DNA of 64,000 bases, taken from NCBI GenBank assembly GCA_049290195.1, contig JBATNE010000040.1:10127-74126 (forward strand). Reading direction: 5' to 3'. This document shows positions 1 to 64,000 of this stretch, piece after piece. The position numbers were made by a program, and so were the translations under genes. The notes beneath the pieces are model-generated. The model made no database searches. It saw only the letters and a list, made by a program, of their open reading frames with translations, and was not told where the DNA came from. This DNA comes from Candidatus Zixiibacteriota bacterium. Lineage in GTDB: Bacteria; Zixibacteria; MSB-5A5; GN15; FEB-12. The number at the start of each line of letters is the position of its first letter. Positions within the stretch are counted from its first letter, which is position 1.

Positions 1-1
1 T

Positions 2-2239
2 ACCAAGAATGGCGCCAAACTGCTCGATTTCGGTCTGGCCAAATGGCAAGCCGCACCCATAACCGGTGCTCTTAACTCCATGACCCGGACATCCTCGCCG
101 CTTACCGGCGAAGGTGCCATTGTCGGCACATTCCAATACATGTCTCCGGAACAGCTCGAAGGGAAAGAAGCTGATATCCGCTCGGACCTGTTCTCGTTCG
201 GTGTCGTGCTTTACGAAATGGCCACAGGCAAGCGCCCGTTTGAGGGGAGAAGCCAGGCCAGTTTGATCGCCTCCATTCTTAAAGAAGAGCCGCGCCCTAT
301 CTCCGCGATCCAGCCCATGACTCCCCCTGCCCTCGAGCGGTTGGTGAAGCAATGTCTCGCCAAAGATCCTGATGATCGCTGGCAGTCCGCCGGCGATCTC
401 AAACGCGAAATCACCTGGATTGTGCAGGGTGGTTCACAAATCGGTCTACCTGCAGTCGTCGCATCGAAGAGAAAGCGCCGCCTCCAGGTCAGCTGGATCG
501 TTGCCGCAGTCGGCATTCTTGCCGCCCTGCTGCTTGCCGGCAAAATGGTCACGACTAAACCACCCGTTGTGCAGACCACGCAATTCAATATTCCTGTCCC
601 GCCGGAAATCAGATCGCTCCGCTGGCCCCGCATATCACCCGATGGCCGTACTATTGCCTTTCAGGCTCTTGATACTGCCGGGAGAGACCAGCTCTGGATC
701 CGCCCCATGAATTCTCTTACTCCCTACCCTCTGGCTGGAACAGATGGCGCAGGGCGCCCCTTCTGGTCACCTGACAGCCGGTATCTTGCGTTTATTGCCG
801 CCGGCCAGCTCAAGAAGATCGCCGTCAGCGGCGGGCCGGTGCAATTGGTCGCCGAAGCAGCCGGCGGGTTCGATGGTACCTGGGGAGCGAAAAACGTAAT
901 CCTCTATGATGGTGGCTCGCAGGACTCAATCAGAGGGGTCTCTGTCACTGGCGGCACGGTTACCGGATTCACGTCTCTGAGCAAGACAGGGCATGATCAG
1001 TACCATTGCTGGCCCACCTTTCTCCCCGATGGCAACCACTTCCTGTTTCTGGTGTCCACCGACAGTGGGCTGACTGTCGGTTCGCAATCGTTTGTTGCAA
1101 AAGTCGGATCGATGGATTCAAAAGACACCAAAGCCCTGTTTGTCACCGATTCACGCATTGAATACGATCCAGCCGGTTACGTTCTGTATGTCTTGAACGG
1201 CACCCTCGTGGCCCGCCCGTTTGACGTGAACAAACTGCAAGTCACAGGCGAACCGGCCCCGGTCGCCGAACATGTCATTTCGGCAAACGGCAACGCTAAT
1301 TTCAGCGTTTCCAGCGACGGATCTCTGATTTACCAACCATCGGGCAATTCGGCCAGTTCCGAATTAGTCTGGCTTGATCGAGCCGGCAAGGAAGTTGGCA
1401 AATCGGGAGACCCGGCTGCGTATCGCGATATTGCGCTTTCTCCCGATGGCAAACGCCTTGCCTATGGCTGTATCGATCCGACAGCTAATACCGAAGATAT
1501 CTGGGTGCGCGACCTGACTCGCAACGTTTCCTCGCGCCTGACCTTCGATCCCAAAGATGACATCTGGCCGGTCTGGTCCCCCGATGGTACTCGGATCGCC
1601 TTTGCTTCCAAGAGAACCGGACCTTTCCTCCCGATGACAAAATTGTCGAATGGGGTTGGGAGTGATGAACAGCTCTTCCAGGGTGAACCGGGTGTCTATT
1701 ATGGACCAACATGCTGGTCCCGCGATGGCAAGTCGATCGGCATTGGTCGCCTCTCTCAGGGGCAGTGGGATGTCGGTATCTATGACGTCACGTCGCGAAC
1801 GACAAAGTGGCTGGTGACAACCCAGTTCAATGAGCAACACCCGGAGATTTCCCCCGATGGCAGATTCCTGGCCTATCAAAGCGCCGAGTCCGGCCGATGG
1901 CAGATCTATGTCCTTGAACTGGGAGGGTCTGGCGGCAAATGGCAAATCTCGCAATCTGCCGGCGTGATGCCCTCATGGCGTGCCGATGGCAAAGAACTGT
2001 TCTTTGTGTCACGAGGGACGTTCTACTCAGTCCCGGTCAATACGGTCGGATCGTTCGAAAGCGGCACACCGGTCAGGCTCTTCGACATTCGCGGTGAAGG
2101 GGGCGGCTTTTCCATGCGACGGTATGACGTTAGTTCCGATGGTCAGCGCTTTATTGTGAACCGGTCTATGGGTGCCTCGAGTCAGAGCGGATTTGTCTTA
2201 GAGCAAAACTGGAGCGCCGAACTGGTCACATCCCGCTAG
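2..2239 (+). CDS. Ser/Thr protein kinase (N-terminus cut by window edge) with one TM helix and a C-terminal TolB/PD40-type beta-propeller
   Basis: The frame is open from base 2. It reads ...KLLDFGLAK (DFG motif), GTFQYMSPEQ (activation/APE segment) and DDRW. A TM helix follows (WIVAAVGILAALLLAG), then about 8 repeats of SPDG[RKT]x[IL]A[FY]-type blades. Confidence 0.85.
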   Translation, partial: TKNGAKLLDFGLAKWQAAPITGALNSMTRTSSPLTGEGAIVGTFQYMSPEQLEGKEADIRSDLFSFGVVLYEMATGKRPFEGRSQASLIASILKEEPRPISAIQPMTPPALERLVKQCLAKDPDDRWQSAGDLKREITWIVQGGSQIGLPAVVASKRKRRLQVSWIVAAVGILAALLLAGKMVTTKPPVVQTTQFNIPVPPEIRSLRWPRISPDGRTIAFQALDTAGRDQLWIRPMNSLTPYPLAGTDGAGRPFWSPDSRYLAFIAAGQLKKIAVSGGPVQLVAEAAGGFDGTWGAKNVILYDGGSQDSIRGVSVTGGTVTGFTSLSKTGHDQYHCWPTFLPDGNHFLFLVSTDSGLTVGSQSFVAKVGSMDSKDTKALFVTDSRIEYDPAGYVLYVLNGTLVARPFDVNKLQVTGEPAPVAEHVISANGNANFSVSSDGSLIYQPSGNSASSELVWLDRAGKEVGKSGDPAAYRDIALSPDGKRLAYGCIDPTANTEDIWVRDLTRNVSSRLTFDPKDDIWPVWSPDGTRIAFASKRTGPFLPMTKLSNGVGSDEQLFQGEPGVYYGPTCWSRDGKSIGIGRLSQGQWDVGIYDVTSRTTKWLVTTQFNEQHPEISPDGRFLAYQSAESGRWQIYVLELGGSGGKWQISQSAGVMPSWRADGKELFFVSRGTFYSVPVNTVGSFESGTPVRLFDIRGEGGGFSMRRYDVSSDGQRFIVNRSMGASSQSGFVLEQNWSAELVTSR

Positions 2240-2295
2240 TCATCATTGTCCGGTTACACACATGAAAGCTGTGCAGATGCTCGCGTTTTGGTGCC

Positions 2296-2323
2296 GCACC
2301 CGAAGGGTGCGATTATTCTTTCG
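2296..2323 (+). terminator. Candidate intrinsic terminator of the kinase gene
   Basis: GCACCC-GAA-GGGTGC hairpin (2296-2310) followed by GATTATTCTTTCG, 57 nt after the stop codon. The stem is short and the loop tight. Confidence 0.35.
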
Positions 2324-2340
2324 TCGGGCTGAACAGAGTA

Positions 2341-2387
2341 GTAGGTCGGGTTCCGATTCCCGCGAAGCGGGAGGAGAAACCCGACAC
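2341..2387. repeat. 47-bp nested-hairpin intergenic repeat, copy 1
   Basis: GTAGGTCGGGTTCCGATTCCCGCGAAGCGGGAGGAGAAACCCGACAC. Outer arms GTCGGGTT/AACCCGAC enclose an inner CCCGC-GAA-GCGGG hairpin. 46/47 identical to 2503-2549. Confidence 0.8.
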
Positions 2388-2502
2388 GTCAGGTCGTCGG
2401 GCTGAGCGGAGACGAAACCCGAACCTGCGAACGCATGCCCCTACCAATCATGTGCACGCCGGGCGCCTCTGCCCGGCGTTCGAGTCCAACATCCCCGTTG
2501 CC

Positions 2503-2549
2503 GTAGGTCGGGTTCCGATTCCCGCGAAGCGGGATGAGAAACCCGACAC
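2503..2549. repeat. 47-bp nested-hairpin intergenic repeat, copy 2
   Basis: Same sequence as 2341-2387 with one G/T difference (GCGGGATGAG versus GCGGGAGGAG). Direct orientation, 162 bp start to start. Confidence 0.8.
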
Positions 2550-2590
2550 TCAACTAGAGTGACACACCCGAAGGGTGTGACCGCGAATCC

Positions 2591-2621
2591 ACAAAAAACA
2601 AAAACCCATCCTACGGGTGGG
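2591..2621 (-). terminator. Candidate intrinsic terminator (minus strand), second of a tandem pair or end of an unannotated small RNA
   Basis: The minus strand reads CCCACCCGTAGGATGGG (imperfect stem, one mismatch) followed by TTTTTGTTTTTTGT. Confidence 0.4.
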
Positions 2622-2694
2622 CTACTCAAAGTTCGTCGGTTCGAGCGGAGACGAGAACCGAGCAAGAGCGACTCGGACCAAGTTTCTGCCAGTC

Positions 2695-2729
2695 GACCAA
2701 AGAAAAGGGACGATCAAATGATCGTCCCT
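2695..2729 (-). terminator. Intrinsic terminator of the T9SS cargo gene
   Basis: Perfect 10-bp stem AGGGACGATC-AAAT-GATCGTCCCT (2706-2729). On the minus strand it is followed by TTTCTTTGG. It lies about 28 nt downstream of the stop at 2757. Confidence 0.65.
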
Positions 2730-2756
2730 CTTGCAAAGAAAAATTGAAAACTCAAT

Positions 2757-4910
2757 CTACTTGAGCAATACCATCTTCTTCGTCGCGACATAATTGTCCG
2801 CCGTCAGACGGAAGAAGTAGATACCGGAAACAGCATTGCTACCGTCCCATGTCGCATGGTACGTCCCGGCAGACTGCTCCGCATTGACCAGCGTGGCGAC
2901 ACGCTGACCGAGGACGTTGAACACGCCCAGATCAACGCGACTTCTCTGCGGCAGATCATAGGCGATCTGCGTGGTCGGGTTGAACGGGTTCGGATAGTTC
3001 TGCCGAAGCGCGAACACCTTGGGCAACGAACCGCCGGTGCCCAGCGAATCAATGCTCGAGAAAATTGAATACGCCAGGTTGGCCGTCTTGGCCGTATCCG
3101 GAATCTCGCCAATCGTCAGCACTGGTGCCGATGGTGCAATCATGCCGGAAACGAACGGCGGGTCGATCGTCCAGCTGCCATCACACAGATTGAACGTAAA
3201 GACGCCCGTGTTCTGATCGACCGTTGTGCCGGTCTGATAAGAAGTGCCGCTGGTCGTGTGGGCAAATATCGACATCGGTGAGCTCAGCGGAAGATTGACA
3301 TTCTGCAATGCTCCCGAGACCCGGCAATGCGCCTGGTTAATCACAAACCCGAGACCGCCAATCGTATCTTCTGTCAGGTGCACAGTCCGAATCGACGGGC
3401 TGGTCAAGTAACCAGTAAGGTTGCAGTTGAGACTGTAACCGCCAGTGTCGGCGTAAATCGTGAATACTCCGTCATTGAGCGGATTGGCTCCAATGGAGCC
3501 GGTCTGCGCCGACCAGAGGCTCATGAAGATATTGCCGAAATCGCTAAAGCTGTCTCCCGGATCAACCTTGATCGTATCCTGAAGCATGGTGCCGGCGATA
3601 AAGTTGATGACCGCAGTATCGCCAGGTCCAAGATTGACCTGCGGCGGACCGGCAGGAATGAAGCCGTCCGGTATCGGGTAGCTCCCATCCCAGTTCACGG
3701 CGAATACGGTCCAGTTGGAATGTCCTTTGGTTGAGATGTGCAGCGGCACGATGTTGCCTGAGCCTGTCCCGGTGATGACATAGGTCATGCTGGCCAGTGA
3801 CTCAGAAACCGCCTGTACATTGTACGCGTGGGTTGGAAGTCCGCCATTCTCCAGGATCTTGACATACAAAACGGTGTCCGCCTTGTAGCAGACGAGATCG
3901 TGATGAATGTTGTGGAGCGTATCATTGCGGAACTGCCATCCCTGCGGAATTAGATAGGTAGGCGGCAGACCTTCGTTGCTGATACCGACCTGCCACTGGC
4001 CTTGTTCTGAAGGTCCGAAGTAGAACGAATAGTGGCCGTCGGAACGTTCGTCGTTCTTATTGCTTGGTCCGGAGAACATCGGAGAACAATAGAGGTAAAG
4101 CATCTGGGCAATCAAAGCGCCATCATCATCGACTATGTCACCGTAGAGGCTGTCGGCCGGCGCTACGTACGCAAAGTCCAAATTGGTTGAATCGCCACCG
4201 GCGACAATATCGATCCGCCCGGGCTGAACGTAGCCGTCGATCGCAGGCGGCTGAATCTGGAACGAGTGGCTGGTGCCGGCGCTTCCTACGTTGATAGAGT
4301 AGTAACCGCTGTCGTTGGTCAGCGCAGCCCAGATCTGGAAGTCATCCTGAACGTCCGCCTCGACCCAGAGGTCCTTGAGGATCGGATCGGGGGCCGGATG
4401 GCCGGCGACAACAATGTGCCCGCGGAAGTGGTTCGGCGGTGACGGAAGGGCCGTTACATTGAGCACACGCTGAGCATGGGTCGCGTCCCCTTCGTCCACT
4501 GCCTTGAAGATGTAGTGAGCCGGAGCCAGACCGATCACGGCGGAACTGAATACGTACCAGCCGTCAGGGACCGGATTGTTGTCCGGCGGCGGACCCGACA
4601 GAGAGGTGTCGCCGTCGGCGACACTGAACGTGGCAAACATCAGGTCGCCCGGATCATCAATCACGGAGTTGTTGTTGAGATCAACCCAGATCTCCCAGGT
4701 GACAGTATGGCCGACGCCGCAGTTGGCGCCCCAGCCGACATTGTCTCCCTGGACCATGGTGGTCTTGGACGTGTCTCCATTGACGGAGAAGAACACGTAG
4801 TTGGTCGTGGCCGATGCTGATTGACCGATAAGCAGTACGCAACCGATTATCGTCAACAGCATGCCCAGCCAACGCCGGCGTATCTGTGCATTAGCGGAAA
4901 GGTTCATCAC
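2757..4910 (-). CDS. Secreted protein of unknown function with a T9SS type-A C-terminal sorting domain
   Basis: N-terminal signal/TM (WLGMLLTIIGCVLLIGQSASA). The C-terminus reads FALRQNYPNPFNPTT...GIYFFRLTADNYVATKKMVLLK, typical of Por/T9SS sorting tails. The body has no motif I can assign. Confidence 0.75.
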   Translation of the reverse strand: MMNLSANAQIRRRWLGMLLTIIGCVLLIGQSASATTNYVFFSVNGDTSKTTMVQGDNVGWGANCGVGHTVTWEIWVDLNNNSVIDDPGDLMFATFSVADGDTSLSGPPPDNNPVPDGWYVFSSAVIGLAPAHYIFKAVDEGDATHAQRVLNVTALPSPPNHFRGHIVVAGHPAPDPILKDLWVEADVQDDFQIWAALTNDSGYYSINVGSAGTSHSFQIQPPAIDGYVQPGRIDIVAGGDSTNLDFAYVAPADSLYGDIVDDDGALIAQMLYLYCSPMFSGPSNKNDERSDGHYSFYFGPSEQGQWQVGISNEGLPPTYLIPQGWQFRNDTLHNIHHDLVCYKADTVLYVKILENGGLPTHAYNVQAVSESLASMTYVITGTGSGNIVPLHISTKGHSNWTVFAVNWDGSYPIPDGFIPAGPPQVNLGPGDTAVINFIAGTMLQDTIKVDPGDSFSDFGNIFMSLWSAQTGSIGANPLNDGVFTIYADTGGYSLNCNLTGYLTSPSIRTVHLTEDTIGGLGFVINQAHCRVSGALQNVNLPLSSPMSIFAHTTSGTSYQTGTTVDQNTGVFTFNLCDGSWTIDPPFVSGMIAPSAPVLTIGEIPDTAKTANLAYSIFSSIDSLGTGGSLPKVFALRQNYPNPFNPTTQIAYDLPQRSRVDLGVFNVLGQRVATLVNAEQSAGTYHATWDGSNAVSGIYFFRLTADNYVATKKMVLLK

Positions 4911-5131
4911 AGTCTCCCGTTCAATTTATTGAAAGGTTGTTCGTGCCCCCAACTGGTGCATCGTCCGATGGTGGCATTGGTAATCCATTATTGACGTTAT
5001 CGGTCATTGTCATGGATAAATTAGGGGGGCAACGCCGCACCCTTGGGGTCAAACCGGCGTTGATACTCTAGAGGAGATGACAGGTAGCGCCAATTGGCGT
5101 TCGATCGCAAATCTGTTATACTGTATCAACT

Positions 5132-6979
5132 ATGCACTTCCGGGAATTGGTACAAAGGTATCTGCTCACAGCCACCTCGATTGCGCTGGCGATCGCCCTC
5201 GCGGCGTCACCCGCCCAGTCCCAGGATGGCTATGCCGTCAAAGGAATCTCGTTCAAAGGGAACAAAACGATCCCAACGAGCATCCTCAAGCTGGTGATCG
5301 GCGCCAAAGCGCCCGGGACCTTTGGTCGGCTCCTTGGACACACCGGGTCCGAGTATGATCAGGAGGCGGTCGCGGCTGATCTGGACAAGCTTCGCCTGAT
5401 CTATCAGCGGGAGGGATTCCTCCACACGGTCGTTGGGCCCGTCCAAACCGAGATGGACTCCAAAGCGCGCAAAGTCAGAGTCGTCATCCCCATTGCCGAG
5501 GGAGAACCGGTCAGAGTTCACGATGTGACCTACCAACTGGACTCGACCGGGGAGGCAACCGCTGCCCATCTCACCAAAGCTCTGAAGAATCTGCAACGGG
5601 ACATGTACCTGAAGACCGGAGAGCGCTTTCGCGATTCATCCGTCATGCTGGACCAAATCGCCCTCGCGCGGGAATTTGCCGATCAGGGATTCGCCTATTG
5701 CCGGATCAATCCGGTGCTCACCGTCGACGACTCAGCTTCGTCGGTAAGAGTCGAATGGAGAATCGCAAGTGGCCCCCGGTGCTATTACGGTCCGATACGG
5801 ATCATGGGTCAGTCGAAGATCACTCCTCATGTGATCACCCGCCAACTTGCCTTTGCTCAGGGAAGCGGATATCGGCAAAGCTTGACGGAACGATCCCAGC
5901 AGCAGATCTATGGACTGGGCGTCTTTCAGGTTGCCACCGTTACCCCGGCCCTCGGAACCCCGAAGGACACGACGATCCCGATCGAGGTATTCGTCAAGGA
6001 TGCCAAACGGTTCACCTCCAAATTGGGAGTTGGGTATGGAAGCGAAGATCACTTCCGCATCTTCTCTGACAGCCGCTTTCTCGGATTCCTTGGAGGTGCG
6101 CGAAGACTCCAGCTCTACTTCAAGCACTCGGACCTCGAACCATATCATCTGAGTGCCACCGTGGTTCAGCCCGGTGTGCCGACACCGAGGACGACACTGT
6201 CACTGAGTCCGTTCCTTCGGCGGCAGAAGGAGCCCGGATTCACGGTCAACCGCTATGGGGGAGCATTGGGTGCAGCCCACCAGTTCAGTGCGACCCTTAA
6301 TGGATCGGCGACCTATTCGCTTGAGCGGGTCAAAGTCGATCAGTCGGCCCAGGCGACGCTGGCGACCGATTCCAATGCCAGCACCCTTTACAATAAGTCG
6401 CAGATAATACTGGGAGCCACCTTTGACAATTCCGGTCCGATGTTCAATCCAAGGCATGGGTTCTTCAACTCCGGTTCGATTGCGATCAGCGGACTGGGCT
6501 TTGGGAGCAACACCAAATATACGAAGATCCTGTTTGATCTACGCCGCTACCAGCCGGTGGGTGGTCTCGTCTTGGCCACTCGTGTGAAGTTTGGGAGTAT
6601 CAAAACAATTGGAAGTGAAAGTTTCATTCCGGTTGAGGAGCGCTTCTATTCCGGTGGGGGATCATCGGTGCGCGGTTGGGGTCGATCTGAACTGGGGCCG
6701 AAGGAAACAGGACTGCCAATTGGTGGTCTGTCTCTCCTGGAGGGAAGTGCCGAAATACGCTTCCCAATCGGAGGGATACTTGCGGGTGCGCTCTTTGCGG
6801 ATGCAGGAAATGTCTGGTTGCGATCTTATGACTTCCCGCTCGGCGATCTCAGATATGCCGCCGGCGCTGGTATCCGCATTACCACGCCGATCGGTCCGAT
6901 ACGATTGGATGTCGCACGGCCGGTAGCCGATGTGGACAAGGCGATTCAAGTGCACATAAGCGTTGGACAGGCGTTCTAG
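5132..6979 (+). CDS. tamA: Omp85-family outer-membrane protein, TamA-like (POTRA domains plus 16-strand barrel)
   Basis: Signal peptide (ALAIALAASPAQSQ), POTRA-like N-terminal third and surface-antigen barrel motifs (ERFYSGGGSSVRGW, RLDVARP, terminal aromatic ..GQAF). At 615 aa it fits TamA rather than BamA, and it sits directly upstream of a TamB-like gene. Confidence 0.8.
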   Translation: MHFRELVQRYLLTATSIALAIALAASPAQSQDGYAVKGISFKGNKTIPTSILKLVIGAKAPGTFGRLLGHTGSEYDQEAVAADLDKLRLIYQREGFLHTVVGPVQTEMDSKARKVRVVIPIAEGEPVRVHDVTYQLDSTGEATAAHLTKALKNLQRDMYLKTGERFRDSSVMLDQIALAREFADQGFAYCRINPVLTVDDSASSVRVEWRIASGPRCYYGPIRIMGQSKITPHVITRQLAFAQGSGYRQSLTERSQQQIYGLGVFQVATVTPALGTPKDTTIPIEVFVKDAKRFTSKLGVGYGSEDHFRIFSDSRFLGFLGGARRLQLYFKHSDLEPYHLSATVVQPGVPTPRTTLSLSPFLRRQKEPGFTVNRYGGALGAAHQFSATLNGSATYSLERVKVDQSAQATLATDSNASTLYNKSQIILGATFDNSGPMFNPRHGFFNSGSIAISGLGFGSNTKYTKILFDLRRYQPVGGLVLATRVKFGSIKTIGSESFIPVEERFYSGGGSSVRGWGRSELGPKETGLPIGGLSLLEGSAEIRFPIGGILAGALFADAGNVWLRSYDFPLGDLRYAAGAGIRITTPIGPIRLDVARPVADVDKAIQVHISVGQAF

Positions 6980-6987
6980 ATAGTGGC

Positions 6988-9900
6988 ATGAAAACGAGAT
7001 CATTCCTGAAATACTTTGTCATCATTGCAGGATCGCTGGTTGGGCTGCTGGCTATCGCCATAGCCTCTACCCAGACATCGATGTTCCGCGACTGGCTGAG
7101 AGGTAAAATCGAGCAACAGGGGAACAAGCGAATCAACGGCCAATTGACTATCGGCAGTCTCGAAGGAAGCCTGTTCACGTCAGTCCAACTAGGGAACATC
7201 CTCGTCAAGGATCAGTCTGATACCGTCCTGTTCATCAAGTCCGTCAGAGTCCTCATGTCCCCTATGCAGATTCTCTATCGCGCTGTAGCCATCGACTCAG
7301 TATACATTGAGGACCCCTATCTCAAATTGATTCAAGCGCCCGACAGCAGCTGGAATATATCGCACATAAGACGGGTTGACAGTTCAGCCGGGGAGCCGGT
7401 TCCGGCGAGCGAAGGAAAATCAAGCCTCAGGTATCTGGTCGGCGACTTCCTGGTGAAGAATGGCAGGGTGGGAATCTCCTCACTGGATACTACCTTGCCT
7501 TCGCTCGTGAGTGAATTTGGCGCCCGATTCAAAGCTACCTATGCTGATACGGCCATGGTGCTGAATCTGACTGAGTTCGGCTTTCTTTTGGATCGTCCCG
7601 GATTCAGACTTGTTCGCCTGTCGGTGAATGCAGTACAACGGGAAGGCAAGCTCACACTCTCCGATCTGAGCGTTGAGACCGCCAAGAACCAACTTCAGGG
7701 AGGCGGAATATACACCGCCGCCGACAGCAGTGTGTCCAGCGGAACATTGGCCAGCAAACCAATAGACTTCTCTGAATTTAGAGCGTTTATGCCGGGTTTC
7801 ATTGTCAATGGATCACCTGTCTTTGAAATAGAGACTCACTTGATCGGCGACTCGCTGGCCGTCACTCTTGGAGTGACCGAAGGTTCACAGCGAATCGACC
7901 TTGGAATAGACATTGCCCTGGTAAGTACACTGATCAACGCAACCACTCGCGACCAGGCGCACTACCATATTTCAGGTCGGCTGACTGAGTTTGGCTTGGC
8001 TCACTGGCTCCCCGACAGTCTGTTGGATTATAGCGCCAACGGCACCTTTTCACTCAGCGGCCAGGGACTCACCGCACGCACGGCCGTGTTTGCAGTTGCT
8101 GCAGACCTCAACGACTTGCGGGCACTCGGTCGACCTATCGGCGGAGTAACTCTCAAAGGCCAATACGACCGCGGCCGAATAACCGGTGACCTTGATGCCT
8201 CCGGCACATTTGGAAAGGTCACCGGTGGTCTTGGTGTCGACAGTGTACTGGGCGATCAGCACTATTCGGGCAGCTTTCTCGTGCAACACCTGGATCTGGC
8301 CCCACTTCTCCAAAATGACTCCATGCATTCGGAATTGAACCTTACGGCCCGCTTCGATGGGCGGAGCTTCGATCCTGCAACGTTGGCCGGCAAGGCAATT
8401 GTTGATATGTCCGCATCGTCTGTCTACGGCGTAGCTATAGACACCATGTTCGGGAGATTTCAATTCGACGGAAGCTCCTACCGCATAGATACCTTGCAGT
8501 TCAGGAGTTCGCTTGGCACACTGAGCAGCTCAGCAAGCGGAAAATACGCGGGCGTTGTCACCGGCGCATACGACTTGGTGCTATCCGACTTGGGAGCTCT
8601 TGGCAAGCTGGCCGGACAGGATAGCCTGGGAGGGCAGGGAAGACTGAACGGGAAGGCAGAGGGTTCACTCGATTCACTACACATTACGAGTGACTTCGAG
8701 TTCCAGCACCTGAAATACGGTGACTATGGCGTAGACAGTCTGTCGGGGAGTGCGTCGATTTCAAAGGGTTTGAAGTCGGCGAGCTCAATCTACGGCACAG
8801 CCACCGTGCTTGCATCACAGTTGCACGCCATCGGGAACGCAATTGATTCGGTCCGTATCAACAGCGAATTTGGTGGCACTGAAGTGACCACGAATCTCAA
8901 CCTGTTTTATCAGCAAGGCATCGAAGGCCATGTGACCGGAGTGGTTGCTATTGATTCCCCGACCGTTGTGGACGTGCCATCTATCGCCCTCACCGTGAAT
9001 TCCTCCAGATGGACGGGGGGAAGCCCCGATACACGAATCGCAAAACGTGGAGACAGATTCGAAATCAGGAATCTCAACTTGTCCGCGCCGCAGACTTCCG
9101 GCATTGGAGAGCAGACAGTAGCTCTGAATGGAATTATTGGACTATCCGGGGACGAAGAGGTTCACCTGGCAATTACCAGGCTCGACCTGGCCGAGGCCGC
9201 TCACCTCTTCAACATGACAGCCTCAGTTGGGGGATCCCTCTCTCTGGATACAAAGATCAGTGGGACTGCATCCGGTCCTAAAATCGCTGGAACGATGTCG
9301 ATCGACTCAGGGGTCGTCAACCAATTCTCATATCAGACCTGGCACACGACCTTTTCCTACGTGCCGGAAGACCTTACCTGGAATATGGCGCTCATACCTT
9401 ATGTCGGAGACAGTCTCACTGTGGCCGGACGACTTCCCGTTCACGTTGCCCTTGACGGCACTCTCAGTCAGCTGTACCGAGATCGTGCGATTGACATAAC
9501 CGTCCTGGCGAAGGGACTGCCACTTTCCATTCTGCAGGCCAGTGGTCAACCCTTCAAGCAGACCACGGGTACCATATCGGCTGATGCCCATGCAACCGGC
9601 ACAATGAACGCTCCGACGATTGTAGGAAAGATAGGGTTGCATGATGCCGCGGTATCGATTCCCAAGTATGGAATTGAGTATAGTGATATTGCAGCCAGCA
9701 TGACTGTGACCAATCAGGAGATACAGTTGGATACACTGCATATTCACCGTGATCAAGGGCTCCTGACCGGATCCGGCACACTTCAGTTCCAGGACAATCT
9801 CATGACTGGATCGATCAAGACAACTCAAATTGATTTTCTCGCCGACAAATTCTACGCGGTCAGGCACAAGGACTATCAGATACAGATATCCGGGGATGCC

Positions 9901-10896
9901 CACATTACGGGTGACCAGCAGAGCCCCAAATTCGCCGGAAGCATAACGATACTCAAATCAATGTTCTACTTACCTGCCGTCATGGCCGAGGCTGCCGCCC
10001 AGCAGGCAGCATTGTACACGTCGACACCGATGCTGGTGAAGGCGACCATGAAGCCTGATTCTCTCGGCGATTCAACCGCCCTCGCTTTGGCGAAGAAGGC
10101 TGAACTTGATTCAAGTGGATCTGATTGGTACAACAATCTTCGAGGACAGTTCAAGCTGGCGATTCCCAAGAACACCTGGATCAAGGGCCCCGATATGAAT
10201 CTGGAGATCGGCGAAGGGGACATCGATCTGGTCAAGAACGGTCCCTCATTTGAGATATTCGGTCCAATTAAGGTCCTTCGTGGCCAGTACAATCTCTACG
10301 GCAAGCGATTCACCATCTTGCAGGGGAACCTGCTCTTCACCGGTGGTGCCGAGTACAATCCGGAAATAACCATGGAAGCCCAGTACGTATTCCGAACCGC
10401 CGATCGAGAGAAGCGGACGCTCAAAGTGGATATTTCAGGCAAAGCCTTCAGTCCGGTGCTCAAGTTCACTATCGATGACAATGTCATTGAGGAGCGTGAC
10501 GCCATTGCGTATGTCATGTACGGGCGCAGCATGGATGAGCTGACGTCTGGGCAGAAGTCGCAGACTGGTTCGGCTCAGGGAGAGTTGGCCAAAGGCGCGG
10601 CCGCCAACATGCTGGCAGGTCAGCTGTCGCAGACACTCGGAAGCAAGCTCGGCCTCGACGTAGTCGATATCAGCTCACAGGGCAGTCTCTCATCTGCGAC
10701 GCTTACGGTTGGAAAGTACCTGACCGGAAATCTCTTCATGAGTTACTCACGCGGAATTGGTCAGAGCCAGGACCAGGAGCCGGTGCCGCAGATTGTCACG
10801 CTTGAATACGAACTTAGCAAGTACCTGTTCTTGCAATTGCTTCAGGGGGATGAGAAGTCGAGCGGGGCGGACCTGATATTCAAGTATCAGCACTAG
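6988..10896 (+). CDS. tamB: Translocation and assembly module protein TamB (AsmA-like, DUF490 C-terminus)
   Basis: 1302 aa with an N-terminal membrane anchor (FVIIAGSLVGLLAIAIA). The long beta-rich body has repeated 'GxxSGxL/GTA' segments. The C-terminus reads ..TVGKYLTGNLFMSYSRG...LEYELSKYLFLQ..., typical of TamB. It starts 9 nt after tamA. Confidence 0.85.
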   Translation: MKTRSFLKYFVIIAGSLVGLLAIAIASTQTSMFRDWLRGKIEQQGNKRINGQLTIGSLEGSLFTSVQLGNILVKDQSDTVLFIKSVRVLMSPMQILYRAVAIDSVYIEDPYLKLIQAPDSSWNISHIRRVDSSAGEPVPASEGKSSLRYLVGDFLVKNGRVGISSLDTTLPSLVSEFGARFKATYADTAMVLNLTEFGFLLDRPGFRLVRLSVNAVQREGKLTLSDLSVETAKNQLQGGGIYTAADSSVSSGTLASKPIDFSEFRAFMPGFIVNGSPVFEIETHLIGDSLAVTLGVTEGSQRIDLGIDIALVSTLINATTRDQAHYHISGRLTEFGLAHWLPDSLLDYSANGTFSLSGQGLTARTAVFAVAADLNDLRALGRPIGGVTLKGQYDRGRITGDLDASGTFGKVTGGLGVDSVLGDQHYSGSFLVQHLDLAPLLQNDSMHSELNLTARFDGRSFDPATLAGKAIVDMSASSVYGVAIDTMFGRFQFDGSSYRIDTLQFRSSLGTLSSSASGKYAGVVTGAYDLVLSDLGALGKLAGQDSLGGQGRLNGKAEGSLDSLHITSDFEFQHLKYGDYGVDSLSGSASISKGLKSASSIYGTATVLASQLHAIGNAIDSVRINSEFGGTEVTTNLNLFYQQGIEGHVTGVVAIDSPTVVDVPSIALTVNSSRWTGGSPDTRIAKRGDRFEIRNLNLSAPQTSGIGEQTVALNGIIGLSGDEEVHLAITRLDLAEAAHLFNMTASVGGSLSLDTKISGTASGPKIAGTMSIDSGVVNQFSYQTWHTTFSYVPEDLTWNMALIPYVGDSLTVAGRLPVHVALDGTLSQLYRDRAIDITVLAKGLPLSILQASGQPFKQTTGTISADAHATGTMNAPTIVGKIGLHDAAVSIPKYGIEYSDIAASMTVTNQEIQLDTLHIHRDQGLLTGSGTLQFQDNLMTGSIKTTQIDFLADKFYAVRHKDYQIQISGDAHITGDQQSPKFAGSITILKSMFYLPAVMAEAAAQQAALYTSTPMLVKATMKPDSLGDSTALALAKKAELDSSGSDWYNNLRGQFKLAIPKNTWIKGPDMNLEIGEGDIDLVKNGPSFEIFGPIKVLRGQYNLYGKRFTILQGNLLFTGGAEYNPEITMEAQYVFRTADREKRTLKVDISGKAFSPVLKFTIDDNVIEERDAIAYVMYGRSMDELTSGQKSQTGSAQGELAKGAAANMLAGQLSQTLGSKLGLDVVDISSQGSLSSATLTVGKYLTGNLFMSYSRGIGQSQDQEPVPQIVTLEYELSKYLFLQLLQGDEKSSGADLIFKYQH

Positions 10897-10924
10897 TAGA
10901 GGGGCAATGAGCTGTGAAAACGAA

Positions 10925-10948
10925 AGAGGCGGCCTTGTGGCCGCCTCT
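10925..10948. terminator. Bidirectional intrinsic terminator between convergent tamB and ompA-family genes
   Basis: Perfect 10-bp GC-rich stem AGAGGCGGCC-TTGT-GGCCGCCTCT, flanked by GAAAACGAAA upstream and CTGTCTTTGG downstream. Confidence 0.55.
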
Positions 10949-10972
10949 CTGTCTTTGGAGTGACTTTGAATC

Positions 10973-12469
10973 CTACTTTACGGACTCCAGCTCGACGCGA
11001 CGGTTCTTTGCCCGCCCAGCTTCGGTCTTGTTGTCAGCAACGAAATACTTCGGATTCTCACCGTAACCCTTCGCCGTCATCTGGTTGGCAGGGACGCCTT
11101 TGGACACCAGGTAGGACATGACGCCGTTCGCGCGATTCTCTGACAGCACAAAGTTCTTCTGCTCAGTGCTGCGATCGTCGGTATAACCACGAATTTCAAT
11201 CTTGGTATCGGGCCATGCGATGATGCGTTCGGCTATGCTGTCCAGCTGGAGCTTGGAATTCGCATCGGGTTCATATGAGTTAGTCGCGTATTTGATATTG
11301 AGTGTAATCTTCTCAGATACGGACATCTTCTTCGCAATTGGGCATCCATCTTTGTCGACCTTGACGCCCTTGGGAGTGCCGGGGCACTTGTCGAGATAGT
11401 CAAACACGCCATCACCGTCGGTGTCGAGCGGACAACCAGTAGCGTTTACGGCCGCGCCCTTCGGCGTATCTGGGCAGGTGTCAATCTGGTCCGGAACGCC
11501 ATCACCATCGGCGTCAGGAGCGCAACCATCGGCATCGACTTTGACCCCAGCAGGAGTATCGGGGCACTTATCGAGATAGTCAGCCACGCCGTCGTGGTCG
11601 CTGTCAAGCGGGCAACCGGACCCGTCGACCTTCACGCCGGCAGGAGTGCCAGGGCACTTATCCAGGTAGTCGGCTACGCCATCTTTGTCGGTGTCGAGCG
11701 GGCAACCGCTCTTGTCGACCTTCACTCCTTTCGGAGTATCCGGGCATTTGTCCTTTGAATCGGCCACGCCATCATGGTCGGAGTCAATTTCTCCGCCAAA
11801 GAAGTAACTCAGCCCAATCGACGGCTCGAGATATCCGTTGAACGGCCTGTCACTGCGACTCTTCCACGTTTCCGGGCCAAAGAACCCTTTGGGAACATCC
11901 TGCGAAAGTCCGGCGACATCGTAGGTCAGCTTCACCTGCGCATCGAGCGAGAACTTGTCATTGATCGGGAAGAGCAGGCCGGTGCCGATTTTGAGGCCAA
12001 AATCAGTTGCCTTGTGAGAATCGCCCGAAGCACGATTCTTGACTTTCCAGAAATCCAGCCCAACACCAGCCAAGATATAGGGCTGAAAGCGCCAGATGGG
12101 ATCATAGAGCCACTGCGCCTGAAGGCCAAAGGCCATTCCAGAGAGATCAAACGAAGCATTGTCAGTCTTGCTCAGATGGTCACCAGCATTGTCACGACTT
12201 GTGGAATCATCGTGGGTAGACATGAAATTGGCCGATACTCCGACCATGAACCGGTTGCCATAACCGTGCTTGGCTTCAACTCCGAAATCCCAGCCCATCA
12301 TGAACGGCTGGTACTTCCGGGTATAGGCCTGAAAATCGCTGCCATTGTACAGCGGCATAAAGAACGGCGCTCTCACGCTTACGACCGTCTTGCCCTTCAT
12401 ATCAGCTGCTCCCGCGATACTTGCGAGAACCAGGGCGATACAAAGGAGAAGCAATCCTTTCCTTTTCAT
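10973..12469 (-). CDS. OmpA-family outer-membrane protein with thrombospondin type-3 repeats
   Basis: The C-terminal OmpA/peptidoglycan-binding domain reads ..IRGYTDDRST...NRANGVMSYL...GRAKNRRVELESVK. The centre has five DxDxDGVxDxxDxCPxTPxG repeats, and the N-terminus is a beta-barrel. I prefer the start at ATG 12469 (MKRKGLLLLCIALVLASIAGAA signal) over the longer ORF start at 12502. Confidence 0.85.
   Translation of the reverse strand: MKRKGLLLLCIALVLASIAGAADMKGKTVVSVRAPFFMPLYNGSDFQAYTRKYQPFMMGWDFGVEAKHGYGNRFMVGVSANFMSTHDDSTSRDNAGDHLSKTDNASFDLSGMAFGLQAQWLYDPIWRFQPYILAGVGLDFWKVKNRASGDSHKATDFGLKIGTGLLFPINDKFSLDAQVKLTYDVAGLSQDVPKGFFGPETWKSRSDRPFNGYLEPSIGLSYFFGGEIDSDHDGVADSKDKCPDTPKGVKVDKSGCPLDTDKDGVADYLDKCPGTPAGVKVDGSGCPLDSDHDGVADYLDKCPDTPAGVKVDADGCAPDADGDGVPDQIDTCPDTPKGAAVNATGCPLDTDGDGVFDYLDKCPGTPKGVKVDKDGCPIAKKMSVSEKITLNIKYATNSYEPDANSKLQLDSIAERIIAWPDTKIEIRGYTDDRSTEQKNFVLSENRANGVMSYLVSKGVPANQMTAKGYGENPKYFVADNKTEAGRAKNRRVELESVK
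11339..11788 (-). repeat. Five tandem 90-nt (30-aa) coding repeats (TSP3 calcium-binding repeats) inside the ompA-family gene
   Basis: Protein residues 239-388 read (D[ST]D[HKG]DGV[AFP]D[YSQ][LKI]D[KT]CP[DG]TP[AK]G[VA]KVD..GCPL) x5. Confidence 0.8.
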
Positions 12470-12712
12470 ACTTGAATCCCTTTCAATACAGTCTTTCAGC
12501 ACATCGAAGAAAACTTCACTTATTCATTGTCTAACAATCGTAGATAATAATGAACTTCTTTCTTTCCCTCATGTCAATATTGATGAAAGAGGTAATGTCG
12601 CTCCATGTAGTGGTCAATTTTACTCTTGCGCCGGATGTACTTGTGCGTGGTTAATGGCCGGCGATGAAGAGCTAAGGAGAGGAAATGCAAGGGGGACGAA
12701 GCTCTAAACAGG

Positions 12713-12741
12713 AACGGGATCGGCTGATGGCCGATCCCGTT
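12713..12741 (-). terminator. Candidate terminator after the M16 peptidase gene
   Basis: 12-bp stem AACGGGATCGGC-TGATG-GCCGATCCCGTT, 21 nt past the stop. The U-tract on the minus strand is weak (CCTGTTT). Confidence 0.35.
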
Positions 12742-12761
12742 CTTCTGCTTGGGCAGTCAGA

Positions 12762-15700
12762 TCAAGGTACGATCGGTTTCGGCTGGATAGTCAGCCAGTA
12801 ATCGCGGGGATAAATGCGATAGAGCGTGACATTCCCTTCTTCCTTGTGCAGGTAGTTTTCGTACGACTGCATCTGGGATTCAGGACCGATCATAAAGTAA
12901 TTCGCCTCGGCATTCTTCACCGCATCCGCCGCTGACGGACCATATCCGGGAAGCACCAGGCCGTAGACGTTCTCCATGCGAGCCTGAATCTTGTCGTAGA
13001 AGTCAGGCGCATCTTTAAGGGTCATTATGTGTTTGCGGAATCTTGCTACTATCTCGGGCCCCGCGCCATCGACCAGGTCAGCCGCGACCGCTTCACCACG
13101 TTGTTCGTAGCTGGAAGCTGCCCGACTGCCGGCGAATGCCTGAGCCACGGCATAGTTGCCCAGAGAAGGATCGTGTGGAGCTTTTTTGAGCTCGTTGACG
13201 ACGAACTGCATAGTCTGAGCCAGGTCAGGGCAGCGCTCCGCATAGTACATAATTCTGCCGGAGGACTCGTTGCTGCGAAGCCCGTTGGAATAGGCAAGTC
13301 CTGCACCCCAGGTCTTCATGAACATACTGTGTGCGCCGCCGCCACCATAAAGGCGCGCGGAAAGAAAGTCCATGAGTTTGGACGAAGCAGTATCAGTGTA
13401 GCTCGCACAATTGGCGGTGTTGTAGTGGACGCCGGAGCGAGTATTCTCGTTGATAAAGCCAACGAATTCCGGAGTCTTCAAGTTGGGGAATCGCTGCTTC
13501 AATCGGTTGTTGACTACCGGTCCTGTTGCATAGGTCTGGTGAATGACAGCCGCTGATCCGAGGCTCGATGTAATCTTCTCGATTGCCGGCGCCAGCTTAC
13601 TCTGGGTCGGGGTCGATGCAATTTCAAAGGCTCGGGCATTCTCTTTGTTCAACAAGAGTGAGAGTGTGAACTTGATCTGGTCAAGAGCGGTCTTTGCCGG
13701 CACGTTGTAGTCGTGAAGAATCTCATCACAAAGATATGAGAAGTCGCCGGTCAGACTCTGATCCGGAGAGTCTGAGAGTATTCGCTTGAAATCGGTGATG
13801 GCATCGCGAATGTCTGAAGCTACTCCGGCAGTCTGATCTGCCGGGTGCGCGGTATCAAGCGAGTCCAGAAGTTTGCCGAGGCCCTCGCGATCCAACTGGG
13901 AGATCCGTCCCTTGAACGTGCTGAGGAAAGCGGCAAATTGCTGCCCGGCCTTGACATCAGCCGGTTCACGAAGGAGCCAGCGAAGGCGATGAAGCGAGTG
14001 GATCTGGGTGACAAAGCAATCAGCTGACAGAAGCAGCGGATTGGATTGACGCCAGAAACCAAGGGCCGGCTCATCAACCCATGACTCTTCTGAACCGCGC
14101 ATTCTCTGGCGGGCGCCGGCTAGCATTTGATCGACCGCGTCTTTGAGCCGGGGGAGGTTTTCGGGTCGGAGATCAGACTCAAACAACGCACTTTGCAGCC
14201 ATCCGAGGGCGGCCTCGGTTTCAGCCAAGTCGGTTCCTGATGCCCGCGCAACCAGTTCAGCTCTTTGAGTTCGATAGTTTGTGCTGTAATAGACATTGAG
14301 CGAGAGAATTTCGCGGCGCAATGCCTCCTCAACGTCCGTATACGACATCGCCTTGCCGTTTCTCAACATACCGACTTCGGTAAGTAACGAAGGCAACGCG
14401 GGGATATACACCAGGAGTGATTCCGGGACGACATCGGCATTGAAAGCAAGGCCAAACGTGCCGCCGCTGAGATTGTCAAATGTCGATACAACCGATGGAA
14501 CCGATCCGCCGATCTTCTCAACTCTGTAGTGAATCTGATCGTCAAGAGTCATCGGCGGGTTGCTGATAAACGACGGCATGGGAATCTTCTTGCCCTCTTC
14601 GTCGATGGCCGCAGTACCCTTGTCATAGTCTACTTTGAAGCGCCGAAGAGCGTCGCCTTCGGTAGTGACCGCATACTGCTTCTTCAGGTTCTCGATGAAA
14701 TGGTCAACGCGCGCCTTGCGGCTCGCTTCGTTGGCGGCCAGGACGGAAGTATCGCTGACAGCCGCTGATGCATAAGGTGTGGTGGTCAGTTCCCATTTCT
14801 TGAGGTAAGCGGGCCAGAAATTGGTGCCGGTATTGAGCAGGCTGTCCACAAAGGCGAATTCCTGGTCAAACAGGAGCGAGCGTTGGAATCCTCCGTGGCC
14901 GGAGGCACGAAGGAGGGAATAGAACCAATCGGAGCCGGTACCACGGTAACCGAATCGCGGGGGACGATTGAGGAATGAGCGCAGGTCGCGCTTTCGTTCA
15001 ATCATGCGGCTCTTCATTTGATCGACGAAGGCGGTCCATTCGGGCGAGCCGGCGGGCATAGAGCCGATGGCAGCGATTTCACGTTCTACTACGCGACGCA
15101 GTGAGTCGATCATCGGCTCGGTCAGGTAGTCGCGATTCAAATCGCCGATAGCGAGGCTGACATCGTATCCGGGGTCAACGGACACCCAGCCACCAACCGA
15201 AGTTGCACCAGTATTGATGATGCGAGTCTTGGAATCGATCAATTTCTTATAGAGTATCGATGTTTGATCGCCGGCAAGGTTGGCCATCAACAACTCAAGC
15301 AGGTACTGCTCATTGGCGTCCATTGTGAGGTGGGACGGCCAGGCCATGACAAGGTGCCCCGGTTCCTGGGGATTGGCAGACTGGTAGTGAGTTATGACGA
15401 CTGATCCCGGTTTGGCTGGAGTGAGCTGGGGGAGGCGGCTGCCAAGGTCCGCTGGATCATCCTTGACGTGAGCGTCCGGTTCGATCTGAGCGAAAATTTC
15501 AGAGAGGCGGCTCAAGCAGAGTTCAAGCGGGATATTGTCAGGCAACGCGACGATCGTCCCCATGTTATTTAAGTGATAGGCACCATCGTGGAAACGGCGA
15601 AGGTCGGCAGGGACCATGTTGCGGATCGAATCCGGAAATCCTCCCGCATTTAATGACAGCGGGTGACTGTCGCCGTGAACCATGCGACCGAGCATGAAAT

Positions 15701-16334
15701 ACATGTTGTTCCACGGCGTCTCAAAGCCGCTCACCATTTCGTTGTACACCGTTCCTTTTTCTTCCAGGTGTAGCGCACTGTCACCCGGATCAACGCGCAG
15801 TCCCATATTGCAGACTTCGCGGCGAATCTCCTCGTCGGTATAATTCGGGTGGATCAGGGCATCGAGCTGAGCCTGGAACAGATTGAAAAAGACATCGGGG
15901 CCGGCCGACGTGTTGAAATGATAGCACGTCTGGAGCTGCATCGTGTAGGCGGAACTCTGGCCCACAGACATGTTCTCAAGGGACGCTACATATCTTCCCT
16001 TAGTACCTTTTCCCAGTAGGAGGTGTTCGCAGGTATGCGGTTCCCCCTGATCAGACGGCGGGACGCTATTGACCCACATGAATGCCTGTGGAGCTGACTG
16101 AATACCGAGGACATCGAGCACAAATCCGCTTGGAATATGCCGAAAGCGGGCGCCGATCGTCACTTTGTCGGCGTTGGTGTATATAGCCTCGGCCTTGAAC
16201 TGCCCAAGCATTTGGCCCTGAGTGAGGCCGGCAAAACTCGCCGAGTTGGTCCCGGCCACAGCGACCGAACTCACCAACAGGATAAGGAGGAGTGTGATCT
16301 TGAAGTACGAACGCATGACTCGAGTCCTTTGCAA
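12762..16334 (-). CDS. Large secreted M16 (pitrilysin/insulinase)-family zinc peptidase, PreP-like
   Basis: Signal peptide (ITLLLILLVSSVAVAG). Inverted zincin motif HTCEHLLLGKG (HxxEH), with a downstream E in TVYNEM. 1190 aa. Confidence 0.75.
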   Translation of the reverse strand: MQRTRVMRSYFKITLLLILLVSSVAVAGTNSASFAGLTQGQMLGQFKAEAIYTNADKVTIGARFRHIPSGFVLDVLGIQSAPQAFMWVNSVPPSDQGEPHTCEHLLLGKGTKGRYVASLENMSVGQSSAYTMQLQTCYHFNTSAGPDVFFNLFQAQLDALIHPNYTDEEIRREVCNMGLRVDPGDSALHLEEKGTVYNEMVSGFETPWNNMYFMLGRMVHGDSHPLSLNAGGFPDSIRNMVPADLRRFHDGAYHLNNMGTIVALPDNIPLELCLSRLSEIFAQIEPDAHVKDDPADLGSRLPQLTPAKPGSVVITHYQSANPQEPGHLVMAWPSHLTMDANEQYLLELLMANLAGDQTSILYKKLIDSKTRIINTGATSVGGWVSVDPGYDVSLAIGDLNRDYLTEPMIDSLRRVVEREIAAIGSMPAGSPEWTAFVDQMKSRMIERKRDLRSFLNRPPRFGYRGTGSDWFYSLLRASGHGGFQRSLLFDQEFAFVDSLLNTGTNFWPAYLKKWELTTTPYASAAVSDTSVLAANEASRKARVDHFIENLKKQYAVTTEGDALRRFKVDYDKGTAAIDEEGKKIPMPSFISNPPMTLDDQIHYRVEKIGGSVPSVVSTFDNLSGGTFGLAFNADVVPESLLVYIPALPSLLTEVGMLRNGKAMSYTDVEEALRREILSLNVYYSTNYRTQRAELVARASGTDLAETEAALGWLQSALFESDLRPENLPRLKDAVDQMLAGARQRMRGSEESWVDEPALGFWRQSNPLLLSADCFVTQIHSLHRLRWLLREPADVKAGQQFAAFLSTFKGRISQLDREGLGKLLDSLDTAHPADQTAGVASDIRDAITDFKRILSDSPDQSLTGDFSYLCDEILHDYNVPAKTALDQIKFTLSLLLNKENARAFEIASTPTQSKLAPAIEKITSSLGSAAVIHQTYATGPVVNNRLKQRFPNLKTPEFVGFINENTRSGVHYNTANCASYTDTASSKLMDFLSARLYGGGGAHSMFMKTWGAGLAYSNGLRSNESSGRIMYYAERCPDLAQTMQFVVNELKKAPHDPSLGNYAVAQAFAGSRAASSYEQRGEAVAADLVDGAGPEIVARFRKHIMTLKDAPDFYDKIQARMENVYGLVLPGYGPSAADAVKNAEANYFMIGPESQMQSYENYLHKEEGNVTLYRIYPRDYWLTIQPKPIVP

Positions 16335-16503
16335 TCAGTTTTGTGGTTGATTGGCCAGCCCGCAACTATTCCTCGGGTTGGATTTGAGCCCGTAAGGTAC
16401 ATAGCCGCCGACAGGCTGACAAGCACCAATGAGCGCCGACCGCCCGGCTTAGTGCAACCAAGCTTGGACAGGTACGTAGTAGCTGGTAGGTATTACGTTA
16501 AGA

Positions 16504-16719
16504 GTGAGGATTGAAGAAGTGACTTTTTTGCTCTGGTGCCTGTTGCTGGTCCTTTGCTGGCCAGTGGCATTGGTTGCCCTAATTCTGTATCCGATAGTCT
16601 GGTTGATCCTGTTGCCGTTCCGGCTGGTCGGAATAGCAGTAGAGGGGTCCCTTGCACTCATTCGGGCACTGCTCTTCCTTCCAGCCCGTGTCCTCGGCGG
16701 CCGAGTCGGCAATCGGTAG
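16504..16719 (+). CDS. Small two-TM membrane protein, unknown function
   Basis: GTG start, 71 aa. Two hydrophobic helices (FLLWCLLLVLCWPVALVALILYPIVWLILLPF; GIAVEGSLALIRALLFL) and a basic tail. No assignable family. Confidence 0.4.
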   Translation: MRIEEVTFLLWCLLLVLCWPVALVALILYPIVWLILLPFRLVGIAVEGSLALIRALLFLPARVLGGRVGNR

Positions 16720-16733
16720 TCGCTATCGAGTCA

Positions 16734-18416
16734 TCATAGTGGGCATGGGGGAAGAGTAAATCCTCCCCCGGTTAGGAACGCCACTAGGCTGCTCAAATCC
16801 GACAAGTCAACTGCGCCAACTCCATTGATATTCGCTTCAGCGGCACACGGTAGCTGGGTGATACCCCCGGATCCGGTCAAGAAGGCCACCAGAAAACTCA
16901 GATCCCCCAGGTTTACCGCGCCGACCATGTCAACGTTTCCGGTAGTTCCGACGCAGCATCCAAGCACCCGTCCCTTGACAACTAATTGGAGCGGATTAGG
17001 TCGGTCGGCCACATTGTGATATACAAGAGCGGTGTCGACGAAAGTGTATTTGGTTGACGGCTGCCAAAATATCCGAATTGAATCCTGAATTGGGGCAATG
17101 GGATAAGATTTTGGCAATGGGGTACCAACCGCAAGTTCGCCGCCCTGGCCGTTTTTGAACACCACAGAATCAACTCTGATCGGCATGTAACCGTCTTTGG
17201 TGACGCGGATCTCTCCCAGAAGAACATCGTTTATCTGACCCGATCCGAGGTCGATGGTGTCATTGAGCAGATTGAACCTGGCGGACGTAAACAATGGAAG
17301 GATTGGTGCACCACCTCCGCCATAAGCACCCTTGTCATTGCGGGTGGTTCCAAGCGACGGGGAAAGGGCCTGTCCGGGATGGGCAAGATCTTCAATGTCG
17401 TTGTAGCCAACGGTTGGATCGCCGCTGTCGACACAGGGGGACGGACTCGTCAGCAAGAGGTTGGTAGCGGCGAAGAGCGGGTTCTCATCGGTGTTGGACG
17501 TGCCGGCAAATCCACCCTGAACGTCGTTGTAAGCAGAAACCGGATTTGCAGGCGCAGGAGCCCAAATCTGCGGTCCGTCCGAACCGGTATTGTCTCTGAA
17601 GATGTTATTATAGATCTCCGCCGATGAATTTTGCAGACTGAGTCCACCGCCTGCCTGAGTAGTCGTATTGGCAACAATCGTGTTGTTGACGATGACGCTG
17701 GGACCGTTCAGGGAGTTGTTCCACATCCAGACCCCGGAGCCGCCAAAGTCCTCTCCGCCACTGTTCTTCCAAATGACGTTGTTCTTTATTTCGGCCGGGC
17801 AATGGAACGAAACAATGCCGGCACCATAGAACCCTCGATTGAATGCAATAACATTTCCCGATATTGTCACCCCTACGCCAAATCCGGCTCGAATGGCTCC
17901 GCCGCCGGCGCTGACCGAACCACTTTTGTTGATGGCCTCATTGTTCACAATGTAATTGTTCGCGATGACTGGGGAGCCCCCTTCGACAATGATCCCGCCT
18001 CCTTCGCGATACAGTGCATGATCGGAAATATCGCGCCAACGGGTACCCTTGCCGCCGGTAATGGTGAAGCCCATCAGGACTGTGGTGTTGTCCTGGCCTT
18101 CGGTAATGCGTACTACGCTTGCCGTATCCGGATGGCTGGGACTTGATCCATCCAGAATGGTGTTCAGGATATCATTGGGGTCGTGAGTCGTGATGTATCG
18201 GCTGGCGACTACTAGATTCTTGGTCAGAAATGATATGTTCTCGACATATCTCCCCGGTTGAACCAGGACAGTATCGCCGTTCGACGCGGCATTGATAGCG
18301 CCCTGAACCGTCGCGAAATCGGCGGGGACATTTCGAGTGGTGGCCCAGGCGGCTGGGGCCAACAGAAGTGCACCGGCGGCCATCAAATGCACGAGGCCTC
18401 TTAGTCGTTGATTCAT
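16734..18416 (-). CDS. Secreted right-handed parallel beta-helix repeat protein with a C-terminal dockerin-like tandem module
   Basis: Signal peptide (LMAAGALLLAPAAWA). Repeated GGxI/NNxI beta-helix turns (GGGIIVEG..IANNYIVNN..GGGAIRAG..ISGNVIAFN..IKNNVIW..). The last 74 aa carry two GAV[ND]LxDLSxLVAFLTG repeats. Confidence 0.7.
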   Translation of the reverse strand: MNQRLRGLVHLMAAGALLLAPAAWATTRNVPADFATVQGAINAASNGDTVLVQPGRYVENISFLTKNLVVASRYITTHDPNDILNTILDGSSPSHPDTASVVRITEGQDNTTVLMGFTITGGKGTRWRDISDHALYREGGGIIVEGGSPVIANNYIVNNEAINKSGSVSAGGGAIRAGFGVGVTISGNVIAFNRGFYGAGIVSFHCPAEIKNNVIWKNSGGEDFGGSGVWMWNNSLNGPSVIVNNTIVANTTTQAGGGLSLQNSSAEIYNNIFRDNTGSDGPQIWAPAPANPVSAYNDVQGGFAGTSNTDENPLFAATNLLLTSPSPCVDSGDPTVGYNDIEDLAHPGQALSPSLGTTRNDKGAYGGGGAPILPLFTSARFNLLNDTIDLGSGQINDVLLGEIRVTKDGYMPIRVDSVVFKNGQGGELAVGTPLPKSYPIAPIQDSIRIFWQPSTKYTFVDTALVYHNVADRPNPLQLVVKGRVLGCCVGTTGNVDMVGAVNLGDLSFLVAFLTGSGGITQLPCAAEANINGVGAVDLSDLSSLVAFLTGGGFTLPPCPL

Positions 18417-18561
18417 GGCAATTCCCTCTAGCTGTGTAGTTGATTCTTTGTCCCAAGAAACGTGCGTAAACGATCTTCAGACATAGCTAAGCAGGGAACC
18501 GTGGTCTGGCTGCAGGGAATGGCCCGCCGGGGGGACAGAAAGTACCAGCGATATGTTGGAA

Positions 18562-19362
18562 TCAAGATCGGCGATCAGTGCGAATCAGTTCATCCAGCTT
18601 GTCTCGATAGGTTCGGCCAAACTGCAATTCAGTGCCATCGACAAGGATCAGGAGCGGCTCCTGGTCGGCGCGTCGACGAATCTCTTTGATTCTGTCAATT
18701 CTGACCATGATAGAACGGTGGATTCTGACGAACTTCCGAGGGTCCAGCTGACCTTCCAACTGAGCAAGCGTTTCGCGCAAGAGGTGAATGTTCTTACCGC
18801 AGTGAAGTTTGACATAGTAGTCGGCAGACTCGATCCAGTCGACTTCGTCTACCGGTACAAAGTAGACACGGTCCACTTCGCGGATGACGAACCGGTTGAG
18901 CGACTGGGCAGGCTTGTCCGCAGAACTCAGATCAGATCGCAAGGACGAAAGTGCCGCCAGCAATTTGGCGCCAATTTCTCCTGCGCGATTTCCTTCGAGG
19001 GCGCTCTTGACCCGCTTGAGGGTTTCCGCAAACCTGACCGGGTCAATCGGTTTCAGGACATAATCGAGGGCATGGACATCGAATGCTCTCAGGGCATAGG
19101 AATCATAGGCCGTGACAAATACCACCAGCGGGAGTTCGTCGGCTTTCAGTCCTTCCAGCAGTTCAAAGCCGTTAGTTTGGGGCATTTGAATGTCGAGAAA
19201 GATCAGATCGGGACGGTGTTTGCGAATCGCTGTTAGTGCCGAGCTGCCGTCGGCACACTCTGTCATGATGACAAACTCAGGGTGCTTCTGGAGTTCCAAC
19301 CTGACCCCTTTACGGGCCAGCGGCTCGTCATCGACAATTATGGTCCGAATGGTGGTCGCCAC
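18562..19362 (-). CDS. LytR/AlgR-family response regulator (receiver plus LytTR DNA-binding domain)
   Basis: The receiver reads IIVDDEPLARKG...PDLIFLDIQMP..G. The C-terminal LytTR-like segment reads RFVIRE..RVYFVPVDEVDWIESADYYVKLH. It lies 17 nt downstream of the kinase gene. Confidence 0.85.
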   Translation of the reverse strand: MATTIRTIIVDDEPLARKGVRLELQKHPEFVIMTECADGSSALTAIRKHRPDLIFLDIQMPQTNGFELLEGLKADELPLVVFVTAYDSYALRAFDVHALDYVLKPIDPVRFAETLKRVKSALEGNRAGEIGAKLLAALSSLRSDLSSADKPAQSLNRFVIREVDRVYFVPVDEVDWIESADYYVKLHCGKNIHLLRETLAQLEGQLDPRKFVRIHRSIMVRIDRIKEIRRRADQEPLLILVDGTELQFGRTYRDKLDELIRTDRRS

Positions 19363-19378
19363 AGCAGTCTCCAGTTAC

Positions 19379-20548
19379 TCAGTTTTCGGTTAGTGGGATT
19401 GCGATGTATGCAGATGTCCCGCCCTGCGGACGTGATTTCAACTCAAATACAAATTCCTCTCCGAACAGGTGTTCGAGCCTGCCTCGAGCATTGCGGAGCC
19501 CCACCCCAGATCCTCGCGGTGGTAAGTCGGGTGCGATACCAACTCCGTCGTCATCGACCTGAATGGTAAGTTGGTTGCCGTTTGCGGCCACTACGATTGT
19601 GACCTGGCCGCCGCTGACTTTCGGGCTCACGCCGTGCCTTACGGCATTTTCCACAAGAGTCTGCAGCAAGAACGTGGGAATCATAGCATTTCGCACAGCT
19701 GGGTCGACTGTGAGGGAATAGGTTAGCCGCTCGGCGAAACGGGTCTTCTCAATCGCGAGGTACTTTTCAACAAAGGAGGTCTCATCGGCCACTGATACTT
19801 GCTGTGATTCCCCACGCACCAGCACGTATCTAAGCAACTCACTCAGCTGGCGCAAGACCACCTGAGCCTCGTTGATCCGTTCAATACTCATCAGTACGGA
19901 AATGGAATTGAGGGTATTGAACAAGAAGTGAGGCTGCAGCTGCGAATATAAAGTATTGAGCTGCGCCCGAGTCAGTTCAGCTTCGAGCCTTGAGGCCAGC
20001 CACTCTCGCTGAATCAGGCGTGTACGGTAGTCGCCGGCAGCAATAATGGCGGCAATGCCAAAATAGATGACGATGGACCAGGGGGCCATCCAGAGCAGAT
20101 ATGACTGGTAGTTGGCAAGGAATTTTGCGGCCGTGATAGGGGCCGTCGACCTCAATAATGAGCCGAGTACTGCCGACCCGTTCTGCACCAAAGCAGCCAA
20201 AATCGCCATAGCGAGATGCGCTGATCCGCTGCGGATCAATCGGTCCCGTTCAAATGGAAAGCGAGCAACCAACAGCGCAATCAGTGGCGCAAAGATGGCC
20301 CAGGGGAACCACTCAAAACTGACGCCGACAAGTAAGCGGGACCAGGATGCGTTTGGATTTTCTTTGACGGCGTTGAAATACCAGAGGGTAGTAACAAAGA
20401 GAACCAGGAGAGCCACAATTACGGCGGTCCAGAGCCAGCGTCGTGCCCCGGACAAAGCCTGGCCGGGCCCCGGAATGGTCAGGGGGACAGAAAGAGGAGA
20501 TTCAACTGGAAGGGCGTGGTCGGTTTGTGCCATACTGTCTTTTGTCAC
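19379..20548 (-). CDS. Sensor histidine kinase of the LytS/YehU (His_kinase, PF06580-type) class
   Basis: Multi-TM N-terminus. The H-box region reads LQPHFLFNTLNSISVLM. The ATPase region reads NAVRHG...DDGVGI...GSGVGLRN. Confidence 0.8.
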   Translation of the reverse strand: MTKDSMAQTDHALPVESPLSVPLTIPGPGQALSGARRWLWTAVIVALLVLFVTTLWYFNAVKENPNASWSRLLVGVSFEWFPWAIFAPLIALLVARFPFERDRLIRSGSAHLAMAILAALVQNGSAVLGSLLRSTAPITAAKFLANYQSYLLWMAPWSIVIYFGIAAIIAAGDYRTRLIQREWLASRLEAELTRAQLNTLYSQLQPHFLFNTLNSISVLMSIERINEAQVVLRQLSELLRYVLVRGESQQVSVADETSFVEKYLAIEKTRFAERLTYSLTVDPAVRNAMIPTFLLQTLVENAVRHGVSPKVSGGQVTIVVAANGNQLTIQVDDDGVGIAPDLPPRGSGVGLRNARGRLEHLFGEEFVFELKSRPQGGTSAYIAIPLTEN

Positions 20549-20724
20549 TCGATACTGATATGTTCGTCAGGTCCTCAAGTGAATATAATAGGAATGATAA
20601 AGCGCCCCAGTGGTTTTCTGGCCGGGTGGTTCACAAGTTGAAAAAATGGTTGAAATGCGTGCCGTCAATGGCCATTCTGGTGCAGTTAACGTAACAAAGT
20701 TCCCATCGCAAAGGAGTTGAGTAT

Positions 20725-21333
20725 ATGAAAAAGGTCATTCTTGTGTTGCTGGCAGTGCTACTGGCGGTGTTACCGCTTGCCTGTGGTGGAAGTTCGCGTC
20801 AGATAACGCGCCTGGACCCCAACCAGACCACCGACCTGAGTGGAGCCTGGAACGATACGGATGCCCGGCTCGTGGCGGAGGAGATGGTCAAAGACGCGAT
20901 CGCCCGCCCCTGGCTGGCCGATTTCAACCGGACTGCCGGCAAGAAGCCGGTGGTGACAGTCGGTACAATTCGCAACATGACAAGCGAGCACATCAATACT
21001 GAGACGTTTTCGACTGACTTTGAACGGGAACTCATCAATTCCGGACAGGTTCGATTTGTGGCGAGCAAGGAAGACCGAAGTGAACTTCGTGACGAGCGCC
21101 AGGAACAACAGGAATTTGCGTCGCCGGAAACTGTCAAGAAACTCCGCAACGAGACCGGAGCGGATTTCGTCCTGCTGGGTTCGGTGAAGGACATAGTCGA
21201 CGAAGTCGCCGGAACGAAGACCGTATTCTACCAGACCGATTTCCAACTCATCAATGTTGAGACGATGGAGAAGGTCTGGATAGGCACGAAGAAGATCAAG
21301 AAGGGCATCTCCCAGGGCAGCACAAAGTGGTAG
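20725..21333 (+). CDS. LpoB-like (COG3417-type) lipoprotein
   Basis: Signal plus Cys (LLAVLPLACGG). Motifs typical of this family are present: DLSGAWNDTDARLVAEEM, KPVVTVGTIRN.T.EHINTE, GADFVLLGSV, FQLINVETMEKVW. Confidence 0.65.
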   Translation: MKKVILVLLAVLLAVLPLACGGSSRQITRLDPNQTTDLSGAWNDTDARLVAEEMVKDAIARPWLADFNRTAGKKPVVTVGTIRNMTSEHINTETFSTDFERELINSGQVRFVASKEDRSELRDERQEQQEFASPETVKKLRNETGADFVLLGSVKDIVDEVAGTKTVFYQTDFQLINVETMEKVWIGTKKIKKGISQGSTKW

Positions 21334-22746
21334 TTGGCAGTGACTGCTAGTTCACGGACGTACCTTTCTCTGCTTGTGGTTGCCTGCACGCTGCTGACGG
21401 GCGGATGCGGATCGATGGCGACTCGCCGGAGTTTCTACCGTCCCATTGCCGAGCAGGTGCGCAAGGGAAACTACGCGGCCGCATCTCTGGCGCTGGACAA
21501 AGCCCGGGACGACGGCAAATTTGACGAGAAGGACCGGTTTCTGTACTTCATGGATGCCGGCCTTCTCGCTCACTATAGCGATTCACTCGACAAGAGCACT
21601 TCGCAGTTGTCGCTTGCAGAGAAGACAAGCGAGGAGCTCTTCACCAAGAGCGTCTCCCGCGCCGCACTCTCCATGCTTCTCAACGACAACGCCCTTGAGT
21701 ATGCCGGGGAGGACTACGAGGTCCTCTATTCCAACGTATTCAAGGCCTTGAATTTCATCTCGGTTGACTCGTTCGACGCGGCCTTTGTGGAAATCCGCCG
21801 GGCAAACCAGAAACTCGAACTTCTCAACCAGAAGTATGCAACAGCGGCTGAGGAGTACCAGAAAGGGAACGATCAGGACTCAAACCACATCCCGCTCACC
21901 TACAAAGCGGTCGATGTTCGGTTCAATAACGATGCCTTCGTTCGATACCTGAGCATGCAGATGTACGCCGCTGCCGGGAAATACGATGACGCCCGCATCG
22001 ACAGCACTGCATTTGTCCAGGCCTTCACCGACCAACCCAATCTGTATCCTTTTCGACAGCCGGAAGTTCGATTTGCGGTCACTGACAGCTCGAAAGCGCT
22101 CCTCTCTGTAGTTGGCTTAACCGGACTCGCTCCGGTAAAGGAAGCGAAGAATTTCAGGATCAGGACTGACAAACAGCTGGATGTCCTTTCTATTCTCTAC
22201 ACGGAACCGACGGGGGAGGAGACAGTATTTGAGAACATCCCGATGAAGCTCAATACCGATCTCTATTTCAAGTTCTCGGTGCCAAGTATCGTCCAGCCTC
22301 TCTCCGTTGTCACAACGGTTCGTGTCATTGTCGACGGAAAAGCGCTCGGAGAGCTGGCGCTTCTGGAGGATGTTGGCATAATTGCCCGCGAATCATTCCA
22401 GGCGCACAAGTCGCTCATCTATCTCAAGTCGATTGCCCGAGCGGTTGTAAAAGGGATTGCCGCCAATCGGGCGAAATCAAAGGCTGACACAGGTGGCTTT
22501 GGCGGCTGGTTGAAGAAGGCCGCAATCGATGTGGCGTCGGACCTGACCGAAAACGCCGACCTTCGATGCGTCCAGTATCTCCCCGGCCAGATTCGAGTGG
22601 CGGATTTCGCCGTCACCCCCGGAGTTCACGATATCGTATTTCAATTTCTTGGGAGCGACGGTCAGGTTGTGTCGGAGAAGATCATCCCCAAGTACAAGGT
22701 ACTCAAGCGCGGTCTGAATCTTCTGGCGGCCGAGTGCCTGAATTAA
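21334..22746 (+). CDS. Lipoprotein of unknown function (TPR-like N-terminus), partner of the LpoB-like gene
   Basis: It starts immediately after the upstream stop with a TTG start. Lipobox-like CTLLTGGCGS. 470 aa. The family was not recognised with certainty; it may be the COG3014-type protein that often accompanies LpoB-like genes. Confidence 0.5.
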   Translation: MAVTASSRTYLSLLVVACTLLTGGCGSMATRRSFYRPIAEQVRKGNYAAASLALDKARDDGKFDEKDRFLYFMDAGLLAHYSDSLDKSTSQLSLAEKTSEELFTKSVSRAALSMLLNDNALEYAGEDYEVLYSNVFKALNFISVDSFDAAFVEIRRANQKLELLNQKYATAAEEYQKGNDQDSNHIPLTYKAVDVRFNNDAFVRYLSMQMYAAAGKYDDARIDSTAFVQAFTDQPNLYPFRQPEVRFAVTDSSKALLSVVGLTGLAPVKEAKNFRIRTDKQLDVLSILYTEPTGEETVFENIPMKLNTDLYFKFSVPSIVQPLSVVTTVRVIVDGKALGELALLEDVGIIARESFQAHKSLIYLKSIARAVVKGIAANRAKSKADTGGFGGWLKKAAIDVASDLTENADLRCVQYLPGQIRVADFAVTPGVHDIVFQFLGSDGQVVSEKIIPKYKVLKRGLNLLAAECLN

Positions 22747-22768
22747 CCTCACTGTCCGGGTCACATCC

Positions 22769-23458
22769 ATGGCAATAACAACCATACTCCTTGACGGCGG
22801 CGGCGTCATTCTGGACGAAGCCGACACCGAGCACGCTAATGCCGAGATCATCACAGAGATCATTCAGCAATGCGGCATCCCTTATTCAATCGACGAGTAC
22901 TGGCGCGATACAGAAGAAGCGGTGTATCGGTTTGTCCCCAGCACCTACCGTTACATACTCTGGAAGAAATTGCAGAGTCGGGACAAGTTCGAAGAGGCAC
23001 ATAGGAAATGGCGTTATCGATTGGCCACAGACGGGCCGCCTCTTCGAATCGCCGATGGAATGGCGGAGCAACTTCGGACTCTCAGTCACCATTTCAAGTT
23101 TGGCCTCGCCGGGCAGTACGGGGCCGAAATTCTCGATACTCTCATGGCGGGATCGCTGCTGGACCTCTTCGACTATAAGGGGACCCAGGATAATTTCTCG
23201 ATAACCAAGCCTGATCCGAGATATTTTGAGCAGATAGCAGCAGCCTGTGGTGTAACGACTCAATCTTGTCTCATGGTAGGGGACAGGATTGACAACGACA
23301 TAATCCCGGCCCACCAGACTGGTATGTTGGCGGTGCGGATCAGGACCGGCATTCACATTCGTCAGGAGCCGAGAACGCCCCCTGAATTCCCTGACGCCGA
23401 GATTGACTCCGTCAGTCAGCTTGCCCAAACGATCTTGCGGTTGACTTCCAGGTCATAG
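22769..23458 (+). CDS. HAD-superfamily hydrolase (subfamily IA-like)
   Basis: Motif I ILLDGGGVILDE and motif IV MVGDRIDNDI. 229 aa. Confidence 0.65.
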   Translation: MAITTILLDGGGVILDEADTEHANAEIITEIIQQCGIPYSIDEYWRDTEEAVYRFVPSTYRYILWKKLQSRDKFEEAHRKWRYRLATDGPPLRIADGMAEQLRTLSHHFKFGLAGQYGAEILDTLMAGSLLDLFDYKGTQDNFSITKPDPRYFEQIAAACGVTTQSCLMVGDRIDNDIIPAHQTGMLAVRIRTGIHIRQEPRTPPEFPDAEIDSVSQLAQTILRLTSRS

Positions 23459-23470
23459 AAGAATATTGCC

Positions 23471-23507
23471 AAAAGAAAACTGCCGAAGCGATTGCTCGCT
23501 CCGGCAG
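23471..23507 (-). terminator. Intrinsic terminator of gdhA
   Basis: CTGCCGAAGCG-ATTGCT-CGCTCCGGCAG hairpin (one mismatch). On the minus strand it is followed by TTTTCTTTT. It lies 37 nt past the stop. Confidence 0.55.
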
Positions 23508-23543
23508 CTATAGTCAACTCAGCGATCTGAGTCTGCTTACGAC

Positions 23544-24830
23544 TTATACCCAGCCACGGTCTTTGCAGGCCTGGGCAACACGGCTGACAGCCACGATATA
23601 AGCGGCGTCGCGCATGTACAGCTTGCGCTGACGGGCGAGTTCGCTCACGGCGTGGAAGGCAGAGGTCATCTTGGTGTCCAGCGCATTCAAAACCTGGTCT
23701 TTTTCCCAGTAGAAGTTCTGATTGCTCTGTACCTGTTCGAAATAGCTGCAGGTCACGCCACCGGCGTTCGCGAGGAAGTCCGGGATCATGAAGATGCCGC
23801 GTTCGTGAATGACCTTATCGGCTTCGGGAGTAGTCGGACCGTTGGCGCCTTCGCTGATGATCCGGACCTTCTTGCCGATCTTATTGACGTTTTCAGCGGT
23901 GATCTGGTTCTCAATTGCGCTCGGGAGCAGGACATCGACATCCTGTTCAATCCAGGCGCCACCGGGGAGAACTTCGTAGCCAAGATCTTTGGCCTTGTTC
24001 TTGTCAATGCCGCCGAAACGATCGGTGACGTTCAACAGCTCGTCCGGATTGACGCCGGCCATTTTGCGGAACGTATACGACGTCTGGTCGTGCTGATCCC
24101 ACGAAGAGACACAGATAACCTTGCCGCCGAGTTCCTGGAACAAACGGACGGCATACTGGGACACGTTGCCAAAGCCCTGAACGGCGGCAGTGGAGCCCTG
24201 CGGCTTCATGCCCAGTTCTTTCATGGCTTCGCGTACGCAGTAAATCACGCCGTAACCGGTAGCTTCGGTACGACCAAGAGAGCCGCCCATACCAACCGGC
24301 TTACCGGTGATAAGGCCCGGAAGCTTCTGGCGATTGATGGTCTCAAATTCATCAAGCATCCAGAGCATATGCTGGCCGTTGGTCATCACGTCCGGGGCCG
24401 GAACGTCGGTCAACGGGCCAATGTCTTTGGAAAGAGCGCGTACCCAGCCACGGCAGATGGCTTCCTGCTCACGCATGCTGAGGTTGTGCGGGTCGCAAAT
24501 GACTCCGCCCTTGGAGCCGCCGAGCGGTATGTCGACCACGGAAGTCTTCCAGGTCATCCACATGGAGAGAGCACGTACCGTGTCAATGGTCTCCATCGGG
24601 TGGAACCGGATGCCGCCCTTGCCCGGACCGCGAGAATCATTGTGCTGAACGCGGAAGCCGCGGAACACTCTGGTCTTGCCGTCATCCATCCGAACCGGGA
24701 TTGCGAACACATATTCCCGCATCGGTACCCGGAGCAGATCACGGGTGGCTTGATCCAAGCCAAGGAAATCAGCCGCACGGTCAAACTGCGCCTGAGCCAT
24801 GGCAAAGGGGTTGAACGCTTTGTTATCCAT
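23544..24830 (-). CDS. gdhA: Glutamate dehydrogenase (Glu/Leu/Phe/Val dehydrogenase family)
   Basis: Motifs GPGKGGIRFHP and PLGGSKGG are present, with a Rossmann GFGNVSQY. 428 aa. Confidence 0.9.
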   Translation of the reverse strand: MDNKAFNPFAMAQAQFDRAADFLGLDQATRDLLRVPMREYVFAIPVRMDDGKTRVFRGFRVQHNDSRGPGKGGIRFHPMETIDTVRALSMWMTWKTSVVDIPLGGSKGGVICDPHNLSMREQEAICRGWVRALSKDIGPLTDVPAPDVMTNGQHMLWMLDEFETINRQKLPGLITGKPVGMGGSLGRTEATGYGVIYCVREAMKELGMKPQGSTAAVQGFGNVSQYAVRLFQELGGKVICVSSWDQHDQTSYTFRKMAGVNPDELLNVTDRFGGIDKNKAKDLGYEVLPGGAWIEQDVDVLLPSAIENQITAENVNKIGKKVRIISEGANGPTTPEADKVIHERGIFMIPDFLANAGGVTCSYFEQVQSNQNFYWEKDQVLNALDTKMTSAFHAVSELARQRKLYMRDAAYIVAVSRVAQACKDRGWV

Positions 24831-25623
24831 TTACATTACCTCCTAGGTTGTCACGACCACATTGGATCGGATTCGTCAACCGTGACCTCTTTGCCACCAG
24901 CATGCTGAATTCCGACACGTTACAATGCGATCCATTCAATTCAATTTTGCGCGGCTATAAGTAGTGAAATCTTTCACAAATGTCAAGGACTACCAATCTC
25001 CGATTCAAACATTTGTCTATTCGTCGGTCAAAAACAAGATAAATCGCGTCTGAAATATGTTAAAATGGTCATAAGACCCCACGACTATTCCGCATGTATC
25101 TGTGAGGTAATGGGTTAATAGGGATAGGATGACCGTTTTCTGTCCCGGGCCGACGCCACCTAAAGATCACCCCCGCGAGGTAAGCGGGGGTGTCCACGCA
25201 AAAAAAGCTAGATAACGATGAAAGCAGGTCTCCAAATGGACTGCGACTTTTGGTCAATCTGTCACTCGAACCACATGGTGGTATTACTGCTCTCTCGCTG
25301 AATGAGGACTAATAACTCTTTGTTGTCAATACAAAAGTCGAGATAGGCACAAGATTTGGATTCAGCCTAGATTGGTGTTGTTTTGTGGGACCGAGAACCG
25401 AGAGGGAACCCGGGCGCCCTATGAGATTCGGCGGAAATGGCAGGTTGCCGACCTTATCTGACAATTCCGGTTCAATATGACCTTCTAACTATACGACAAA
25501 AATGGTCTAAATTGGAGTAATCGCTACATGTTTTTTGACAATTGTGTTGCGCCAGGTATGGCGTGGACTTATTCTAGTAGCCCGAAAATACCACGGTTGA
25601 AAAATACCCCTTAGGGAGGTCCG

Positions 25624-26211
25624 ATGACCCAACAGAGCCGGCAAACTGATCCAACCGAAGCCGAATTGCGCGAAGCATTCTGGCGCCAGGTAGATGTCAT
25701 CCCGGATGGGCACAAGTTAAGTCTCTGTCTTCAATGCGGTACCTGTACCGGAAGCTGCCCCGTTTCCTATGCCATGGATATTACTCCACGCCAGACCATT
25801 GCTCTGTTTCGGGCCGGGATGCTCGAAGACATCCTGCACAGCAGAACCATTTGGATCTGTGCGTCATGCTACTCATGTACGGTGCGGTGCCCGGTCGGCA
25901 TCAAGGTCACTGACACCATGTATGCGCTTAAGCGTCTGGCGATGGAGAAGAAGGTGTATCCGCCCAAATTTGCGGTGCACACGCTGTCGAAGGCGTTTAT
26001 CGAAAATGTTTACAAGTACGGCCGGAACTACGAATTGGGGCTGGGGCTGAAGTATTTCCTGAAGTCAGACTTTATGAAGCTGTTCGCAAATACAGGATTC
26101 GCCCTCACCATGTTTCGACACGGGAGGTTGGGGCTGCTTCCTTCAAAAATCAAACGGGTTGACCAGGTTCGGGCAATTATCAAACGAGCGAACCAGATTC
26201 CGGAGGCGTGA
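25624..26211 (+). CDS. hdrC: Heterodisulfide reductase subunit C-like (2x[4Fe-4S])
   Basis: CLQCGTCTGSCP and CASCYSCTVRCP motifs. SD GGGAGG lies 6 nt upstream of the ATG. Confidence 0.8.
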   Translation: MTQQSRQTDPTEAELREAFWRQVDVIPDGHKLSLCLQCGTCTGSCPVSYAMDITPRQTIALFRAGMLEDILHSRTIWICASCYSCTVRCPVGIKVTDTMYALKRLAMEKKVYPPKFAVHTLSKAFIENVYKYGRNYELGLGLKYFLKSDFMKLFANTGFALTMFRHGRLGLLPSKIKRVDQVRAIIKRANQIPEA

Positions 26212-27092
26212 TGTTGGAATTTGCATACTATCCGGGCTGCAGTCTGGAGACTAGCGGGTCTTCCTACGACAAGTCCATTCGCCAGGTTTTCCAGAAGCTC
26301 GAGATCGGGCTGAAGGAGATCGAAGACTGGAACTGCTGCGGCGCAACTATGTACATGTCAGTGAAGGCGCTGGTCGGTTATTCCATCTCGGCCCGCAATC
26401 TGGCTCTTGCCGAATCCATGGGACTCCCGATCTGTGCGCCCTGCAGCAGCTGCTACACGATTCTCAGAAAGACCAATCGATTTATCGAATCCAACACCAA
26501 AGAACGCGAGCACATAAACGACGCGCTCGGTGCCGCCAACTTGAGTTATACAGGTACGGTTTCGGTCCGCCACCCATTGGACATCCTGGTCAACGACGTT
26601 GGTATCGAGAAGATCGCCGCTGCGTCCAGAGTTAAGCTCACTGGGATCAAGGTCGCGCCATACTATGGATGTCAGGTGGTCAGGCCACAGGGGTTTTTCG
26701 ACGATGTCGACGAGCCCATGACGATGGATCGGCTCTTCCAGGGATTAGGGGCAGAGGTCACTCATTTCCCTGGCAAGGTGAGATGCTGCGGAGGGATGCT
26801 GATGACCACACAGACAGATATCGCCTACAAACTCAATCATACGCTTCTCCAGGCCGCTGTTGACAATGGCGCCGACATTATTGCGACAGCGTGCCCGCTC
26901 TGCCAGATGAACCTTGAAGCGTATCAGGCCAAAATCAACCAGGTATACGGCACGAGTTTTAACATCCCGGTGGTCTATTTCAGTCATCTCGTCGGCATCG
27001 CACTCGGAATTCCGGCGGAAGACATGGGAATGGGGGACTTCGTGATTCCCGCTGATCGATTGACAGCGAAGTTGGCGGAGGTAAGCAGATGA
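26211..27092 (+). CDS. hdrB: Heterodisulfide reductase subunit B-like (two CCG domains)
   Basis: YYPGCS...WNCCGA and YYGCQ...KVRCCGG, i.e. two Cys-rich CCG domains. The start is ATG 26211 (or GTG 26208) and overlaps the hdrC stop. Confidence 0.85.
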   Translation: MLEFAYYPGCSLETSGSSYDKSIRQVFQKLEIGLKEIEDWNCCGATMYMSVKALVGYSISARNLALAESMGLPICAPCSSCYTILRKTNRFIESNTKEREHINDALGAANLSYTGTVSVRHPLDILVNDVGIEKIAAASRVKLTGIKVAPYYGCQVVRPQGFFDDVDEPMTMDRLFQGLGAEVTHFPGKVRCCGGMLMTTQTDIAYKLNHTLLQAAVDNGADIIATACPLCQMNLEAYQAKINQVYGTSFNIPVVYFSHLVGIALGIPAEDMGMGDFVIPADRLTAKLAEVSR

Positions 27093-28069
27093 CTAGTACG
27101 AATGGTCCCAATGGGAATAGTGAAATTCGGGTCGGCGTGTACGTCTGCCACTGCGGCTCAAATATTGCCAAGGTAGTTGATGTTGCCAAAGTAGCGGAGG
27201 CGTGTCGCACATTGCCGGGAGTGGTAGTCTCCAAGCACTATCGCTTCATGTGTTCCGACCCCGGACAGGAGTTAATCCGCAAGGACATCGAAGAATTGGG
27301 GCTTAACCGCGTTGTGGTTGCGGCCTGTAGCCCGCTCATGCACGAGGGAACGTTCAGGAAGGCGGTCGAAACCGCCGGACTCAATCGGTACTACTTCGAA
27401 ATGGCCAACATTCGTGAGCAGGTGAGCTGGGTTACCGATGACGCTCGCGCAGCAACAACAAAAGCCAAAGCGCTGGTGCGGGCCGCTATTGCCCGCGTTC
27501 GCTTCCATGAAGCGCTCGAAATGCGGCGCGTCCCGATCAAGCAGGCAGTTATGGTAGTCGGGGGCGGTATTTCCGGAATCGAAGCGGCCTTGCAGATGGC
27601 GGACGCCGGCTTTCAAGTCTATCTGGTGGAACGGGAAGCCTCGATAGGCGGGCATATGTCTCAGTTTGATAAGACCTTTCCAACCCTTGATTGCGCTGCC
27701 TGTATTCTCACTCCAAAAATGGTCTCGGTCGGCAAGCATCCCAATATCAAGCTAATGACGTGGACTGACATCGAGGAAGTGTCCGGTTCAATCGGCAGTT
27801 TCAAGGTAAAGGTCCGCAGGAAAGCGCGCTACGTGGACGAAAAGCTGTGCAACAGCTGCGGTTCGTGCTACGAGGCTTGCATCAGTCGTCCCTACCCGAA
27901 GAAGAGACGGATGATTCTCGGTGATTGCGTCTTTCGCGAAGGACGACTTCTCGATGTCAAAGACAAGTACATACTGGGCCCAAAACATGACCTCACTGTT
28001 CTGACCGGCGCACAGCCGATGCCCGAAAACGTCGAACCGGCGCCTGACGAAGAGGAAGCACTCGCATGA
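27089..28069 (+). CDS. hdrA: HdrA-like flavoprotein, N-terminal half only (N-terminal [4Fe-4S] domain, first part of the FAD/thioredoxin-reductase fold, first Cys motif of the inserted ferredoxin domain)
   Basis: VGVYVCHCGSNIA..FMCSDPG..VVAACSPLMHE..NIREQVSWV. FAD dinucleotide motif VVGGGISGIEAA with GGHMSQFDKTFPTLDCAACILTPKM. It ends after CNSCGSCYEAC with a non-homologous acidic tail. The start is an ATGA overlap with hdrB. Confidence 0.85.
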   Translation: MTSTNGPNGNSEIRVGVYVCHCGSNIAKVVDVAKVAEACRTLPGVVVSKHYRFMCSDPGQELIRKDIEELGLNRVVVAACSPLMHEGTFRKAVETAGLNRYYFEMANIREQVSWVTDDARAATTKAKALVRAAIARVRFHEALEMRRVPIKQAVMVVGGGISGIEAALQMADAGFQVYLVEREASIGGHMSQFDKTFPTLDCAACILTPKMVSVGKHPNIKLMTWTDIEEVSGSIGSFKVKVRRKARYVDEKLCNSCGSCYEACISRPYPKKRRMILGDCVFREGRLLDVKDKYILGPKHDLTVLTGAQPMPENVEPAPDEEEALA

Positions 28070-28581
28070 CCACTGAAGTTAAGTCCGATTTTGATCTGGA
28101 GAAGCGGATTTCGGAGATTGTGAAGCAATACGGCGCCAAACCATCGGCGCTGATCATGATTCTCCAGGATATTCAAAAGCACTATCGCTACCTGCCCAAG
28201 GATGCAATGGTTGCGGTCTCCAAGAAAATGCGCCTGCCCCTTGCGCAGATATATGGAGTTGCCACGTTCTACCGCTCTTTCAGCCTGACCCCTAAGGGAA
28301 GGAATCATATCTGTGTCTGTACCGGCACGGCCTGTCACGTACGACAGTCGGTCGTCATTCTCGAACACCTTGAACGACAGGTTGGAATCAAGGCCGGAGA
28401 GACGTCGGCGGATCTTGAGTATTCGCTGGAGCGTGTGAACTGTCTCGGCGCCTGCGCGCTCGGACCGTTGGTCACGGCCAATGAGCAGTACTACGGGAAT
28501 ATGACAGTAGCCAAGGCCGATCGGATGCTCGGTGAACTTCGCGGCAAACACGAGAAGTCAACAGCAGGAGAAACGGTATGA
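28066..28581 (+). CDS. NuoE/HoxE/HydC-like thioredoxin-fold [2Fe-2S] subunit
   Basis: ATFYRSF...ICVCTGTACH...VNCLGACALGP. ATGA overlaps at both ends. Confidence 0.85.
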   Translation: MTTEVKSDFDLEKRISEIVKQYGAKPSALIMILQDIQKHYRYLPKDAMVAVSKKMRLPLAQIYGVATFYRSFSLTPKGRNHICVCTGTACHVRQSVVILEHLERQVGIKAGETSADLEYSLERVNCLGACALGPLVTANEQYYGNMTVAKADRMLGELRGKHEKSTAGETV

Positions 28582-30584
28582 GGACAAAAATTCTCACGCC
28601 TCAAGGCCTCAATGACTATCGCGATCAGATTATTGCATCGCGCGATTCGAACAAGATGTCGATAAGCGTCTGTGCCGGCACCGGGTGCCTGGCCTGCGGA
28701 TGTCAGGCGGTCGTCAATGCTCTCCGCAAAGAAATCGCAGCTGCCGGGCTCGAACATGAGGTCGACATCAAGACTACCGGATGCCATGGCTTTTGCGAAC
28801 GAGGTCCACTGCTGTTGATCAATCCGGAAGGCATCTTCTACCAGCGGGTCAAACCGGCTGACGTCAAGTTGATCGTTGATCAGACCGTCAGAGGCGGCCG
28901 ACTGGTGAACAAGCTGCTGTACCGAGATCCTCAAACAGGCGAAGTGATCAAACACGCCGAGGACATTCCGTTCTACAAGAAGCAAATGCGGCTGATCTTC
29001 GGTCGTAACGGCCAGATGGACCCCACGTCTATCGAGGATTACATCGCTCTGGGTGGCTATGGACCCGCGGCAAAGGCGCTGACCCGGATGCAACCGGAGT
29101 CAATTGTCGACCTGATTAAGAAGTCGGGCCTTCGCGGTAGAGGCGGCGGCGGCTTTCCGACCGGGCGCAAATGGGACCACTGTCGTCGGGCCGTCGGAAC
29201 GCCGAAGTATATCATCTGCAATGCCGACGAAGGTGACCCTGGAGCCTTTATGGACCGGTCGCTTCTTGAGGGCAATCCGCACTCCGTCATTGAAGGAATG
29301 ATCATCGGTGCCTATGCCATCGGCGGCAGCGAAGGGTTTGTTTATGTCCGCAACGAATACCCGCTTGCAGTCAAGAATTTGACTATCGCCCTGGAACAAG
29401 CTCATGATTGCGGCCTATTGGGCGACAACATCCTTGGCACGGGATTCAATTTTGACATAGAAGTCTCACGGGGAGGCGGAGCCTTTGTGTGTGGCGAATC
29501 AACCGCACTCATGGCTTCGCTGGAAGGGAAAATGGGGGAACCACGGGCCAAGTACATTCACACTGTCGAACAGGGGCTGTGGGACAAGCCGACCAACCTC
29601 AACAACGTAGAAACCTGGGCCAATGTCCCAATCATCTTGGATCGTGGCGCCGAGTGGTACTCATCGATCGGAACAGAGAATTCCAAGGGGACCAAAGTGT
29701 TCGCCCTGACCGGAAAGATCAACAACACCGGCCTGGTTGAAGTACCCATGGGAATCACGCTTCGGGAAATCCTGTACGATATCGGTGGTGGTGTCCCGGG
29801 GGGCAAGCGATTCAAAGCTGTCCAGACCGGGGGACCATCAGGTGGAACGCTGATTGTGGAAACCGGTGAAGTGGCCATTCATGATAGTATGGTGGCTCAT
29901 GGAGATATTAGGGAAGATGAAAAAGTTGAGAGTCTGCTGGATCTTCCGGTTGATTTCGATGAATTGACCCGTGCCGGCTCAATGATGGGTTCCGGCGGCA
30001 TGATCGTCATGGACAGCGATTCCTGCATGGTGGACGTAGCCAAATACTTCCTGAATTTCCTTCAGGAAGAAAGCTGCGGGAAATGCGTTCCCTGCCGCGA
30101 AGGGATCGTGGTCATGCTCAAGATACTCACCAAAGTGTCTGATGGAGAGGGAACCCTTGAGGATATCGGCTATCTCGAGCAGTTGTCTCAGGTGATCACC
30201 GATACCAGCCTTTGCCAGCTCGGCGGATCGGCACCGAATCCGGTTCTGTCGACTATCAGGTATTTCCGGCAGGAATATTTGGCCCATGTCCTGGATCATC
30301 GCTGCCCGGCAGGTGTCTGCAAGGCGCTGGTGTCGCATGCGATCGATGAATCCTGCACCGGATGCCACGCCTGCTACAAGTCGTGTCCGACACAGGCGAT
30401 TGTCGGAGAAGCCAAGAAACTTCACTACATCGTTCAGGATAAATGCATTCAGTGCGGTGCTTGCTATCAGATCTGCAAGTATGCCAGCATTAAGCGCGTG
30501 AAACGGGGCGAAGGAGAAGCAGTCCAGACGCGGGCAAAGGAACGCTGGTTGGCGCCATCAAAACCTGAACCGGTTGTCGCCTAG
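28578..30584 (+). CDS. NuoF/HoxF/HydB-like NAD(P)H- and FMN-binding subunit with an N-terminal [2Fe-2S] thioredoxin-like domain and a C-terminal 2x[4Fe-4S] ferredoxin domain
   Basis: GLRGRGGGGFPTGRKW, ICNADEGDPGAF, ESCGKCVPCREG, and C-terminal CTGCHACYKSCP / CIQCGACYQIC. The N-terminus reads VCAGTGCLACG..GCHGFCERGP. Confidence 0.88.
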   Translation: MRTKILTPQGLNDYRDQIIASRDSNKMSISVCAGTGCLACGCQAVVNALRKEIAAAGLEHEVDIKTTGCHGFCERGPLLLINPEGIFYQRVKPADVKLIVDQTVRGGRLVNKLLYRDPQTGEVIKHAEDIPFYKKQMRLIFGRNGQMDPTSIEDYIALGGYGPAAKALTRMQPESIVDLIKKSGLRGRGGGGFPTGRKWDHCRRAVGTPKYIICNADEGDPGAFMDRSLLEGNPHSVIEGMIIGAYAIGGSEGFVYVRNEYPLAVKNLTIALEQAHDCGLLGDNILGTGFNFDIEVSRGGGAFVCGESTALMASLEGKMGEPRAKYIHTVEQGLWDKPTNLNNVETWANVPIILDRGAEWYSSIGTENSKGTKVFALTGKINNTGLVEVPMGITLREILYDIGGGVPGGKRFKAVQTGGPSGGTLIVETGEVAIHDSMVAHGDIREDEKVESLLDLPVDFDELTRAGSMMGSGGMIVMDSDSCMVDVAKYFLNFLQEESCGKCVPCREGIVVMLKILTKVSDGEGTLEDIGYLEQLSQVITDTSLCQLGGSAPNPVLSTIRYFRQEYLAHVLDHRCPAGVCKALVSHAIDESCTGCHACYKSCPTQAIVGEAKKLHYIVQDKCIQCGACYQICKYASIKRVKRGEGEAVQTRAKERWLAPSKPEPVVA

Positions 30585-30594
30585 GAGAGTCAAT

Positions 30595-32352
30595 ATGCCA
30601 TTAGTCAAAATCAAAATAGACGGCCAGTCGGTAGAGGTGGAAGAAGGATCCTACGTCCTGGAAGCGGCCAGATCGCTGGGTGTAGATATTCCTACGCTGT
30701 GCTATTACCCGTACATGACCCCCTACGCGGCTTGCCGCATTTGCTGTGTCGAAGCGCGGGCCGGCAATGGCTGGAATAAGATCGTCACCGCCTGCAACTA
30801 TCCGGCGTGGGATGGCTTGGAGATCTGGACCGACACTCCCAGAGTGGTCAATGCAAGGCGCACCAATTTGGAGATGCTTATGGCCAATTGTGCGCCCGTA
30901 GCTGTTCTCCAAAACCTGGGTGAGCAACTCGGCATCAAAGAACCGAGATGGGGAACCGGAGACTACACCTGTATACTCTGTGGACTCTGCGTTCGCATCT
31001 GTGATGAAGTCGTAGGAGCGCATGCTCTCTCATTTGTCAATCGCGGATCGCAGCGCGATGTTTCGACACCTTTCGCTTTAGACTCCGACGCCTGCATTCT
31101 CTGCGGGGCATGCGCAAAGTTATGTCCGACCGGTTACATGAAAATGGAAGACATTGAGGACCGGGTACTGAATCACCGCGAACTCGACCTCAGTCCCAAC
31201 GCCGCAATAACCTTGCAGTTCAGGCAGGCAGTGCCCAATGTGCCGCGGATCTATCGGGAAAACTGCATTCACTTCAAGACCGGCCAATGCATGGTTTGCT
31301 CAAAGGTCTGTCCGAAAGAAGCTATTGCCTTTAATGTCTCGGACGAAATCGAAGAGATCGAAGTTGGCGCTGTCGTGATGGCGACTGGATTCGACAGCTT
31401 TGATCCAACCCCGATGAAGCAGTATGGCTACGGGACGCTCCCCAATGTGGTAACGGCCGAGGAATTCGAAATCATGAACAATGCCGCCGGACCGACCGGC
31501 GGAAAAGTGATCCTGGAAAACGGACGGGAACCCAAGTCCATTGCCATCCTGCACTGCATCGGGAGCCGCGACGAACACCACCACAAGTATTGCAGTCGCG
31601 TCTGCTGCATGTACGCGATGAAGTTTGCCCATCTCGTGACCGAGAAAACCAGCGCTGAAGTCTACCAGTTCTACATCGACATGCGGGCATACGGCAAGGG
31701 GTACGAGGAATTTTATCAGAGAATTCTCCATGAAGGCGTGAATGTTATCAGAGGGAAAGCCGCGGAAGTGGTCTCGACTACTTTCCAACGCAAAGCCGAA
31801 GGGCCGCTCTTGGTCCGGTGCGAAGATACTCTGATTGGCAAGTTCCGCGAAATTCCGGTCGATATGGTAATCCTCTGTACTGCGCTCCAGGCTCGCGCTG
31901 ACGCCAAGGAGGCGGGTCGGAAATTCAACATCTCCACCGGAGCCGATGGCTGGTTTATCGAGGCTCACCCGAAACTGGCGCCGGCGTCGACGACTACCGA
32001 CGGTGTATTTCTGGCCGGCGTCTGTCAGGGCGCCAAAGACATACCGGACTCAGTGGCTCAGGCCGGAGCGGCGGCTGCCCAGGCGATGAAACTTATGTGT
32101 CAGAAAGAAATCCTCATGGACGCCGCCTATGCGGAAATCCAGGATGAACTCTGCTCCGGGTGCAAAATCTGCAACGATATGTGCCCGTATACGGCCATTT
32201 CGTTTGTCGAAGACAAGAAGATCAGCCACATCAATTCCTCACTGTGCAAAGCGTGTGGCACATGTGTGGCGGCATGTCCGTCAGGTGCGATCAAGGGGAG
32301 GCATTTCACCGATGATCAGATATACGCGCAAATCGAAGGGATGCTGGCATGA
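30595..32352 (+). CDS. hdrA: Fusion of a HoxU/NuoG-N-terminal-like [2Fe-2S]+2x[4Fe-4S] module to the HdrA C-terminal half (rest of the FAD fold plus C-terminal ferredoxin domain)
   Basis: The N-terminus reads MPLVKIKIDGQSVEV..LCYYPYMTPYAACRICCVE..CNYP, then CILCGLCVRIC and CILCGACAKLCP. HdrA-type motifs follow: EVGAVVMATGFDSFDP, CIGSRDE..YCSRVCCMYAMK, YIDMRAYGKGYEEFY, GVFLAGVCQGAKDIPDSVAQ, CSGCKICNDMCP and CKACGTCVAACP. I prefer the start at ATG 30595 (SD AGGAG) over 30574. Confidence 0.85.
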   Translation: MPLVKIKIDGQSVEVEEGSYVLEAARSLGVDIPTLCYYPYMTPYAACRICCVEARAGNGWNKIVTACNYPAWDGLEIWTDTPRVVNARRTNLEMLMANCAPVAVLQNLGEQLGIKEPRWGTGDYTCILCGLCVRICDEVVGAHALSFVNRGSQRDVSTPFALDSDACILCGACAKLCPTGYMKMEDIEDRVLNHRELDLSPNAAITLQFRQAVPNVPRIYRENCIHFKTGQCMVCSKVCPKEAIAFNVSDEIEEIEVGAVVMATGFDSFDPTPMKQYGYGTLPNVVTAEEFEIMNNAAGPTGGKVILENGREPKSIAILHCIGSRDEHHHKYCSRVCCMYAMKFAHLVTEKTSAEVYQFYIDMRAYGKGYEEFYQRILHEGVNVIRGKAAEVVSTTFQRKAEGPLLVRCEDTLIGKFREIPVDMVILCTALQARADAKEAGRKFNISTGADGWFIEAHPKLAPASTTTDGVFLAGVCQGAKDIPDSVAQAGAAAAQAMKLMCQKEILMDAAYAEIQDELCSGCKICNDMCPYTAISFVEDKKISHINSSLCKACGTCVAACPSGAIKGRHFTDDQIYAQIEGMLA

Positions 32353-32807
32353 GCTTTGAACCTCGCATCATAGGGTTTCTGTGCAACTGGTGCAGTTACA
32401 CAGGCGCTGACTTGGCCGGAACATCGCGAATGAAGTATCCGGCCAATGTCCATACAATTCGCGTCATGTGCAGCGGACGCGTCGACCCGGGATTCATCCT
32501 CGACTCGTTCAGAAATGGCGCCGATGGCGTTCTCGTGTGTGGATGCCATCCGGGCGACTGCCACTATGTCGAGGGAAACTATAAGTGCCTCCGTCGAATA
32601 CCGATGACGGCAAAAATCGTCGAGGGAATGGGGATTGACAAGCGGCGCCTTCGGCTGGAGTGGGTCTCAGCTTCAGAAGGAGCGCGATACCAGCAGGTCG
32701 TGTCAGAATTCACCGAGCAGATTCGTGCTCTGGGTCCATTTCGGTTGACCGATTGGGCATTTGATCCTTCCAGGGAACTTGCCCACGCTCGTGGGGAGAA
32801 GGAGTAA
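32349..32807 (+). CDS. mvhD: MvhD/FlpD-like hydrogenase delta subunit ([2Fe-2S])
   Basis: IIGFLCNWCSYTGADLAG...VMCSGRVDP..GADGVLVCGCHPGDCHY. Confidence 0.88.
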   Translation: MSFEPRIIGFLCNWCSYTGADLAGTSRMKYPANVHTIRVMCSGRVDPGFILDSFRNGADGVLVCGCHPGDCHYVEGNYKCLRRIPMTAKIVEGMGIDKRRLRLEWVSASEGARYQQVVSEFTEQIRALGPFRLTDWAFDPSRELAHARGEKE

Positions 32808-32810
32808 ATC

Positions 32811-33782
32811 ATGGCAAAGCCTAAACTGGCGATCTATTGGGCGGCATCGTGCGGCGGCTGTGATATCGCCATTCTGGACATAGAAGAGAAGATTCTGGAT
32901 GTCGCCAATTTCTTTGATATCGTCCTCTGGCCCTGTGCGACGGACTTTAAGTACGACGATGTCCGCAAGATGGAAGACAAGTCCATCACCCTGACACTTT
33001 TCAACGGTGCTATCAGAAGCGACGAGAACTACGAGATAGCCGAACTGCTTCGCCGCAAGTCGGTGGTACTGTGTGCGTTTGGAAGCTGCGCATCCGAAGG
33101 CTGCATACCCGGATTGGCCAATTTCTATACCAAACAGGGAATCATGGAATATGCCTACAAGCAGTCTCCATCGACCGTCAACCCCGAAGGTGTCATGCCC
33201 CAGACTTCGGTGCAGGTCCCTGAAGGAAAGTTGACTATTCCCAATCTCTGGAACACCGTCCGCACCCTTCCTCAGGTAGTCGACGTTGACTATATCATTC
33301 CGGGATGTCCACCCCAGTCAGACCAAATTGCTGCCGTAATTTCCGCGGTAATAGACATTCTGCAAAACGGGAAACCGCTTCCCCCAAAGGGAACGGTACT
33401 CGGGGCATCGGAAAAGAGCTGCTGCGACGAATGCACTCGCAAGCGAGATGTGAAGAAAATCAAGAAGTTCATTCGCCCGTTTGAAAAGGTGAGTGATCCG
33501 GAAATCTGCTTGATGGAGCAGGGAATGGTCTGCCTTGGTCCGGCTACTCGAGCCGGCTGCGGAGCAAAGTGCGTCGGAGCGGGAGTGCCGTGTCGCGGAT
33601 GCTATGGTGCCCCAAGCAACGTACACGATCAGGGAGCCAAAATGGCGTCAGCGATCGGCAGCGTCATTGACTCAGTTGATCCCAGGGAGATTGATGAGAT
33701 TATCGCGACTATCGCCGACCCGCTCGGGACCTTTTACCGCTTCAGTCTTCCGGATTCGATGCTTCGGAGGGTACAGTCATGA
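32811..33782 (+). CDS. mvhG: [NiFe] hydrogenase small subunit, cytosolic group 3 type (MvhG-like)
   Basis: KLAIYWAASCGGCDIAILD (proximal cluster motif), GSCASEGCIPG, PGCPP, and C-terminal Cys clusters. No Tat signal. Confidence 0.85.
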   Translation: MAKPKLAIYWAASCGGCDIAILDIEEKILDVANFFDIVLWPCATDFKYDDVRKMEDKSITLTLFNGAIRSDENYEIAELLRRKSVVLCAFGSCASEGCIPGLANFYTKQGIMEYAYKQSPSTVNPEGVMPQTSVQVPEGKLTIPNLWNTVRTLPQVVDVDYIIPGCPPQSDQIAAVISAVIDILQNGKPLPPKGTVLGASEKSCCDECTRKRDVKKIKKFIRPFEKVSDPEICLMEQGMVCLGPATRAGCGAKCVGAGVPCRGCYGAPSNVHDQGAKMASAIGSVIDSVDPREIDEIIATIADPLGTFYRFSLPDSMLRRVQS

Positions 33783-35260
33783 AACAGATTCTGATTGATC
33801 CGATTACCCGCCTCGAGGGGCACGGCAAGATACACCTGTTCATCAACGATGACGGAAGTCTGGCCAATTGCTACTTTCAAGTTCCTGAATTGCGGGGATT
33901 CGAAAAATTCTGCCAGGGACGACCGGTCGAGGAACTGGCGCGCATAACCACCAGAATTTGCGGTGTCTGTCCCGACGCTCACCATATGGCGGCGGCAAAG
34001 GCGGCCGACGCCGTTTACGGAGTTACCATTCCACCGGCGGCCAGAAAACTCCGCGAACTCATGTACAATGCGTTCTATGCCGGTGACCATTGTACGCACT
34101 TCTATGCTCTCGGTGGCCCGGATTTCGTCTGCGGACCTGATGCACCGGCGGCAGAACGGAACATCCTCGGAGTCATTGCCAAAGTCGGTATCGACGCCGG
34201 CAAGAAGGTAATTGCTCATCGAGCCCGCGGCCAGCGGGTGATTGAAATTATCGGCGGCAAAAAGGTTCATCCGGTGACGTCGATTCCCGGCGGTCTCTCC
34301 AAGAGAATCACCAAGGAAGAACAGCAGGAGATCATCAAGATCGGTGAGGAAATGGTCGAATTTGCCAAGTTCACCATTCAGGTCTTGAATGACGTCGTGC
34401 TGGCGAATAAGGCGTACGTCGACATGATTCTCTCTGACGCTTATGCACACAAAACCTATAACATGGGACTGGTTGACAGTAACGGCAAAGTGACCTTCTA
34501 CGACGGTATGGTCCACGTGACCGACCCCGAAGGCGCAGACTTTGAGTCTTACGAGGCAAAGGACTATTTGAATCATGTTGCGGAGCACGTCGAGCCGTAC
34601 AGCTATCTAAAGTATCCTTATCTCAAGAATGTAGGGTGGAAGGGATTTGTCGACGGCAAGGATTCAGGCGTGTACAAGGCGACACCTCTGGCGCGGTTAA
34701 ATGTCTCCAACGGCATGGCCACTCCGCTGGCTCAGGCTGAGTATGAGCGCTTCTACGAGACGCTGACCGGTGAGCGCTCCGGCAAGAAGCCGGTCCACTC
34801 AACGCTCGCCACCCATTGGGCGCGCGTAGTCGAGCTGATGTTCGCCTGCGAGGCAACGCTTCAGCAGGCCAAAGACGACGAAATCACTTCGGACCATGTC
34901 CTCAACGTTCCGACAGGCATTGTTGGCGAGGGGGTTGGTATTGTCGAGGCACCGCGAGGAACGCTCACACATCATTACAAGACCGACAAGAACGGAATTG
35001 TAACCGAGGCGAACCTGATCGTCGGGACTACCAATAATAATGCCCCGATCACGATGTCGATCAAAAAGGCAGCTGAAGGAGTGATCAAGAAAGGGACGAA
35101 GATCACCGACGGTATGCTGAACCGGATCGAAATGGCTTTCCGCGCCTACGACCCCTGCTTCGGCTGTGCCACGCACACTCTGCCCGGCGAGATGCCGCTT
35201 GAGTTGGTGATGCACGATGCTGCTTCAGGTGATATTGTAGATTCCGTCCGGAGAGGCTGA
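33779..35260 (+). CDS. mvhA: [NiFe] hydrogenase large subunit, cytosolic group 3 (MvhA-like)
   Basis: N-terminal RLEGHGKI, L1 motif RICGVCPDAHH, and L2 motif DPCFGCATH followed by a C-terminal extension that would be cleaved by an endopeptidase. Confidence 0.9.
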   Translation: MKQILIDPITRLEGHGKIHLFINDDGSLANCYFQVPELRGFEKFCQGRPVEELARITTRICGVCPDAHHMAAAKAADAVYGVTIPPAARKLRELMYNAFYAGDHCTHFYALGGPDFVCGPDAPAAERNILGVIAKVGIDAGKKVIAHRARGQRVIEIIGGKKVHPVTSIPGGLSKRITKEEQQEIIKIGEEMVEFAKFTIQVLNDVVLANKAYVDMILSDAYAHKTYNMGLVDSNGKVTFYDGMVHVTDPEGADFESYEAKDYLNHVAEHVEPYSYLKYPYLKNVGWKGFVDGKDSGVYKATPLARLNVSNGMATPLAQAEYERFYETLTGERSGKKPVHSTLATHWARVVELMFACEATLQQAKDDEITSDHVLNVPTGIVGEGVGIVEAPRGTLTHHYKTDKNGIVTEANLIVGTTNNNAPITMSIKKAAEGVIKKGTKITDGMLNRIEMAFRAYDPCFGCATHTLPGEMPLELVMHDAASGDIVDSVRRG

Positions 35261-35772
35261 TGAAGCCAATTCTGGTTCTGTGCCTCGGCAACGAGGTATT
35301 GAGTGATGACTCCTTCGGCTATCACGTACACAATCGACTGAGGGAGTCGTTTCAATCATCCGAGACTGCGGATATTGAGTTTTCTTCAATCGCAGGATTC
35401 ACTCTTATCGACGTCTTGCAGGAAAGACGTCACGTGTTAATCGTAGACGCCATCTCCACCGGTGCAAAGGCGGGGTTACTGCACTTCTTTGAAGCGAGTT
35501 TGCTGACACCGTCGCGGCACCTCGTTAATAGTCATCAGATCAGCCTGCCATCGGCAATTAGTCTGGGCATTCAATTTGGATTGGATATGCCGGAGCGCAT
35601 AGATGTATTAGCGGTGGAAGCACAGGATATCGAAACATTATCCGAGTCAATGACGCTCCCCGTCGCACATGCACTTGGAGAAGCGTGTGATCGTGTTCTC
35701 CAATGGGTAAACGGGCGTTCGCAGGAACTTACCAGTCCACCCATGCTGCCTGAAGCAATTCTATCGCACTGA
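35260..35772 (+). CDS. Hydrogenase maturation endopeptidase (HycI/HoxW/FrxA family)
   Basis: VLCLGNEVLSDDSFGYHV and DAISTG motifs. The start overlaps the mvhA stop (TGATG). Confidence 0.8.
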   Translation: MKPILVLCLGNEVLSDDSFGYHVHNRLRESFQSSETADIEFSSIAGFTLIDVLQERRHVLIVDAISTGAKAGLLHFFEASLLTPSRHLVNSHQISLPSAISLGIQFGLDMPERIDVLAVEAQDIETLSESMTLPVAHALGEACDRVLQWVNGRSQELTSPPMLPEAILSH

Positions 35773-35777
35773 ATTCG

Positions 35778-37469
35778 CTAGCGGCCAGCCGGAAACAGCT
35801 GCTGCAACGCCCGACCATCCATATCTCTGAGACCAATCTGCACACCAAGTAATCGGGCGAGCGTCGGTGCCAGATCTATTGTCATGATGTGGTCGGTGTT
35901 CCGCCCGGATGTCGTGTGGCAGAGGAAGAGAATCGGAACGTTGGTATCGTATGAATACGGCGTCCCGTGCGATGTGCCAAATTTCGATGATCCCGGCAAG
36001 GCGTATTCCGGATATCTGAGATAGATGTCCGGTCCACGGAGCGGGTGGAACGAATTGCGAAATTGCTCGAAATACAGTCGACCGGCTCCGCCACCCGACT
36101 GAAGTTCATCCCGGGTAAAGGCATCGGCGATGTAGGGAAGGTGCCGAATTCTTGCGGCTACTATCTGCTGCAAGTCGGGGTCACTCATCCCCTTCTTGCG
36201 CGCGCCGTCATAGGACAAGTGAACGTCGTAGCTGGCATCGGCAACGGGATTTCCTTCCAGCTTGAAATCCGCCTGTATTTGTACTCCAATGGCGCGGATA
36301 TCCCGAGTTATCGAGTCAATCGGCAGCCTCTTTGACGCAATGCCCTGGTTCTGAAGATCTTCGGGTAAGGGCAAGATGCCATGATCTGAGGACATAGCGA
36401 TGCAGTATTTATTCGCTCCGACCGTCTGGTCCAGATAGGTCAGAAACGTGTCGAGGTACTTATCCAGCCTGAGATAGTAGTCCTGAATCTCCCAGCTATT
36501 TGGTCCGTAGGTATGGCCGATAGCATCGGCAGCCGAACAGCTGATGCACAGGAGATCTGGTACGGTGTCGAGACCCAACTCTGCATGGGCAATGACTGTC
36601 CGAGCCAAATCCAGCAGGAGGCCGTCGGCGAACGGAGTTCCATAGAATGCTCCGAAGTAGTTCTTGTCGGGCACGCCGGTGGCAGTGTCAAACAAGTGCG
36701 GAAAGGTCGTGTGGACGCCGTCGTTTTCCGAAGGAAACTTGTCCGCATGCGAGAGATGATATGCTGAGTCAGGCAGAAGGAGCGTCCACCCTTTTCGATA
36801 ATTGAGCGTAACTGCACCGGATGAATTGAATGAGTCCAGCCAGGCCGGAACCGACGCCATGTAGTATTCCGACGAAACAAACCTGCCTGTTGAACGGCTG
36901 TACCAAAATGCTGCATCCGGATGTTGGCCACCCAGCAGAATCGAAGCTCGGTCCTTCAGGGCCACCGAGTATACTCGGGTCGTGGGCCGCAGCTTCTTCA
37001 TCCAGTCACCGAGCGCCAATCCGATGAGTCGTCTTGGTGATCGGCCGACTGCTGCAGTGTCTCCCAATATGTGTGAGGCGCTATCCTCGCACGAATAAAC
37101 CACTCGCCTGTCTTCTCGGTCGTACCAGTCATTCCCGATCACGCCGTTGTGCATCGGATAGCGGCCGGTGGAAAGGGTGGCATGACCAACTGACGTTTCA
37201 GTGGCGGCGTGATCGTGATATGCGTTTGAAAACAGCAGACCATCCCTCAGTAGACGCGCCAATCCTCCGGTAAACTGACCCGAGAATCGCGCGAGATAGT
37301 CGGGCACCATCTGGTCGATTACGAGAATTATGCCGAGTCGGGCGGATGGTGCAACGGCTCTCGTGGTATCTTGGGGGGCGGCTACACTTGCGATGGGGAG
37401 TAGTGTAAGTCCGAGGACTGAGAGCGTTGCGAGAAGACAAACGGTGCTCGCTCTCTTTGCGCTAGTCAT
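35778..37469 (-). CDS. Secreted alkaline-phosphatase-superfamily enzyme (nucleotide pyrophosphatase/phosphodiesterase type)
   Basis: Signal peptide (LLATLSVLGLTLLPIASVAA). Metal site GIILVIDQM, nucleophile region AATETSVGHATLSTG, ..DAIGHTYGP.., SSDHG. Confidence 0.75.
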   Translation of the reverse strand: MTSAKRASTVCLLATLSVLGLTLLPIASVAAPQDTTRAVAPSARLGIILVIDQMVPDYLARFSGQFTGGLARLLRDGLLFSNAYHDHAATETSVGHATLSTGRYPMHNGVIGNDWYDREDRRVVYSCEDSASHILGDTAAVGRSPRRLIGLALGDWMKKLRPTTRVYSVALKDRASILLGGQHPDAAFWYSRSTGRFVSSEYYMASVPAWLDSFNSSGAVTLNYRKGWTLLLPDSAYHLSHADKFPSENDGVHTTFPHLFDTATGVPDKNYFGAFYGTPFADGLLLDLARTVIAHAELGLDTVPDLLCISCSAADAIGHTYGPNSWEIQDYYLRLDKYLDTFLTYLDQTVGANKYCIAMSSDHGILPLPEDLQNQGIASKRLPIDSITRDIRAIGVQIQADFKLEGNPVADASYDVHLSYDGARKKGMSDPDLQQIVAARIRHLPYIADAFTRDELQSGGGAGRLYFEQFRNSFHPLRGPDIYLRYPEYALPGSSKFGTSHGTPYSYDTNVPILFLCHTTSGRNTDHIMTIDLAPTLARLLGVQIGLRDMDGRALQQLFPAGR

Positions 37470-37495
37470 GGCAATTACCTCATTATTCGAGCCGG

Positions 37496-39145
37496 TCAGG
37501 CATCATATCGCGCCGCTACCGGCATACGACGTCCTATTCCAAAAGCCCGAGTGGTTACTTTAAGTCCGGGTGCGGCCTGACGCCGCTTATACTCGCTACG
37601 ATTCACCGTCTTGATGACCCAGTCGACTACCGACGGTTCATAGCCGTGCTTCACAATCTGTGACCGCGATTGATGTTCCTCGATGTAGAGATTGAGAATT
37701 GCGTCAAGGACTTCATATGGAGGAAGCGAGTCCTGATCCAGCTGGTTCGGTTTGAGCTCGGCTGTAGGCGGGCGCGTGATTATTCGACGGGGGATGATCT
37801 CCTTTGAGCGATTCATATAATTCGCCAGATCGTACACCATAGTCTTCGGTACGTCAGAGATAACAGCCAGTCCTCCAGCCATGTCTCCGTAGAGCGTGCA
37901 GTAGCCGGTGGCCAACTCGCTCTTGTTTCCAGTGGACAGGACCAGAGCCTGGAATTCATTGGAGAAGGCCATGAGGATATTGCCGCGAATTCTCGCCTGA
38001 ATGTTTTCAAAGGTCAGGCCGATCTTGTCGGGCGAGGTACCCAATTGTGGATCCAGGGTCGCGCGGTAGGTCTTGACGAGCTGGTTAATAGGGATAAGCT
38101 TGAACTCTATGCCGAGGTTCTCAGCCAACTGGCGGGCAAGAACAGCACTTTCATCGGCAGAATATTCCGACGGCATCGCGACTCCGAGTACCTGTCGTGG
38201 ACCCACCGCTTCTGCAGCCAGAACTGCGACAATAGCCGAGTCGATTCCTCCCGACAAGCCGATCACGGCCTTATGAAAACCGCACTTGGTCAGATAGTCA
38301 CGCAGCCCCAGGACCAGCGCACTGTGAAGTGATTCCATGAGGTCTGGATTTTCAAATTCGACCGGCTCTGTGTTCCGAACGGTGTCGATAACTGTAACAC
38401 ACTCTTCAAAATCCGGCATCAGGAGAGATGGTCCTCCTTTGGCATCGAAAAACATGCTTCGTCCGTCAAAAATCAGTTCGTCGTTACCGCCAACCTGATT
38501 GACGAATGCGAACGGGAGGCCGTGGCGTTGCGCGTGATTTTGTACCAACCGAAACCGAATGTCTTCTTTGCCCAGGTAGAATGGGGAAGCCGAGATGTTG
38601 ATGAGCAATTGGGCTCCCTGGGATGCCAGCTCAGCAACCGGGTCACGACGGTACATCGGATTCGGCCACAGTTCGGGGTCGTTCCAGGCGTCTTCGCAAA
38701 TATTAATCCCAAGGACGGTTCCCTTGAATGTTATCACGCCGACCTTGGTTGACGGATCAAAGTAGCGAGCTTCATCAAAGACGTCATACGTTGGGAGGAG
38801 GGACTTGTGCTGGGTGAATTCGATCCTGCCATTGTAAATCAAAATGGCTGCATTGTAGATTCCGTGACCGCTTGGTTCGCCTGTCGGGACTGGCGCGCCG
38901 AAGAGCAGGCCGATCGAAGGGAATTCTCTCGAGGCTTCCACCAGTCGCTGAATGGCAGTTGAAGTCTGCTCTAGAAACCACGGTTCGGCCAATAGATCAC
39001 GGGGGGGATAGCCGGTCAAATAGAGCTCTGAAGCAATGACCAGGTCGGCCTTGTCCTTGTATTCCCGGCAGACAGCAAGCAGACGATTCGCGTTTCCGTC
39101 TAGGTCTCCGACAACTGGATTTAGCTGTGCCAGTACTAATTTCAT
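37496..39145 (-). CDS. nadE: Glutamine-dependent NAD+ synthetase (CN-hydrolase domain plus NAD synthetase domain)
   Basis: The N-terminus MKLVLAQLNPVVGDL...ICED is the nitrilase-like domain, and GLSGGIDS is the PP-loop. I prefer the start at ATG 39145. The 19-aa extension to 39202 has no support. Confidence 0.9.
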   Translation of the reverse strand: MKLVLAQLNPVVGDLDGNANRLLAVCREYKDKADLVIASELYLTGYPPRDLLAEPWFLEQTSTAIQRLVEASREFPSIGLLFGAPVPTGEPSGHGIYNAAILIYNGRIEFTQHKSLLPTYDVFDEARYFDPSTKVGVITFKGTVLGINICEDAWNDPELWPNPMYRRDPVAELASQGAQLLINISASPFYLGKEDIRFRLVQNHAQRHGLPFAFVNQVGGNDELIFDGRSMFFDAKGGPSLLMPDFEECVTVIDTVRNTEPVEFENPDLMESLHSALVLGLRDYLTKCGFHKAVIGLSGGIDSAIVAVLAAEAVGPRQVLGVAMPSEYSADESAVLARQLAENLGIEFKLIPINQLVKTYRATLDPQLGTSPDKIGLTFENIQARIRGNILMAFSNEFQALVLSTGNKSELATGYCTLYGDMAGGLAVISDVPKTMVYDLANYMNRSKEIIPRRIITRPPTAELKPNQLDQDSLPPYEVLDAILNLYIEEHQSRSQIVKHGYEPSVVDWVIKTVNRSEYKRRQAAPGLKVTTRAFGIGRRMPVAARYDA

Positions 39146-39699
39146 ATGCCTTTTGAAGCCATGTTTGTGGGACAAACTATTATACGAGAAGGACGACAGC
39201 AAGCGTTTCTGGGACCTCGCGTAACAGATTCGCCGCCTCTAATTGATTGCCGAGTTTCTCTTCGAAAAGATCGCTGGAACCTTCTGTCGACTTGTCCGCC
39301 GAGGGCAATAATTCATTGGCCCCTGCAGGGCGTCTTAGAGGTCTCCTTGCTCCAGTCATGCAGCTATCTGCGTAACCCAAATATGGAGCGGGTCGATCCG
39401 AGCAGTTCTTGGTCCTTCCACCGGACAGGCCCGTACGAATCAGCAGATTTCGTGGGGCTCCTGTAGCCCGGCAGAAATGTACAAATCCAGACAACGGCGC
39501 GGCCGTGCCATCACGGAATAGAGCAGAAAAGTAATCTTAATTTGATCGATTGCGGTCACCGAACGGTTGTCGGCGGGCTTTCTAAGTTCGTTATTAATCA
39601 ATGAGTTATGTTATGAAAGCGACAATTCCAGTCCTAATACTTTTGTTGCAGATGCCGATATACATATATAAAACAGTCCATCATGACGCTGTTTAGTCA

Positions 39700-39728
39700 T
39701 TGACAGTTTGTGCATTATTTCACATACT
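39700..39728 (+). promoter_or_regulatory. Sigma-70-like promoter candidate for the second hydrogenase operon
   Basis: TTGACA (39700-39705), 17 nt spacer, then CATACT (39723-39728), in an AT-rich tract. Confidence 0.35.
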
Positions 39729-39762
39729 TGGTCATTGTCTATCGGAAGATGGAGCTGAAAAT

Positions 39763-40980
39763 GTGGAGAATACACCTGTGAATAATGACCATGGTCAGGC
39801 GGTTACCGACCGAAAAGCAGAATTTCCCAAGAACGCTACACCTAAACCAATGGTGTTGAAACCCGATGGGATCTCGGCACTCATCGATCTGCTCAAGAAG
39901 CAAGGCTATTGCACGATCGGTCCCCAGGTTCGAAATGGGGCAATCGTTCTCGAAGAACTTGAAAAGGGGACTGACCTTCCGATTGGCTGGCAGGACAGCC
40001 AGGATGGTGGGAAATATCATCTCAAGCACACCAAGGCCAAGACCATCTTTGGTTTCAATCATGGGCCACACTCATGGAAACGCTGGTTGCACTCCTCCGG
40101 CCTGTGCTTGTGGAAAGCGAAAAGCGATGGCACAGATTTTAAGGTGCAAGTGACGCCCGAGGAGCCATCGAAATACGCCTTCATTGGTGTTCGCTCATGC
40201 GAACTGCGCGCCATTGAAATTCAAGACAATGTTTTTCTGAATAGCCAATACAAAGATTCCTACTATCAGCGGCACCGCGACGGGAATTTCATCGTCGCTG
40301 TGAACTGCAGTCGCGGAGGAGGAACCTGTTTTTGCGTCTCTACCGACAGTGGTCCTCGAGTGAAGTCCGGCTATGACCTCTTGCTTACTGAAGTATACTC
40401 AGGAACCACCCACTATTTCCTGGTGGAAGTCGGGACTAAGCGAGGTGCCGACGTGATAGCGAATCTCCCGACCACCCCTGCCGAGAGTGCGCAGGTGGAT
40501 CAAGCAGCGGGAATCGTTGCCGAAGCCGCACGTCAAATGGGGCGCATGCTCGAAACTCGTGACATAAAGCAGCTTCTCTATAGAAATCTTGAGCACCCGC
40601 GATGGGCCGAAGTCGCCAGTCGATGCCTGACCTGCGGCAACTGCACGCTGGTTTGTCCCACCTGCTTCTGCACGACTGTCGAAGACGTCACTGACTTGAC
40701 GGGAACGGAAGCCGAACGCTGGCGTCGGTGGGATTCCTGTTTCACGATGGATTTCTCGTACATCCATGGTGGTTCGGTGCGTACCTCACACGGCATGCGC
40801 TATCGTCAGTGGCTCACCCACAAGCTGGCATCGTGGCAGGACCAATTCGGTTCGCTCGGATGTGTCGGGTGCGGCAGGTGTATTACCTGGTGCCCGGTGG
40901 GGATTGACATAACGGAAGAAGCACGAGCAATTCGAGAGAGCGACTCGATTGATCCCATGGCCAATAAAGGGAAGGAGTGA
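39763..40980 (+). CDS. Sulfhydrogenase beta-type subunit (AsrA/HydB-like, 4Fe-4S dicluster protein)
   Basis: CLTCGNCTLVCPTCFC and CVGCGRCITWCPVGI motifs. The start is uncertain: GTG 39763 (GGAG 8 nt upstream) or ATG 39850. The TTG at 39700 in the ORF track coincides with the -35 box and is unlikely to be the start. Confidence 0.75.
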   Translation: MENTPVNNDHGQAVTDRKAEFPKNATPKPMVLKPDGISALIDLLKKQGYCTIGPQVRNGAIVLEELEKGTDLPIGWQDSQDGGKYHLKHTKAKTIFGFNHGPHSWKRWLHSSGLCLWKAKSDGTDFKVQVTPEEPSKYAFIGVRSCELRAIEIQDNVFLNSQYKDSYYQRHRDGNFIVAVNCSRGGGTCFCVSTDSGPRVKSGYDLLLTEVYSGTTHYFLVEVGTKRGADVIANLPTTPAESAQVDQAAGIVAEAARQMGRMLETRDIKQLLYRNLEHPRWAEVASRCLTCGNCTLVCPTCFCTTVEDVTDLTGTEAERWRRWDSCFTMDFSYIHGGSVRTSHGMRYRQWLTHKLASWQDQFGSLGCVGCGRCITWCPVGIDITEEARAIRESDSIDPMANKGKE

Positions 40981-40984
40981 ACCA

Positions 40985-41437
40985 ATGGAAGACCTTAGAC
41001 GGTATCTGTCCGAGCATCCGTTCTTTAGCGGAATGTCGCAGGCGCATTTGGATCTCATGGTCGGATGTGCGTCCAATGTAAAATTCGATGCCGGCCAGTA
41101 TATCGACCGTGCCGGTGAGTTAGCCAACTACTTCTACATTATCCGCGTCGGAAAGGTAGCAGTGGAAATGTACCATCCCGCCGCCGGTGCAATTACGATT
41201 CAGACGGTCGGTGAGGGGGACATTGTCGGCTGGTCCTTCCTTTTCCCACCATTTATCGGCCATTTTGACTCCATTGCCGTTGACCTGACCAGGGCAATTG
41301 CGCTCGATGGCGCCTGCCTGAGAAAGAAAGTTGAAGACGACCACGAACTGGGCTATGAACTGTATCGCCGTTTCGCCCAGATCATGGAACAGAGACTCGA
41401 AAACACACGCGTACAGCTCTTGGATTTATATAAATGA
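40985..41437 (+). CDS. Stand-alone cyclic-nucleotide-binding (CAP effector)-domain protein, no DNA-binding domain
   Basis: [15 protein letters not shown]...[28 protein letters not shown]...GEGDIVGWS. 150 aa. SD AAGGGAAGGAG lies upstream of ATG 40985. There is an ATGA overlap with the next gene. Confidence 0.75.
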
Positions 41438-42306
41438 GTACACCAGTTGTTGCTGAAGCACAGCCTATGTCGGTAGAATCTCACGATCCGTTGTATCCGT
41501 ACATGTTTCGTGTTCGAAAGATTCGATACGACACCTACGATACCTTTACCCTCGATCTCGCGCCGGCCAAAGGAGGAGAGGATTTTGCCTTCCTGCCGGG
41601 GCAGTTTAACATGCTCTATGTTTTCGGCGTTGGGGAGGTCCCAATCTCCATCAGCGGCGATCCCACGCAGACCGGTTCGCTGGTTCATACCACCCGCGCT
41701 GTCGGCACGGTCACCAAAGCGATGAGAAAACTGAAAGTAGGGGACGTCATCGGCGTCCGTGGTCCGTATGGAACCGCGTGGCCGGTGGTCGAAGCCCAGG
41801 GGAATGACATTGTGATCGTTGCCGGTGGTATTGGTTTGGCCCCATTGCGGCCTGCCCTTTACTACGTATTGGCCAATCGCACCAAATATGGCAAAGTCGT
41901 CCTTCTGTATGGTACTCGAACCCCGGCAGATATTCTGTACCGGAAGGAGCTCGAGAACCTTCGGGCGCGCTTTGACCTCGAAGTCCACGTGACGGTGGAT
42001 CGAGCCATGGCCAATTGGCATGGCAATGTCGGGGTAGTGACGAACTTGATACCGAAAGCGCCGTTTGATCCGACCAACACGGTGGCCATGTTGTGCGGCC
42101 CGGAAATCATGATGCGCTTCACGGTTCTGGCCCTGCAGAAGCGCGGAGTCGCGATCGACCAAATCTACCTGACCATGGAACGAAACATGAAGTGCGCCGT
42201 CGGATTCTGCGGTCATTGCCAGTTCGGGCCTATGTTCGTGTGTAAGGACGGACCGGTATTCCGGTACGACAAAATCAAACAGTTCTTCCTGACGAGAGAG
42301 ATATAG
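41434..42306 (+). CDS. Sulfhydrogenase gamma-type subunit (AsrB/HydG/PyrK-like FAD/NAD(P)-binding protein with C-terminal [2Fe-2S])
   Basis: FNR-like fold ([31 protein letters not shown]) and C-terminal [10 protein letters not shown]...VCKDGP. Confidence 0.85.
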
Positions 42307-42308
42307 AT

Positions 42309-43088
42309 ATGGCAAGGGCAGCACGTCCGAAACTGGCAGTCTGGAAATTCTCTTCCTGTGACGGTTGTCAGCTCAGTTTGTTGGATTGCGAAGATGAATT
42401 GTTGGCGGTAGCAGGAGCAGTAGAGATAGCCAACTTTGCCGAAGCGTCACGCAATGTCCAGAAGGGACCTTACGATATTTCACTGGTGGAAGGTTCGATT
42501 ACGACCGCCCACGACGCCGAGCGAATCCATAAGGTTCGCCGGCAATCCAAAGTCCTGATTACGATTGGCGCCTGCGCGACCGCCGGCGGCATCCAGGCTC
42601 TTCGAAATTTCAAGGATGTCAGAGACTACACGTCGATTGTCTATGCATCGCCTGAATACATCGAAACGCTCAATAAATCGACGCCGATCGCCGACCACGT
42701 GTTCGTCGACTATGAACTGCGAGGCTGTCCGATCAGCAAGAAGCAGTTGGTCGAAGTCTTGTGTGCCTTCCTCCACGGCCGGAAACCAATTACTCCGCCT
42801 TACAGCGTCTGCATGGAGTGCAAACGTCGCCAAACAGTCTGTGTCATGGTGGCACAGGGTATTCCCTGTCTTGGCCCGGTCACACAGGCCGGCTGTGATG
42901 CGCTCTGTCCGTCCTATAACCGCGGCTGTTTCGGTTGCTTTGGACCCAAAGAAACCCCCAATACGTCGTCGCTCGCCGATTGGTGGAAGAAACTTGGTGT
43001 CGAAGACAGCGATCTGGTTCGGTCATACCGTACTTATAACGCGTATGCCGACGCATTCCGCAAAGAGAGTGAAACCCATGAAAAGTAA
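42309..43088 (+). CDS. [NiFe] hydrogenase small (delta) subunit, group 3b-like
   Basis: [32 protein letters not shown], and C-terminal Cys clusters ([27 protein letters not shown]). Confidence 0.85.
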
Positions 43089-44367
43089 GACGATAAAAGT
43101 TGAATACCTCGCCCGCGTGGAGGGTGAAGGCGGCATCCACGTCAAGATTAAGGGTGACAAAGTAGAAGACGTCAAGTTCCGCATATTTGAACCACCACGC
43201 TTCTTTGAAGCCTTCCTGCGCGGCCGTCGATTTACGGAAACTCCGGACATCGTCGCTCGAATCTGCGGCATTTGTCCGGTGGCTTATCAGATGAGTTCCG
43301 TTCACGCCATGGAAAGTATCTGCGGCGTGAAGATTGATGGCCAGCTCCGCGAACTCCGCCGCCTTCTGTACTGCGGTGAATGGATTGAAAGCCACGTTCT
43401 CCACGTCTACATGCTTCATGCGCCTGATTTCCTTGGTTATGAAGATGCCATCCAGGTGGCTGCCGATTTCCCCGAAGTAGTGACCAAGGGGCTCAAGATG
43501 AAGAAGATCGGCAACGACATCATGAATCTTGTCGGCGGCCGTGAAATTCATCCGATCAACGTCCGTGTCGGCGGGTTCTATCGTCTGCCTACCAAGAAGG
43601 AACTTCAGGCTTTGGTCGAGCCGCTCAAATGGGCCCGGGACACGTCTCTGGAGACTTGCCGATGGGTATCTACTTTCAATTTCCCGGATTTTGAACCGGA
43701 ATATGAATTCGTATCGCTGAGACACGCCAAAGAATATCCCATTAACGAAGGGCGCTTGGTATCGAGCGACGGCCTGGACATTGATATTTCAGACTACGAG
43801 AAACACTTTGCCGAAGAACATATGGAACATGCCAATGCCTTGCACTCCGTTCACTTAGGCAAAGGAGCATATTTTGTCGGCCCGCTCGCTCGAATCAATC
43901 TGAATTTCGATCACTTGAGCAAACCGGCACTCGAAGCCGCGAGTGTGGCCGGCTTCAAAAAGGGGTGTCACAACCCGTTCAAGAGTATTGTGGTCCGGGC
44001 TATCGAAACGGTTTATGCCTGTGATGAAGCGCTTCGTATAATCGATCAGTATGAGCCGCCGCCGGCACCGTTTGTCGACGTGAAGCCTAAGGCAGGAACC
44101 GGGCATGGATGTACCGAGGCTCCGCGAGGGATCTTGTACCACAAGTACACGATTTCCGATGACGGGATAATCGAAAACGCCAAGATTGTGCCGCCGACAT
44201 CACAGAACCAGAAGCAGATCGAGAGTGATCTTCGGGAATATGCCACCAGAAACCTCAATCTGAGTACCGAGGAACTGACCTGGCAGTGTGAGCAGGCGGT
44301 GCGAAATTATGATCCCTGTATCTCCTGTGCGACGCACGCTCTACATGTGAAAGTGGATCGCTCGTAA
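43078..44367 (+). CDS. [NiFe] hydrogenase large (alpha) subunit, group 3b-like
   Basis: The start is ATG 43078 ([19 protein letters not shown]). L1 motif [11 protein letters not shown]2 motif DPCISCATH, plus a short C-terminal extension. The 600-aa ORF from 42565 is an out-of-gene extension through the small-subunit gene. Confidence 0.9.
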
Positions 44368-44378
44368 GGGGAATTCAC

Positions 44379-44867
44379 GTGGGCGGGGAGAATGAATTGA
44401 AAGGGCCGAAAGCGCTGGTCATAGGAATCGGCAACGAATTCCGCGGCGACGATGCTTTCGGCCTTTGTGTTGTCCGCGAAGTCCAACAATTGCACCTGCC
44501 CGGGATTGAAGTCGTGGAACACCACGGGGAAGGGGCTTCGCTCATGGAACTCTGGAAGGGTCACCAGATCGTCATGATCGTCGACGCCGTCAAGTCGGGA
44601 GTCGCACCGGGGACACTGTACCGCCTCGATGCGTCCCAGGGGAGAATCCCGGCGAATATTCTCACGCAATCGTCCCACGAGTTCGGCGTGGTTCAGGCAA
44701 TCGAGACGGCTCGCGCGCTTGGCACGTTGCCACCCCTGCTCATTCTGTTCGGGGCCGAAGCGGCTCAATTTGAGTTGGGAGGCGGAATGTCTCCGCAGGT
44801 TGAAGAGCACGTGCACGTAGTATCATTCAAGATCGTCGAAGAATTGCGTGCGATGGGGCTACTCTGA
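44379..44867 (+). CDS. Hydrogenase maturation endopeptidase (second copy)
   Basis: LVIGIGNEFRGDDAFG and MIVDAV motifs. GTG start 12 nt after the large-subunit stop. Confidence 0.8.
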   Translation: MGGENELKGPKALVIGIGNEFRGDDAFGLCVVREVQQLHLPGIEVVEHHGEGASLMELWKGHQIVMIVDAVKSGVAPGTLYRLDASQGRIPANILTQSSHEFGVVQAIETARALGTLPPLLILFGAEAAQFELGGGMSPQVEEHVHVVSFKIVEELRAMGLL

Positions 44868-44942
44868 CCTGCTCCTAAGTCCTTGCCCACGTGAGTCCGC
44901 TTCAATATCTTCTTATAAACTCTGACCTTTGGGAGAAAGCCA

Positions 44943-45926
44943 GTGAAGCTCTTCCGTTATCTTGTGGTGACCAGCCTGCTGATCGGTGCATCGCCGGTAT
45001 TCGCGGCGCGGAATTTTGATTTCTTTGTTCAACCCCAGATATCTACGGCCTACGGATATAATAAGTACGTCTATGACCAAACGGGCTATTTCGACGAGGG
45101 TCGGACCATACTCGGTCATGCCAAGAGCGAACTTGACTTTCCTATCGATGCTACCCATGTGGGCATCGGAATTGGGCTCAGAGCGAGGGACGCGGCAAAG
45201 ACCTTTTGGTCTGTGGAAGGCACAGTTCGTATCAATCTTGGCAACGCTCGAAAGCCGATGCGGGACCATGATTGGCTCGATACGGTGGGTGCCGGGGGCG
45301 GCAAATTCAGTTACACCGAGTCGCAATCCGATCTTCACAATTTTTCCTTCTCTATCGAAGGTAAAGCATCATTCGTGCGAGCTCAAAAGCTTTGCCTGGG
45401 AGGAGTTGCCGGTCTTCTCCACACTCGCGCACAGCAGAATCTGAATGATGCAATCGGCTGGCAGTACGCCGGGGACTCCATTCCGGCCGATCTGAACATA
45501 TATGGCTTGGTGGGGAAATATCGTGTTACATGGGACTGCGTCTATTTAGGCGTCTTTTGGGACTATAGCCCGGTGAAAAATGTTCAGCTTGGTCTGACTA
45601 CAGCCTTCGCCCCAACTTGGGTGAACGACCGAGATGATCACCTGCTACGGAACTTCTATACGCAGGGTAGCGCCAATGGAAGTGGCTTCATTGCTCGTGG
45701 CAGAATTGAATTTAGACTCCAGCGGTTGCCGTCCGGACCACGACCCATTTTGGAGCTTGCCGCCGATTACCACTCGCTGGCGGCGAAAGGAAGTGAGTCG
45801 ATGAATTGGTATGGCGACGATCCGGCTTCGCCGGGAGATGACACGGGCCAGTCCGTCCATGGCGTACCGCACCAGTTCACCAGCCGGCAGATCTATCTCA
45901 GTCTGCAACTCGGCCTGCTATTCTGA
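44943..45926 (+). CDS. Omptin-like (peptidase A26-like) outer-membrane beta-barrel protease
   Basis: Signal peptide (LVVTSLLIGASPVFA). By-eye colinearity with E. coli OmpT: MRDHDWLD versus MVDQDWMD (Asp pair), WVNDRDDHLL versus WVESSDNDEHY (Asp-His pair), SELDFP versus SQLDWK, and a terminal ..LGLLF aromatic. Confidence 0.6.
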   Translation: MKLFRYLVVTSLLIGASPVFAARNFDFFVQPQISTAYGYNKYVYDQTGYFDEGRTILGHAKSELDFPIDATHVGIGIGLRARDAAKTFWSVEGTVRINLGNARKPMRDHDWLDTVGAGGGKFSYTESQSDLHNFSFSIEGKASFVRAQKLCLGGVAGLLHTRAQQNLNDAIGWQYAGDSIPADLNIYGLVGKYRVTWDCVYLGVFWDYSPVKNVQLGLTTAFAPTWVNDRDDHLLRNFYTQGSANGSGFIARGRIEFRLQRLPSGPRPILELAADYHSLAAKGSESMNWYGDDPASPGDDTGQSVHGVPHQFTSRQIYLSLQLGLLF

Positions 45927-45948
45927 ATTGAATTTATCGAACCAGAGG

Positions 45949-45976
45949 AAGAGGGAGGCCAAAGCCTCCCTCTTTT
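45949..45976 (+). terminator. Intrinsic terminator after the omptin-like gene (it may also serve the convergent gene)
   Basis: AAGAGGGAGGC-CAAA-GCCTCCCTCTT followed by TTG. It lies between convergent stops at 45926 and 45981. Confidence 0.55.
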
Positions 45977-45980
45977 GAAT

Positions 45981-48236
45981 CTACTTCAGAAGCACCATCT
46001 TCTTGGTTTCTACAAAACTCCCAGCAGTCAGGCGATAGTAGTAAACGCCGCTCGAGGCGGTCCCGCCTGCCGACAAGTTCCCGGTCCACTCAATCCTATG
46101 CGATCCGGCCGCGTAGTGGGAAGTCGATGTCCAGACTGTCTGCCCCAGAATATTGAAAATATCGAGGGAGACATTAGAGCTGGTCGGCAGATCGAAATCG
46201 ATCACGGTCCCGGCATTGAACGGGTTGGGGTAGTTCTGGTGGAGCGCGAACTGGGTGGGGAGGTTATTTCCACGTTCGTCGGGAGTACCTGTCACATAAT
46301 CGATAGTGGCTCTGACTGGAAGGCCCGCATAAGTTGCCACGTCAGCAGATATCAGCTTTGCGGCTTTAGTTGTATCCGCTCGGTTAACTGCCCTCAACAA
46401 GTGACCGGAAAAGATATACTCCCTTGGCTCAGTCAGTTGAGGAGCTATGAGGACATGCGTGTTTGTGCCATTGAAATAGGTAACGAACTGATATCCGGTT
46501 GTCCAATTGCTCACGACAGCATCGCCTTCAAAAACGAAGAAGGCCGCCCCGAGGGTGTCGTCTGTACCGGTCAGAATCCCGCCGACAGGTGAATCTACAA
46601 CGGCAATCATTGTGACATTAGAAGATGAGTCGCGAAGTGAGTCACCTTTGGGGTAGGGAAGTGCGTTTCCAATAATAACCTGCGCCATGTAAGCAAGGTC
46701 CGCGACCGTGAGTTCGATTCCATCAGCGTTTATGTCTGAGGCTGCGTTTGCGCAATTTACGTTGCCACCAAATGCCGCGACGCCATGCAAAAAGTAATTC
46801 ATATACACAACATAGTCGGAAAGTTCCCAGGGGACGCCGTTGCAATTCATATCTCCTGCCCCACGGGCATCAATTGACTCTGAGCAGGCGACGTTAATTG
46901 AGCCGTTGTAGAAGTCGATCACACGTTTTGGATCGGTATTATACGGTGGAATATATAGACCATAGCAGGCACCGATAGGAATGCCGGCGTATCCTGGAAA
47001 TGTGGCCAGCGATGAGTCAACCTGGATATCTGTCTGCCCTGAAGAGTCGCGATCAAATACCCGGTTCACAGCCAGCACATATTCGCCAGTCTGGTATGCC
47101 ATCACATTGTCCCCGCAGTCAATCCAGAAAAACTGAATAGGGATATGTCCGCATTCATAGATTCGATTATTTGAAGTCAGAAAAGTCATCGTGAATAGTT
47201 CTTCGGGGACGGCCGCCGGATTGTAGCAGGTCGGATGTTTATCATTGCCGTTATTGGTTTCGGCTAGTCCGACAACCCGGACCATCCCGGATGGACAGCC
47301 GCCAGAGCAATTTCCAATAGCTCCGTACCGATAAGTGAAGTACTCCCATTTGCAATCATTGTATAGGGCTGTCGGGGTTACGCCCTGCAAAGAGAGCGCG
47401 GAATTATCATAAGCTAACAAGAAGTCGAACCCACCAATCGGGACTACATCGGATTTCCGGTCCATTGTAACCGAAACTTTGGCAAACTGCCCCTGGTGCT
47501 GGTCATGTATTGACTGAATTCTGATGGCATAGAGCGGCAAGGCAGGTACTTCAATGTAGACTACATAGAGGTTGGAGTCGAAGCCATTAGTGACTCCGAA
47601 GTACAGATATCGATATTGGCCGGCATCAACTGAGTCAGGTGTGAAGGAGAGCCTCCATCCATCATTGTACGGCTGCAGTTCTACCTGGCCATGGAAGTCT
47701 CCACTGCTTGGACGCACAAATACCCACGCAGTATCACAGGCACTTAGATTGGTAATGAGTTTCCAATCCAAATATCCCGTCTGACCCACTTTGACAATTT
47801 GATCTCGGTCCGAATTGGGTGCGGTAAACTGGATATAAGGTAGCTCGGCATATATTCTGAGGGAAACATACTGATTCTGGAGACCCTCGGTTACCAACCC
47901 AAGTTCAGAAGCGCCAACGACCAGTGTAAACGAGCCAACCAATGCCGGGTCATGCGAAGGGGGCAATTTCCATTCTCCGGTTACCGAGTCTATTGTCCCG
48001 GGCCCCGAGACGACTCTGTATCTGACCCAGATGGAAGGCAACCCGGTGGCCGCGCTGACCGCCTGGAACTTGTATCGTGCCGTATCGCAATGGGAATAAG
48101 AGAGACCATTGGGCCGCGTGATAAACACCGGCGCAAAGAGATCGTCGGAACCAGTCGGCGAGGCGCTAACCATGGATGGAGTCAGAAGTCCCAGGGCCAA
48201 AACGGCTATCGCAAGAGTGAGAGTAAGTCTGGACAT
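45981..48236 (-). CDS. T9SS-sorted surface protein with cohesin-like and dockerin-like modules
   Basis: Signal peptide (LAIAVLALGLLTPSMVSA). The cohesin-like core reads GQFAKVSVTMD...VPIGGFDFLLAYDNSALSLQGVTP. The dockerin-like pair reads GDMNCNGVPWELSDYVVYMNYFL / SDINADGIELTVADLAYMAQVIIG. The T9SS tail reads FALHQNYPNPFNAGT...GVYYYRLTAGSFVETKKMVLLK. Confidence 0.7.
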   Translation of the reverse strand: MSRLTLTLAIAVLALGLLTPSMVSASPTGSDDLFAPVFITRPNGLSYSHCDTARYKFQAVSAATGLPSIWVRYRVVSGPGTIDSVTGEWKLPPSHDPALVGSFTLVVGASELGLVTEGLQNQYVSLRIYAELPYIQFTAPNSDRDQIVKVGQTGYLDWKLITNLSACDTAWVFVRPSSGDFHGQVELQPYNDGWRLSFTPDSVDAGQYRYLYFGVTNGFDSNLYVVYIEVPALPLYAIRIQSIHDQHQGQFAKVSVTMDRKSDVVPIGGFDFLLAYDNSALSLQGVTPTALYNDCKWEYFTYRYGAIGNCSGGCPSGMVRVVGLAETNNGNDKHPTCYNPAAVPEELFTMTFLTSNNRIYECGHIPIQFFWIDCGDNVMAYQTGEYVLAVNRVFDRDSSGQTDIQVDSSLATFPGYAGIPIGACYGLYIPPYNTDPKRVIDFYNGSINVACSESIDARGAGDMNCNGVPWELSDYVVYMNYFLHGVAAFGGNVNCANAASDINADGIELTVADLAYMAQVIIGNALPYPKGDSLRDSSSNVTMIAVVDSPVGGILTGTDDTLGAAFFVFEGDAVVSNWTTGYQFVTYFNGTNTHVLIAPQLTEPREYIFSGHLLRAVNRADTTKAAKLISADVATYAGLPVRATIDYVTGTPDERGNNLPTQFALHQNYPNPFNAGTVIDFDLPTSSNVSLDIFNILGQTVWTSTSHYAAGSHRIEWTGNLSAGGTASSGVYYYRLTAGSFVETKKMVLLK

Positions 48237-48467
48237 GAAGTAAGTTCCCCTTTCACATGTTATTCCCCAGATACCTCCAATCTATCCGGATTACCCGATC
48301 TGTCAATCAGATTGTGGACTCTCCCACATACCATTGCTTTCCAACTGATTGGCAATCGGTTACGGCGATTGATCCGCGGAGTGAACTCGGCCGGCGGCCG
48401 GCCAACCACTCTTAGCATTTCTTAACAATCGGCGCGAAACCGGACCATTTTCACGCGGTATAACTGC

Positions 48468-49982
48468 GTGAATGGGACTCATACAGAAGCAAAGGAGCAA
48501 CACGTGAGCAGCCTCAAGAATAATCGCCGACCGAAAGTGAGCACTGTCGTCGCCTGGATTACGGCCTCGCTCTTGGCAATAACCTGGATTGTTGAATCAA
48601 ACCGATCGGATTCAACTCAGGCTATCGCCGCTGAACCCCAAACGAGAGCGATCGGATCGCTCCGCGATCTGAACAACGCATTCATAGATATCGCGAAAAC
48701 AGTAACGCCCTCGGTCGTGACTGTATCGACCGAACGAACTCTCACTCTTCGCGGTGTGTCCGGCTTTCCATTTACCATGGATCCATTTGGAGACTTCTTT
48801 GGTAGTCCGGGAGGACGTTCACCGCAAAGAGAATACAAACAGTCCGGCCTTGGCTCGGGAGTTATTGTCTCCTCGGACGGTTATATCATGACTAACAACC
48901 ATGTTGTCGCCGATGCCGATTCCATTCGCGTCCGTCTGTTTGATGGCCGCAAACTCCCCGCCAAAGTCATCGGCCGCGACGAGCGGACCGATATCGCCGT
49001 AATCAAAGTAGACGCCAGCGATCTCCATGCCATCAAGCGCGGCAACAGTGACGATCTCCAGGTCGGAGAGATGGTGATGGCAATCGGCAGTCCTTTGAGT
49101 GAGAATCTGGCTCATACGGTGACGCAGGGAATTGTCAGCGCCAAGGGGCGCCAGAATGTCGGACTGGCGACGTACGAAGATTTCATTCAGACCGATGCTG
49201 CGATAAATCCGGGCAACTCCGGTGGTGCGCTGGTGAATCTCGATGGGGAACTGGTCGGGGTCAATTCGGCAATTGCGTCGCAGAGCGGTGGGTTCCAGGG
49301 GATTGGTTTTGCGATACCTTCGAATATGGCGTTCAACATAATGGACATGCTTGTAAGCAAAGGAAAAGTCACGCGCGGCTGGCTGGGAATACTCCCGCAG
49401 GATATTGACGAGAAGATGGGTGCGGCTTTGAAGCTCAAAGAGAATCAGGGAGTACTCATCGGTGATGTAACGGCGGACAGTCCGGCCGAAAAGGCAGGCT
49501 TACAGAGCGGCGATGTCATCACGGCAATAGACGAAGAACCTATGGCAAATGCCTCCAAACTCAGAACACAAATCGCCCAGGCCACGCCGGGAACAAAGAT
49601 CAAAGTTACTTTGCTCAGAGACGGCAAGAGCCAGGATATCGAAGTCCAATTGGGTGAGCTTCCCGCCGATTTGGCTTCATCAAATGGTGCCGACAAACAA
49701 GAATTGCTTGGCTTCACCGTAACCGCGCTTACAAGAGAACTGGCCAATCAGTACGGGATCGATCCGCGCACGCAGGGTGTGGTTATTTCCGCTGTCGATC
49801 GGAATTCCAGCGCCGGCCAGGCGGGACTGCAGGAAGGAGACGTAGTGAGATCGTTCAACCGGCTTCGGACACCGACAGTGGCAGACTTCAATCGGGCTAC
49901 TTTGAATCTAAAGAAAGGGGATTCAATCCTGATGCAAATCGAACGGTCCGGAAGCAGGTTCTTTGTACCGTTTACGCTGTAG
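48468..49982 (+). CDS. htrA: Periplasmic serine endoprotease DegP/HtrA family (trypsin domain plus two PDZ domains)
   Basis: Catalytic motifs TNNHVV, D in DIAVIKV, and GNSGGALVN. Two PDZ-like segments (GVLIGDV..SPAEKAGLQSGDVI; GVVISAV..SAGQAGLQEGDVV). The exact start is uncertain (GTG 48468). Confidence 0.88.
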   Translation: MNGTHTEAKEQHVSSLKNNRRPKVSTVVAWITASLLAITWIVESNRSDSTQAIAAEPQTRAIGSLRDLNNAFIDIAKTVTPSVVTVSTERTLTLRGVSGFPFTMDPFGDFFGSPGGRSPQREYKQSGLGSGVIVSSDGYIMTNNHVVADADSIRVRLFDGRKLPAKVIGRDERTDIAVIKVDASDLHAIKRGNSDDLQVGEMVMAIGSPLSENLAHTVTQGIVSAKGRQNVGLATYEDFIQTDAAINPGNSGGALVNLDGELVGVNSAIASQSGGFQGIGFAIPSNMAFNIMDMLVSKGKVTRGWLGILPQDIDEKMGAALKLKENQGVLIGDVTADSPAEKAGLQSGDVITAIDEEPMANASKLRTQIAQATPGTKIKVTLLRDGKSQDIEVQLGELPADLASSNGADKQELLGFTVTALTRELANQYGIDPRTQGVVISAVDRNSSAGQAGLQEGDVVRSFNRLRTPTVADFNRATLNLKKGDSILMQIERSGSRFFVPFTL

Positions 49983-50004
49983 AGTTTCGTCCTCATAATC
50001 AACG

Positions 50005-50034
50005 AGAGGCGGCCCGGGCCGCCTCTTTCGTTTT
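50005..50034 (+). terminator. Intrinsic terminator of htrA
   Basis: GC-rich palindrome AGAGGCGGCCC/GGGCCGCCTCT followed by TTCGTTTTCG, 23 nt after the stop. Confidence 0.65.
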
Positions 50035-50095
50035 CGCCAGAAATGGCCAACATAGCTCTTGGTGGCCGGCCCGAACCTTGTTATCCTTACCCCCT

Positions 50096-50995
50096 ATGGC
50101 GACACACCTTCGAGGCTCCAAGACCCATCCCTTCCTGCTCCTGCTCATTGGCACGATCTGCATCAGTTTTGCCGCAATCCTTGTCAAGATGCTGGACCGA
50201 AACCAAGTTGGTCCGGCTGCAATCGGATTCTGGCGTACTGGTTTCGGCGCAATCATCCTGTTTATCTGGTCGGCGATTGAGAGCCGGAGAGTCACGCTGC
50301 CGCGCCGTGCCTATGGCTGGTCCATCCTCGCGGGCTTCCTGTTCTTCTGTGATCTGTTCTGCTGGCATCGATGTATTTTCGCGTGTGGCGCCGGCATGGC
50401 GACTATTCTGGCCGGGACTCAGGTATTCGGAAGCGCGGTGCTCGGATATTTCCTATTTAAGGAGAAACTTGGGTACAAGTTCATTATAGCCGCTGTCAGC
50501 GCGTTTGTTGGGGTCTGTCTTCTGGTCGGAGTTGGCAGTCAGTCGGTCGTCTTTACTCCCGACTATGCGCTCGGCATCGTTCTCGGGCTGCTTACCGGTA
50601 TTGCATATGCCAACTACATTGTGACGCTCAAGAAAGCGTCAGCTGAGCAGGCCGAATTGGGGACGATCACACTGATGGCCTGGACCTCTCTCTTTACCTG
50701 TATATTCCTGGGTGCGGCGGCCCTTATCGATGGAGAACCGATGGTTCCCCAGAATGCCCGTTCGTATCTCATTCTCTTTGCGCTTGGATTGGTTCCGCAG
50801 GCAATCGGCTGGCGCGCCATTACTATGTCCTTGCCGCGCCTCGATGCATCACGTGCGGCTCTGGGGCTGCTTCTCCAGCCGCTTTTGGCCACTATCTGGG
50901 GTTTTGCCTTCTTTGCCGAGCACCTGACCGTCGTTCAATCGATCGGTGCGGCGGTGACGCTGGGTGCCATTTATGTAGGCTCAATGCGTCGTTAG
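50096..50995 (+). CDS. EamA/DMT-superfamily transporter
   Basis: About 10 hydrophobic helices in two similar halves. Typical EamA-like segments (FAAILVKML; GLVPQAIGW). The start is taken at ATG 50096; the ORF track gives TTG 50078. Confidence 0.7.
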   Translation: MATHLRGSKTHPFLLLLIGTICISFAAILVKMLDRNQVGPAAIGFWRTGFGAIILFIWSAIESRRVTLPRRAYGWSILAGFLFFCDLFCWHRCIFACGAGMATILAGTQVFGSAVLGYFLFKEKLGYKFIIAAVSAFVGVCLLVGVGSQSVVFTPDYALGIVLGLLTGIAYANYIVTLKKASAEQAELGTITLMAWTSLFTCIFLGAAALIDGEPMVPQNARSYLILFALGLVPQAIGWRAITMSLPRLDASRAALGLLLQPLLATIWGFAFFAEHLTVVQSIGAAVTLGAIYVGSMRR

Positions 50996-51096
50996 GCGAT
51001 CTCCGTTTATCCACAAATACTGCTTTATCCGCACTCTCTCAGGCATTACTTTTCAGCCAGCTTTCTGTAAGATTTCAGTTTAAGGATATGTGAGTT

Positions 51097-52086
51097 ATGG
51101 ATAGAAAACGAACAGCGGTGGTCGGCGTCGGCGGGTTAGGTCGTCACCATCTGAAGTGGTTGGCACAGATTCCGCAATCTCAACTCGTCGGCCTGTACGA
51201 TATCGATTCTGAGAAAGCGGCGAAATATGCGCAAGAATATAATGTCAAATCGTTTGAGTCGCTGGAGGAGTTGGCGAAGGAAGTCGATGCCGTCAGTGTG
51301 GTAGTTCCCACAACTGCCCACTTTGAGGTCGCGTCTTTCCTGATCGACCGCAAGATCCACTGTCTGATAGAGAAACCTATCGCCGCGTCTCTCGATGAAG
51401 CGAAGAAACTCAGAAGCTTGTGCGTCGCGCGTGATGTTAAGGTGGCCGTTGGTCAGATCGAGCGTTTCAACCCGGCCATTCTCGGATTGTCCGGATACAA
51501 CATTCGTCCTTCTTTCATTGAGGCTCATCGACTGGCGGCGTTTGACCCGCGCGGAACCGATGTTGCCGTGGTACTCGATCTGATGATTCATGATATCGAC
51601 TTGGTCCTGACCTTTATTCGGTCGCGGCTCGTGGATATCCATGCATCGGCAGTCGCGGTTATCTCCGATCAGGCCGATATTGCCAACGCCAGATTGACCT
51701 TTGCCAACGGCGCGGTTGCCAACCTGACGGCTTCCCGGATCTCACTTCGCGGAATGCGTAAACTCCGCATTTTTCAAAAATCCGGATATTACTCGCTTGA
51801 TCTGGCGGCCAAGCAGGCCGATGTCTACCGGCTGACTGAACCTAATGATGGCGAGGGGCTCAAAGTTCCGCTCGGCAAGTCAGGGAGGGATCTTTACTAT
51901 TCCAAAATTTCAGACAACGGCAAGGACATGCTCGGTGCTGAAATCGAGAGCTTTCTTATCGCCGTCACTGAGAATAAGCCGGTAGCAGTAACAATAGACG
52001 AAGCAGCCGAAGCTCTTCGTGTTGCCCTCGAAGTCGAACGAATTGGGCTGGCTTCCATTTCCAGAATGATGGCTGAGATCGACTAG
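51097..52086 (+). CDS. Gfo/Idh/MocA-family NAD(P)-dependent oxidoreductase (possible UDP-GlcNAc 3-dehydrogenase, GnnA-like)
   Basis: N-terminal Rossmann AVVGVGGLGRHH and EKP motif (CLIEKPIA). The stop abuts the lpxB start. The GnnA-like role is contextual inference only. Confidence 0.75.
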   Translation: MDRKRTAVVGVGGLGRHHLKWLAQIPQSQLVGLYDIDSEKAAKYAQEYNVKSFESLEELAKEVDAVSVVVPTTAHFEVASFLIDRKIHCLIEKPIAASLDEAKKLRSLCVARDVKVAVGQIERFNPAILGLSGYNIRPSFIEAHRLAAFDPRGTDVAVVLDLMIHDIDLVLTFIRSRLVDIHASAVAVISDQADIANARLTFANGAVANLTASRISLRGMRKLRIFQKSGYYSLDLAAKQADVYRLTEPNDGEGLKVPLGKSGRDLYYSKISDNGKDMLGAEIESFLIAVTENKPVAVTIDEAAEALRVALEVERIGLASISRMMAEID

Positions 52087-53193
52087 ATGAAGTCTCCGCT
52101 CATTTTCGTTTCCGCCGGCGATCCATCCGGGGATATTGCCGCCTCCCTGATGGTGCGCGAACTGGCCATCATGCGCCCGGGTCTGTCGACATTTGGTCTT
52201 GGCGGCAAGCAGATGGCGTCCTCGGGTCAGAAGCAATTAGCGAAACCGGAGGACTTGGCAGTAATCGGGTTTTGGGAAGTGATAAAGCGAATTGGGTACT
52301 TTCGCGAGTTGATGCATCGCACCGTAAAGGAAATTGAGCAACGAAAGCCGGCCTGCATCGTGCTCGTGGACTATCCAGGATTCAACCTCAGGCTGGCAAA
52401 GAGAATCAAGCACCTGAAAATTCCCATCATCTACTATATTTCTCCTCAGTTATGGGCATGGGGCGGCAAGCGCATCTCGCAAATGCGCGAGTTGGTGGAT
52501 GAAGTTCTGGTGATTCTCCCATTTGAAGCCGACTTCTACGCTGGGACCGGAGTGAAGGCGAGTTTCGTCGGACATTACTTGCTCGAAGATATCCCTGCAC
52601 ACATGATCTCTTCTCCGGTGCCGAGTTCAAAGCAGCTTGCGCTCTTACCAGGATCCCGTCCGCAGGAGATTGAACGAATGCTCGGCCCTATGTGCGAAGC
52701 AGCCGCTCTGTTCTGCCGAAAGCATGGGTTCACCGCCGTTGTTGCAGGGATGCATAACGGATTTGACTACGATCGCATTCTGGCGAGATTCAGAGGCGAC
52801 CCCATCACGATTGACTACGATCGCTCCCGCGAGATTATTGACTCGAGTGCTCTTGCGCTCACAGCTTCGGGGACAGCCACACTTGAGACAGGGATAATCG
52901 GCCGCCCGATGGTCATCATTTATAAGACCGGGTTCATCACCTATCAGATCGCCCGGCACCTCGTTACTGTCGACAAGATAGGTCTGATCAATCTCGTACT
53001 GGCCGAAAACGTAATGCCGGAGTTGATACAGGGACAGGCAACCCCTGAGAGAATTGCCGATGCACTCGAGCGGTTTGTCGTCGACCATGCCTATTTGCAG
53101 CAGGGGCTCGACAAGCTCCAGCGAGTACCTGATGTGCTCAAAGGACGAGGTGCATCTAGACGAGCCGCGACAGCAATTGCAGAGTTTCTATGA
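52087..53193 (+). CDS. lpxB: Lipid-A-disaccharide synthase
   Basis: IFVSAGDPSGDIAAS, DYPGFNLRLAK, YYISPQLWAWG, TASGTATLE. Confidence 0.88.
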   Translation: MKSPLIFVSAGDPSGDIAASLMVRELAIMRPGLSTFGLGGKQMASSGQKQLAKPEDLAVIGFWEVIKRIGYFRELMHRTVKEIEQRKPACIVLVDYPGFNLRLAKRIKHLKIPIIYYISPQLWAWGGKRISQMRELVDEVLVILPFEADFYAGTGVKASFVGHYLLEDIPAHMISSPVPSSKQLALLPGSRPQEIERMLGPMCEAAALFCRKHGFTAVVAGMHNGFDYDRILARFRGDPITIDYDRSREIIDSSALALTASGTATLETGIIGRPMVIIYKTGFITYQIARHLVTVDKIGLINLVLAENVMPELIQGQATPERIADALERFVVDHAYLQQGLDKLQRVPDVLKGRGASRRAATAIAEFL

Positions 53194-54437
53194 TTCGCGC
53201 CTATCGCATCTTTTCGGCGTTCATCTATGGTTTGGTCTATTGGTACGGCCGCTGGCGAGCTAATAAGGGTGACTTGCTCTGGCGGGACCGACTTGCGCTC
53301 GCCACGTATAACACGCCGGTGGATGTTTGGCTGCATGCGGCGTCTGTTGGAGAAGTTCGCGTAGTCAATTGCCTGATTTCATATCTTCGCGAACAGCGCC
53401 CCGACCTGACCCTGCATCTGACTGTCATGACCCGGACCGGCTATCATACAGCACGTACACTCTTCAAATCAGAGGTGGACGTTGCCTATCTTCCGCTTGA
53501 TGTTCCGCTCCTCATGAAGCGCAAAATCAAGTCAGTCCGGCCCAAGGTACTGGTAATCGCCGAAACGGAAATCTGGCCGAATCTGATACAAGCGGCAGCT
53601 GATGCATCGATTCCGGTCGTTATGGTGAATGGACGCATGTCGGAAAAGGCGTACGGCAAGTACCGACTTTTTGAGAGTTCTTTCCGTCGACTGCTCTCCC
53701 AATACCACCAGTTGTTTGTGAAATCGAAGGCTGACGGTGACCGCATTGTCGGATTCCTGGATGAGCCCGAACGACTCGTTGTGGCTGGCGATATGAAGTT
53801 TGATGCGCCCATGCATGATCGTAGCCCGGAGAAGCGGTCAGAAGTGCGGAGGAGCATTGGCATGGCTCCCGATCAGTTCCTGTGGGTGGCGGGATCAACC
53901 CGCGAGGGGGAAGAGCCTCTATTGCTCGACCTCTATTGCTCACTCGCCAAGAAGTTCCCACAATTGCGCCTGCTCATCGCACCTCGCCACCTTGAACGAG
54001 TGGCTGAAATTGAAGTCGATATCCGCAGCCACGGGTTGACAGTCCGCAGGTTAGGTGAAGGCACGCCTCCGATTAGACAGAGCGAGATCGTCCTTATTGA
54101 TCGAATGGGGCTGTTGAACGACTTGTATTCAGCGGCTGACTTGGCCTTTGTCGGAGGTACGTTTGGCACTGTTGGAGGACACAACATCCTGGAACCGATC
54201 TGGGCCGGTACGCCCGTGCTGTTTGGACCTTCCACGAGCAACGTCACCGATGCAGCCCAGTACATTGCCGAACATGGGTACGGCGCGAAGACTGACACGG
54301 TCACGGACCTTGAGCGCATGGTGGCCGACGTACTGGGCGGGGAAGTTCACTTTGCTGTTAAGAGCGACGAAGTTGACGCCAAGTCCGCGACATCAATGTG
54401 CGGATCCTATTTAATCACGAGGCATCTTGATGGCTGA
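53190..54437 (+). CDS. waaA: 3-deoxy-D-manno-octulosonic acid (Kdo) transferase
   Basis: WLHAASVGEV, ETEIWPNL, GGHNILEP. 4-nt overlap with lpxB. Confidence 0.88.
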   Translation: MIRAYRIFSAFIYGLVYWYGRWRANKGDLLWRDRLALATYNTPVDVWLHAASVGEVRVVNCLISYLREQRPDLTLHLTVMTRTGYHTARTLFKSEVDVAYLPLDVPLLMKRKIKSVRPKVLVIAETEIWPNLIQAAADASIPVVMVNGRMSEKAYGKYRLFESSFRRLLSQYHQLFVKSKADGDRIVGFLDEPERLVVAGDMKFDAPMHDRSPEKRSEVRRSIGMAPDQFLWVAGSTREGEEPLLLDLYCSLAKKFPQLRLLIAPRHLERVAEIEVDIRSHGLTVRRLGEGTPPIRQSEIVLIDRMGLLNDLYSAADLAFVGGTFGTVGGHNILEPIWAGTPVLFGPSTSNVTDAAQYIAEHGYGAKTDTVTDLERMVADVLGGEVHFAVKSDEVDAKSATSMCGSYLITRHLDG

Positions 54438-55515
54438 ACGGTTCTGGAAGCAGTACCTTAACCGACGCGGTTTTTCACTGTGGTCGCTGCTCGTTCCGAT
54501 CATGTGGGGAGCCTCAGGGCTGTATTATCTCGGAAACCGAATCCACCGGGCCTTTCATGGAACTCCGACGAGGGTTGGAATTCCTGTCATTTCGATTGGC
54601 AATATCGCAACCGGAGGAACGGGCAAGACTCCCATCGTTGCCTTCCTGACGTCGAGACTCCTTGCACGGGGGATGAAGGTCGGAGTAGTTTCTTCAGGTT
54701 ATGGAAGAACATCCTCACGGCCTCATGTGGGACTCGGTTCAGAGCTTGCCCGAATGCCTGCCGCCGAAATCGGTGACGAAGTAAAGTTGCTTGCCAACCA
54801 ATTTCCCGAGCTGACATTCAGCATTGCCGCTTCTAAGTCCGATGCGGCCGTACAGATTTCGCGATCCGGTTCAATCGAGGTGATTCTGGTTGACGATGGA
54901 TTCCAGCACTATGGGCTTCACCGCGATCTGGATATAGTGCTATGGGACGCAACCGTGCCCGAAAGGTCGATTCATCTGCTGCCCTTTGGGGTTCTCCGCG
55001 AGCCTGTTTCGTCGATGAAACGGGCCGGTGTAGTTATCCTGACTCGAGTAGATCAGTGTGAAGCAATTGAATCGGTGCGCACGTTCGTCAAATCAGAGGC
55101 TCCCCATGCTCACATTTTCGAGGCTCGATTCATTCACACGGAACTTATCGGTCGGCGGGCTCGTTATCCCATGACATTTCTAAAAGAGCGGAGAGTGATC
55201 GTGTTTGCCGGAATCGGGAATTTCGGGGCTTTTAGGCGACAAATCGAAGCAGCCGGTGCCGTGGTGGTCTCCGCGCTTGAATTCAATGATCACCAACACT
55301 ATGACCAAAGCCAATTACGCCGAATTGCCGACCTGGCCTCCCGGGAAAACGTCGATCTTATCATTACTACGGGCAAAGACGGGGCCAAACTTGGGGACTT
55401 TGATTTCGGACGGGAATGCTGTTATCTTGGCCTCGACCTGGAATTCACGCTATCGGGTGACAACCTGGTTGACACAGTTCTGCAGCACGCAAACGAGAAA
55501 GATGTACAGCGCTAA
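54430..55515 (+). CDS. lpxK: Tetraacyldisaccharide 4'-kinase
   Basis: P-loop ISIGNIATGGTGKTP, with DDGFQH. It overlaps the waaA stop. Confidence 0.88.
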   Translation: MAERFWKQYLNRRGFSLWSLLVPIMWGASGLYYLGNRIHRAFHGTPTRVGIPVISIGNIATGGTGKTPIVAFLTSRLLARGMKVGVVSSGYGRTSSRPHVGLGSELARMPAAEIGDEVKLLANQFPELTFSIAASKSDAAVQISRSGSIEVILVDDGFQHYGLHRDLDIVLWDATVPERSIHLLPFGVLREPVSSMKRAGVVILTRVDQCEAIESVRTFVKSEAPHAHIFEARFIHTELIGRRARYPMTFLKERRVIVFAGIGNFGAFRRQIEAAGAVVVSALEFNDHQHYDQSQLRRIADLASRENVDLIITTGKDGAKLGDFDFGRECCYLGLDLEFTLSGDNLVDTVLQHANEKDVQR

Positions 55516-57125
55516 TGGATAGTCGGTATGATTTTGTCGTAGTCGGAAGCGGCATCGCAGGGCTATTCTACGCTCTCAAAGTGTCCGAGCACAATCCCAA
55601 GGCTCGGATCGCCATCGTTACCAAGAAAGCGGAAGACGTTAGCAATACCAATCGAGCGCAGGGCGGAATTGCCGCAGTGCTGGCCAACTCCGACTCTTTT
55701 GCATCCCATATCGCGGATACGCTACGAGTTGGTTGCGGCTTGTGCAACAAGGACGTCGTTGAGCGGATCGTCGAAGCAGGACCATCGGCAATTCAGGAAC
55801 TGGTCGATTTCGGCGTGGCCTTCACGATGTCCGGACCTGCCTATGATTTGGGCAGGGAAGGGGGGCATTCCGCCAACCGTGTTGCCCATGCCTCCGACTT
55901 GACTGGCCGTGAAATCGAACGGGCGCTGTTGGCTGCGATCAGAAGCAAGCCGGACACAATCCATATCTATCGAGACCATATTGTGCTGGATCTCATCCGC
56001 TATCGTAAGGCCGGTCTGCAGTCCTGTGCCGGCGCTTTCGTGTTTTCAGAGCATGAGCGAACATTCGACACATTTTTCGCGCCAGTGACTATGTTGGCGA
56101 CAGGAGGACTGGGTCAGGTCTATTACCATACATCGAACCCGGAAATTGCCACCGGAGACGGCATCGCGATCGCCTTCCGTGCCGGCGTTGCTGTTGCCAA
56201 CCTTGAATTCATTCAATTCCATCCGACCACTTTGTATAGTCCGGGAAGGGAACCTTTCCTGATTTCGGAAGCAGTGCGCGGCGAAGGAGGGCGACTCAAG
56301 GCAGTTGACGGGCGCTACCTGATGGAGGGTGAGCATCCACTGAAAGACCTGGCTCCACGCGATGTCGTTGCTCGTGCCATCGACCGGGAGCTGAAAGAGG
56401 GGGGCGAAGAATATGTGCACCTCGATTTGAGCCACCTTGATTCCGAGTTCATCAAGCATCGTTTCCCAAATATCTATCGCGAGTGCCTCAGACACGGATT
56501 CGACATTACCGTTGAGCCAATCCCGGTAGTACCTGCTGCCCACTATGCCTGTGGCGGCGTAGTAGCATCGCTCTTTGGCGAGACCAGTATGCCGGGGTTG
56601 TATGCGGCAGGCGAAGTTGCGATGAGCGGTATGCACGGAGCCAATCGGCTGGCTTCCAACTCCCTGCTTGAAGCCGTCGTGATGGCAAAATCGGCCGCGG
56701 CGCGTTCAGTGCAGTACTTTGGCGATGTCGATTTCCCCGATCAGGTTCCAATTGATAACACGCTCTATTCGTCGCTCTCATATCCGCGAGAGAAAATCCT
56801 TATCGCTCACGACCGGCGAGAATTGCGCCGGGTCATGTCGGATTTTGTGGGCATTGTGCGCACGGAAGACCGTCTCTTGCTCTCTCTTGAAAAGGTTAAA
56901 CACATTCGTTCAGCCATTGACCAGTATTATTTCGCGACCCCCGCCACCTATAACGTGGTCGAACTCCGCAATCTCGCATCGGTTGCCGAATTGATCATTC
57001 GGTGCGCAATTAGTCGACGGGAATCGCGCGGACTTCACTATCTGGTGGAGCGACCGGAACTGGACGACGCCTACCTTCGCGATACGGTCATTTGGCCAGG
57101 AAAGGAAATGGACATAGATTCATGA
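55515..57125 (+). CDS. nadB: L-aspartate oxidase
   Basis: FAD motif DFVVVGSGIAGL, QGGIAA, HPT, HYxCGG, RxESRG. Confidence 0.9.
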   Translation: MDSRYDFVVVGSGIAGLFYALKVSEHNPKARIAIVTKKAEDVSNTNRAQGGIAAVLANSDSFASHIADTLRVGCGLCNKDVVERIVEAGPSAIQELVDFGVAFTMSGPAYDLGREGGHSANRVAHASDLTGREIERALLAAIRSKPDTIHIYRDHIVLDLIRYRKAGLQSCAGAFVFSEHERTFDTFFAPVTMLATGGLGQVYYHTSNPEIATGDGIAIAFRAGVAVANLEFIQFHPTTLYSPGREPFLISEAVRGEGGRLKAVDGRYLMEGEHPLKDLAPRDVVARAIDRELKEGGEEYVHLDLSHLDSEFIKHRFPNIYRECLRHGFDITVEPIPVVPAAHYACGGVVASLFGETSMPGLYAAGEVAMSGMHGANRLASNSLLEAVVMAKSAAARSVQYFGDVDFPDQVPIDNTLYSSLSYPREKILIAHDRRELRRVMSDFVGIVRTEDRLLLSLEKVKHIRSAIDQYYFATPATYNVVELRNLASVAELIIRCAISRRESRGLHYLVERPELDDAYLRDTVIWPGKEMDIDS

Positions 57126-58663
57126 GTGTTCACCATGAGATGATATTGATCCTCGACTTTGGATCGCAGTACACCCAGCTCATCGCTCGCCGCGTTCGCG
57201 AGGCGCATGTCTATTGTGAAATCGTGCCGTTCAATGTCGATCTCTCTCACTATGCCGGTCGCAATGTGGCCGGATATATACTGTCCGGCGGGCCGGCATC
57301 GCTTGCCGACCCGGATGCTCCCCGACTCCCCCACGAATTTTTCAATATAGGGAAACCGATCCTCGGGATCTGCTACGGTATGCAGCTTCTGGCCGACCTC
57401 TTTGGCGGCGAATTGCAGCGAAGCGATACTAGAGAATATGGCCGTGCCATGTTTCACCCGAGGGAACAGTCAGGTGTCCTGGCGGGTGTTTCCGCATCCA
57501 GCCAGGTGTGGATGTCCCATGGGGATTCCATCAAACAGCTTCCCAGCGGTTTCAGGATAACCGGATCCAGCGATTCTCTCGAAGTGGCCGCAATCGCCGA
57601 TGACAACCGTCATGTCTATGGTCTGCAATTTCATCCGGAGGTCCACCACACGGCCGAGGGGCGTAAGGTCCTTCACAATTTCCTTTTCGATATCTGTAAA
57701 TTGAGAGGGGACTGGACGACAGAGTCGTTTATCGAAGAGAGTATTGGCAGAATTCGCGAGAAAGTCGGGGATCGAAAGGTCCTGCTGGGCATTTCAGGTG
57801 GAGTGGACTCGACCGTGGCCTCGGTGCTTCTCCATCGCGCTATCGGGTCAAAGCTGCACGCCGTCTTTGTCGACACCGGCTTGCTACGCAAGAACGAGTT
57901 TACCGAGGTCGTGACAATGCTCAGCACTCTCGGGATCAATTTGATTCCGGTAAATGCGTCCCGAATGTTCATGGAGCGCCTGACTGGAATCGAGGATCCG
58001 GAACAAAAGCGAAAGATAATTGGCAATACGTTTATCGATGTCTTCGAGGCCGAAGCAGACAAGCTTGGGCACGTTGATTTCCTGGCCCAGGGAACTCTAT
58101 ACCCGGATGTCATCGAGTCAGTCTCCTTCAAGGGGCCATCGGTTACGATCAAGTCCCACCACAACGTTGGAGGACTCAAGGAGAGAATGAGGTTAAGTCT
58201 CGTTGAACCGCTGAGAGAGCTGTTCAAAGACGAGGTTCGTGACTTGGGCCGAGCGCTGGGATTGCCGGAGCAGTTCATCCGGAGACATCCGTTCCCCGGC
58301 CCCGGTCTCGCGGTGCGCATCCTTGGCGATGTCACCGATGAACGGTGTGATTTGCTTCGAGAAGTTGATGCGATCTTCATCGAAGAACTTCACACGTTCG
58401 GCATCTATGACAGTATCTGGCAGGCATTTGCTGTCCTTCTGCCGGTCAAAGCCGTTGGCGTCATGGGGGATGAGCGCACTTATGAAAATGTCGTCGCGCT
58501 CCGAGCCGTAACATCAGTCGACGGGATGACCGCAGACTGGGCGCGTATAGACCATGATATCCTGGCCCATATTTCGAACCGAATTATTCGCCATGTACGA
58601 GGCGTTAACCGCGTGACATACGACATTTCATCGAAACCACCGGCAACAATCGAGTGGGAATAG
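57122..58663 (+). CDS. guaA: GMP synthase (glutamine-hydrolysing)
   Basis: GATase ILDFGSQYTQLIARRVRE..GICYGMQ..., PP-loop GISGGVDS, C-terminal ..KPPATIEWE. The start at ATG 57122 is an ATGA overlap with nadB. Confidence 0.92.
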   Translation: MSVHHEMILILDFGSQYTQLIARRVREAHVYCEIVPFNVDLSHYAGRNVAGYILSGGPASLADPDAPRLPHEFFNIGKPILGICYGMQLLADLFGGELQRSDTREYGRAMFHPREQSGVLAGVSASSQVWMSHGDSIKQLPSGFRITGSSDSLEVAAIADDNRHVYGLQFHPEVHHTAEGRKVLHNFLFDICKLRGDWTTESFIEESIGRIREKVGDRKVLLGISGGVDSTVASVLLHRAIGSKLHAVFVDTGLLRKNEFTEVVTMLSTLGINLIPVNASRMFMERLTGIEDPEQKRKIIGNTFIDVFEAEADKLGHVDFLAQGTLYPDVIESVSFKGPSVTIKSHHNVGGLKERMRLSLVEPLRELFKDEVRDLGRALGLPEQFIRRHPFPGPGLAVRILGDVTDERCDLLREVDAIFIEELHTFGIYDSIWQAFAVLLPVKAVGVMGDERTYENVVALRAVTSVDGMTADWARIDHDILAHISNRIIRHVRGVNRVTYDISSKPPATIEWE

Positions 58664-58697
58664 GGTCAATCGGTTTCCGGACAAGATTCCAAATCGG

Positions 58698-58726
58698 TTG
58701 ACAATCCTCTCGCTGAGGCATATTTT
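58698..58726 (+). promoter_or_regulatory. Sigma-70-like promoter candidate upstream of the polyprenyl synthase gene
   Basis: TTGACA (58698-58703), 17 nt spacer, then TATTTT (58721-58726), 40 nt before the ATG. Confidence 0.35.
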
Positions 58727-58765
58727 GGCTTGCGAATAGGCAATAGGGAACGACGCCGGTAGTAT

Positions 58766-59752
58766 ATGTTACTTGACACCAATCACTTAGCCGAGTATAC
58801 CCGTCCCGTCCAAGGGGACCTGGAAATATTCGACAAGAAACTCGGAGACTATCTCCGCGGCGATTCTCCGCTTATTTCTTCGATTGCCCGCCACTTGCTC
58901 AGGACAAAAGGGAAGAGGATCCGACCGGCCTTTGTCTTCCTGTCCTCTCGGGCCTCAGACAATTTCGGCGAACACTCCATCGACGCCTCTTTGGCGATCG
59001 AATTGATTCATACGGCAACCCTTCTTCATGATGATGTCGTCGACCAGTCGGAATTGCGTCGAGGCCAGACGACGGTCAATGCGCGATGGACCAATTTGAT
59101 ATCTGTTCTCATGGGTGACTATCTCTTTGCCAAGGCGTTTCGAATAATGGTTGATGCCAATTCGATCGCACTGGTCGATGCCATATCGAGAGCGACGGAA
59201 CGCGTTTCCGTCGGTGAACTCCGCCAGATCGAAGAGACCGGCAATTACACGCTATCTGAAGATGAGTACTTGGAGATTATAGCCGATAAGACGGCCTCTC
59301 TCTTCGCGGTTTCATGCGAAACCGGACCAATCCTCAAGCAGAAGCAGGCCTCCGAGCGCGAACGTTTCGCCGGATTTGGAGAAAAAATCGGGACCGCCTT
59401 CCAGGTAGCCGATGATCTTCTGGACTTTGTCGGAGATCCTGAGCTCACCGGCAAGCAGCCCGGCAACGATGTCTTGAATGGTAAAGTGACTCTCCCGCTT
59501 ATCTATGCGTTGAAGCAGGTCAGTGAATCATCGGCAAGAGAAGTCATTGAAAGTCTTAAAGGGGAGCGCGACGAAAAGACGTTTCATCGTATTCACTCCT
59601 TCGTCACGGAAAATGGCGGCATAGAATACGCGTATCGAAAAGCCGACGAACTGTGCCAGCAGGGTCTGGACTCGATCAAACCGCTCGGTGAATCCAAATA
59701 CTTTGATGCTCTGGTAGACATGGTTCAGTTTACCACCGCCAGAGCGTCGTAA
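58766..59752 (+). CDS. Long-chain polyprenyl diphosphate synthase (IspB/HepT-like)
   Basis: First DDxxD in LLHDDVVD and second in FQVADDLLD. 328 aa. The chain length cannot be read from the sequence. Confidence 0.85.
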   Translation: MLLDTNHLAEYTRPVQGDLEIFDKKLGDYLRGDSPLISSIARHLLRTKGKRIRPAFVFLSSRASDNFGEHSIDASLAIELIHTATLLHDDVVDQSELRRGQTTVNARWTNLISVLMGDYLFAKAFRIMVDANSIALVDAISRATERVSVGELRQIEETGNYTLSEDEYLEIIADKTASLFAVSCETGPILKQKQASERERFAGFGEKIGTAFQVADDLLDFVGDPELTGKQPGNDVLNGKVTLPLIYALKQVSESSAREVIESLKGERDEKTFHRIHSFVTENGGIEYAYRKADELCQQGLDSIKPLGESKYFDALVDMVQFTTARAS

Positions 59753-59821
59753 AATGCAGCCGACAAGCGGATTCTCATAAATCTCCGCAACCTGTCACAT
59801 TCCAGCGAAGTATAAAAGACA

Positions 59822-61993
59822 ATGTTTGGCCTGAAGGAATTTTCCGCAGATTTCCTGAGTTCTGTCCCATGGCTCGTATGGATAGCTATGCTCGGACTCT
59901 TGGCTCTCACTTTCCTGCTCTACTACCGCACCAACCCGACCATTCCCACTTATCTCCGCATACTGCTGGCGGGCCTGCGTGCTATAGCAGTTCTGGCGCT
60001 GGTCCTGGCACTGTTTGAGCCGGTCATCTCCTATCGTCGTGAACACTCGCGGGCGAGGCGAGTGTCAGTGTTAGTCGACAATTCGGGCAGTATGGACAAA
60101 GTGGAATTGGGGAAGAGCCGTGAGGCGCGCGTTGATTCGCTTCTGTCGTCATCGGAATTTGCTCAGTTGCGTTCCGATGCCGAAGTAAGCGTAAGCTACT
60201 TCGGTACCAACTTAGCTCCATCGGCTGACAAGGTCCACCGTGATGGGACAGGAATCGGTGAAGCCGCCTATATGCTATCCTCAGCGGAAGCTACCGCTCC
60301 CGCCGACAACTGGCTCTTACTGTCCGATGGTCGCTCCAACTCGGGGCGGGCACCGGCCCTTGCAATCACTGGCGGCCGTACCCCCATATCGACGGTAGAG
60401 ATATCGCGGGACCTAGGAGGTTTTGACGTTTCGCTCGAAAACGTTGACTTCAATCCCGTGATCTTTGCCGGCCAGCCGACTGAAATCAAGGCGACCATCT
60501 CCTGGCAGGGTGGCAAGGGAAAGACAACTAACGTTCGGCTGACCGATGGATCTCGAATTGTCGCCGAGTCTGCTTTCCCGCTGTCTGAAGAAAGTGGGAA
60601 GGGGGACATCATCATGAAGTACATTCCCGATCAGCCGGGACAGAAGCTCCTCAAAGTCAACCTCCCAACAATCGATGGTGAAGAGAACCAGGGAAACAAC
60701 GGCAAGACCATTTCGGTCAAGGTGCTCAAGAGCAAGATCCAGGTCCTGCTGGTGACATCGACTCCTGATTACGAAGTCGGTTTCCTGCGTCGGCATCTCC
60801 TTCAGGAAGACAAATACGAAGTCGATCTTCGCGCTCTCGGAACCAAGTCCGGTAATCTGGCCGGACGATTTCCGGCGTCCCAGACGGAGCTAAACCGGTT
60901 TGACCTGGTTATTCTGTACGATCCCGATCCGCAGTCGCTTAGTGCCTATCAGCAGGCTCTCAATTCCTATTTGTCGGACAGAGGTGGCGCAGTCTGGGTG
61001 CTCCTTGGTGACCAATTTGCCGGAAGGGGACCGGTCGAGTGGTTCAATCGAATGCTGCCATTTGCGCAATCGATCCGTCGACCGGTGGAGTACGTCGAGT
61101 TCCACGGTGAACCATCCGAGGAGAACCTCTTTCACCCGGCCGTTAAGCTTGCTGATGACCGCACCACAATACGGGAACTCTGGAATAATCTGCCACCATT
61201 CAAGTCCCTGGTTCGCTGCGATGTCGTCGACAAGAACAGCCAGATTCTTGCTTATGTCGCTCAGTCCGGCCGCTCTGATCTGAGAACTCCGATACTCGGG
61301 TTCAAGCGATTCGGTCCGGGCAAGCTGCTGGCTTCAGCGGCCTTACCGTTCTGGTCGTGGGGATTTCAGAGCATCGGGTTTGGCGGAGATGATTCAGCCT
61401 ATGTCAAGTTCATCGAAGGTACAACGCGGTGGCTGACAGTTCGGGACGACTTTGACCCCATTAGAATCGCACCGGAAAGCGATGTCTTTACACGGGGTCG
61501 ATCAGTCGTGTTCCTTGGCTACGCCTTCGATCAGGGATATCGTCCCATTGAAGGCGTCACCGGCAGCGTGGTGCTTAAGAACGAGTCACGTGGTACGGAT
61601 AATTCCTCCGACCTCATACCCAAAGGGGAAGGGAAGTATGAAGCTGGCTTCGACCAGTTGCCGCCCGGCACGTATGCCTATAAGGCGACAATGTCCCGCG
61701 ATGGAAAAGAACTGAAACGAGCCGAAGGGTCGATTGTCGTTGAGCCTTTCTCCCTTGAAGAATACGACCAGAGCGGGGACCCCACGACGCTGATGGCGGT
61801 CGCCAAAATATCGGGTGGGGAATTCTATACTATGGATAAATTCAGCGAAGCTATCAAGAAAATCAATGGGGGGAACGTCTCTGAAAGCAGGGCGGGCGAA
61901 TTTGTCCTCTGGAATCAGGGGTGGCTCTTGGCACTCTTCATATTGTGTCTGACGGCCGAATGGCTGCTGCGCAAGCTGAACCAGCTACTGTAG
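59822..61993 (+). CDS. Membrane-anchored vWA-domain protein (BatA-type N-terminal double-TM anchor, C-terminal TM)
   Basis: N-terminal helices (VPWLVWIAMLGLLALTFLLY; LAGLRAIAVLALVLALF). MIDAS-like VLVDNSGSM. C-terminal helix WLLALFILCLTAEWLL. Confidence 0.6.
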   Translation: MFGLKEFSADFLSSVPWLVWIAMLGLLALTFLLYYRTNPTIPTYLRILLAGLRAIAVLALVLALFEPVISYRREHSRARRVSVLVDNSGSMDKVELGKSREARVDSLLSSSEFAQLRSDAEVSVSYFGTNLAPSADKVHRDGTGIGEAAYMLSSAEATAPADNWLLLSDGRSNSGRAPALAITGGRTPISTVEISRDLGGFDVSLENVDFNPVIFAGQPTEIKATISWQGGKGKTTNVRLTDGSRIVAESAFPLSEESGKGDIIMKYIPDQPGQKLLKVNLPTIDGEENQGNNGKTISVKVLKSKIQVLLVTSTPDYEVGFLRRHLLQEDKYEVDLRALGTKSGNLAGRFPASQTELNRFDLVILYDPDPQSLSAYQQALNSYLSDRGGAVWVLLGDQFAGRGPVEWFNRMLPFAQSIRRPVEYVEFHGEPSEENLFHPAVKLADDRTTIRELWNNLPPFKSLVRCDVVDKNSQILAYVAQSGRSDLRTPILGFKRFGPGKLLASAALPFWSWGFQSIGFGGDDSAYVKFIEGTTRWLTVRDDFDPIRIAPESDVFTRGRSVVFLGYAFDQGYRPIEGVTGSVVLKNESRGTDNSSDLIPKGEGKYEAGFDQLPPGTYAYKATMSRDGKELKRAEGSIVVEPFSLEEYDQSGDPTTLMAVAKISGGEFYTMDKFSEAIKKINGGNVSESRAGEFVLWNQGWLLALFILCLTAEWLLRKLNQLL

Positions 61994-62335
61994 CGGTTTG
62001 GCAATCTTCTTGTATGCGTCGGTGACTACCCGCAAATCGACCCCCTCGGACAGCGCAATCTTCTCATCGCACAAGGCCTCAACGAGCTTCTTTATTCGTT
62101 CGGCACAGTGCAATATCTTTCCCAGTTGCTGACGCTGATCTTCGGACAGTCCTTCCGGCTCTGAGAGCATGAACTCGGCGTACCCGAGAATTCCAGCCAG
62201 CGGGTTGTTAATGTCATGGTTCATGGTCAGACAGTGGCCTATGTACGGCTTTAACGCCTGATAGATTGCCGGGTCATCAACTATGTTCTGCTCTGCCGAA
62301 ACATCCGGCTGGGTATTTGTCACAACTTCTTCCAT
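61985..62335 (-). CDS. Orphan histidine-kinase DHp (HisKA)-only protein, no sensor or ATPase domain
   Basis: H-box LTMNHDINNPLAGILGYAEFML followed by a second helix (QRQQLGKILHCAERIKKLVEAL). 116 aa. The 3-prime end overlaps the convergent vWA gene by 9 nt, so no room is left for a catalytic domain. Confidence 0.55.
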   Translation of the reverse strand: MEEVVTNTQPDVSAEQNIVDDPAIYQALKPYIGHCLTMNHDINNPLAGILGYAEFMLSEPEGLSEDQRQQLGKILHCAERIKKLVEALCDEKIALSEGVDLRVVTDAYKKIAKPLQ

Positions 62336-62502
62336 TGCTTTGGTAGCCCCCGAGGGCTCCCCTATTTCAGTAGTATCGACAGGTGAGCCCGGATTCCTTA
62401 CCCTGCGGGATTCCCCATCTACAGGGGCAAAACATTCCCCTTTATCATTGCGACATTCTCATCTATATTTGCAGCCGAGATACTGAATTTGAGAGGATTA
62501 GA

Positions 62503-63642
62503 ATGAAAATAGCGGTAATTGGCGCCGGATTGATGGGACGGGCTGCCGTCTTCGATCTGGCTCGAGCGAGCAACGTAGAGCAAGTCGGAGTTTTTGATGT
62601 CGATGGCCGGTTGGCCCAGGATGTCGCCAACAAGTTCGGTAATGGGATCGCGGTTGCGGCCCAGCTGGACGCGGGGGATGAAGCAGCCGCCACGGCAGCC
62701 CTCAAAGGGTACCAGTCGGTTCTATCCTGCGTAACCTATAGGTACAACCCGTCGCTGACCAGAGCAGCCATCGCCAACGAGTGTCACTTTGTCGACCTCG
62801 GCGGGAATAACGACGTCGTTCGATCCCAGTTCGAGATGTCAGCTGAGGCCCAGAAGGCAAATGTCGTCGTCATTCCGGATTGCGGTCTTGCCCCCGGAAT
62901 GGTCTCAATTCTGGTCGCCGATGGTATCGCAAAGCTCGACACGGTCAGTTCTGTCAAGATTCGTGTTGGAGGGCTACCCCAGTCACCACGCCCGCCGCTC
63001 AATTACCAGATGGTGTTTTCGGCGGAAGGGCTGATTAACGAGTACTGGGAGCCTTGTGTCATACTTGAAGACGGTAAGAAACGAACCGTCAATCCTATGT
63101 CGGCGACCGAACTCTTGTCTTTTGATGGTATTGGGAAACTGGAAGCCTTCTATACTTCCGGCGGCACCTCGACCTTGCCTGATACGTTTGAGGGAAAAGT
63201 CGATTTTCTCGACTACAAGACGATTCGCTACCCGGGGCACTGCCAGCTTTTCAAGACAATGCTGGAAATTGGACTGGCCTCGAGAACCAAGATCAAAGTC
63301 GATGATCAAATGGTCGAGCCGCGAGCACTTCTCAAGTCGGTTCTTGATAAGAATCTGAGCTTTGGGGATCCTGATTTGGTTCTGGTTCGGGTCACAATTG
63401 AAGGTGAGCACGGGGACGTATCCAAGTCAATCGTCTATGAAATCGTTGATCGCCAGGATTCCAAGACTGGTTTGACAGCGATGATGAGGACGACTGCGTT
63501 TCCTGCGGCGATCATTGCCTGGATGGCTGCGTCAGGTCAAATTGAACATCGCGGAACTGTCCCCCAGGAGATTGCCGTCAATCCCGGCATCTTTATCCCG
63601 CAGCTGAAGAAGCGCGGCATATTCCTGACTGTTAAAGAGTAA
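62503..63642 (+). CDS. Saccharopine dehydrogenase-family NAD(P)-binding oxidoreductase
   Basis: MKIAVIGAGLMGRAAVFDL Rossmann start (SD GAGAGGA upstream of ATG 62503), DCGLAPGM, GGLPQ, LINEY. The 40-aa extension to 62383 is unsupported. Confidence 0.75.
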   Translation: MKIAVIGAGLMGRAAVFDLARASNVEQVGVFDVDGRLAQDVANKFGNGIAVAAQLDAGDEAAATAALKGYQSVLSCVTYRYNPSLTRAAIANECHFVDLGGNNDVVRSQFEMSAEAQKANVVVIPDCGLAPGMVSILVADGIAKLDTVSSVKIRVGGLPQSPRPPLNYQMVFSAEGLINEYWEPCVILEDGKKRTVNPMSATELLSFDGIGKLEAFYTSGGTSTLPDTFEGKVDFLDYKTIRYPGHCQLFKTMLEIGLASRTKIKVDDQMVEPRALLKSVLDKNLSFGDPDLVLVRVTIEGEHGDVSKSIVYEIVDRQDSKTGLTAMMRTTAFPAAIIAWMAASGQIEHRGTVPQEIAVNPGIFIPQLKKRGIFLTVKE

Positions 63643-63668
63643 TTGAAGTGGCGTCCAACCTGTGGACC

Positions 63669-64000
63669 TTACCAGAGGTCCGCAGGGAAGACCACAGTGA
63701 GTCTGGCGTCCTTGCCTGGATAAACCGTGAGCGGGATTGCTATGGTATCGGTACTTGGTGTGTAGACCACTTTCAAAGTCAAATTTCCAATCGCAATCCC
63801 CGAAAAATTGAAATAACCATCACTGCTGGGATGGGTCGAATCAATGACTAAGCTTCCGCCACTCGGATGCTGGAGTTGTACCCAAAGGGAGTCTTTGGAC
63901 ACGGCACCGGGGACTTCATTATCGGCATCTCGTATGTAGCCAGTTACGGAGTTCGATAACAAGTCGGCGTGCGAGCCTGCAAATATCTTGTCGATATTGC
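63669..64000 (-). CDS. Hypothetical protein, C-terminal part only (the ORF stays open to the window edge); Ig/CarboxypepD_reg-like beta-sandwich suspected
   Basis: The reading frame stays open from 63962 to 64000 (..NIDKIFAGSHAD LLSNSVTGYIRD..). The beta-rich segment reads GYFNFSGIAIGNLTLKVVY. Confidence 0.4.
   Translation of the reverse strand, partial: NIDKIFAGSHADLLSNSVTGYIRDADNEVPGAVSKDSLWVQLQHPSGGSLVIDSTHPSSDGYFNFSGIAIGNLTLKVVYTPSTDTIAIPLTVYPGKDARLTVVFPADLW

Follow-up and report, generated by a model that had tools for sequence, protein, structure and literature searches.

Ten co-directional open reading frames occupy the forward strand between positions 25624 and 35772 of the window, a 64,000-nucleotide stretch of a Candidatus Zixiibacteriota contig, each exactly where the original prediction had placed it. 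They are flanked on the opposite strand by genes for glutamate dehydrogenase, upstream, and a phosphodiesterase, which lies 6 nt downstream. Pfam and NCBIfam profile searches of the ten products uphold the predicted identities and order: hdrC, hdrB, an N-terminal part of hdrA, nuoE- and nuoF-like genes, a HoxU/NuoG-N-like domain fused to the C-terminal part of hdrA, mvhD, mvhG, mvhA and a hydrogenase maturation endopeptidase of 170 aa (35260..35772; TIGR00072, 1.7e-27). The genes overlap or abut at every junction predicted to do so, with GTGATG at 26208 (hdrC/hdrB), 4-nt overlaps of the ATGA type at 27089, 28066, 28578, 32349 and 33779, a 1-nt overlap within TGATG at 35258-35262 (mvhA/endopeptidase), and gaps of 3 nt 5' of mvhG and 10 nt 5' of gene 6. 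For hdrB, the in-frame ATG at 26211 appears a likelier start than 26208, since GGAGG precedes it and it corresponds to Met1 of solved HdrB in the alignment; the most probable start of gene 6 is ATG 30595, with AGGAGA upstream, rather than the mechanically called TTG 30574. The presumed promoter lies in the intergenic region between the divergent glutamate dehydrogenase gene and hdrC (24831..25623, forward strand), where a scan for consensus promoters and terminators returned nothing exceeding chance.

A survey of synteny, as the original prediction had proposed, finds all ten genes colinear in 25 species-representative genomes, in 22 of which they fit into about 10.0-10.3 kb, and the same order in many more truncated contigs. 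Phyla with this order include Zixibacteria, KSB1, Armatimonadota and Acidobacteriota. Since the order is kept in other species, it is due neither to chance nor to an assembly artefact. The Zixibacteria cluster has in fact been published before, as plain 'MvhADG/HdrABC', a record that the original prediction had missed.

The hydrogenase and Hdr subunits

The hydrogenase is encoded by the mvhD [2Fe-2S] adaptor gene (32349..32807, 152 aa; PF02662 (FlpD), 3.3e-54; VhuD, 5.9e-37), the mvhG small-subunit gene (32811..33782, 323 aa, 16 Cys; VhuG, 8.7e-65) and an mvhA-like gene for the [NiFe] large subunit (33779..35260, 493 aa; VhuA, 6e-115), all on the forward strand. The large subunit carries RICGVCPDAHH near its N-terminus and DPCFGCATH followed by a 27-aa tail at its C-terminus. 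Its bit scores against solved relatives, 395 for 5ODC_F, 377 for 9SW2_F, 370 for 7T2R_D, 347 for 9SFI_g and 312 for the group-3d 5XF9_D, support the predicted assignment of this subunit and its partners to the Mvh type, apparently group 3c-like.

The hdrC-like product (25624..26211, 195 aa; TIGR03290, 6.9e-23) has two CxxCxxCxxxCP motifs for two [4Fe-4S] clusters. HdrB (26208..27092) has two CCG domains by Pfam and NCBIfam, and the solved HdrB 8RVU_b aligns with it over the full length (1e-48). Both proteins retain complete sets of cluster cysteines, and in HdrB all ten cysteines of the CCG motifs are present (C11, C43, C44, C76 and C79; C155, C193, C194, C229 and C232).

HdrA is divided between two genes, as predicted. 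The upstream gene (27089..28069, 326 aa) aligns to residues 3-257 of solved HdrA 5ODC_A and 11-265 of 8RVU_a, and holds the N-terminal cluster domain, the opening stretch of the TrxR-like FAD domain and the inserted ferredoxin domain's first cysteine motif; the fusion protein aligns to solved HdrA from residue 240 to 650 and supplies the second motif, the remaining FAD domain and the C-terminal ferredoxin domain. On the HdrA profile model the two cover positions 1-254 and 259-640. Given these alignments, the cut is placed between segments 145-236 and 315-567 of the flavin domain, within the inserted ferredoxin domain. The original prediction had not remarked on the location of this cut. In methanogen enzymes and in class II benzoyl-CoA reductase (BCRII), the inserted ferredoxin domain is the low-potential route from the FAD.

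Each half thus carries an orphan ferredoxin motif. Motif 1 (Cys254, 257, 260 and 264; 27848..27880) closes the N-terminal part and is invariant in 31 split orthologues, in which C20, C22, C55, C80, C202 and C205 of the same protein are also 100% conserved. Motif 2 of the fusion protein (Cys224, 232, 235 and 239; 31264..31311), identified by alignment, is invariant in 44 sequences. Both polypeptides contribute residues to the FAD site: the N-terminal part C202/C205 and the fusion protein K343. Given the invariance of the orphan motifs on both halves, the sequences indicate that the halves must reassemble around the FAD. The motif 2 region has very low pLDDT and is disordered in the fusion protein modelled alone, and a single-chain concatenation modelled without an alignment reached a pLDDT of 34.9.

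The HydBC/Bfu-type module

Between the two parts of hdrA lie a bfuC/hydC/nuoE-like gene for a [2Fe-2S] thioredoxin-like subunit (28066..28581, 171 aa; PF01257, 4.8e-49), which carries Cys85, 90, 126 and 130, and a bfuB/hydB-type gene for the NAD(H)- and FMN-binding subunit (28578..30584, 668 aa), whose best solved relative is 7T2R_B (E 2.8e-234). The latter subunit has an N-terminal 2Fe-2S domain and, at its C-terminus, a ferredoxin domain for two [4Fe-4S] clusters. The original prediction had called this pair a Hox/Nuo-type diaphorase, and here our results depart from it. Full-length B subunits of solved electron-bifurcating enzymes of the Bfu/HydABC type (7T2R_B, 9MQX_B, 8A6T_B, 7Q4V_B, 9N5U_B, 7P5H_B and 9BOV_B) match the NuoF-like subunit at 633-783 bits, the highest score being that for 7T2R_B, whereas the scores are about 340-366 bits for complex-I NuoF and 237 bits for group-3d HoxF (5XF9_A). 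Mapping by alignment to 7T2R_B with the ligands listed by Schut et al. 2022 finds all five cluster-ligand sets, including the diagnostic His570; the region 30024..30320 holds the ligands of B1 together with the diagnostic ones of B2 (C483, S521, H570, C576 and C581). The HoxE equivalog score of 142.6 falls under the cut-off of 224. By these comparisons the pair is a HydBC/Bfu-type bifurcating core and not a Hox or complex-I diaphorase. Given these scores, and ligands for clusters missing from the non-bifurcating HoxF and NuoF, the proposed mixture of group 3c and group 3d logic gives way to a probable hybrid of HdrA-type and HydBC/Bfu-type bifurcation.

The fusion gene (30595..32352, 585 aa) completes the module. 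The domain to which the HoxU/NuoG-N-like family match extends, at the N-terminus of the protein, superposes on 9MQX_A (TM 0.69, rmsd 2.0 A), and the rest matches 5ODC_A (E 1e-30). The N-terminal part is a type-2 BfuA-like domain, closest to the type-2 BfuA of Wor-Bfu (9MQX_A), with a 2Fe-2S cluster and an F-domain for two [4Fe-4S] clusters, the His-ligated cluster being absent. The BfuA::HdrA-C fusion is found in over 120 clusters that match it in full length at 65-94% identity, and at 50% identity its junction is present in at least about 15 clusters.

Relation to known systems

With the group 3c MvhADG-HdrABC of hydrogenotrophic methanogens (5ODC, 8RVU) the operon has in common all six subunit types and their cofactor motifs, namely the L1/L2 cysteines of MvhA, the double CCG of HdrB, the HdrC dicluster and the FAD and cluster ligands of HdrA with its conserved Lys and Cys pair. 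It differs in that HdrA is two polypeptides with a three-part Bfu module inserted at the cut, the ferredoxin site presumably lies on BfuB instead, and NAD(H) becomes a further substrate; the operon, moreover, belongs to a bacterium, and all Hdr and Vhu NCBIfam equivalog scores lie far under their curated cut-offs.

The closest characterised analogue, and the only characterised enzyme combining both modules, is a precedent that the original prediction had missed: BCRII, Bam[(BC)2DEFGHI]2 or 'Bam-Bfu', of Geobacter metallireducens, in which HydBC/Bfu-type BamGHI is joined by HdrA-type BamE, MvhD-like BamF and HdrBC-like BamD. It is wired differently. BamI feeds the route through the C-terminal ferredoxin domain and MvhD-like subunit, whereas BfuA here joins HdrA at its inserted ferredoxin domain, the low-potential one. 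The operon has a [NiFe] hydrogenase in place of tungsten BamBC, its HdrA is split whereas the HdrA-type part of BCRII is a fused dimer, and its HdrB has both CCG motifs intact where BamD has a degenerate distal cluster.

HoxEFUYH (group 3d; 5XF9) likewise sets NuoE-, NuoF- and NuoG-N-like subunits beside a cytoplasmic [NiFe] hydrogenase, but Hox enzymes are without Hdr, HoxF lacks the extra domains of the Bfu-type F subunit, and HoxF and HoxH match the products less closely than BfuB and MvhA do. In sulfate reducers, FlxABCD-HdrABC, an NADH dehydrogenase/heterodisulfide reductase, links NAD(H) to bacterial HdrABC; Flx-type subunits were not seen among the ten products, whose NAD(H) module is HydBC-type and accompanied by a hydrogenase. 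Related loci of Calditrichia, Ignavibacteria and Chloroflexota encode an HdrA of ~1130 aa with Fer4_20 and Pyr_redox_2 inserted at the same site, followed by mvhDGA. We take such a large HdrA, with its inserted GltD/NfnB-like NAD(P)H domain, to be 'HdrL'-like (a name from Desulfobacterium autotrophicum genome work); there the insertion is a single-chain domain, whereas the operon has a divided gene with a three-subunit FMN module filling the gap. Within the Bfu family (NiFe-HydABCSL of Acetomicrobium mobile, 7T2R; Wor-Bfu, 9MQX; [FeFe] HydABC, 8A6T and 7P5H) the BfuB/BfuC cores are closely related to those of the operon, but the feeder of BfuA here would be an entire Mvh-Hdr bifurcating enzyme, covalently fused via HdrA, a type absent from those of Schut et al. 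2022. No characterised enzyme with this subunit set was found, and the original prediction likewise could name none.

A candidate Mvh-Hdr-Bfu complex

The best reading of the sequences, one that we hold with about even confidence, retains the predicted single complex with two flavins: a cytoplasmic multi-subunit 'Mvh-Hdr-Bfu' complex in which FAD and FMN would link H2, a disulfide, NAD(H) and ferredoxin. Gene content, cofactor motifs, the split and fusion, and their conservation are direct observations, and the ten translationally coupled genes, the opposite-strand neighbours and the conserved colinearity support such a complex. Its physical assembly, wiring, direction, stoichiometry and substrates we infer. 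Group-3c-type MvhAGD and FAD-containing HdrABC would be hard-wired to an FMN-containing HydBC/Bfu-type core linked to NAD(H) and ferredoxin. Because the HdrA halves would reassemble and the downstream half joins BfuA directly to the second motif, the BfuA clusters would be placed beside the low-potential exit of HdrA. MvhA would oxidise H2 and pass electrons through MvhG and MvhD to the FAD of HdrA, which would bifurcate them; high-potential electrons would reach a putative disulfide through HdrC and the two non-cubane clusters of HdrB, and low-potential electrons would cross the split ferredoxin domain to BfuA and BfuB/BfuC, where NAD+ would be reduced at the FMN and ferredoxin at the C-terminal clusters of BfuB. 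The rough net reaction would be 4 H2 + 2 RSSR' + NAD+ + 2 Fdox -> 4 thiols + NADH + 2 Fdred, presumably reversible.

Several points count against this reading. The fusion position is no proof of wiring, and in BCRII the HydBC-type module enters HdrA at its mid-potential input and not at the low-potential exit; a second bifurcation of already low-potential electrons has no obvious physiological need; the Hdr and Vhu equivalog scores are below their cut-offs; and loci L028 and L034 keep the split and the fusion with no nuoEF between the halves. The same two loci would suit two or three independent co-transcribed enzymes, an Mvh-Hdr and a HydBC-like pair serving another partner, yet we consider this quite improbable, given that the BfuA domain is covalently joined to the C-terminal part of HdrA, that nuoEF lies between two halves of one enzyme, and that gene order is kept across phyla with overlapping junctions. 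Frameshift-like breaks in some related MAG loci (L001, L027 and L079, for example) might point to pseudogene disruption or misassembly as the source of the split in hdrA, but both halves are intact open reading frames with invariant cofactor cysteines in 30 related loci and meet in a precise overlap of start and stop codons; conservation effectively refutes this negligible possibility. A simple Hox/Nuo-type diaphorase on Mvh-Hdr, in which NAD+ serves as one more two-electron acceptor, or an alternative one, without a further bifurcation, would agree with the NuoE, NuoF and HoxU family matches and with the existence of non-bifurcating HydB homologues (Schut et al. 2022). Those homologues, however, lack clusters B2-B5, all of which are present here along with the diagnostic His, and the HoxF, BfuB and HoxE scores given above also make this reading unlikely.

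A stronger, though still tentative, alternative leaves the physical complex unchanged and makes the Bfu module an input, NADH and reduced ferredoxin being confurcated at the FMN into HdrA; the outcome might be H2 evolution or disulfide reduction by NADH/ferredoxin, with H2 and NADH plus ferredoxin as alternative donors, or full reversal. BCRII offers a precedent, in that BamGH confurcates NADH and Fdred and electrons pass to BamE, and Bfu enzymes are reversible. In variant loci, a DRTGG/HATPase/[FeFe]-hydrogenase-like/PHP regulatory set, typical of HydABC operons, is located inside the hdrA split, a point in favour of the main reading too; as an hfs-like sensory cassette, associated with fermentative H2-evolving HydABC operons, it likewise favours an input. 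Nonetheless, entry in BCRII is by the C-terminal ferredoxin domain and MvhD-like adaptor, a route taken here by MvhD-MvhGA, whereas the BfuA domain is attached to the low-potential, inserted one, and a reversed HdrA would require thiols as co-donors.

Many uncultured bacteria conserve this Bfu module set inside the ferredoxin arm of HdrA, an arrangement that appears to have escaped characterisation so far. Were the Mvh-Hdr-Bfu complex to work in the proposed direction, diverting half the low-potential electrons from ferredoxin to NAD+ would, by calculation, shift the mean acceptor potential by +55 mV, and the H2 threshold would therefore be about 70-fold below that of canonical Mvh-Hdr.

Gene order and occurrence of the operon

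The ten open reading frames of the operon at 25624-35772 all lie on the forward strand at the positions originally predicted, and searches of their products against Pfam and NCBIfam uphold every predicted gene identity: hdrC, hdrB, the N-terminal part of hdrA, nuoE-like, nuoF-like, a fusion gene, mvhD, mvhG, mvhA and a protease gene. The genes are joined as claimed by five ATGA overlaps (27089, 28066, 28578, 32349 and 33779), by GTGATG at 26208 and by TGATG at 35258, with gaps of 3 nt before mvhG and 10 nt before gene 6. The most likely start of gene 6 is ATG 30595, which has AGGAGA ahead of it; the mechanically called TTG at 30574 would overlap nuoF. For hdrB, the in-frame ATG at 26211, aligned to Met1 of solved HdrB, is the more likely start. 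Genes on the opposite strand flank the operon, glutamate dehydrogenase upstream and a phosphodiesterase ending 6 nt downstream. A scan across the operon for consensus promoters and terminators gave the same counts as shuffled sequence, with no internal promoter or terminator above chance, and Rfam matched no RNA family anywhere in the window.

Four kilobases downstream of the operon, another cytoplasmic [NiFe] hydrogenase cluster, group-3b/sulfhydrogenase-like in appearance, occupies 39700-44867 on the forward strand. It encodes Fer4_22, cNMP-binding-domain and NAD_binding_1 + DHODB_Fe-S proteins, the small and large subunits and a HycI-type protease of its own; a cNMP-binding gene within a hydrogenase cluster is unusual. 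Despite the two [NiFe] hydrogenase clusters, hyp maturation genes were not found among the screened window ORFs of at least 150 aa. Elsewhere in the window three large ORFs have no or marginal Pfam matches (12762-16334, reverse strand, 1190 aa; 21334-22746, forward, 470 aa; 59822-61993, forward, 723 aa), and two reverse-strand proteins (2757-4910 and 45981-48236) carry the Por_Secre_tail sorting domains of type IX secretion; taken with the closest related genomes, these domains fit a host of the FCB superphylum or one like Zixibacteria.

A family scan limited to one genome for each species yielded 79 related loci. The synteny recurs among them: 25 of the 79 have the ten genes in colinear order, 22 of these within about 10.0-10.3 kb, and many shorter contigs keep the same gene order as far as each extends. 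The hosts are all MAGs, mostly of Zixibacteria; the closest locus, L001, stands at 93%, and the next Zixibacteria MAGs at ~83%. The complete ten-gene set is also present in KSB1, Armatimonadota and Acidobacteriota, and Calditrichota, Eisenbacteria, Aminicenantia and Sumerlaeota hold truncated or variant loci. Full-length clusters of the fusion protein number more than 120 in the protein database, at 65-94% identity, and in an exhaustive search with residues 1-260 at least about 15 clusters (50% identity) spanned its BfuA::HdrA junction. At some loci (L001, L005, L013, L027, L037 and L079) operon genes lie in adjacent pieces in different frames, mvhA of L001 being interrupted at residue 249/250; these broken genes are probably assembly frameshifts and not real pseudogenes.

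The divided HdrA and its BfuA-like fusion

The predicted division of HdrA holds: its two parts are encoded at 27089-28069 and 30595-32352, with nuoE and nuoF between them, and the second is fused to another domain. The first part, of 326 aa, covers HdrA model positions 1-254 and aligns to solved HdrA over residues 3-257 of 5ODC_A and 11-265 of 8RVU_a. In the product of gene 6, Pfam and NCBIfam recognise a HoxU/NuoG-N-like domain followed by HdrA positions 259-640, and its alignment to HdrA runs from residue ~240 to 650. In HdrA the flavin domain is discontinuous: residues 145-236 and 315-567 belong to it, and the inserted ferredoxin domain separates these two segments. Given that one alignment ends and the other starts between these segments, hdrA is cut inside the inserted ferredoxin domain. 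The C-terminus of the HdrA N part, RYVDEKLCNSCGSCYEAC, is the first Cys motif of that domain.

From its N-terminus, the fusion protein carries a 2Fe-2S site (C36, C47, C50 and C67), two 4-Cys motifs (C126-136 and C167-177) that align to the F-domain of [FeFe] hydrogenases and to BfuA, an HdrA-type linker (AITLQFRQAVPNVP), the second motif of the inserted domain (C224, C232, C235 and C239) and the remainder of HdrA. There are four 4-Cys motifs in all, enough for four [4Fe-4S] clusters, and because one of the four is on the other polypeptide, the dicluster domain must form from both chains, whatever the pairing. The motif of the N part is invariant in 31 split orthologues, at identities down to about 57%, and the Cys motifs of the fusion protein are invariant in 44 sequences; on this ground we rejected the reading of the split as a pseudogene or an assembly artefact. 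The hallmarks of the FAD site are also found on two chains, the Cys pair C202/C205 in the N part and K343 in the fusion protein, the latter presumably the lysine five residues past the CC motif, as assigned by alignment on the residue numbers of 5ODC. An equivalent lysine adjoins the bifurcating FAD in class II benzoyl-CoA reductase (BCRII) of Geobacter metallireducens (2026 preprint).

An AlphaFold2 model of the fusion protein alone, built with 44 homologues, reached a pLDDT of 67.9 and a pTM of 0.37, a moderate quality that serves for domain-level fold matching only. Its BfuA-like N-terminus is modelled at pLDDT 85-93, and residues 195-257 are disordered (pLDDT 27-50); this could be the disorder expected of a half-domain without its partner, and the shallow alignment could add to it. 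Foldseek matched the body of the model to HdrA (5ODC_A, E 1e-30) and the N-terminus to 9MQX_A, the BfuA of bifurcating tungsten aldehyde oxidoreductase (TM 0.69 on target, rmsd 2.0 A, 185 columns). The HxxxCxxCx5C motif of a His-ligated cluster was not found in the BfuA-like domain, C99 standing alone in that interval; we infer this cluster to be A3 of Schut et al. 2022, who describe type 2 BfuA as being without the A3 and A5 clusters. Judged by model and motifs together, the domain looks like a type-2 BfuA as defined in that study. When the HdrA N part and the fusion protein were modelled with AlphaFold2 as one chain without an alignment, the pLDDT was 34.9 and no usable model was obtained.

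Several related loci differ from the operon in what they carry at the split site. Loci from Calditrichia, Ignavibacteria and Chloroflexota encode HdrA as a single ORF of ~1117-1157 aa, in which a GltD-like module occupies the point where hdrA of the window is split, and mvhDGA comes next (L061, 7667-11068; also L052, L057, L060, L064, L069, L072, L073 and L075). One Zixibacteria locus (L078, 5646-9377) encodes in one chain of 1243 aa the HdrA N part, a GltD-like module, a partial BfuA F-domain and the HdrA C part. At L028 (2622-5317) and L034 (2304-4993) the split of hdrA and the BfuA-like fusion are kept, and nuoE and nuoF were not found between the hdrA halves or elsewhere in the DNA examined. 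The NuoF-like protein of L041 (6156-9338, 1060 aa), L038, L040 and L043 is extended by a GltD/NfnB-like region of ~400 aa (Fer4_20 + Pyr_redox_2), a sign that some versions may have an additional NAD(P)H site. In Dehalococcoidia loci HdrA is canonical, at 654 aa. As the variants all fall at the same site, the inserted ferredoxin domain is a place where modules linked to NAD(P)H have docked repeatedly.

Flavin module and hydrogenase subunits

The diaphorase genes had been labelled Hox/Nuo-type, and on this point the original prediction has to be revised. Among all solved structures, those nearest to the NuoF-like protein (668 aa) are B subunits of electron-bifurcating enzymes of the Bfu/HydABC type: 7T2R_B of A. 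mobile NiFe-HydABCSL (783 bits, E 2.8e-234), 9MQX_B of Wor-Bfu (771 bits), 8A6T_B, 7Q4V_B and 7P5H_B of HydABC (726, 709 and 640 bits) and the NfnB 9N5U_B (665 bits). Complex-I NuoF scored about 340-366 bits, and the group-3d HoxF 5XF9_A 237 bits. Clusters B2-B5 are absent from the non-bifurcating homologues, namely complex I, the R. eutropha hydrogenase and S. wolfei HydB, and a diagnostic His is a ligand of B2 (Schut et al. 2022). Transferring the A. mobile BfuB ligands through alignment, we find every ligand set from B1 to B5 in the window's NuoF-like protein, the diagnostic His included: B5 at C32, C37, C69 and C73; B1 at C500, C503, C506 and C546; B2 at C483, S521, H570, C576 and C581; and B3/B4 at C593-C603 and C623-C633. 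S521 occupies the position of A. mobile C476, which is Thr and not Cys in about two thirds of BfuB sequences (Schut et al. 2022). The NuoE-like protein (PF01257, 4.8e-49) has all four cysteines of the C1 [2Fe-2S] cluster (C85, C90, C126 and C130). Given that the NuoF-like protein is closest to BfuB and keeps all ligand sets, those of B2-B5 among them, the NuoEF-like module is of the HydBC/Bfu type, not the Hox/Nuo type. We rejected the group 3d/Hox reading of the diaphorase on its score and its cluster ligands. The closest relatives of the F and large subunits are not HoxF and HoxH, with 237 bits for 5XF9_A versus 783 for BfuB and 312 bits for 5XF9_D versus 395 for MvhA, and Hox equivalog scores stay under their cut-offs (HoxE 142.6 versus 224; HoxU 124 versus 333). 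Relative to A. mobile BfuB, the NuoF-like protein has an insertion of ~25 residues, VETGEVAIHDSMVAHGDIREDEKVES, at residues 427-452 (window 29856-29933), which separates the FMN/NADH core from the B1/B2 region.

At six loci (L042, 3237-7744; L029, L032, L039, L043 and L044) a regulatory-looking cassette lies downstream of the hdrA N part and ahead of nuoF. Its products are DRTGG and HATPase_c proteins, an [FeFe]-hydrogenase-like protein that carries an 'FeS' domain and is missing in L029 and L032, a DRTGG-like protein of 111 aa, a PHP protein and a HATPase_c::NuoE fusion. A DRTGG, HATPase, [FeFe]-hydrogenase-like and PHP set accompanies HydABC operons. Because the cassette matches this set, it suggests that the Bfu module was transplanted from a HydABC-type operon.

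The large subunit has intact Ni-Fe cysteines in an N-terminal RICGVC (C61, C64) and a C-terminal DPCFGC (C460, C463), and its C-terminus bears a tail for the protease encoded alongside. Judged by PDB bit scores it appears most similar to MvhA/VhuA by a small margin, the best matches, 5ODC_F (395 bits) and 9SW2_F (377 bits), having a narrow lead over 7T2R_D (370) and 5XF9_D (312). The adaptor matches FlpD (3.3e-54) and VhuD (5.9e-37), and the small subunit VhuG (8.7e-65; Pfam/NCBIfam). HdrB has both CCG motifs of the non-cubane clusters complete and HdrC has two [4Fe-4S] motifs. The Hdr/Vhu equivalog cut-offs for HdrA, HdrB, HdrC, VhuA, VhuG and VhuD are not reached (TIGR03288, 195 versus 345; VhuA, 384 versus 800; HdrC, 81 versus 160). 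CoM/CoB biosynthesis is absent from Zixibacteria RBG-1 (Castelle et al. 2013).

Proposed electron flow and comparison with known enzymes

HydBC-type and HdrA-type flavin modules are both encoded in the operon and are joined by gene fusion. On sequence grounds, the best-supported reading is that its products form a single Mvh-Hdr-Bfu complex; the original proposal of one complex with two flavins and four substrates is retained in this form, with a Bfu-type in place of a Hox-type module. In methanogen enzymes the inserted domain of HdrA carries low-potential electrons away from the FAD. That BfuA is fused exactly at the inserted domain suggests that the low-potential branch of HdrA may be wired into the Bfu core. 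H2 would be oxidised at MvhA and its electrons would pass via MvhG and MvhD to the HdrA FAD, as in 5ODC. High-potential electrons would then go via HdrC to HdrB, reducing a disulfide, and low-potential electrons would travel through the two-chain ferredoxin domain to BfuA and on to BfuBC, reducing NAD+ and ferredoxin; direction, stoichiometry and substrates are as we infer them. In an illustrative calculation with physiological potentials of -280 mV for NAD and -500 mV for ferredoxin, directing half of the low-potential electrons to NAD+ shifts the mean acceptor potential by +55 mV and gives a calculated 72-fold lower H2 threshold. The disulfide potential does not affect this result.

In the main rival reading the complex is the same and the Bfu module serves as a confurcating input. 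That reading has a precedent in BCRII, the closest characterised analogue of the operon, already classed as 'Bam-Bfu' (Schut et al. 2022), in which cryo-EM and enzymology reveal a HydBC-type confurcating BamGH chained to an HdrA-type bifurcating BamE (2026 preprint). However, Bfu in BCRII enters HdrA via the C-terminal ferredoxin domain and an MvhD-like adaptor, a route that is here occupied by the hydrogenase, and the Bfu module of the window operon is attached instead at the HdrA exit. The inserted domain of BCRII, also a low-potential route, feeds BamBC (2026 preprint); an AOR-type domain, as in the tungsten BamB/BamC, was found by Pfam/NCBIfam searches in none of the ten operon products. 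Moreover, BamE is a fused double HdrA, whereas the window's HdrA is split and not duplicated. A bolder reading, to which we give rather less than even odds, is a widespread, uncharacterised 'bifurcation-on-bifurcation' hydrogenase, in which the low-potential output of HdrA would pass through the two-chain ferredoxin domain to the Bfu FMN module, coupling H2, disulfide, NAD+ and ferredoxin with a wiring opposite to that of BCRII and lowering the H2 threshold of Mvh-Hdr chemistry ~70-fold in sediment bacteria.

In MvhADG-HdrABC, HdrA is one polypeptide, whereas in the window it is on two chains, with nuoE and nuoF between their genes and a BfuA domain fused to the second. A Zixibacteria cluster was published as plain 'MvhADG/HdrABC' (Castelle et al. 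2013), a Sumerlaeota study lists group 3c and Hdr with the insertion unmentioned, and BCRII was termed exceptional among characterised enzymes (2026 preprint). In the full-text literature we found no account of a split HdrA with inserted HydBC/NuoEF beside Mvh, though an earlier description may exist, and no Hdr, Mvh or Zixibacteria entries were found in the supplementary text of Schut et al. 2022. Both families of module, and the way BCRII combines them, have been described; the hydrogenase-linked split-HdrA topology appears not to have been.

Electron bifurcation is the way in which strict anaerobes obtain low-potential ferredoxin without ATP cost. To our knowledge, every bifurcating enzyme known before the BCRII preprint of 2026 had a single bifurcating module. 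The operon suggests that HdrA-type FAD and HydBC-type FMN modules have been combined around a hydrogenase too, at a different connection point, and the combination is found in several uncultured phyla common in sediments and aquifers. Surveys that label such clusters 'MvhADG/HdrABC' or 'group 3c' overlook a module linked to NAD(H). The operon also supplies, in its split ferredoxin domain, a natural case where two chains together make up one cluster-binding domain, and it is a concrete, testable system for the chaining of bifurcation modules. A lower H2 threshold would suit low-H2 sediments, and would give bacterial Mvh-Hdr enzymes an energetic rationale.

Follow-up and report, generated by a model that had tools for sequence, protein, structure and literature searches.

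HdrA's inserted ferredoxin-like domain (clusters HA5/HA6) is where electrons are expected to exit and the dock for the polyferredoxins FmdF and MvhB, with HA6 lying 9.8 A from MvhB (PMC12350162). For the BfuABC family (HydABC, NiFe-HydABCSL, NfnABC, and WorABCSL), BfuBC and a Type 2 form of BfuA have been defined, and in the Type 2 logic electrons enter or leave at cluster A4 from extra subunits (PMC9304861, PMC12318220). Schut et al. 2022 gave Bam as the sole Hdr/Mvh-linked Bfu type; BCRII (BamBCDEFGHI), the "Bam-Bfu" of PMC9304861, is the only described enzyme joining HydBC/Bfu-type (BamGHI) and HdrA-type (BamE) modules, and is a precedent for both within one complex (bioRxiv 10.64898/2026.04.10.717634).

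The window, a stretch of 64,000 nucleotides from an uncultured Candidatus Zixiibacteriota bacterium, carries ten translationally coupled genes in the order hdrC-hdrB-hdrA(N)-bfuC-bfuB-[bfuA-NTD::hdrA(C)]-mvhD-mvhG-mvhA-hycI. All six subunit types of the methanogen MvhAGD-HdrABC complex (PDB 5ODC, 8RVU) are shared, and that complex provides their best solved relatives (HdrA, E~1e-100 per half; HdrB, 1e-48 against 8rvu_b along its full length; MvhA, 5e-117). As far as the literature was searchable, a split HdrA combined with Bfu is not described in any paper. The features are as follows:

25624..26211, + strand, hdrC, 2x[4Fe-4S] subunit (Pfam Fer4_8/Fer4_17; syntenic across all related loci)
26208..27092, + strand, hdrB, two CCG domains, disulfide reduction site (Pfam CCG x2, E=5.8e-25)
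27089..28069, + strand, hdrA N-half (326 aa): N-terminal Cys domain, FAD GxGxxG, motif 1, conserved tail
27848..27880, + strand, motif 1 (CNSCGSCYEAC, residues 254-264), first Cys motif of the inserted ferredoxin domain
27881..28066, + strand, conserved C-terminal tail of the hdrA N-half, ISRPYPKKRRMILGDCVFREG...GPKHDLTVLTGAQPMPE...
28066..28581, + strand, bfuC, NuoE/HydC-like, [2Fe-2S] (Pfam 2Fe-2S_thioredx, E=5e-49)
28578..30584, + strand, bfuB, NuoF/HydB-like, 668 aa (Pfam domain order)
30595..31170, + strand, BfuA N-terminal domain (G-module), [2Fe-2S] + 2x[4Fe-4S], fused ahead of the HdrA C-half
31171..32352, + strand, hdrA C-half: linker, motif 2, remaining FAD domain (CSRVCCMYAMK), C-terminal 2x[4Fe-4S]
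32349..32807, + strand, mvhD, [2Fe-2S] adaptor from hydrogenase to HdrA (Pfam FlpD, E=3e-54)
32811..33782, + strand, mvhG, [NiFe]-hydrogenase small subunit (Pfam Oxidored_q6; syntenic in related loci)
33779..35260, + strand, mvhA, [NiFe]-hydrogenase large subunit (top PDB match MvhA 5odc_F, E=5e-117)
35260..35772, + strand, HycI-like hydrogenase maturation protease (Pfam HycI, E=8e-10)

The division of HdrA

The N-half was aligned with residues 11-265 of the solved HdrA 8rvu_a (E=5.6e-100). In ORF 30595-32352 (585 aa), the match begins at about residue 270, downstream of a 190-aa foreign module, and runs to residue 653 (E 5e-108 to ~1e-107). The cut therefore falls within the inserted ferredoxin domain and separates its two Cys motifs, and alignment with unsplit bacterial HdrAs put the point of resumption at 'LNHRELDLSPNAAITLQFRQAVP', immediately past the CP of motif 1. 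There is no overlap between the halves (1-265 and ~270-653), which supports their being complementary pieces rather than complete paralogues. An earlier note on this DNA had given the coordinates and content of both ORFs, had placed the break inside this domain, and had proposed alignment with full-length HdrAs as a check; coordinates, content, and break were borne out. The C-half ORF starts at an ATG with a GGAGA Shine-Dalgarno sequence, the TTG at 30574 being a mechanical ORF start only.

Chain 1 holds the FAD dinucleotide fold and the DCAAC loop, chain 2 holds the CSRVCCMYAMK cluster/Lys segment and the remaining thioredoxin-reductase-like domain, and each carries one Cys motif of the inserted ferredoxin domain. 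Motif 1 aligns with that of unsplit HdrAs, and its four Cys are invariant in 50-51 sequences; motif 2, located by the same alignment, is C-x7-CMVCSKVCP (nt 31264-31314). Across 50 N-half and 45 C-half homologues, no cluster-ligand Cys varies, nor does the FAD-proximal Lys; C224/232/235/239 and K343 of the C-half are among these residues. In the split ferredoxin domain, none of the eight Cys varies, which argues for functional clusters. As judged from sequence, two chains together make up HdrA: both the dinucleotide-binding part (chain 1) and the cluster/Lys segment (chain 2) would be needed for the FAD site, and the HA5/HA6-equivalent [4Fe-4S] clusters would draw their ligands (3+1 Cys) from both. 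That both sites must be rebuilt from two chains, as had been proposed, is consistent with this division of parts and the invariant ligands. Modeled alone with AF2, the N-half has a pLDDT <50 at residues 187-205 and 256-263, and the C-half is at 31-57 across residues 185-262; in these models, the low-confidence segments are exactly those that touch the other half in HdrA.

The end of the N-half had been described as an unrelated acidic tail, but it is conserved. Its first ~20 residues contain a motif common to all five split lineages, and within the Zixibacteria family P270, R273, and G285 are invariant and ~17 more positions are conserved at 90% or above, making ~20 positions at that level. 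A beta-hairpin was predicted at 273-285, with low confidence (AF2).

The Bfu module within the break

The hdrA-N/nuoE and nuoE/nuoF junctions are 4-bp ATGA overlaps, and the next ATG lies 10 nt past the nuoF (bfuB) stop. Pfam searches agreed with the earlier assignment of the genes in the break as nuoE/nuoF-like. A complex I NuoEF identity was considered and ruled out because HydC/HydB-type proteins score far better: the seven top PDB matches of bfuC are all HydC/BfuC from bifurcating enzymes, complex I ranking lower, and bfuB is matched best by NiFe-HydB 7t2r_B (E=3e-234), WorB 9mqx_B, and HydB 8a6t_B, as against only ~1e-108 for complex I NuoF. The bfuB product comprises an N-terminal [2Fe-2S] domain, the FMN/NADH site, a [4Fe-4S] domain, and a C-terminal 2x[4Fe-4S] ferredoxin domain.

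The N-terminal module ahead of the HdrA C-half, previously called foreign, is indeed foreign to HdrA, but it can now be named: it is the N-terminal domain of a Type-2 BfuA, an FeS domain of the BfuA/HydA/NuoG type. Residues 4-192 align in a single stretch with residues 5-194 of WorA 9mqx_A (rmsd 1.9 A over 185 columns, Foldseek), and 12 of 12 Cys are invariant. The module has neither a His-ligated cluster nor A3, and BfuA's C-terminal domain is absent. Together with the nuoEF-like genes, it makes up a complete BfuABC electron-bifurcating unit. The complete unit, the conservation of the tail, and the wide spread of the architecture are points absent from the earlier note.

Distribution and origin of the arrangement

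All 20 loci that have a short HdrA-N and extend far enough downstream, each from a separate assembly, share the split order; they come from Zixibacteria, Sumerlaeota, Chloroflexota, and unclassified MAGs. Each HdrA half has >120 homologous protein clusters (coverage 92-100%), those of the N-half being 314-329 aa long. A split HdrA with Bfu at its low-potential exit is a widespread, multi-phylum architecture. It is thus hardly credible that the split stems from misassembly, a frameshift, or the decay of a pseudogene. No point was found in support of this; the search for split orthologues, which the earlier note had recommended, returned the same arrangement in 20 independent assemblies of several phyla, the genes filling the gap (2.5 kb) are intact and overlap, conservation is strong in each half and in the tail, and the halves combined have hundreds of homologous clusters.

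Variants occur. Two loci, L014 and L015, have the split HdrA and the G-module but no adjoining bfuBC. BfuB of the Ktedonobacter-like loci has a GltD-like domain at its end in place of the ferredoxin-binding domain, so the ferredoxin stoichiometry proposed below is not general. Unsplit parents with the same flanks (hdrCB-hdrA-mvhDGA-hycI) are present in Anaerolineae, the Sumerlaeota version retains accessory genes typical of hydABC operons, and in one single-chain protein (P0131) the BfuA-NTD is inserted in-frame at the same HdrA site. P0131 adjoins BamB/BamC-like genes. In another locus (L046), a type III HdrA with a GltD insert (1109 aa) adjoins the split-Bfu operon. We infer that an hdrCB-hdrA-mvhDGA operon acquired, within its inserted ferredoxin domain, a bfuCBA cassette that came from a hydABC-type operon.

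Predicted electron flow and comparison with known systems

Published structures (PMC12350162) and the GltD insertion site (PMC12054007) both fit the proposal that the break lies at the point of electron departure from the flavin. Because the inserted ferredoxin domain is the low-potential exit and polyferredoxin dock, one Mvh-Hdr-Bfu complex with tandem bifurcation is most likely, and we lean, if only somewhat, toward the operon encoding a single soluble supercomplex with two bifurcating modules in series, its function being a prediction. Mvh and MvhD would stay at their usual input position and HdrBC on the high-potential branch, ending at a disulfide. The host is bacterial, and CoM-S-S-CoB is therefore unlikely as substrate; Zixibacteria RBG-1 has no CoM/CoB biosynthesis (PMC3903129). 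The BfuA domain (clusters A4, A2, and A1) is covalently joined ahead of motif 2, and its fusion at the site where, in methanogens, a docked polyferredoxin takes the low-potential electron suggests that the HdrA flavin has its low-potential branch hard-wired via BfuA. From there, electrons would pass to the BfuBC core, with its FMN, NAD(H) site, and ferredoxin-binding C-terminal domain; the grafted branch would plausibly be NADH-linked. Bifurcation would occur at the HdrA FAD first and at the Bfu FMN/FeS second, half of the low-potential electrons going to NAD+ rather than to ferredoxin, for a net, reversible reaction of 4 H2 + 2 RSSR + NAD+ + 2 Fd(ox) <-> 4 RSH + NADH + 2 Fd(red). If true, the H2 threshold would be lowered and the reaction would be near equilibrium at sediment H2 levels, by potential arithmetic rather than measurement.

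The same physical complex might instead use Bfu as a simple NAD(H) port without bifurcation, or mainly in the confurcating direction, which we regard as possible but rather doubtful. The HdrA flavin could then have NADH and H2 as alternative mid-potential partners, as has been proposed for FlxABCD-HdrABC or for type III HdrA with its GltD insert; the enzyme could act as an NADH:disulfide reductase, with H2 either vented or taken up; or NADH and Fd(red) could confurcate into HdrA as in BCRII, which runs its Bfu module in that direction (bioRxiv 10.64898/2026.04.10.717634). The NAD(P)H modules of type III HdrA at the same site (PMC12054007; L046) and the Ktedonobacter-like BfuB, with GltD and no ferredoxin-binding C-terminal domain, also point this way. 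However, BfuB and BfuC of the window retain all domains of the bifurcating core, including the HydC-type partner, and BfuB is far closer to bifurcating HydB (E~1e-234) than to NuoF (~1e-108), BfuC likewise being nearer HydC. It is quite improbable that the operon encodes two enzymes, a NiFe-Bfu hydrogenase (BfuABC + MvhAG, cf. Acetomicrobium mobile NiFe-HydABCSL) and a separate Hdr, with the HdrA-BfuA fusion a mere tether and no electron transfer via the inserted ferredoxin domain. The B subunit of NiFe-HydABCSL is the best solved relative of BfuB and its large subunit, 7t2r_D, the third-best of MvhA (E=1e-109), but the top match of MvhA is a true MvhA, and the G-module lacks A3 and the C-terminal domain, which form the NiFe SL-to-BfuA route in NiFe-HydABCSL (PMC12318220). 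Moreover, the HdrA adaptor MvhD is present and kept across related loci, the eight split-domain Cys are invariant, and without electron transfer it would be difficult to account for a covalent fusion adjoining motif 2.

The single Mvh-Hdr-Bfu complex would differ from each described system. FlxABCD-HdrABC of sulfate reducers is likewise a bacterial combination of an NADH-linked partner with HdrABC and an MvhD-like protein, but its HdrA is a single chain and its cluster encodes no hydrogenase, whereas here there are no Flx-type proteins and the NAD(H) module is of the NuoEF/Bfu type. The domain order, cluster motifs, and FAD-proximal Cys/Lys of HdrA are those of MvhAGD-HdrABC, and bacterial unsplit versions have the same hdrCB-hdrA-mvhDGA order; the differences are that HdrA is in two chains, cut between the Cys motifs of its inserted ferredoxin domain, and that BfuABC sits where free ferredoxin or MvhB/FmdF accepts the low-potential electron. 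Type III (HdrL-like) HdrA, which also occurs with mvhADG, has its NAD(P)H-linked GltD (NfnB-like) graft at the same site, right after motif 1 (PMC12054007), but as a single in-frame domain in an intact chain; here the graft has three subunits, fusion is confined to the BfuA N-terminal domain, and two genes encode HdrA. BCRII, the only solved Bfu+HdrA complex, shares the Type 2 BfuA homologue but has neither hydrogenase nor HdrBC, and its BamE is a single, unsplit chain (a fused HdrA dimer). Its Bfu is a separate arm feeding the HdrA input through the C-terminal ferredoxin domain and the MvhD-like BamF, and its inserted ferredoxin domain feeds BamBC, whereas here Mvh/MvhD take the input side, with Bfu joined by fusion to the inserted domain on the output side, a proposed wiring without precedent. 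Finally, the cofactor motifs of BfuB, BfuC, and the BfuA-NTD are all those of the BfuABC family, with NiFe-HydB and WorA/B/C as the nearest solved relatives; BfuA is without its own C-terminal domain, and the "third substrate" module would be HdrA, another bifurcating enzyme, joined by gene fusion.

The operon and its two HdrA chains

Ten genes on the + strand, from hdrC to a maturation protease, lie in one run in which the ends overlap or almost abut, and the Pfam assignment of each gene matches expectation.

Genes of the Mvh-Hdr-Bfu operon (window positions, strand, gene)
25624–26211, +, hdrC
26208–27092, +, hdrB
27089–28069, +, hdrA N-half (326 aa)
28066–28581, +, nuoE-like gene (BfuC)
28578–30584, +, nuoF-like gene (BfuB)
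30595–32352, +, 585-aa fusion protein (G-module::HdrA-C)
32349–32807, +, mvhD (Pfam FlpD)
32811–33782, +, mvhG (Pfam Oxidored_q6)
33779–35260, +, mvhA (Pfam NiFeSe_Hases)
35260–35772, +, maturation protease

The hydrogenase is of the Mvh type (group 3c), MvhA, MvhG and MvhD being encoded beside the hdr genes (Pfam and best PDB match, which for MvhA is 5odc_F). Between hdrC and the divergent gdh (23544–24830, −) lie ~790 bp without a convincing gene (24831–25623); an Rfam scan of the window, this interval included, gave zero matches, and a promoter and terminator scan of 24800–36200 gave no signal exceeding the shuffled expectation. Elsewhere in the window, a second [NiFe]-hydrogenase cluster (39700–44867, +), which looks like the group 3b/sulfhydrogenase type, encodes a Fer4_22 protein, an ORF with a cNMP-binding domain, a NAD_binding_1 plus DHODB_Fe-S_bind subunit, small and large subunits, and its own HycI protease. 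Two large proteins with a Por_Secre_tail (type IX secretion sorting) domain are encoded at 2757–4910 (−) and 45981–48236 (−), and the rest of the flanks holds genes for outer-membrane biogenesis (Omp85/BamA, TamB, OmpA) and lipid A.

All solved HdrA chains matched in PDB sequence searches are single chains of 643–671 aa; in the window there is no single polypeptide of ~650 aa, and hdrA occupies two genes 2.5 kb apart. Residues 12–265 of the 326-aa ORF (the N-half) match residues 11–265 of the solved HdrA 8rvu_a (E = 5.6e-100), and the 585-aa ORF, here called the C-half, matches solved HdrA to residue 653 (E ~1e-107). The N-half has the N-terminal Cys-rich domain and the FAD dinucleotide motif (VCHCG, CSDPG, AACSP, GGGISG), and these are family-invariant. 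The breakpoint was placed by aligning both ORFs with unsplit bacterial HdrAs from related loci. Motif 1 of the inserted ferredoxin (Fd) domain, CNSCGSCYEAC at nt 27848–27880, keeps all four Cys on the N-half, and divergence begins immediately afterwards. HdrA likeness restarts on the C-half at LNHRELDLSPNAAITLQFRQAVP, the segment that follows motif 1 in unsplit HdrAs, and the C-half also holds motif 2 (C-x7-CMVCSKVCP), the remaining FAD domain with its invariant FAD-proximal segment YCSRVCCMYAMK (of the CSxVCCMYxxK type), and the C-terminal 2x[4Fe-4S] domain, whose two CxxCxxCxxxCP motifs (residues 520–562) are all invariant. Across the split, fewer than 10 HdrA residues are lost and no residue occurs twice, which makes the ORFs complementary pieces and not paralogues. 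The earlier note had described both ORFs, put the break inside the inserted Fd domain and had the second ORF resume where HdrA continues; Pfam and the matches to solved structures bear out the description, and the alignment agrees with the rest.

All eight Cys of motifs 1 and 2 are invariant, and it may be asked where motif 2 finds its partner. HMMER places CILCGACAKLCP, the second Cys motif of the G-module (the first ~192 residues of the fusion protein), onto HdrA motif 1, as if the C-half carried a complete HdrA ferredoxin domain of its own. This was rejected: the partner of CILCGACAKLCP is CILCGLCVRIC, and the two belong to a dicluster domain that is native to BfuA and can be aligned with WorA from end to end. 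With three motifs on the C-half and one on the N-half, HdrA motif 2 can be paired only with the N-half motif, and we infer that the two assemble in trans into one Fd domain, both clusters of which would therefore be ligated 3+1 by two chains.

The Bfu unit, the tail and the predicted folds

In the NuoF-like protein the HydB/BfuB layout is complete, with an N-terminal [2Fe-2S] domain, an FMN/NADH site, a [4Fe-4S] cluster and a C-terminal 2x[4Fe-4S] domain (Pfam order 2Fe-2S_thioredx, Complex1_51K, SLBB, NADH_4Fe-4S, Fer4 x2). Its best PDB relatives are bifurcating proteins, namely NiFe-HydB (7t2r_B, E = 3e-234), WorB, HydB and NfnB, with complex I NuoF at ~1e-108. The adjoining gene encodes a NuoE/HydC-like [2Fe-2S] subunit, and the seven top PDB matches of its product are HydC/BfuC proteins. 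The G-module consists of Fer2_4 and a 2x[4Fe-4S] domain, and aligns in one stretch with WorA (9mqx_A), a Type-2 BfuA (Foldseek rmsd 1.9 Å over 185 columns). It has the BfuA clusters A1 and A2 and is itself of Type 2, with A4 present and A3 and A5 absent; the HxxxCxxC motif, and with it the His-ligated A3, is lacking. Since BfuB, BfuC and the BfuA N-terminal domain are all there, the unit in the break is a full BfuABC by the definitions of Schut et al. (PMC9304861) and of Feng et al. (PMC12318220); the C-terminal domain of BfuA is absent, and BfuA is joined to HdrA instead. By family membership, the unit is a putative NAD(H)/ferredoxin bifurcating module.

Two variants of the unit were seen in relatives. 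A Sumerlaeota locus (L016, 8888–13743), which has no hdrCB upstream of hdrA-N, encodes DRTGG, HATPase, HydS-like (Fe_hyd_lg_C + FeS), DRTGG, PHP and HATPase proteins between hdrA-N and bfuC, together with an extra [2Fe-2S] thioredoxin-like protein. The DRTGG, HATPase, PHP and HydS-like genes are the usual companions of hydABC operons, and therefore a hydABC-type operon may have been the source of the cassette. In Chloroflexota loci labelled Ktedonobacter (L045, 1542–4709; L043; L046), NuoF/BfuB is ~1050 aa long, and a GltD-like C-terminal end replaces the 2x[4Fe-4S] ferredoxin-binding domain.

The 62 residues that follow motif 1 on the N-half had been dismissed in the earlier note as an unrelated acidic tail, but they are conserved and not junk. 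The motif C-x-[ST]-[RF]-x-[YLVI]-P-x3-[RKQ]-x-[IL]-x2-G-[DEGN]-x-[VIT] occurs in all five split lineages. Among 51 Zixibacteria-type sequences, P270, R273 and G285 never vary, and conservation reaches 90% or more at ~17 other positions of the tail, those in GPxHDLTxLTGAQPMPE among them. AF2 predicts, with low confidence, a hairpin at residues 273–285; closing the half-ferredoxin and docking Bfu are candidate roles for the tail. On the other chain, the Cys ligands of the G-module, motif 2 and the C-terminal domain are all invariant in 46 sequences, as is the Lys of CCMYAMK, which aligns with the lysine reported to contact N5 of the bifurcating FAD (BCRII preprint, cited below; Wagner et al. 2017).

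Each chain was modeled separately with AF2 (pTM 0.49 and 0.39). Confidence is high in the self-contained domains (HdrA N-terminal domain, >90; G-module, 80–93) and poor in N-half residues 187–205 and 256–263 and in residues 185–262 and 455–511 of the C-half chain, which on both chains are the segments where HdrA needs its other half. The pattern would fit obligate complementation of the halves, weakly so because the alignments behind the models were shallow.

Distribution and origin of the split

A scan with the N-half, using one genome per species, found 326 relatives, and the loci of the best 80 were annotated by BLASTP with the proteins of the window. A short HdrA-N occurs in 24 of these best 80 of 326, and wherever enough downstream sequence is available (20 of 20 loci) the G-module::HdrA-C gene comes next. 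The orthologous split versions that the earlier note had asked for therefore exist, and because the split recurs in independent assemblies, an assembly artefact is excluded. The N-half, tail included, falls into more than 120 clusters at 90% identity (314–329 aa, 92–100% coverage), and the C-half likewise into more than 120 (579–604 aa, 99–100% coverage); source labels of the clusters are Zixibacteria, GN15, KSB1, Eisenbacteria, Thermoanaerobaculaceae and 'Acidoferrum'. A Zixiibacteriota MAG at NCBI has a protein 100% identical to the N-half of the window. Sumerlaeota and two groups of Chloroflexota have split versions too, and Anaerolineae have unsplit parents with the same flanks, hdrCB-hdrA-mvhDGA-hycI. 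Split HdrA with Bfu is thus a real, conserved, multi-phylum architecture, built from the known kinds Mvh-Hdr and Bfu, and the overall interpretation of the earlier note is both supported and extended.

Some relatives deviate in detail. L014 (2304–4993) and L015 (2622–5317) have a split hdrA-N followed directly by G-module::hdrA-C, with no bfuC or bfuB between the halves or elsewhere within the fetched locus. L063 (7785–16189) has the same operon with several genes in many short ORFs, which look like frameshift errors of a long-read assembly and not biology. Split and unsplit HdrAs of Anaerolineae share an in-frame TGA at DCxxU, where the window has DCAAC; at the equivalent of window C205 it was seen in L042, L044, L047, L050, L053 and L078. 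It presumably encodes selenocysteine in many Anaerolineae HdrAs of both kinds, and mechanical ORF calls consequently mimic an extra split at residues ~204–211.

How often the split arose was addressed with bootstrapped neighbor-joining (NJ) trees of the HdrA N-part and C-part taken apart (100 replicates). A single origin was rejected on these trees: the split forms are monophyletic in 0 of 100 replicates for either half. The Zixibacteria forms, with those lacking bfuBC, separate from all others at 100% bootstrap, and the Anaerolineae split HdrAs nest among unsplit Anaerolineae HdrAs (97% for the N-part, 100% for the C-part). Despite this placement, the tail motif and the G-module are common to all split forms. 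Any of three processes could account for the pattern: recombination that brought a cassette into a resident hdrA, repeated events, or re-fusion. That the operon is a tandem double-bifurcating hydrogenase and also that [tail-bfuC-bfuB-bfuA-NTD] is a transferable cassette which entered resident hdrA genes more than once is, as a joint claim, rather doubtful.

Proposed electron path and known systems

In methanogens, MvhB docks at the inserted Fd domain of HdrA, whose cluster HA6 lies 9.8 Å from the first MvhB cluster, and the low-potential electron reaches the other cluster, HA5, through the shuttle cluster HA3 (PMC12350162). The BfuA domain of the window has its covalent link to HdrA ~25 residues upstream of the segment leading into motif 2, and the simplest reading is that BfuA takes the place of the polyferredoxin on HdrA. 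The function proposed for the Mvh-Hdr-Bfu operon rests on homology and published structures. Mvh/MvhD would stay the input and HdrBC the high-potential branch; H2 electrons would be split at the HdrA flavin, and the low-potential half would enter the Bfu core through the two-chain Fd domain (HA5/HA6 to A4, A2, A1 and BfuBC), there to be split again between NAD+ and ferredoxin. Bfu cores exchange mid-potential electrons with NAD(H) and ferredoxin (PMC9304861), from which the net reversible reaction would be 4 H2 + 2 RSSR + NAD+ + 2 Fd(ox) <-> 4 RSH + NADH + 2 Fd(red). By textbook potentials, this would release more energy per H2 than the canonical reaction does and lie near equilibrium at ~1 Pa H2.

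Many MAGs from lineages of sediments and aquifers carry the architecture (Zixibacteria, KSB1, Eisenbacteria, Acidobacteriota-labelled, Sumerlaeota, Chloroflexota). Current annotation labels its genes simply 'MvhADG/HdrABC', 'FAD-dependent oxidoreductase' or '4Fe-4S dicluster protein', so that reconstructions assuming H2 + disulfide -> ferredoxin may misjudge both the NADH/ferredoxin balance and the H2 threshold. The Zixibacteria RBG-1 cluster was described simply as MvhADG/HdrABC (Castelle et al. 2013), and a literature search that did not extend to the chief review on the variety of HdrA (Appel et al. 2021, BBA) found no account of a split HdrA with bfu or nuoEF genes.

In type III HdrA, a GltD domain sits where the window has its Bfu graft; by Pfam, neither half of the split HdrA contains a Fer4_20/Pyr_redox_2 insert. 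In L046, a 1109-aa HdrA (2654–5983) just upstream of the split-Bfu operon has a GltD/NfnB-like insert (Fer4_20 + Pyr_redox_2) directly after motif 1, which is the type III/HdrL form, and comes with its own hdrCB and mvhD; the two operons being adjacent, a single genome has two different grafts of NAD(P)H modules at this one position of HdrA. Fusions of the G-module to HdrA-C make up ~12 clusters (50% identity) in the representative library, with variants joined to MvhD, joined to a second HdrA, or without the C-terminal Fd domain. P0131 (660 aa, JGI metagenome 3300042731) is a single-chain HdrA without the N-terminal Cys domain in which the BfuA N-terminal domain lies in-frame between motifs 1 and 2, via an acidic linker; its neighbours encode AOR (BamB-like), Fer4_11 (BamC-like), SDRs and a second HdrA-like protein. 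Unsplit, in-frame-inserted and split versions of HdrA are thus all on hand for comparison, the last being a flavoprotein and a 2x[4Fe-4S] ferredoxin fold naturally cut into two chains that would be obliged to share the FAD and both clusters.

Flavin-based electron bifurcation is carried out by four enzyme families. To our knowledge, no two of them had been reported in one complex before the 2026 preprint on class II benzoyl-CoA reductase (BCRII). There, BamGHI (Bfu) and the HdrA-like BamE share one complex, a coexistence called previously unreported (bioRxiv 10.64898/2026.04.10.717634). In BCRII, Bfu feeds the input side of HdrA via the C-terminal Fd domain and the MvhD-like BamF, and the inserted Fd domain feeds BamBC, whereas BfuA in the window, the sequence of which was compared with the text of that preprint, is fused directly upstream of motif 2. 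If the proposal is true, the window encodes a second case in nature of HdrA coupled to Bfu, wired differently, for Bfu would sit at the output and not the input.
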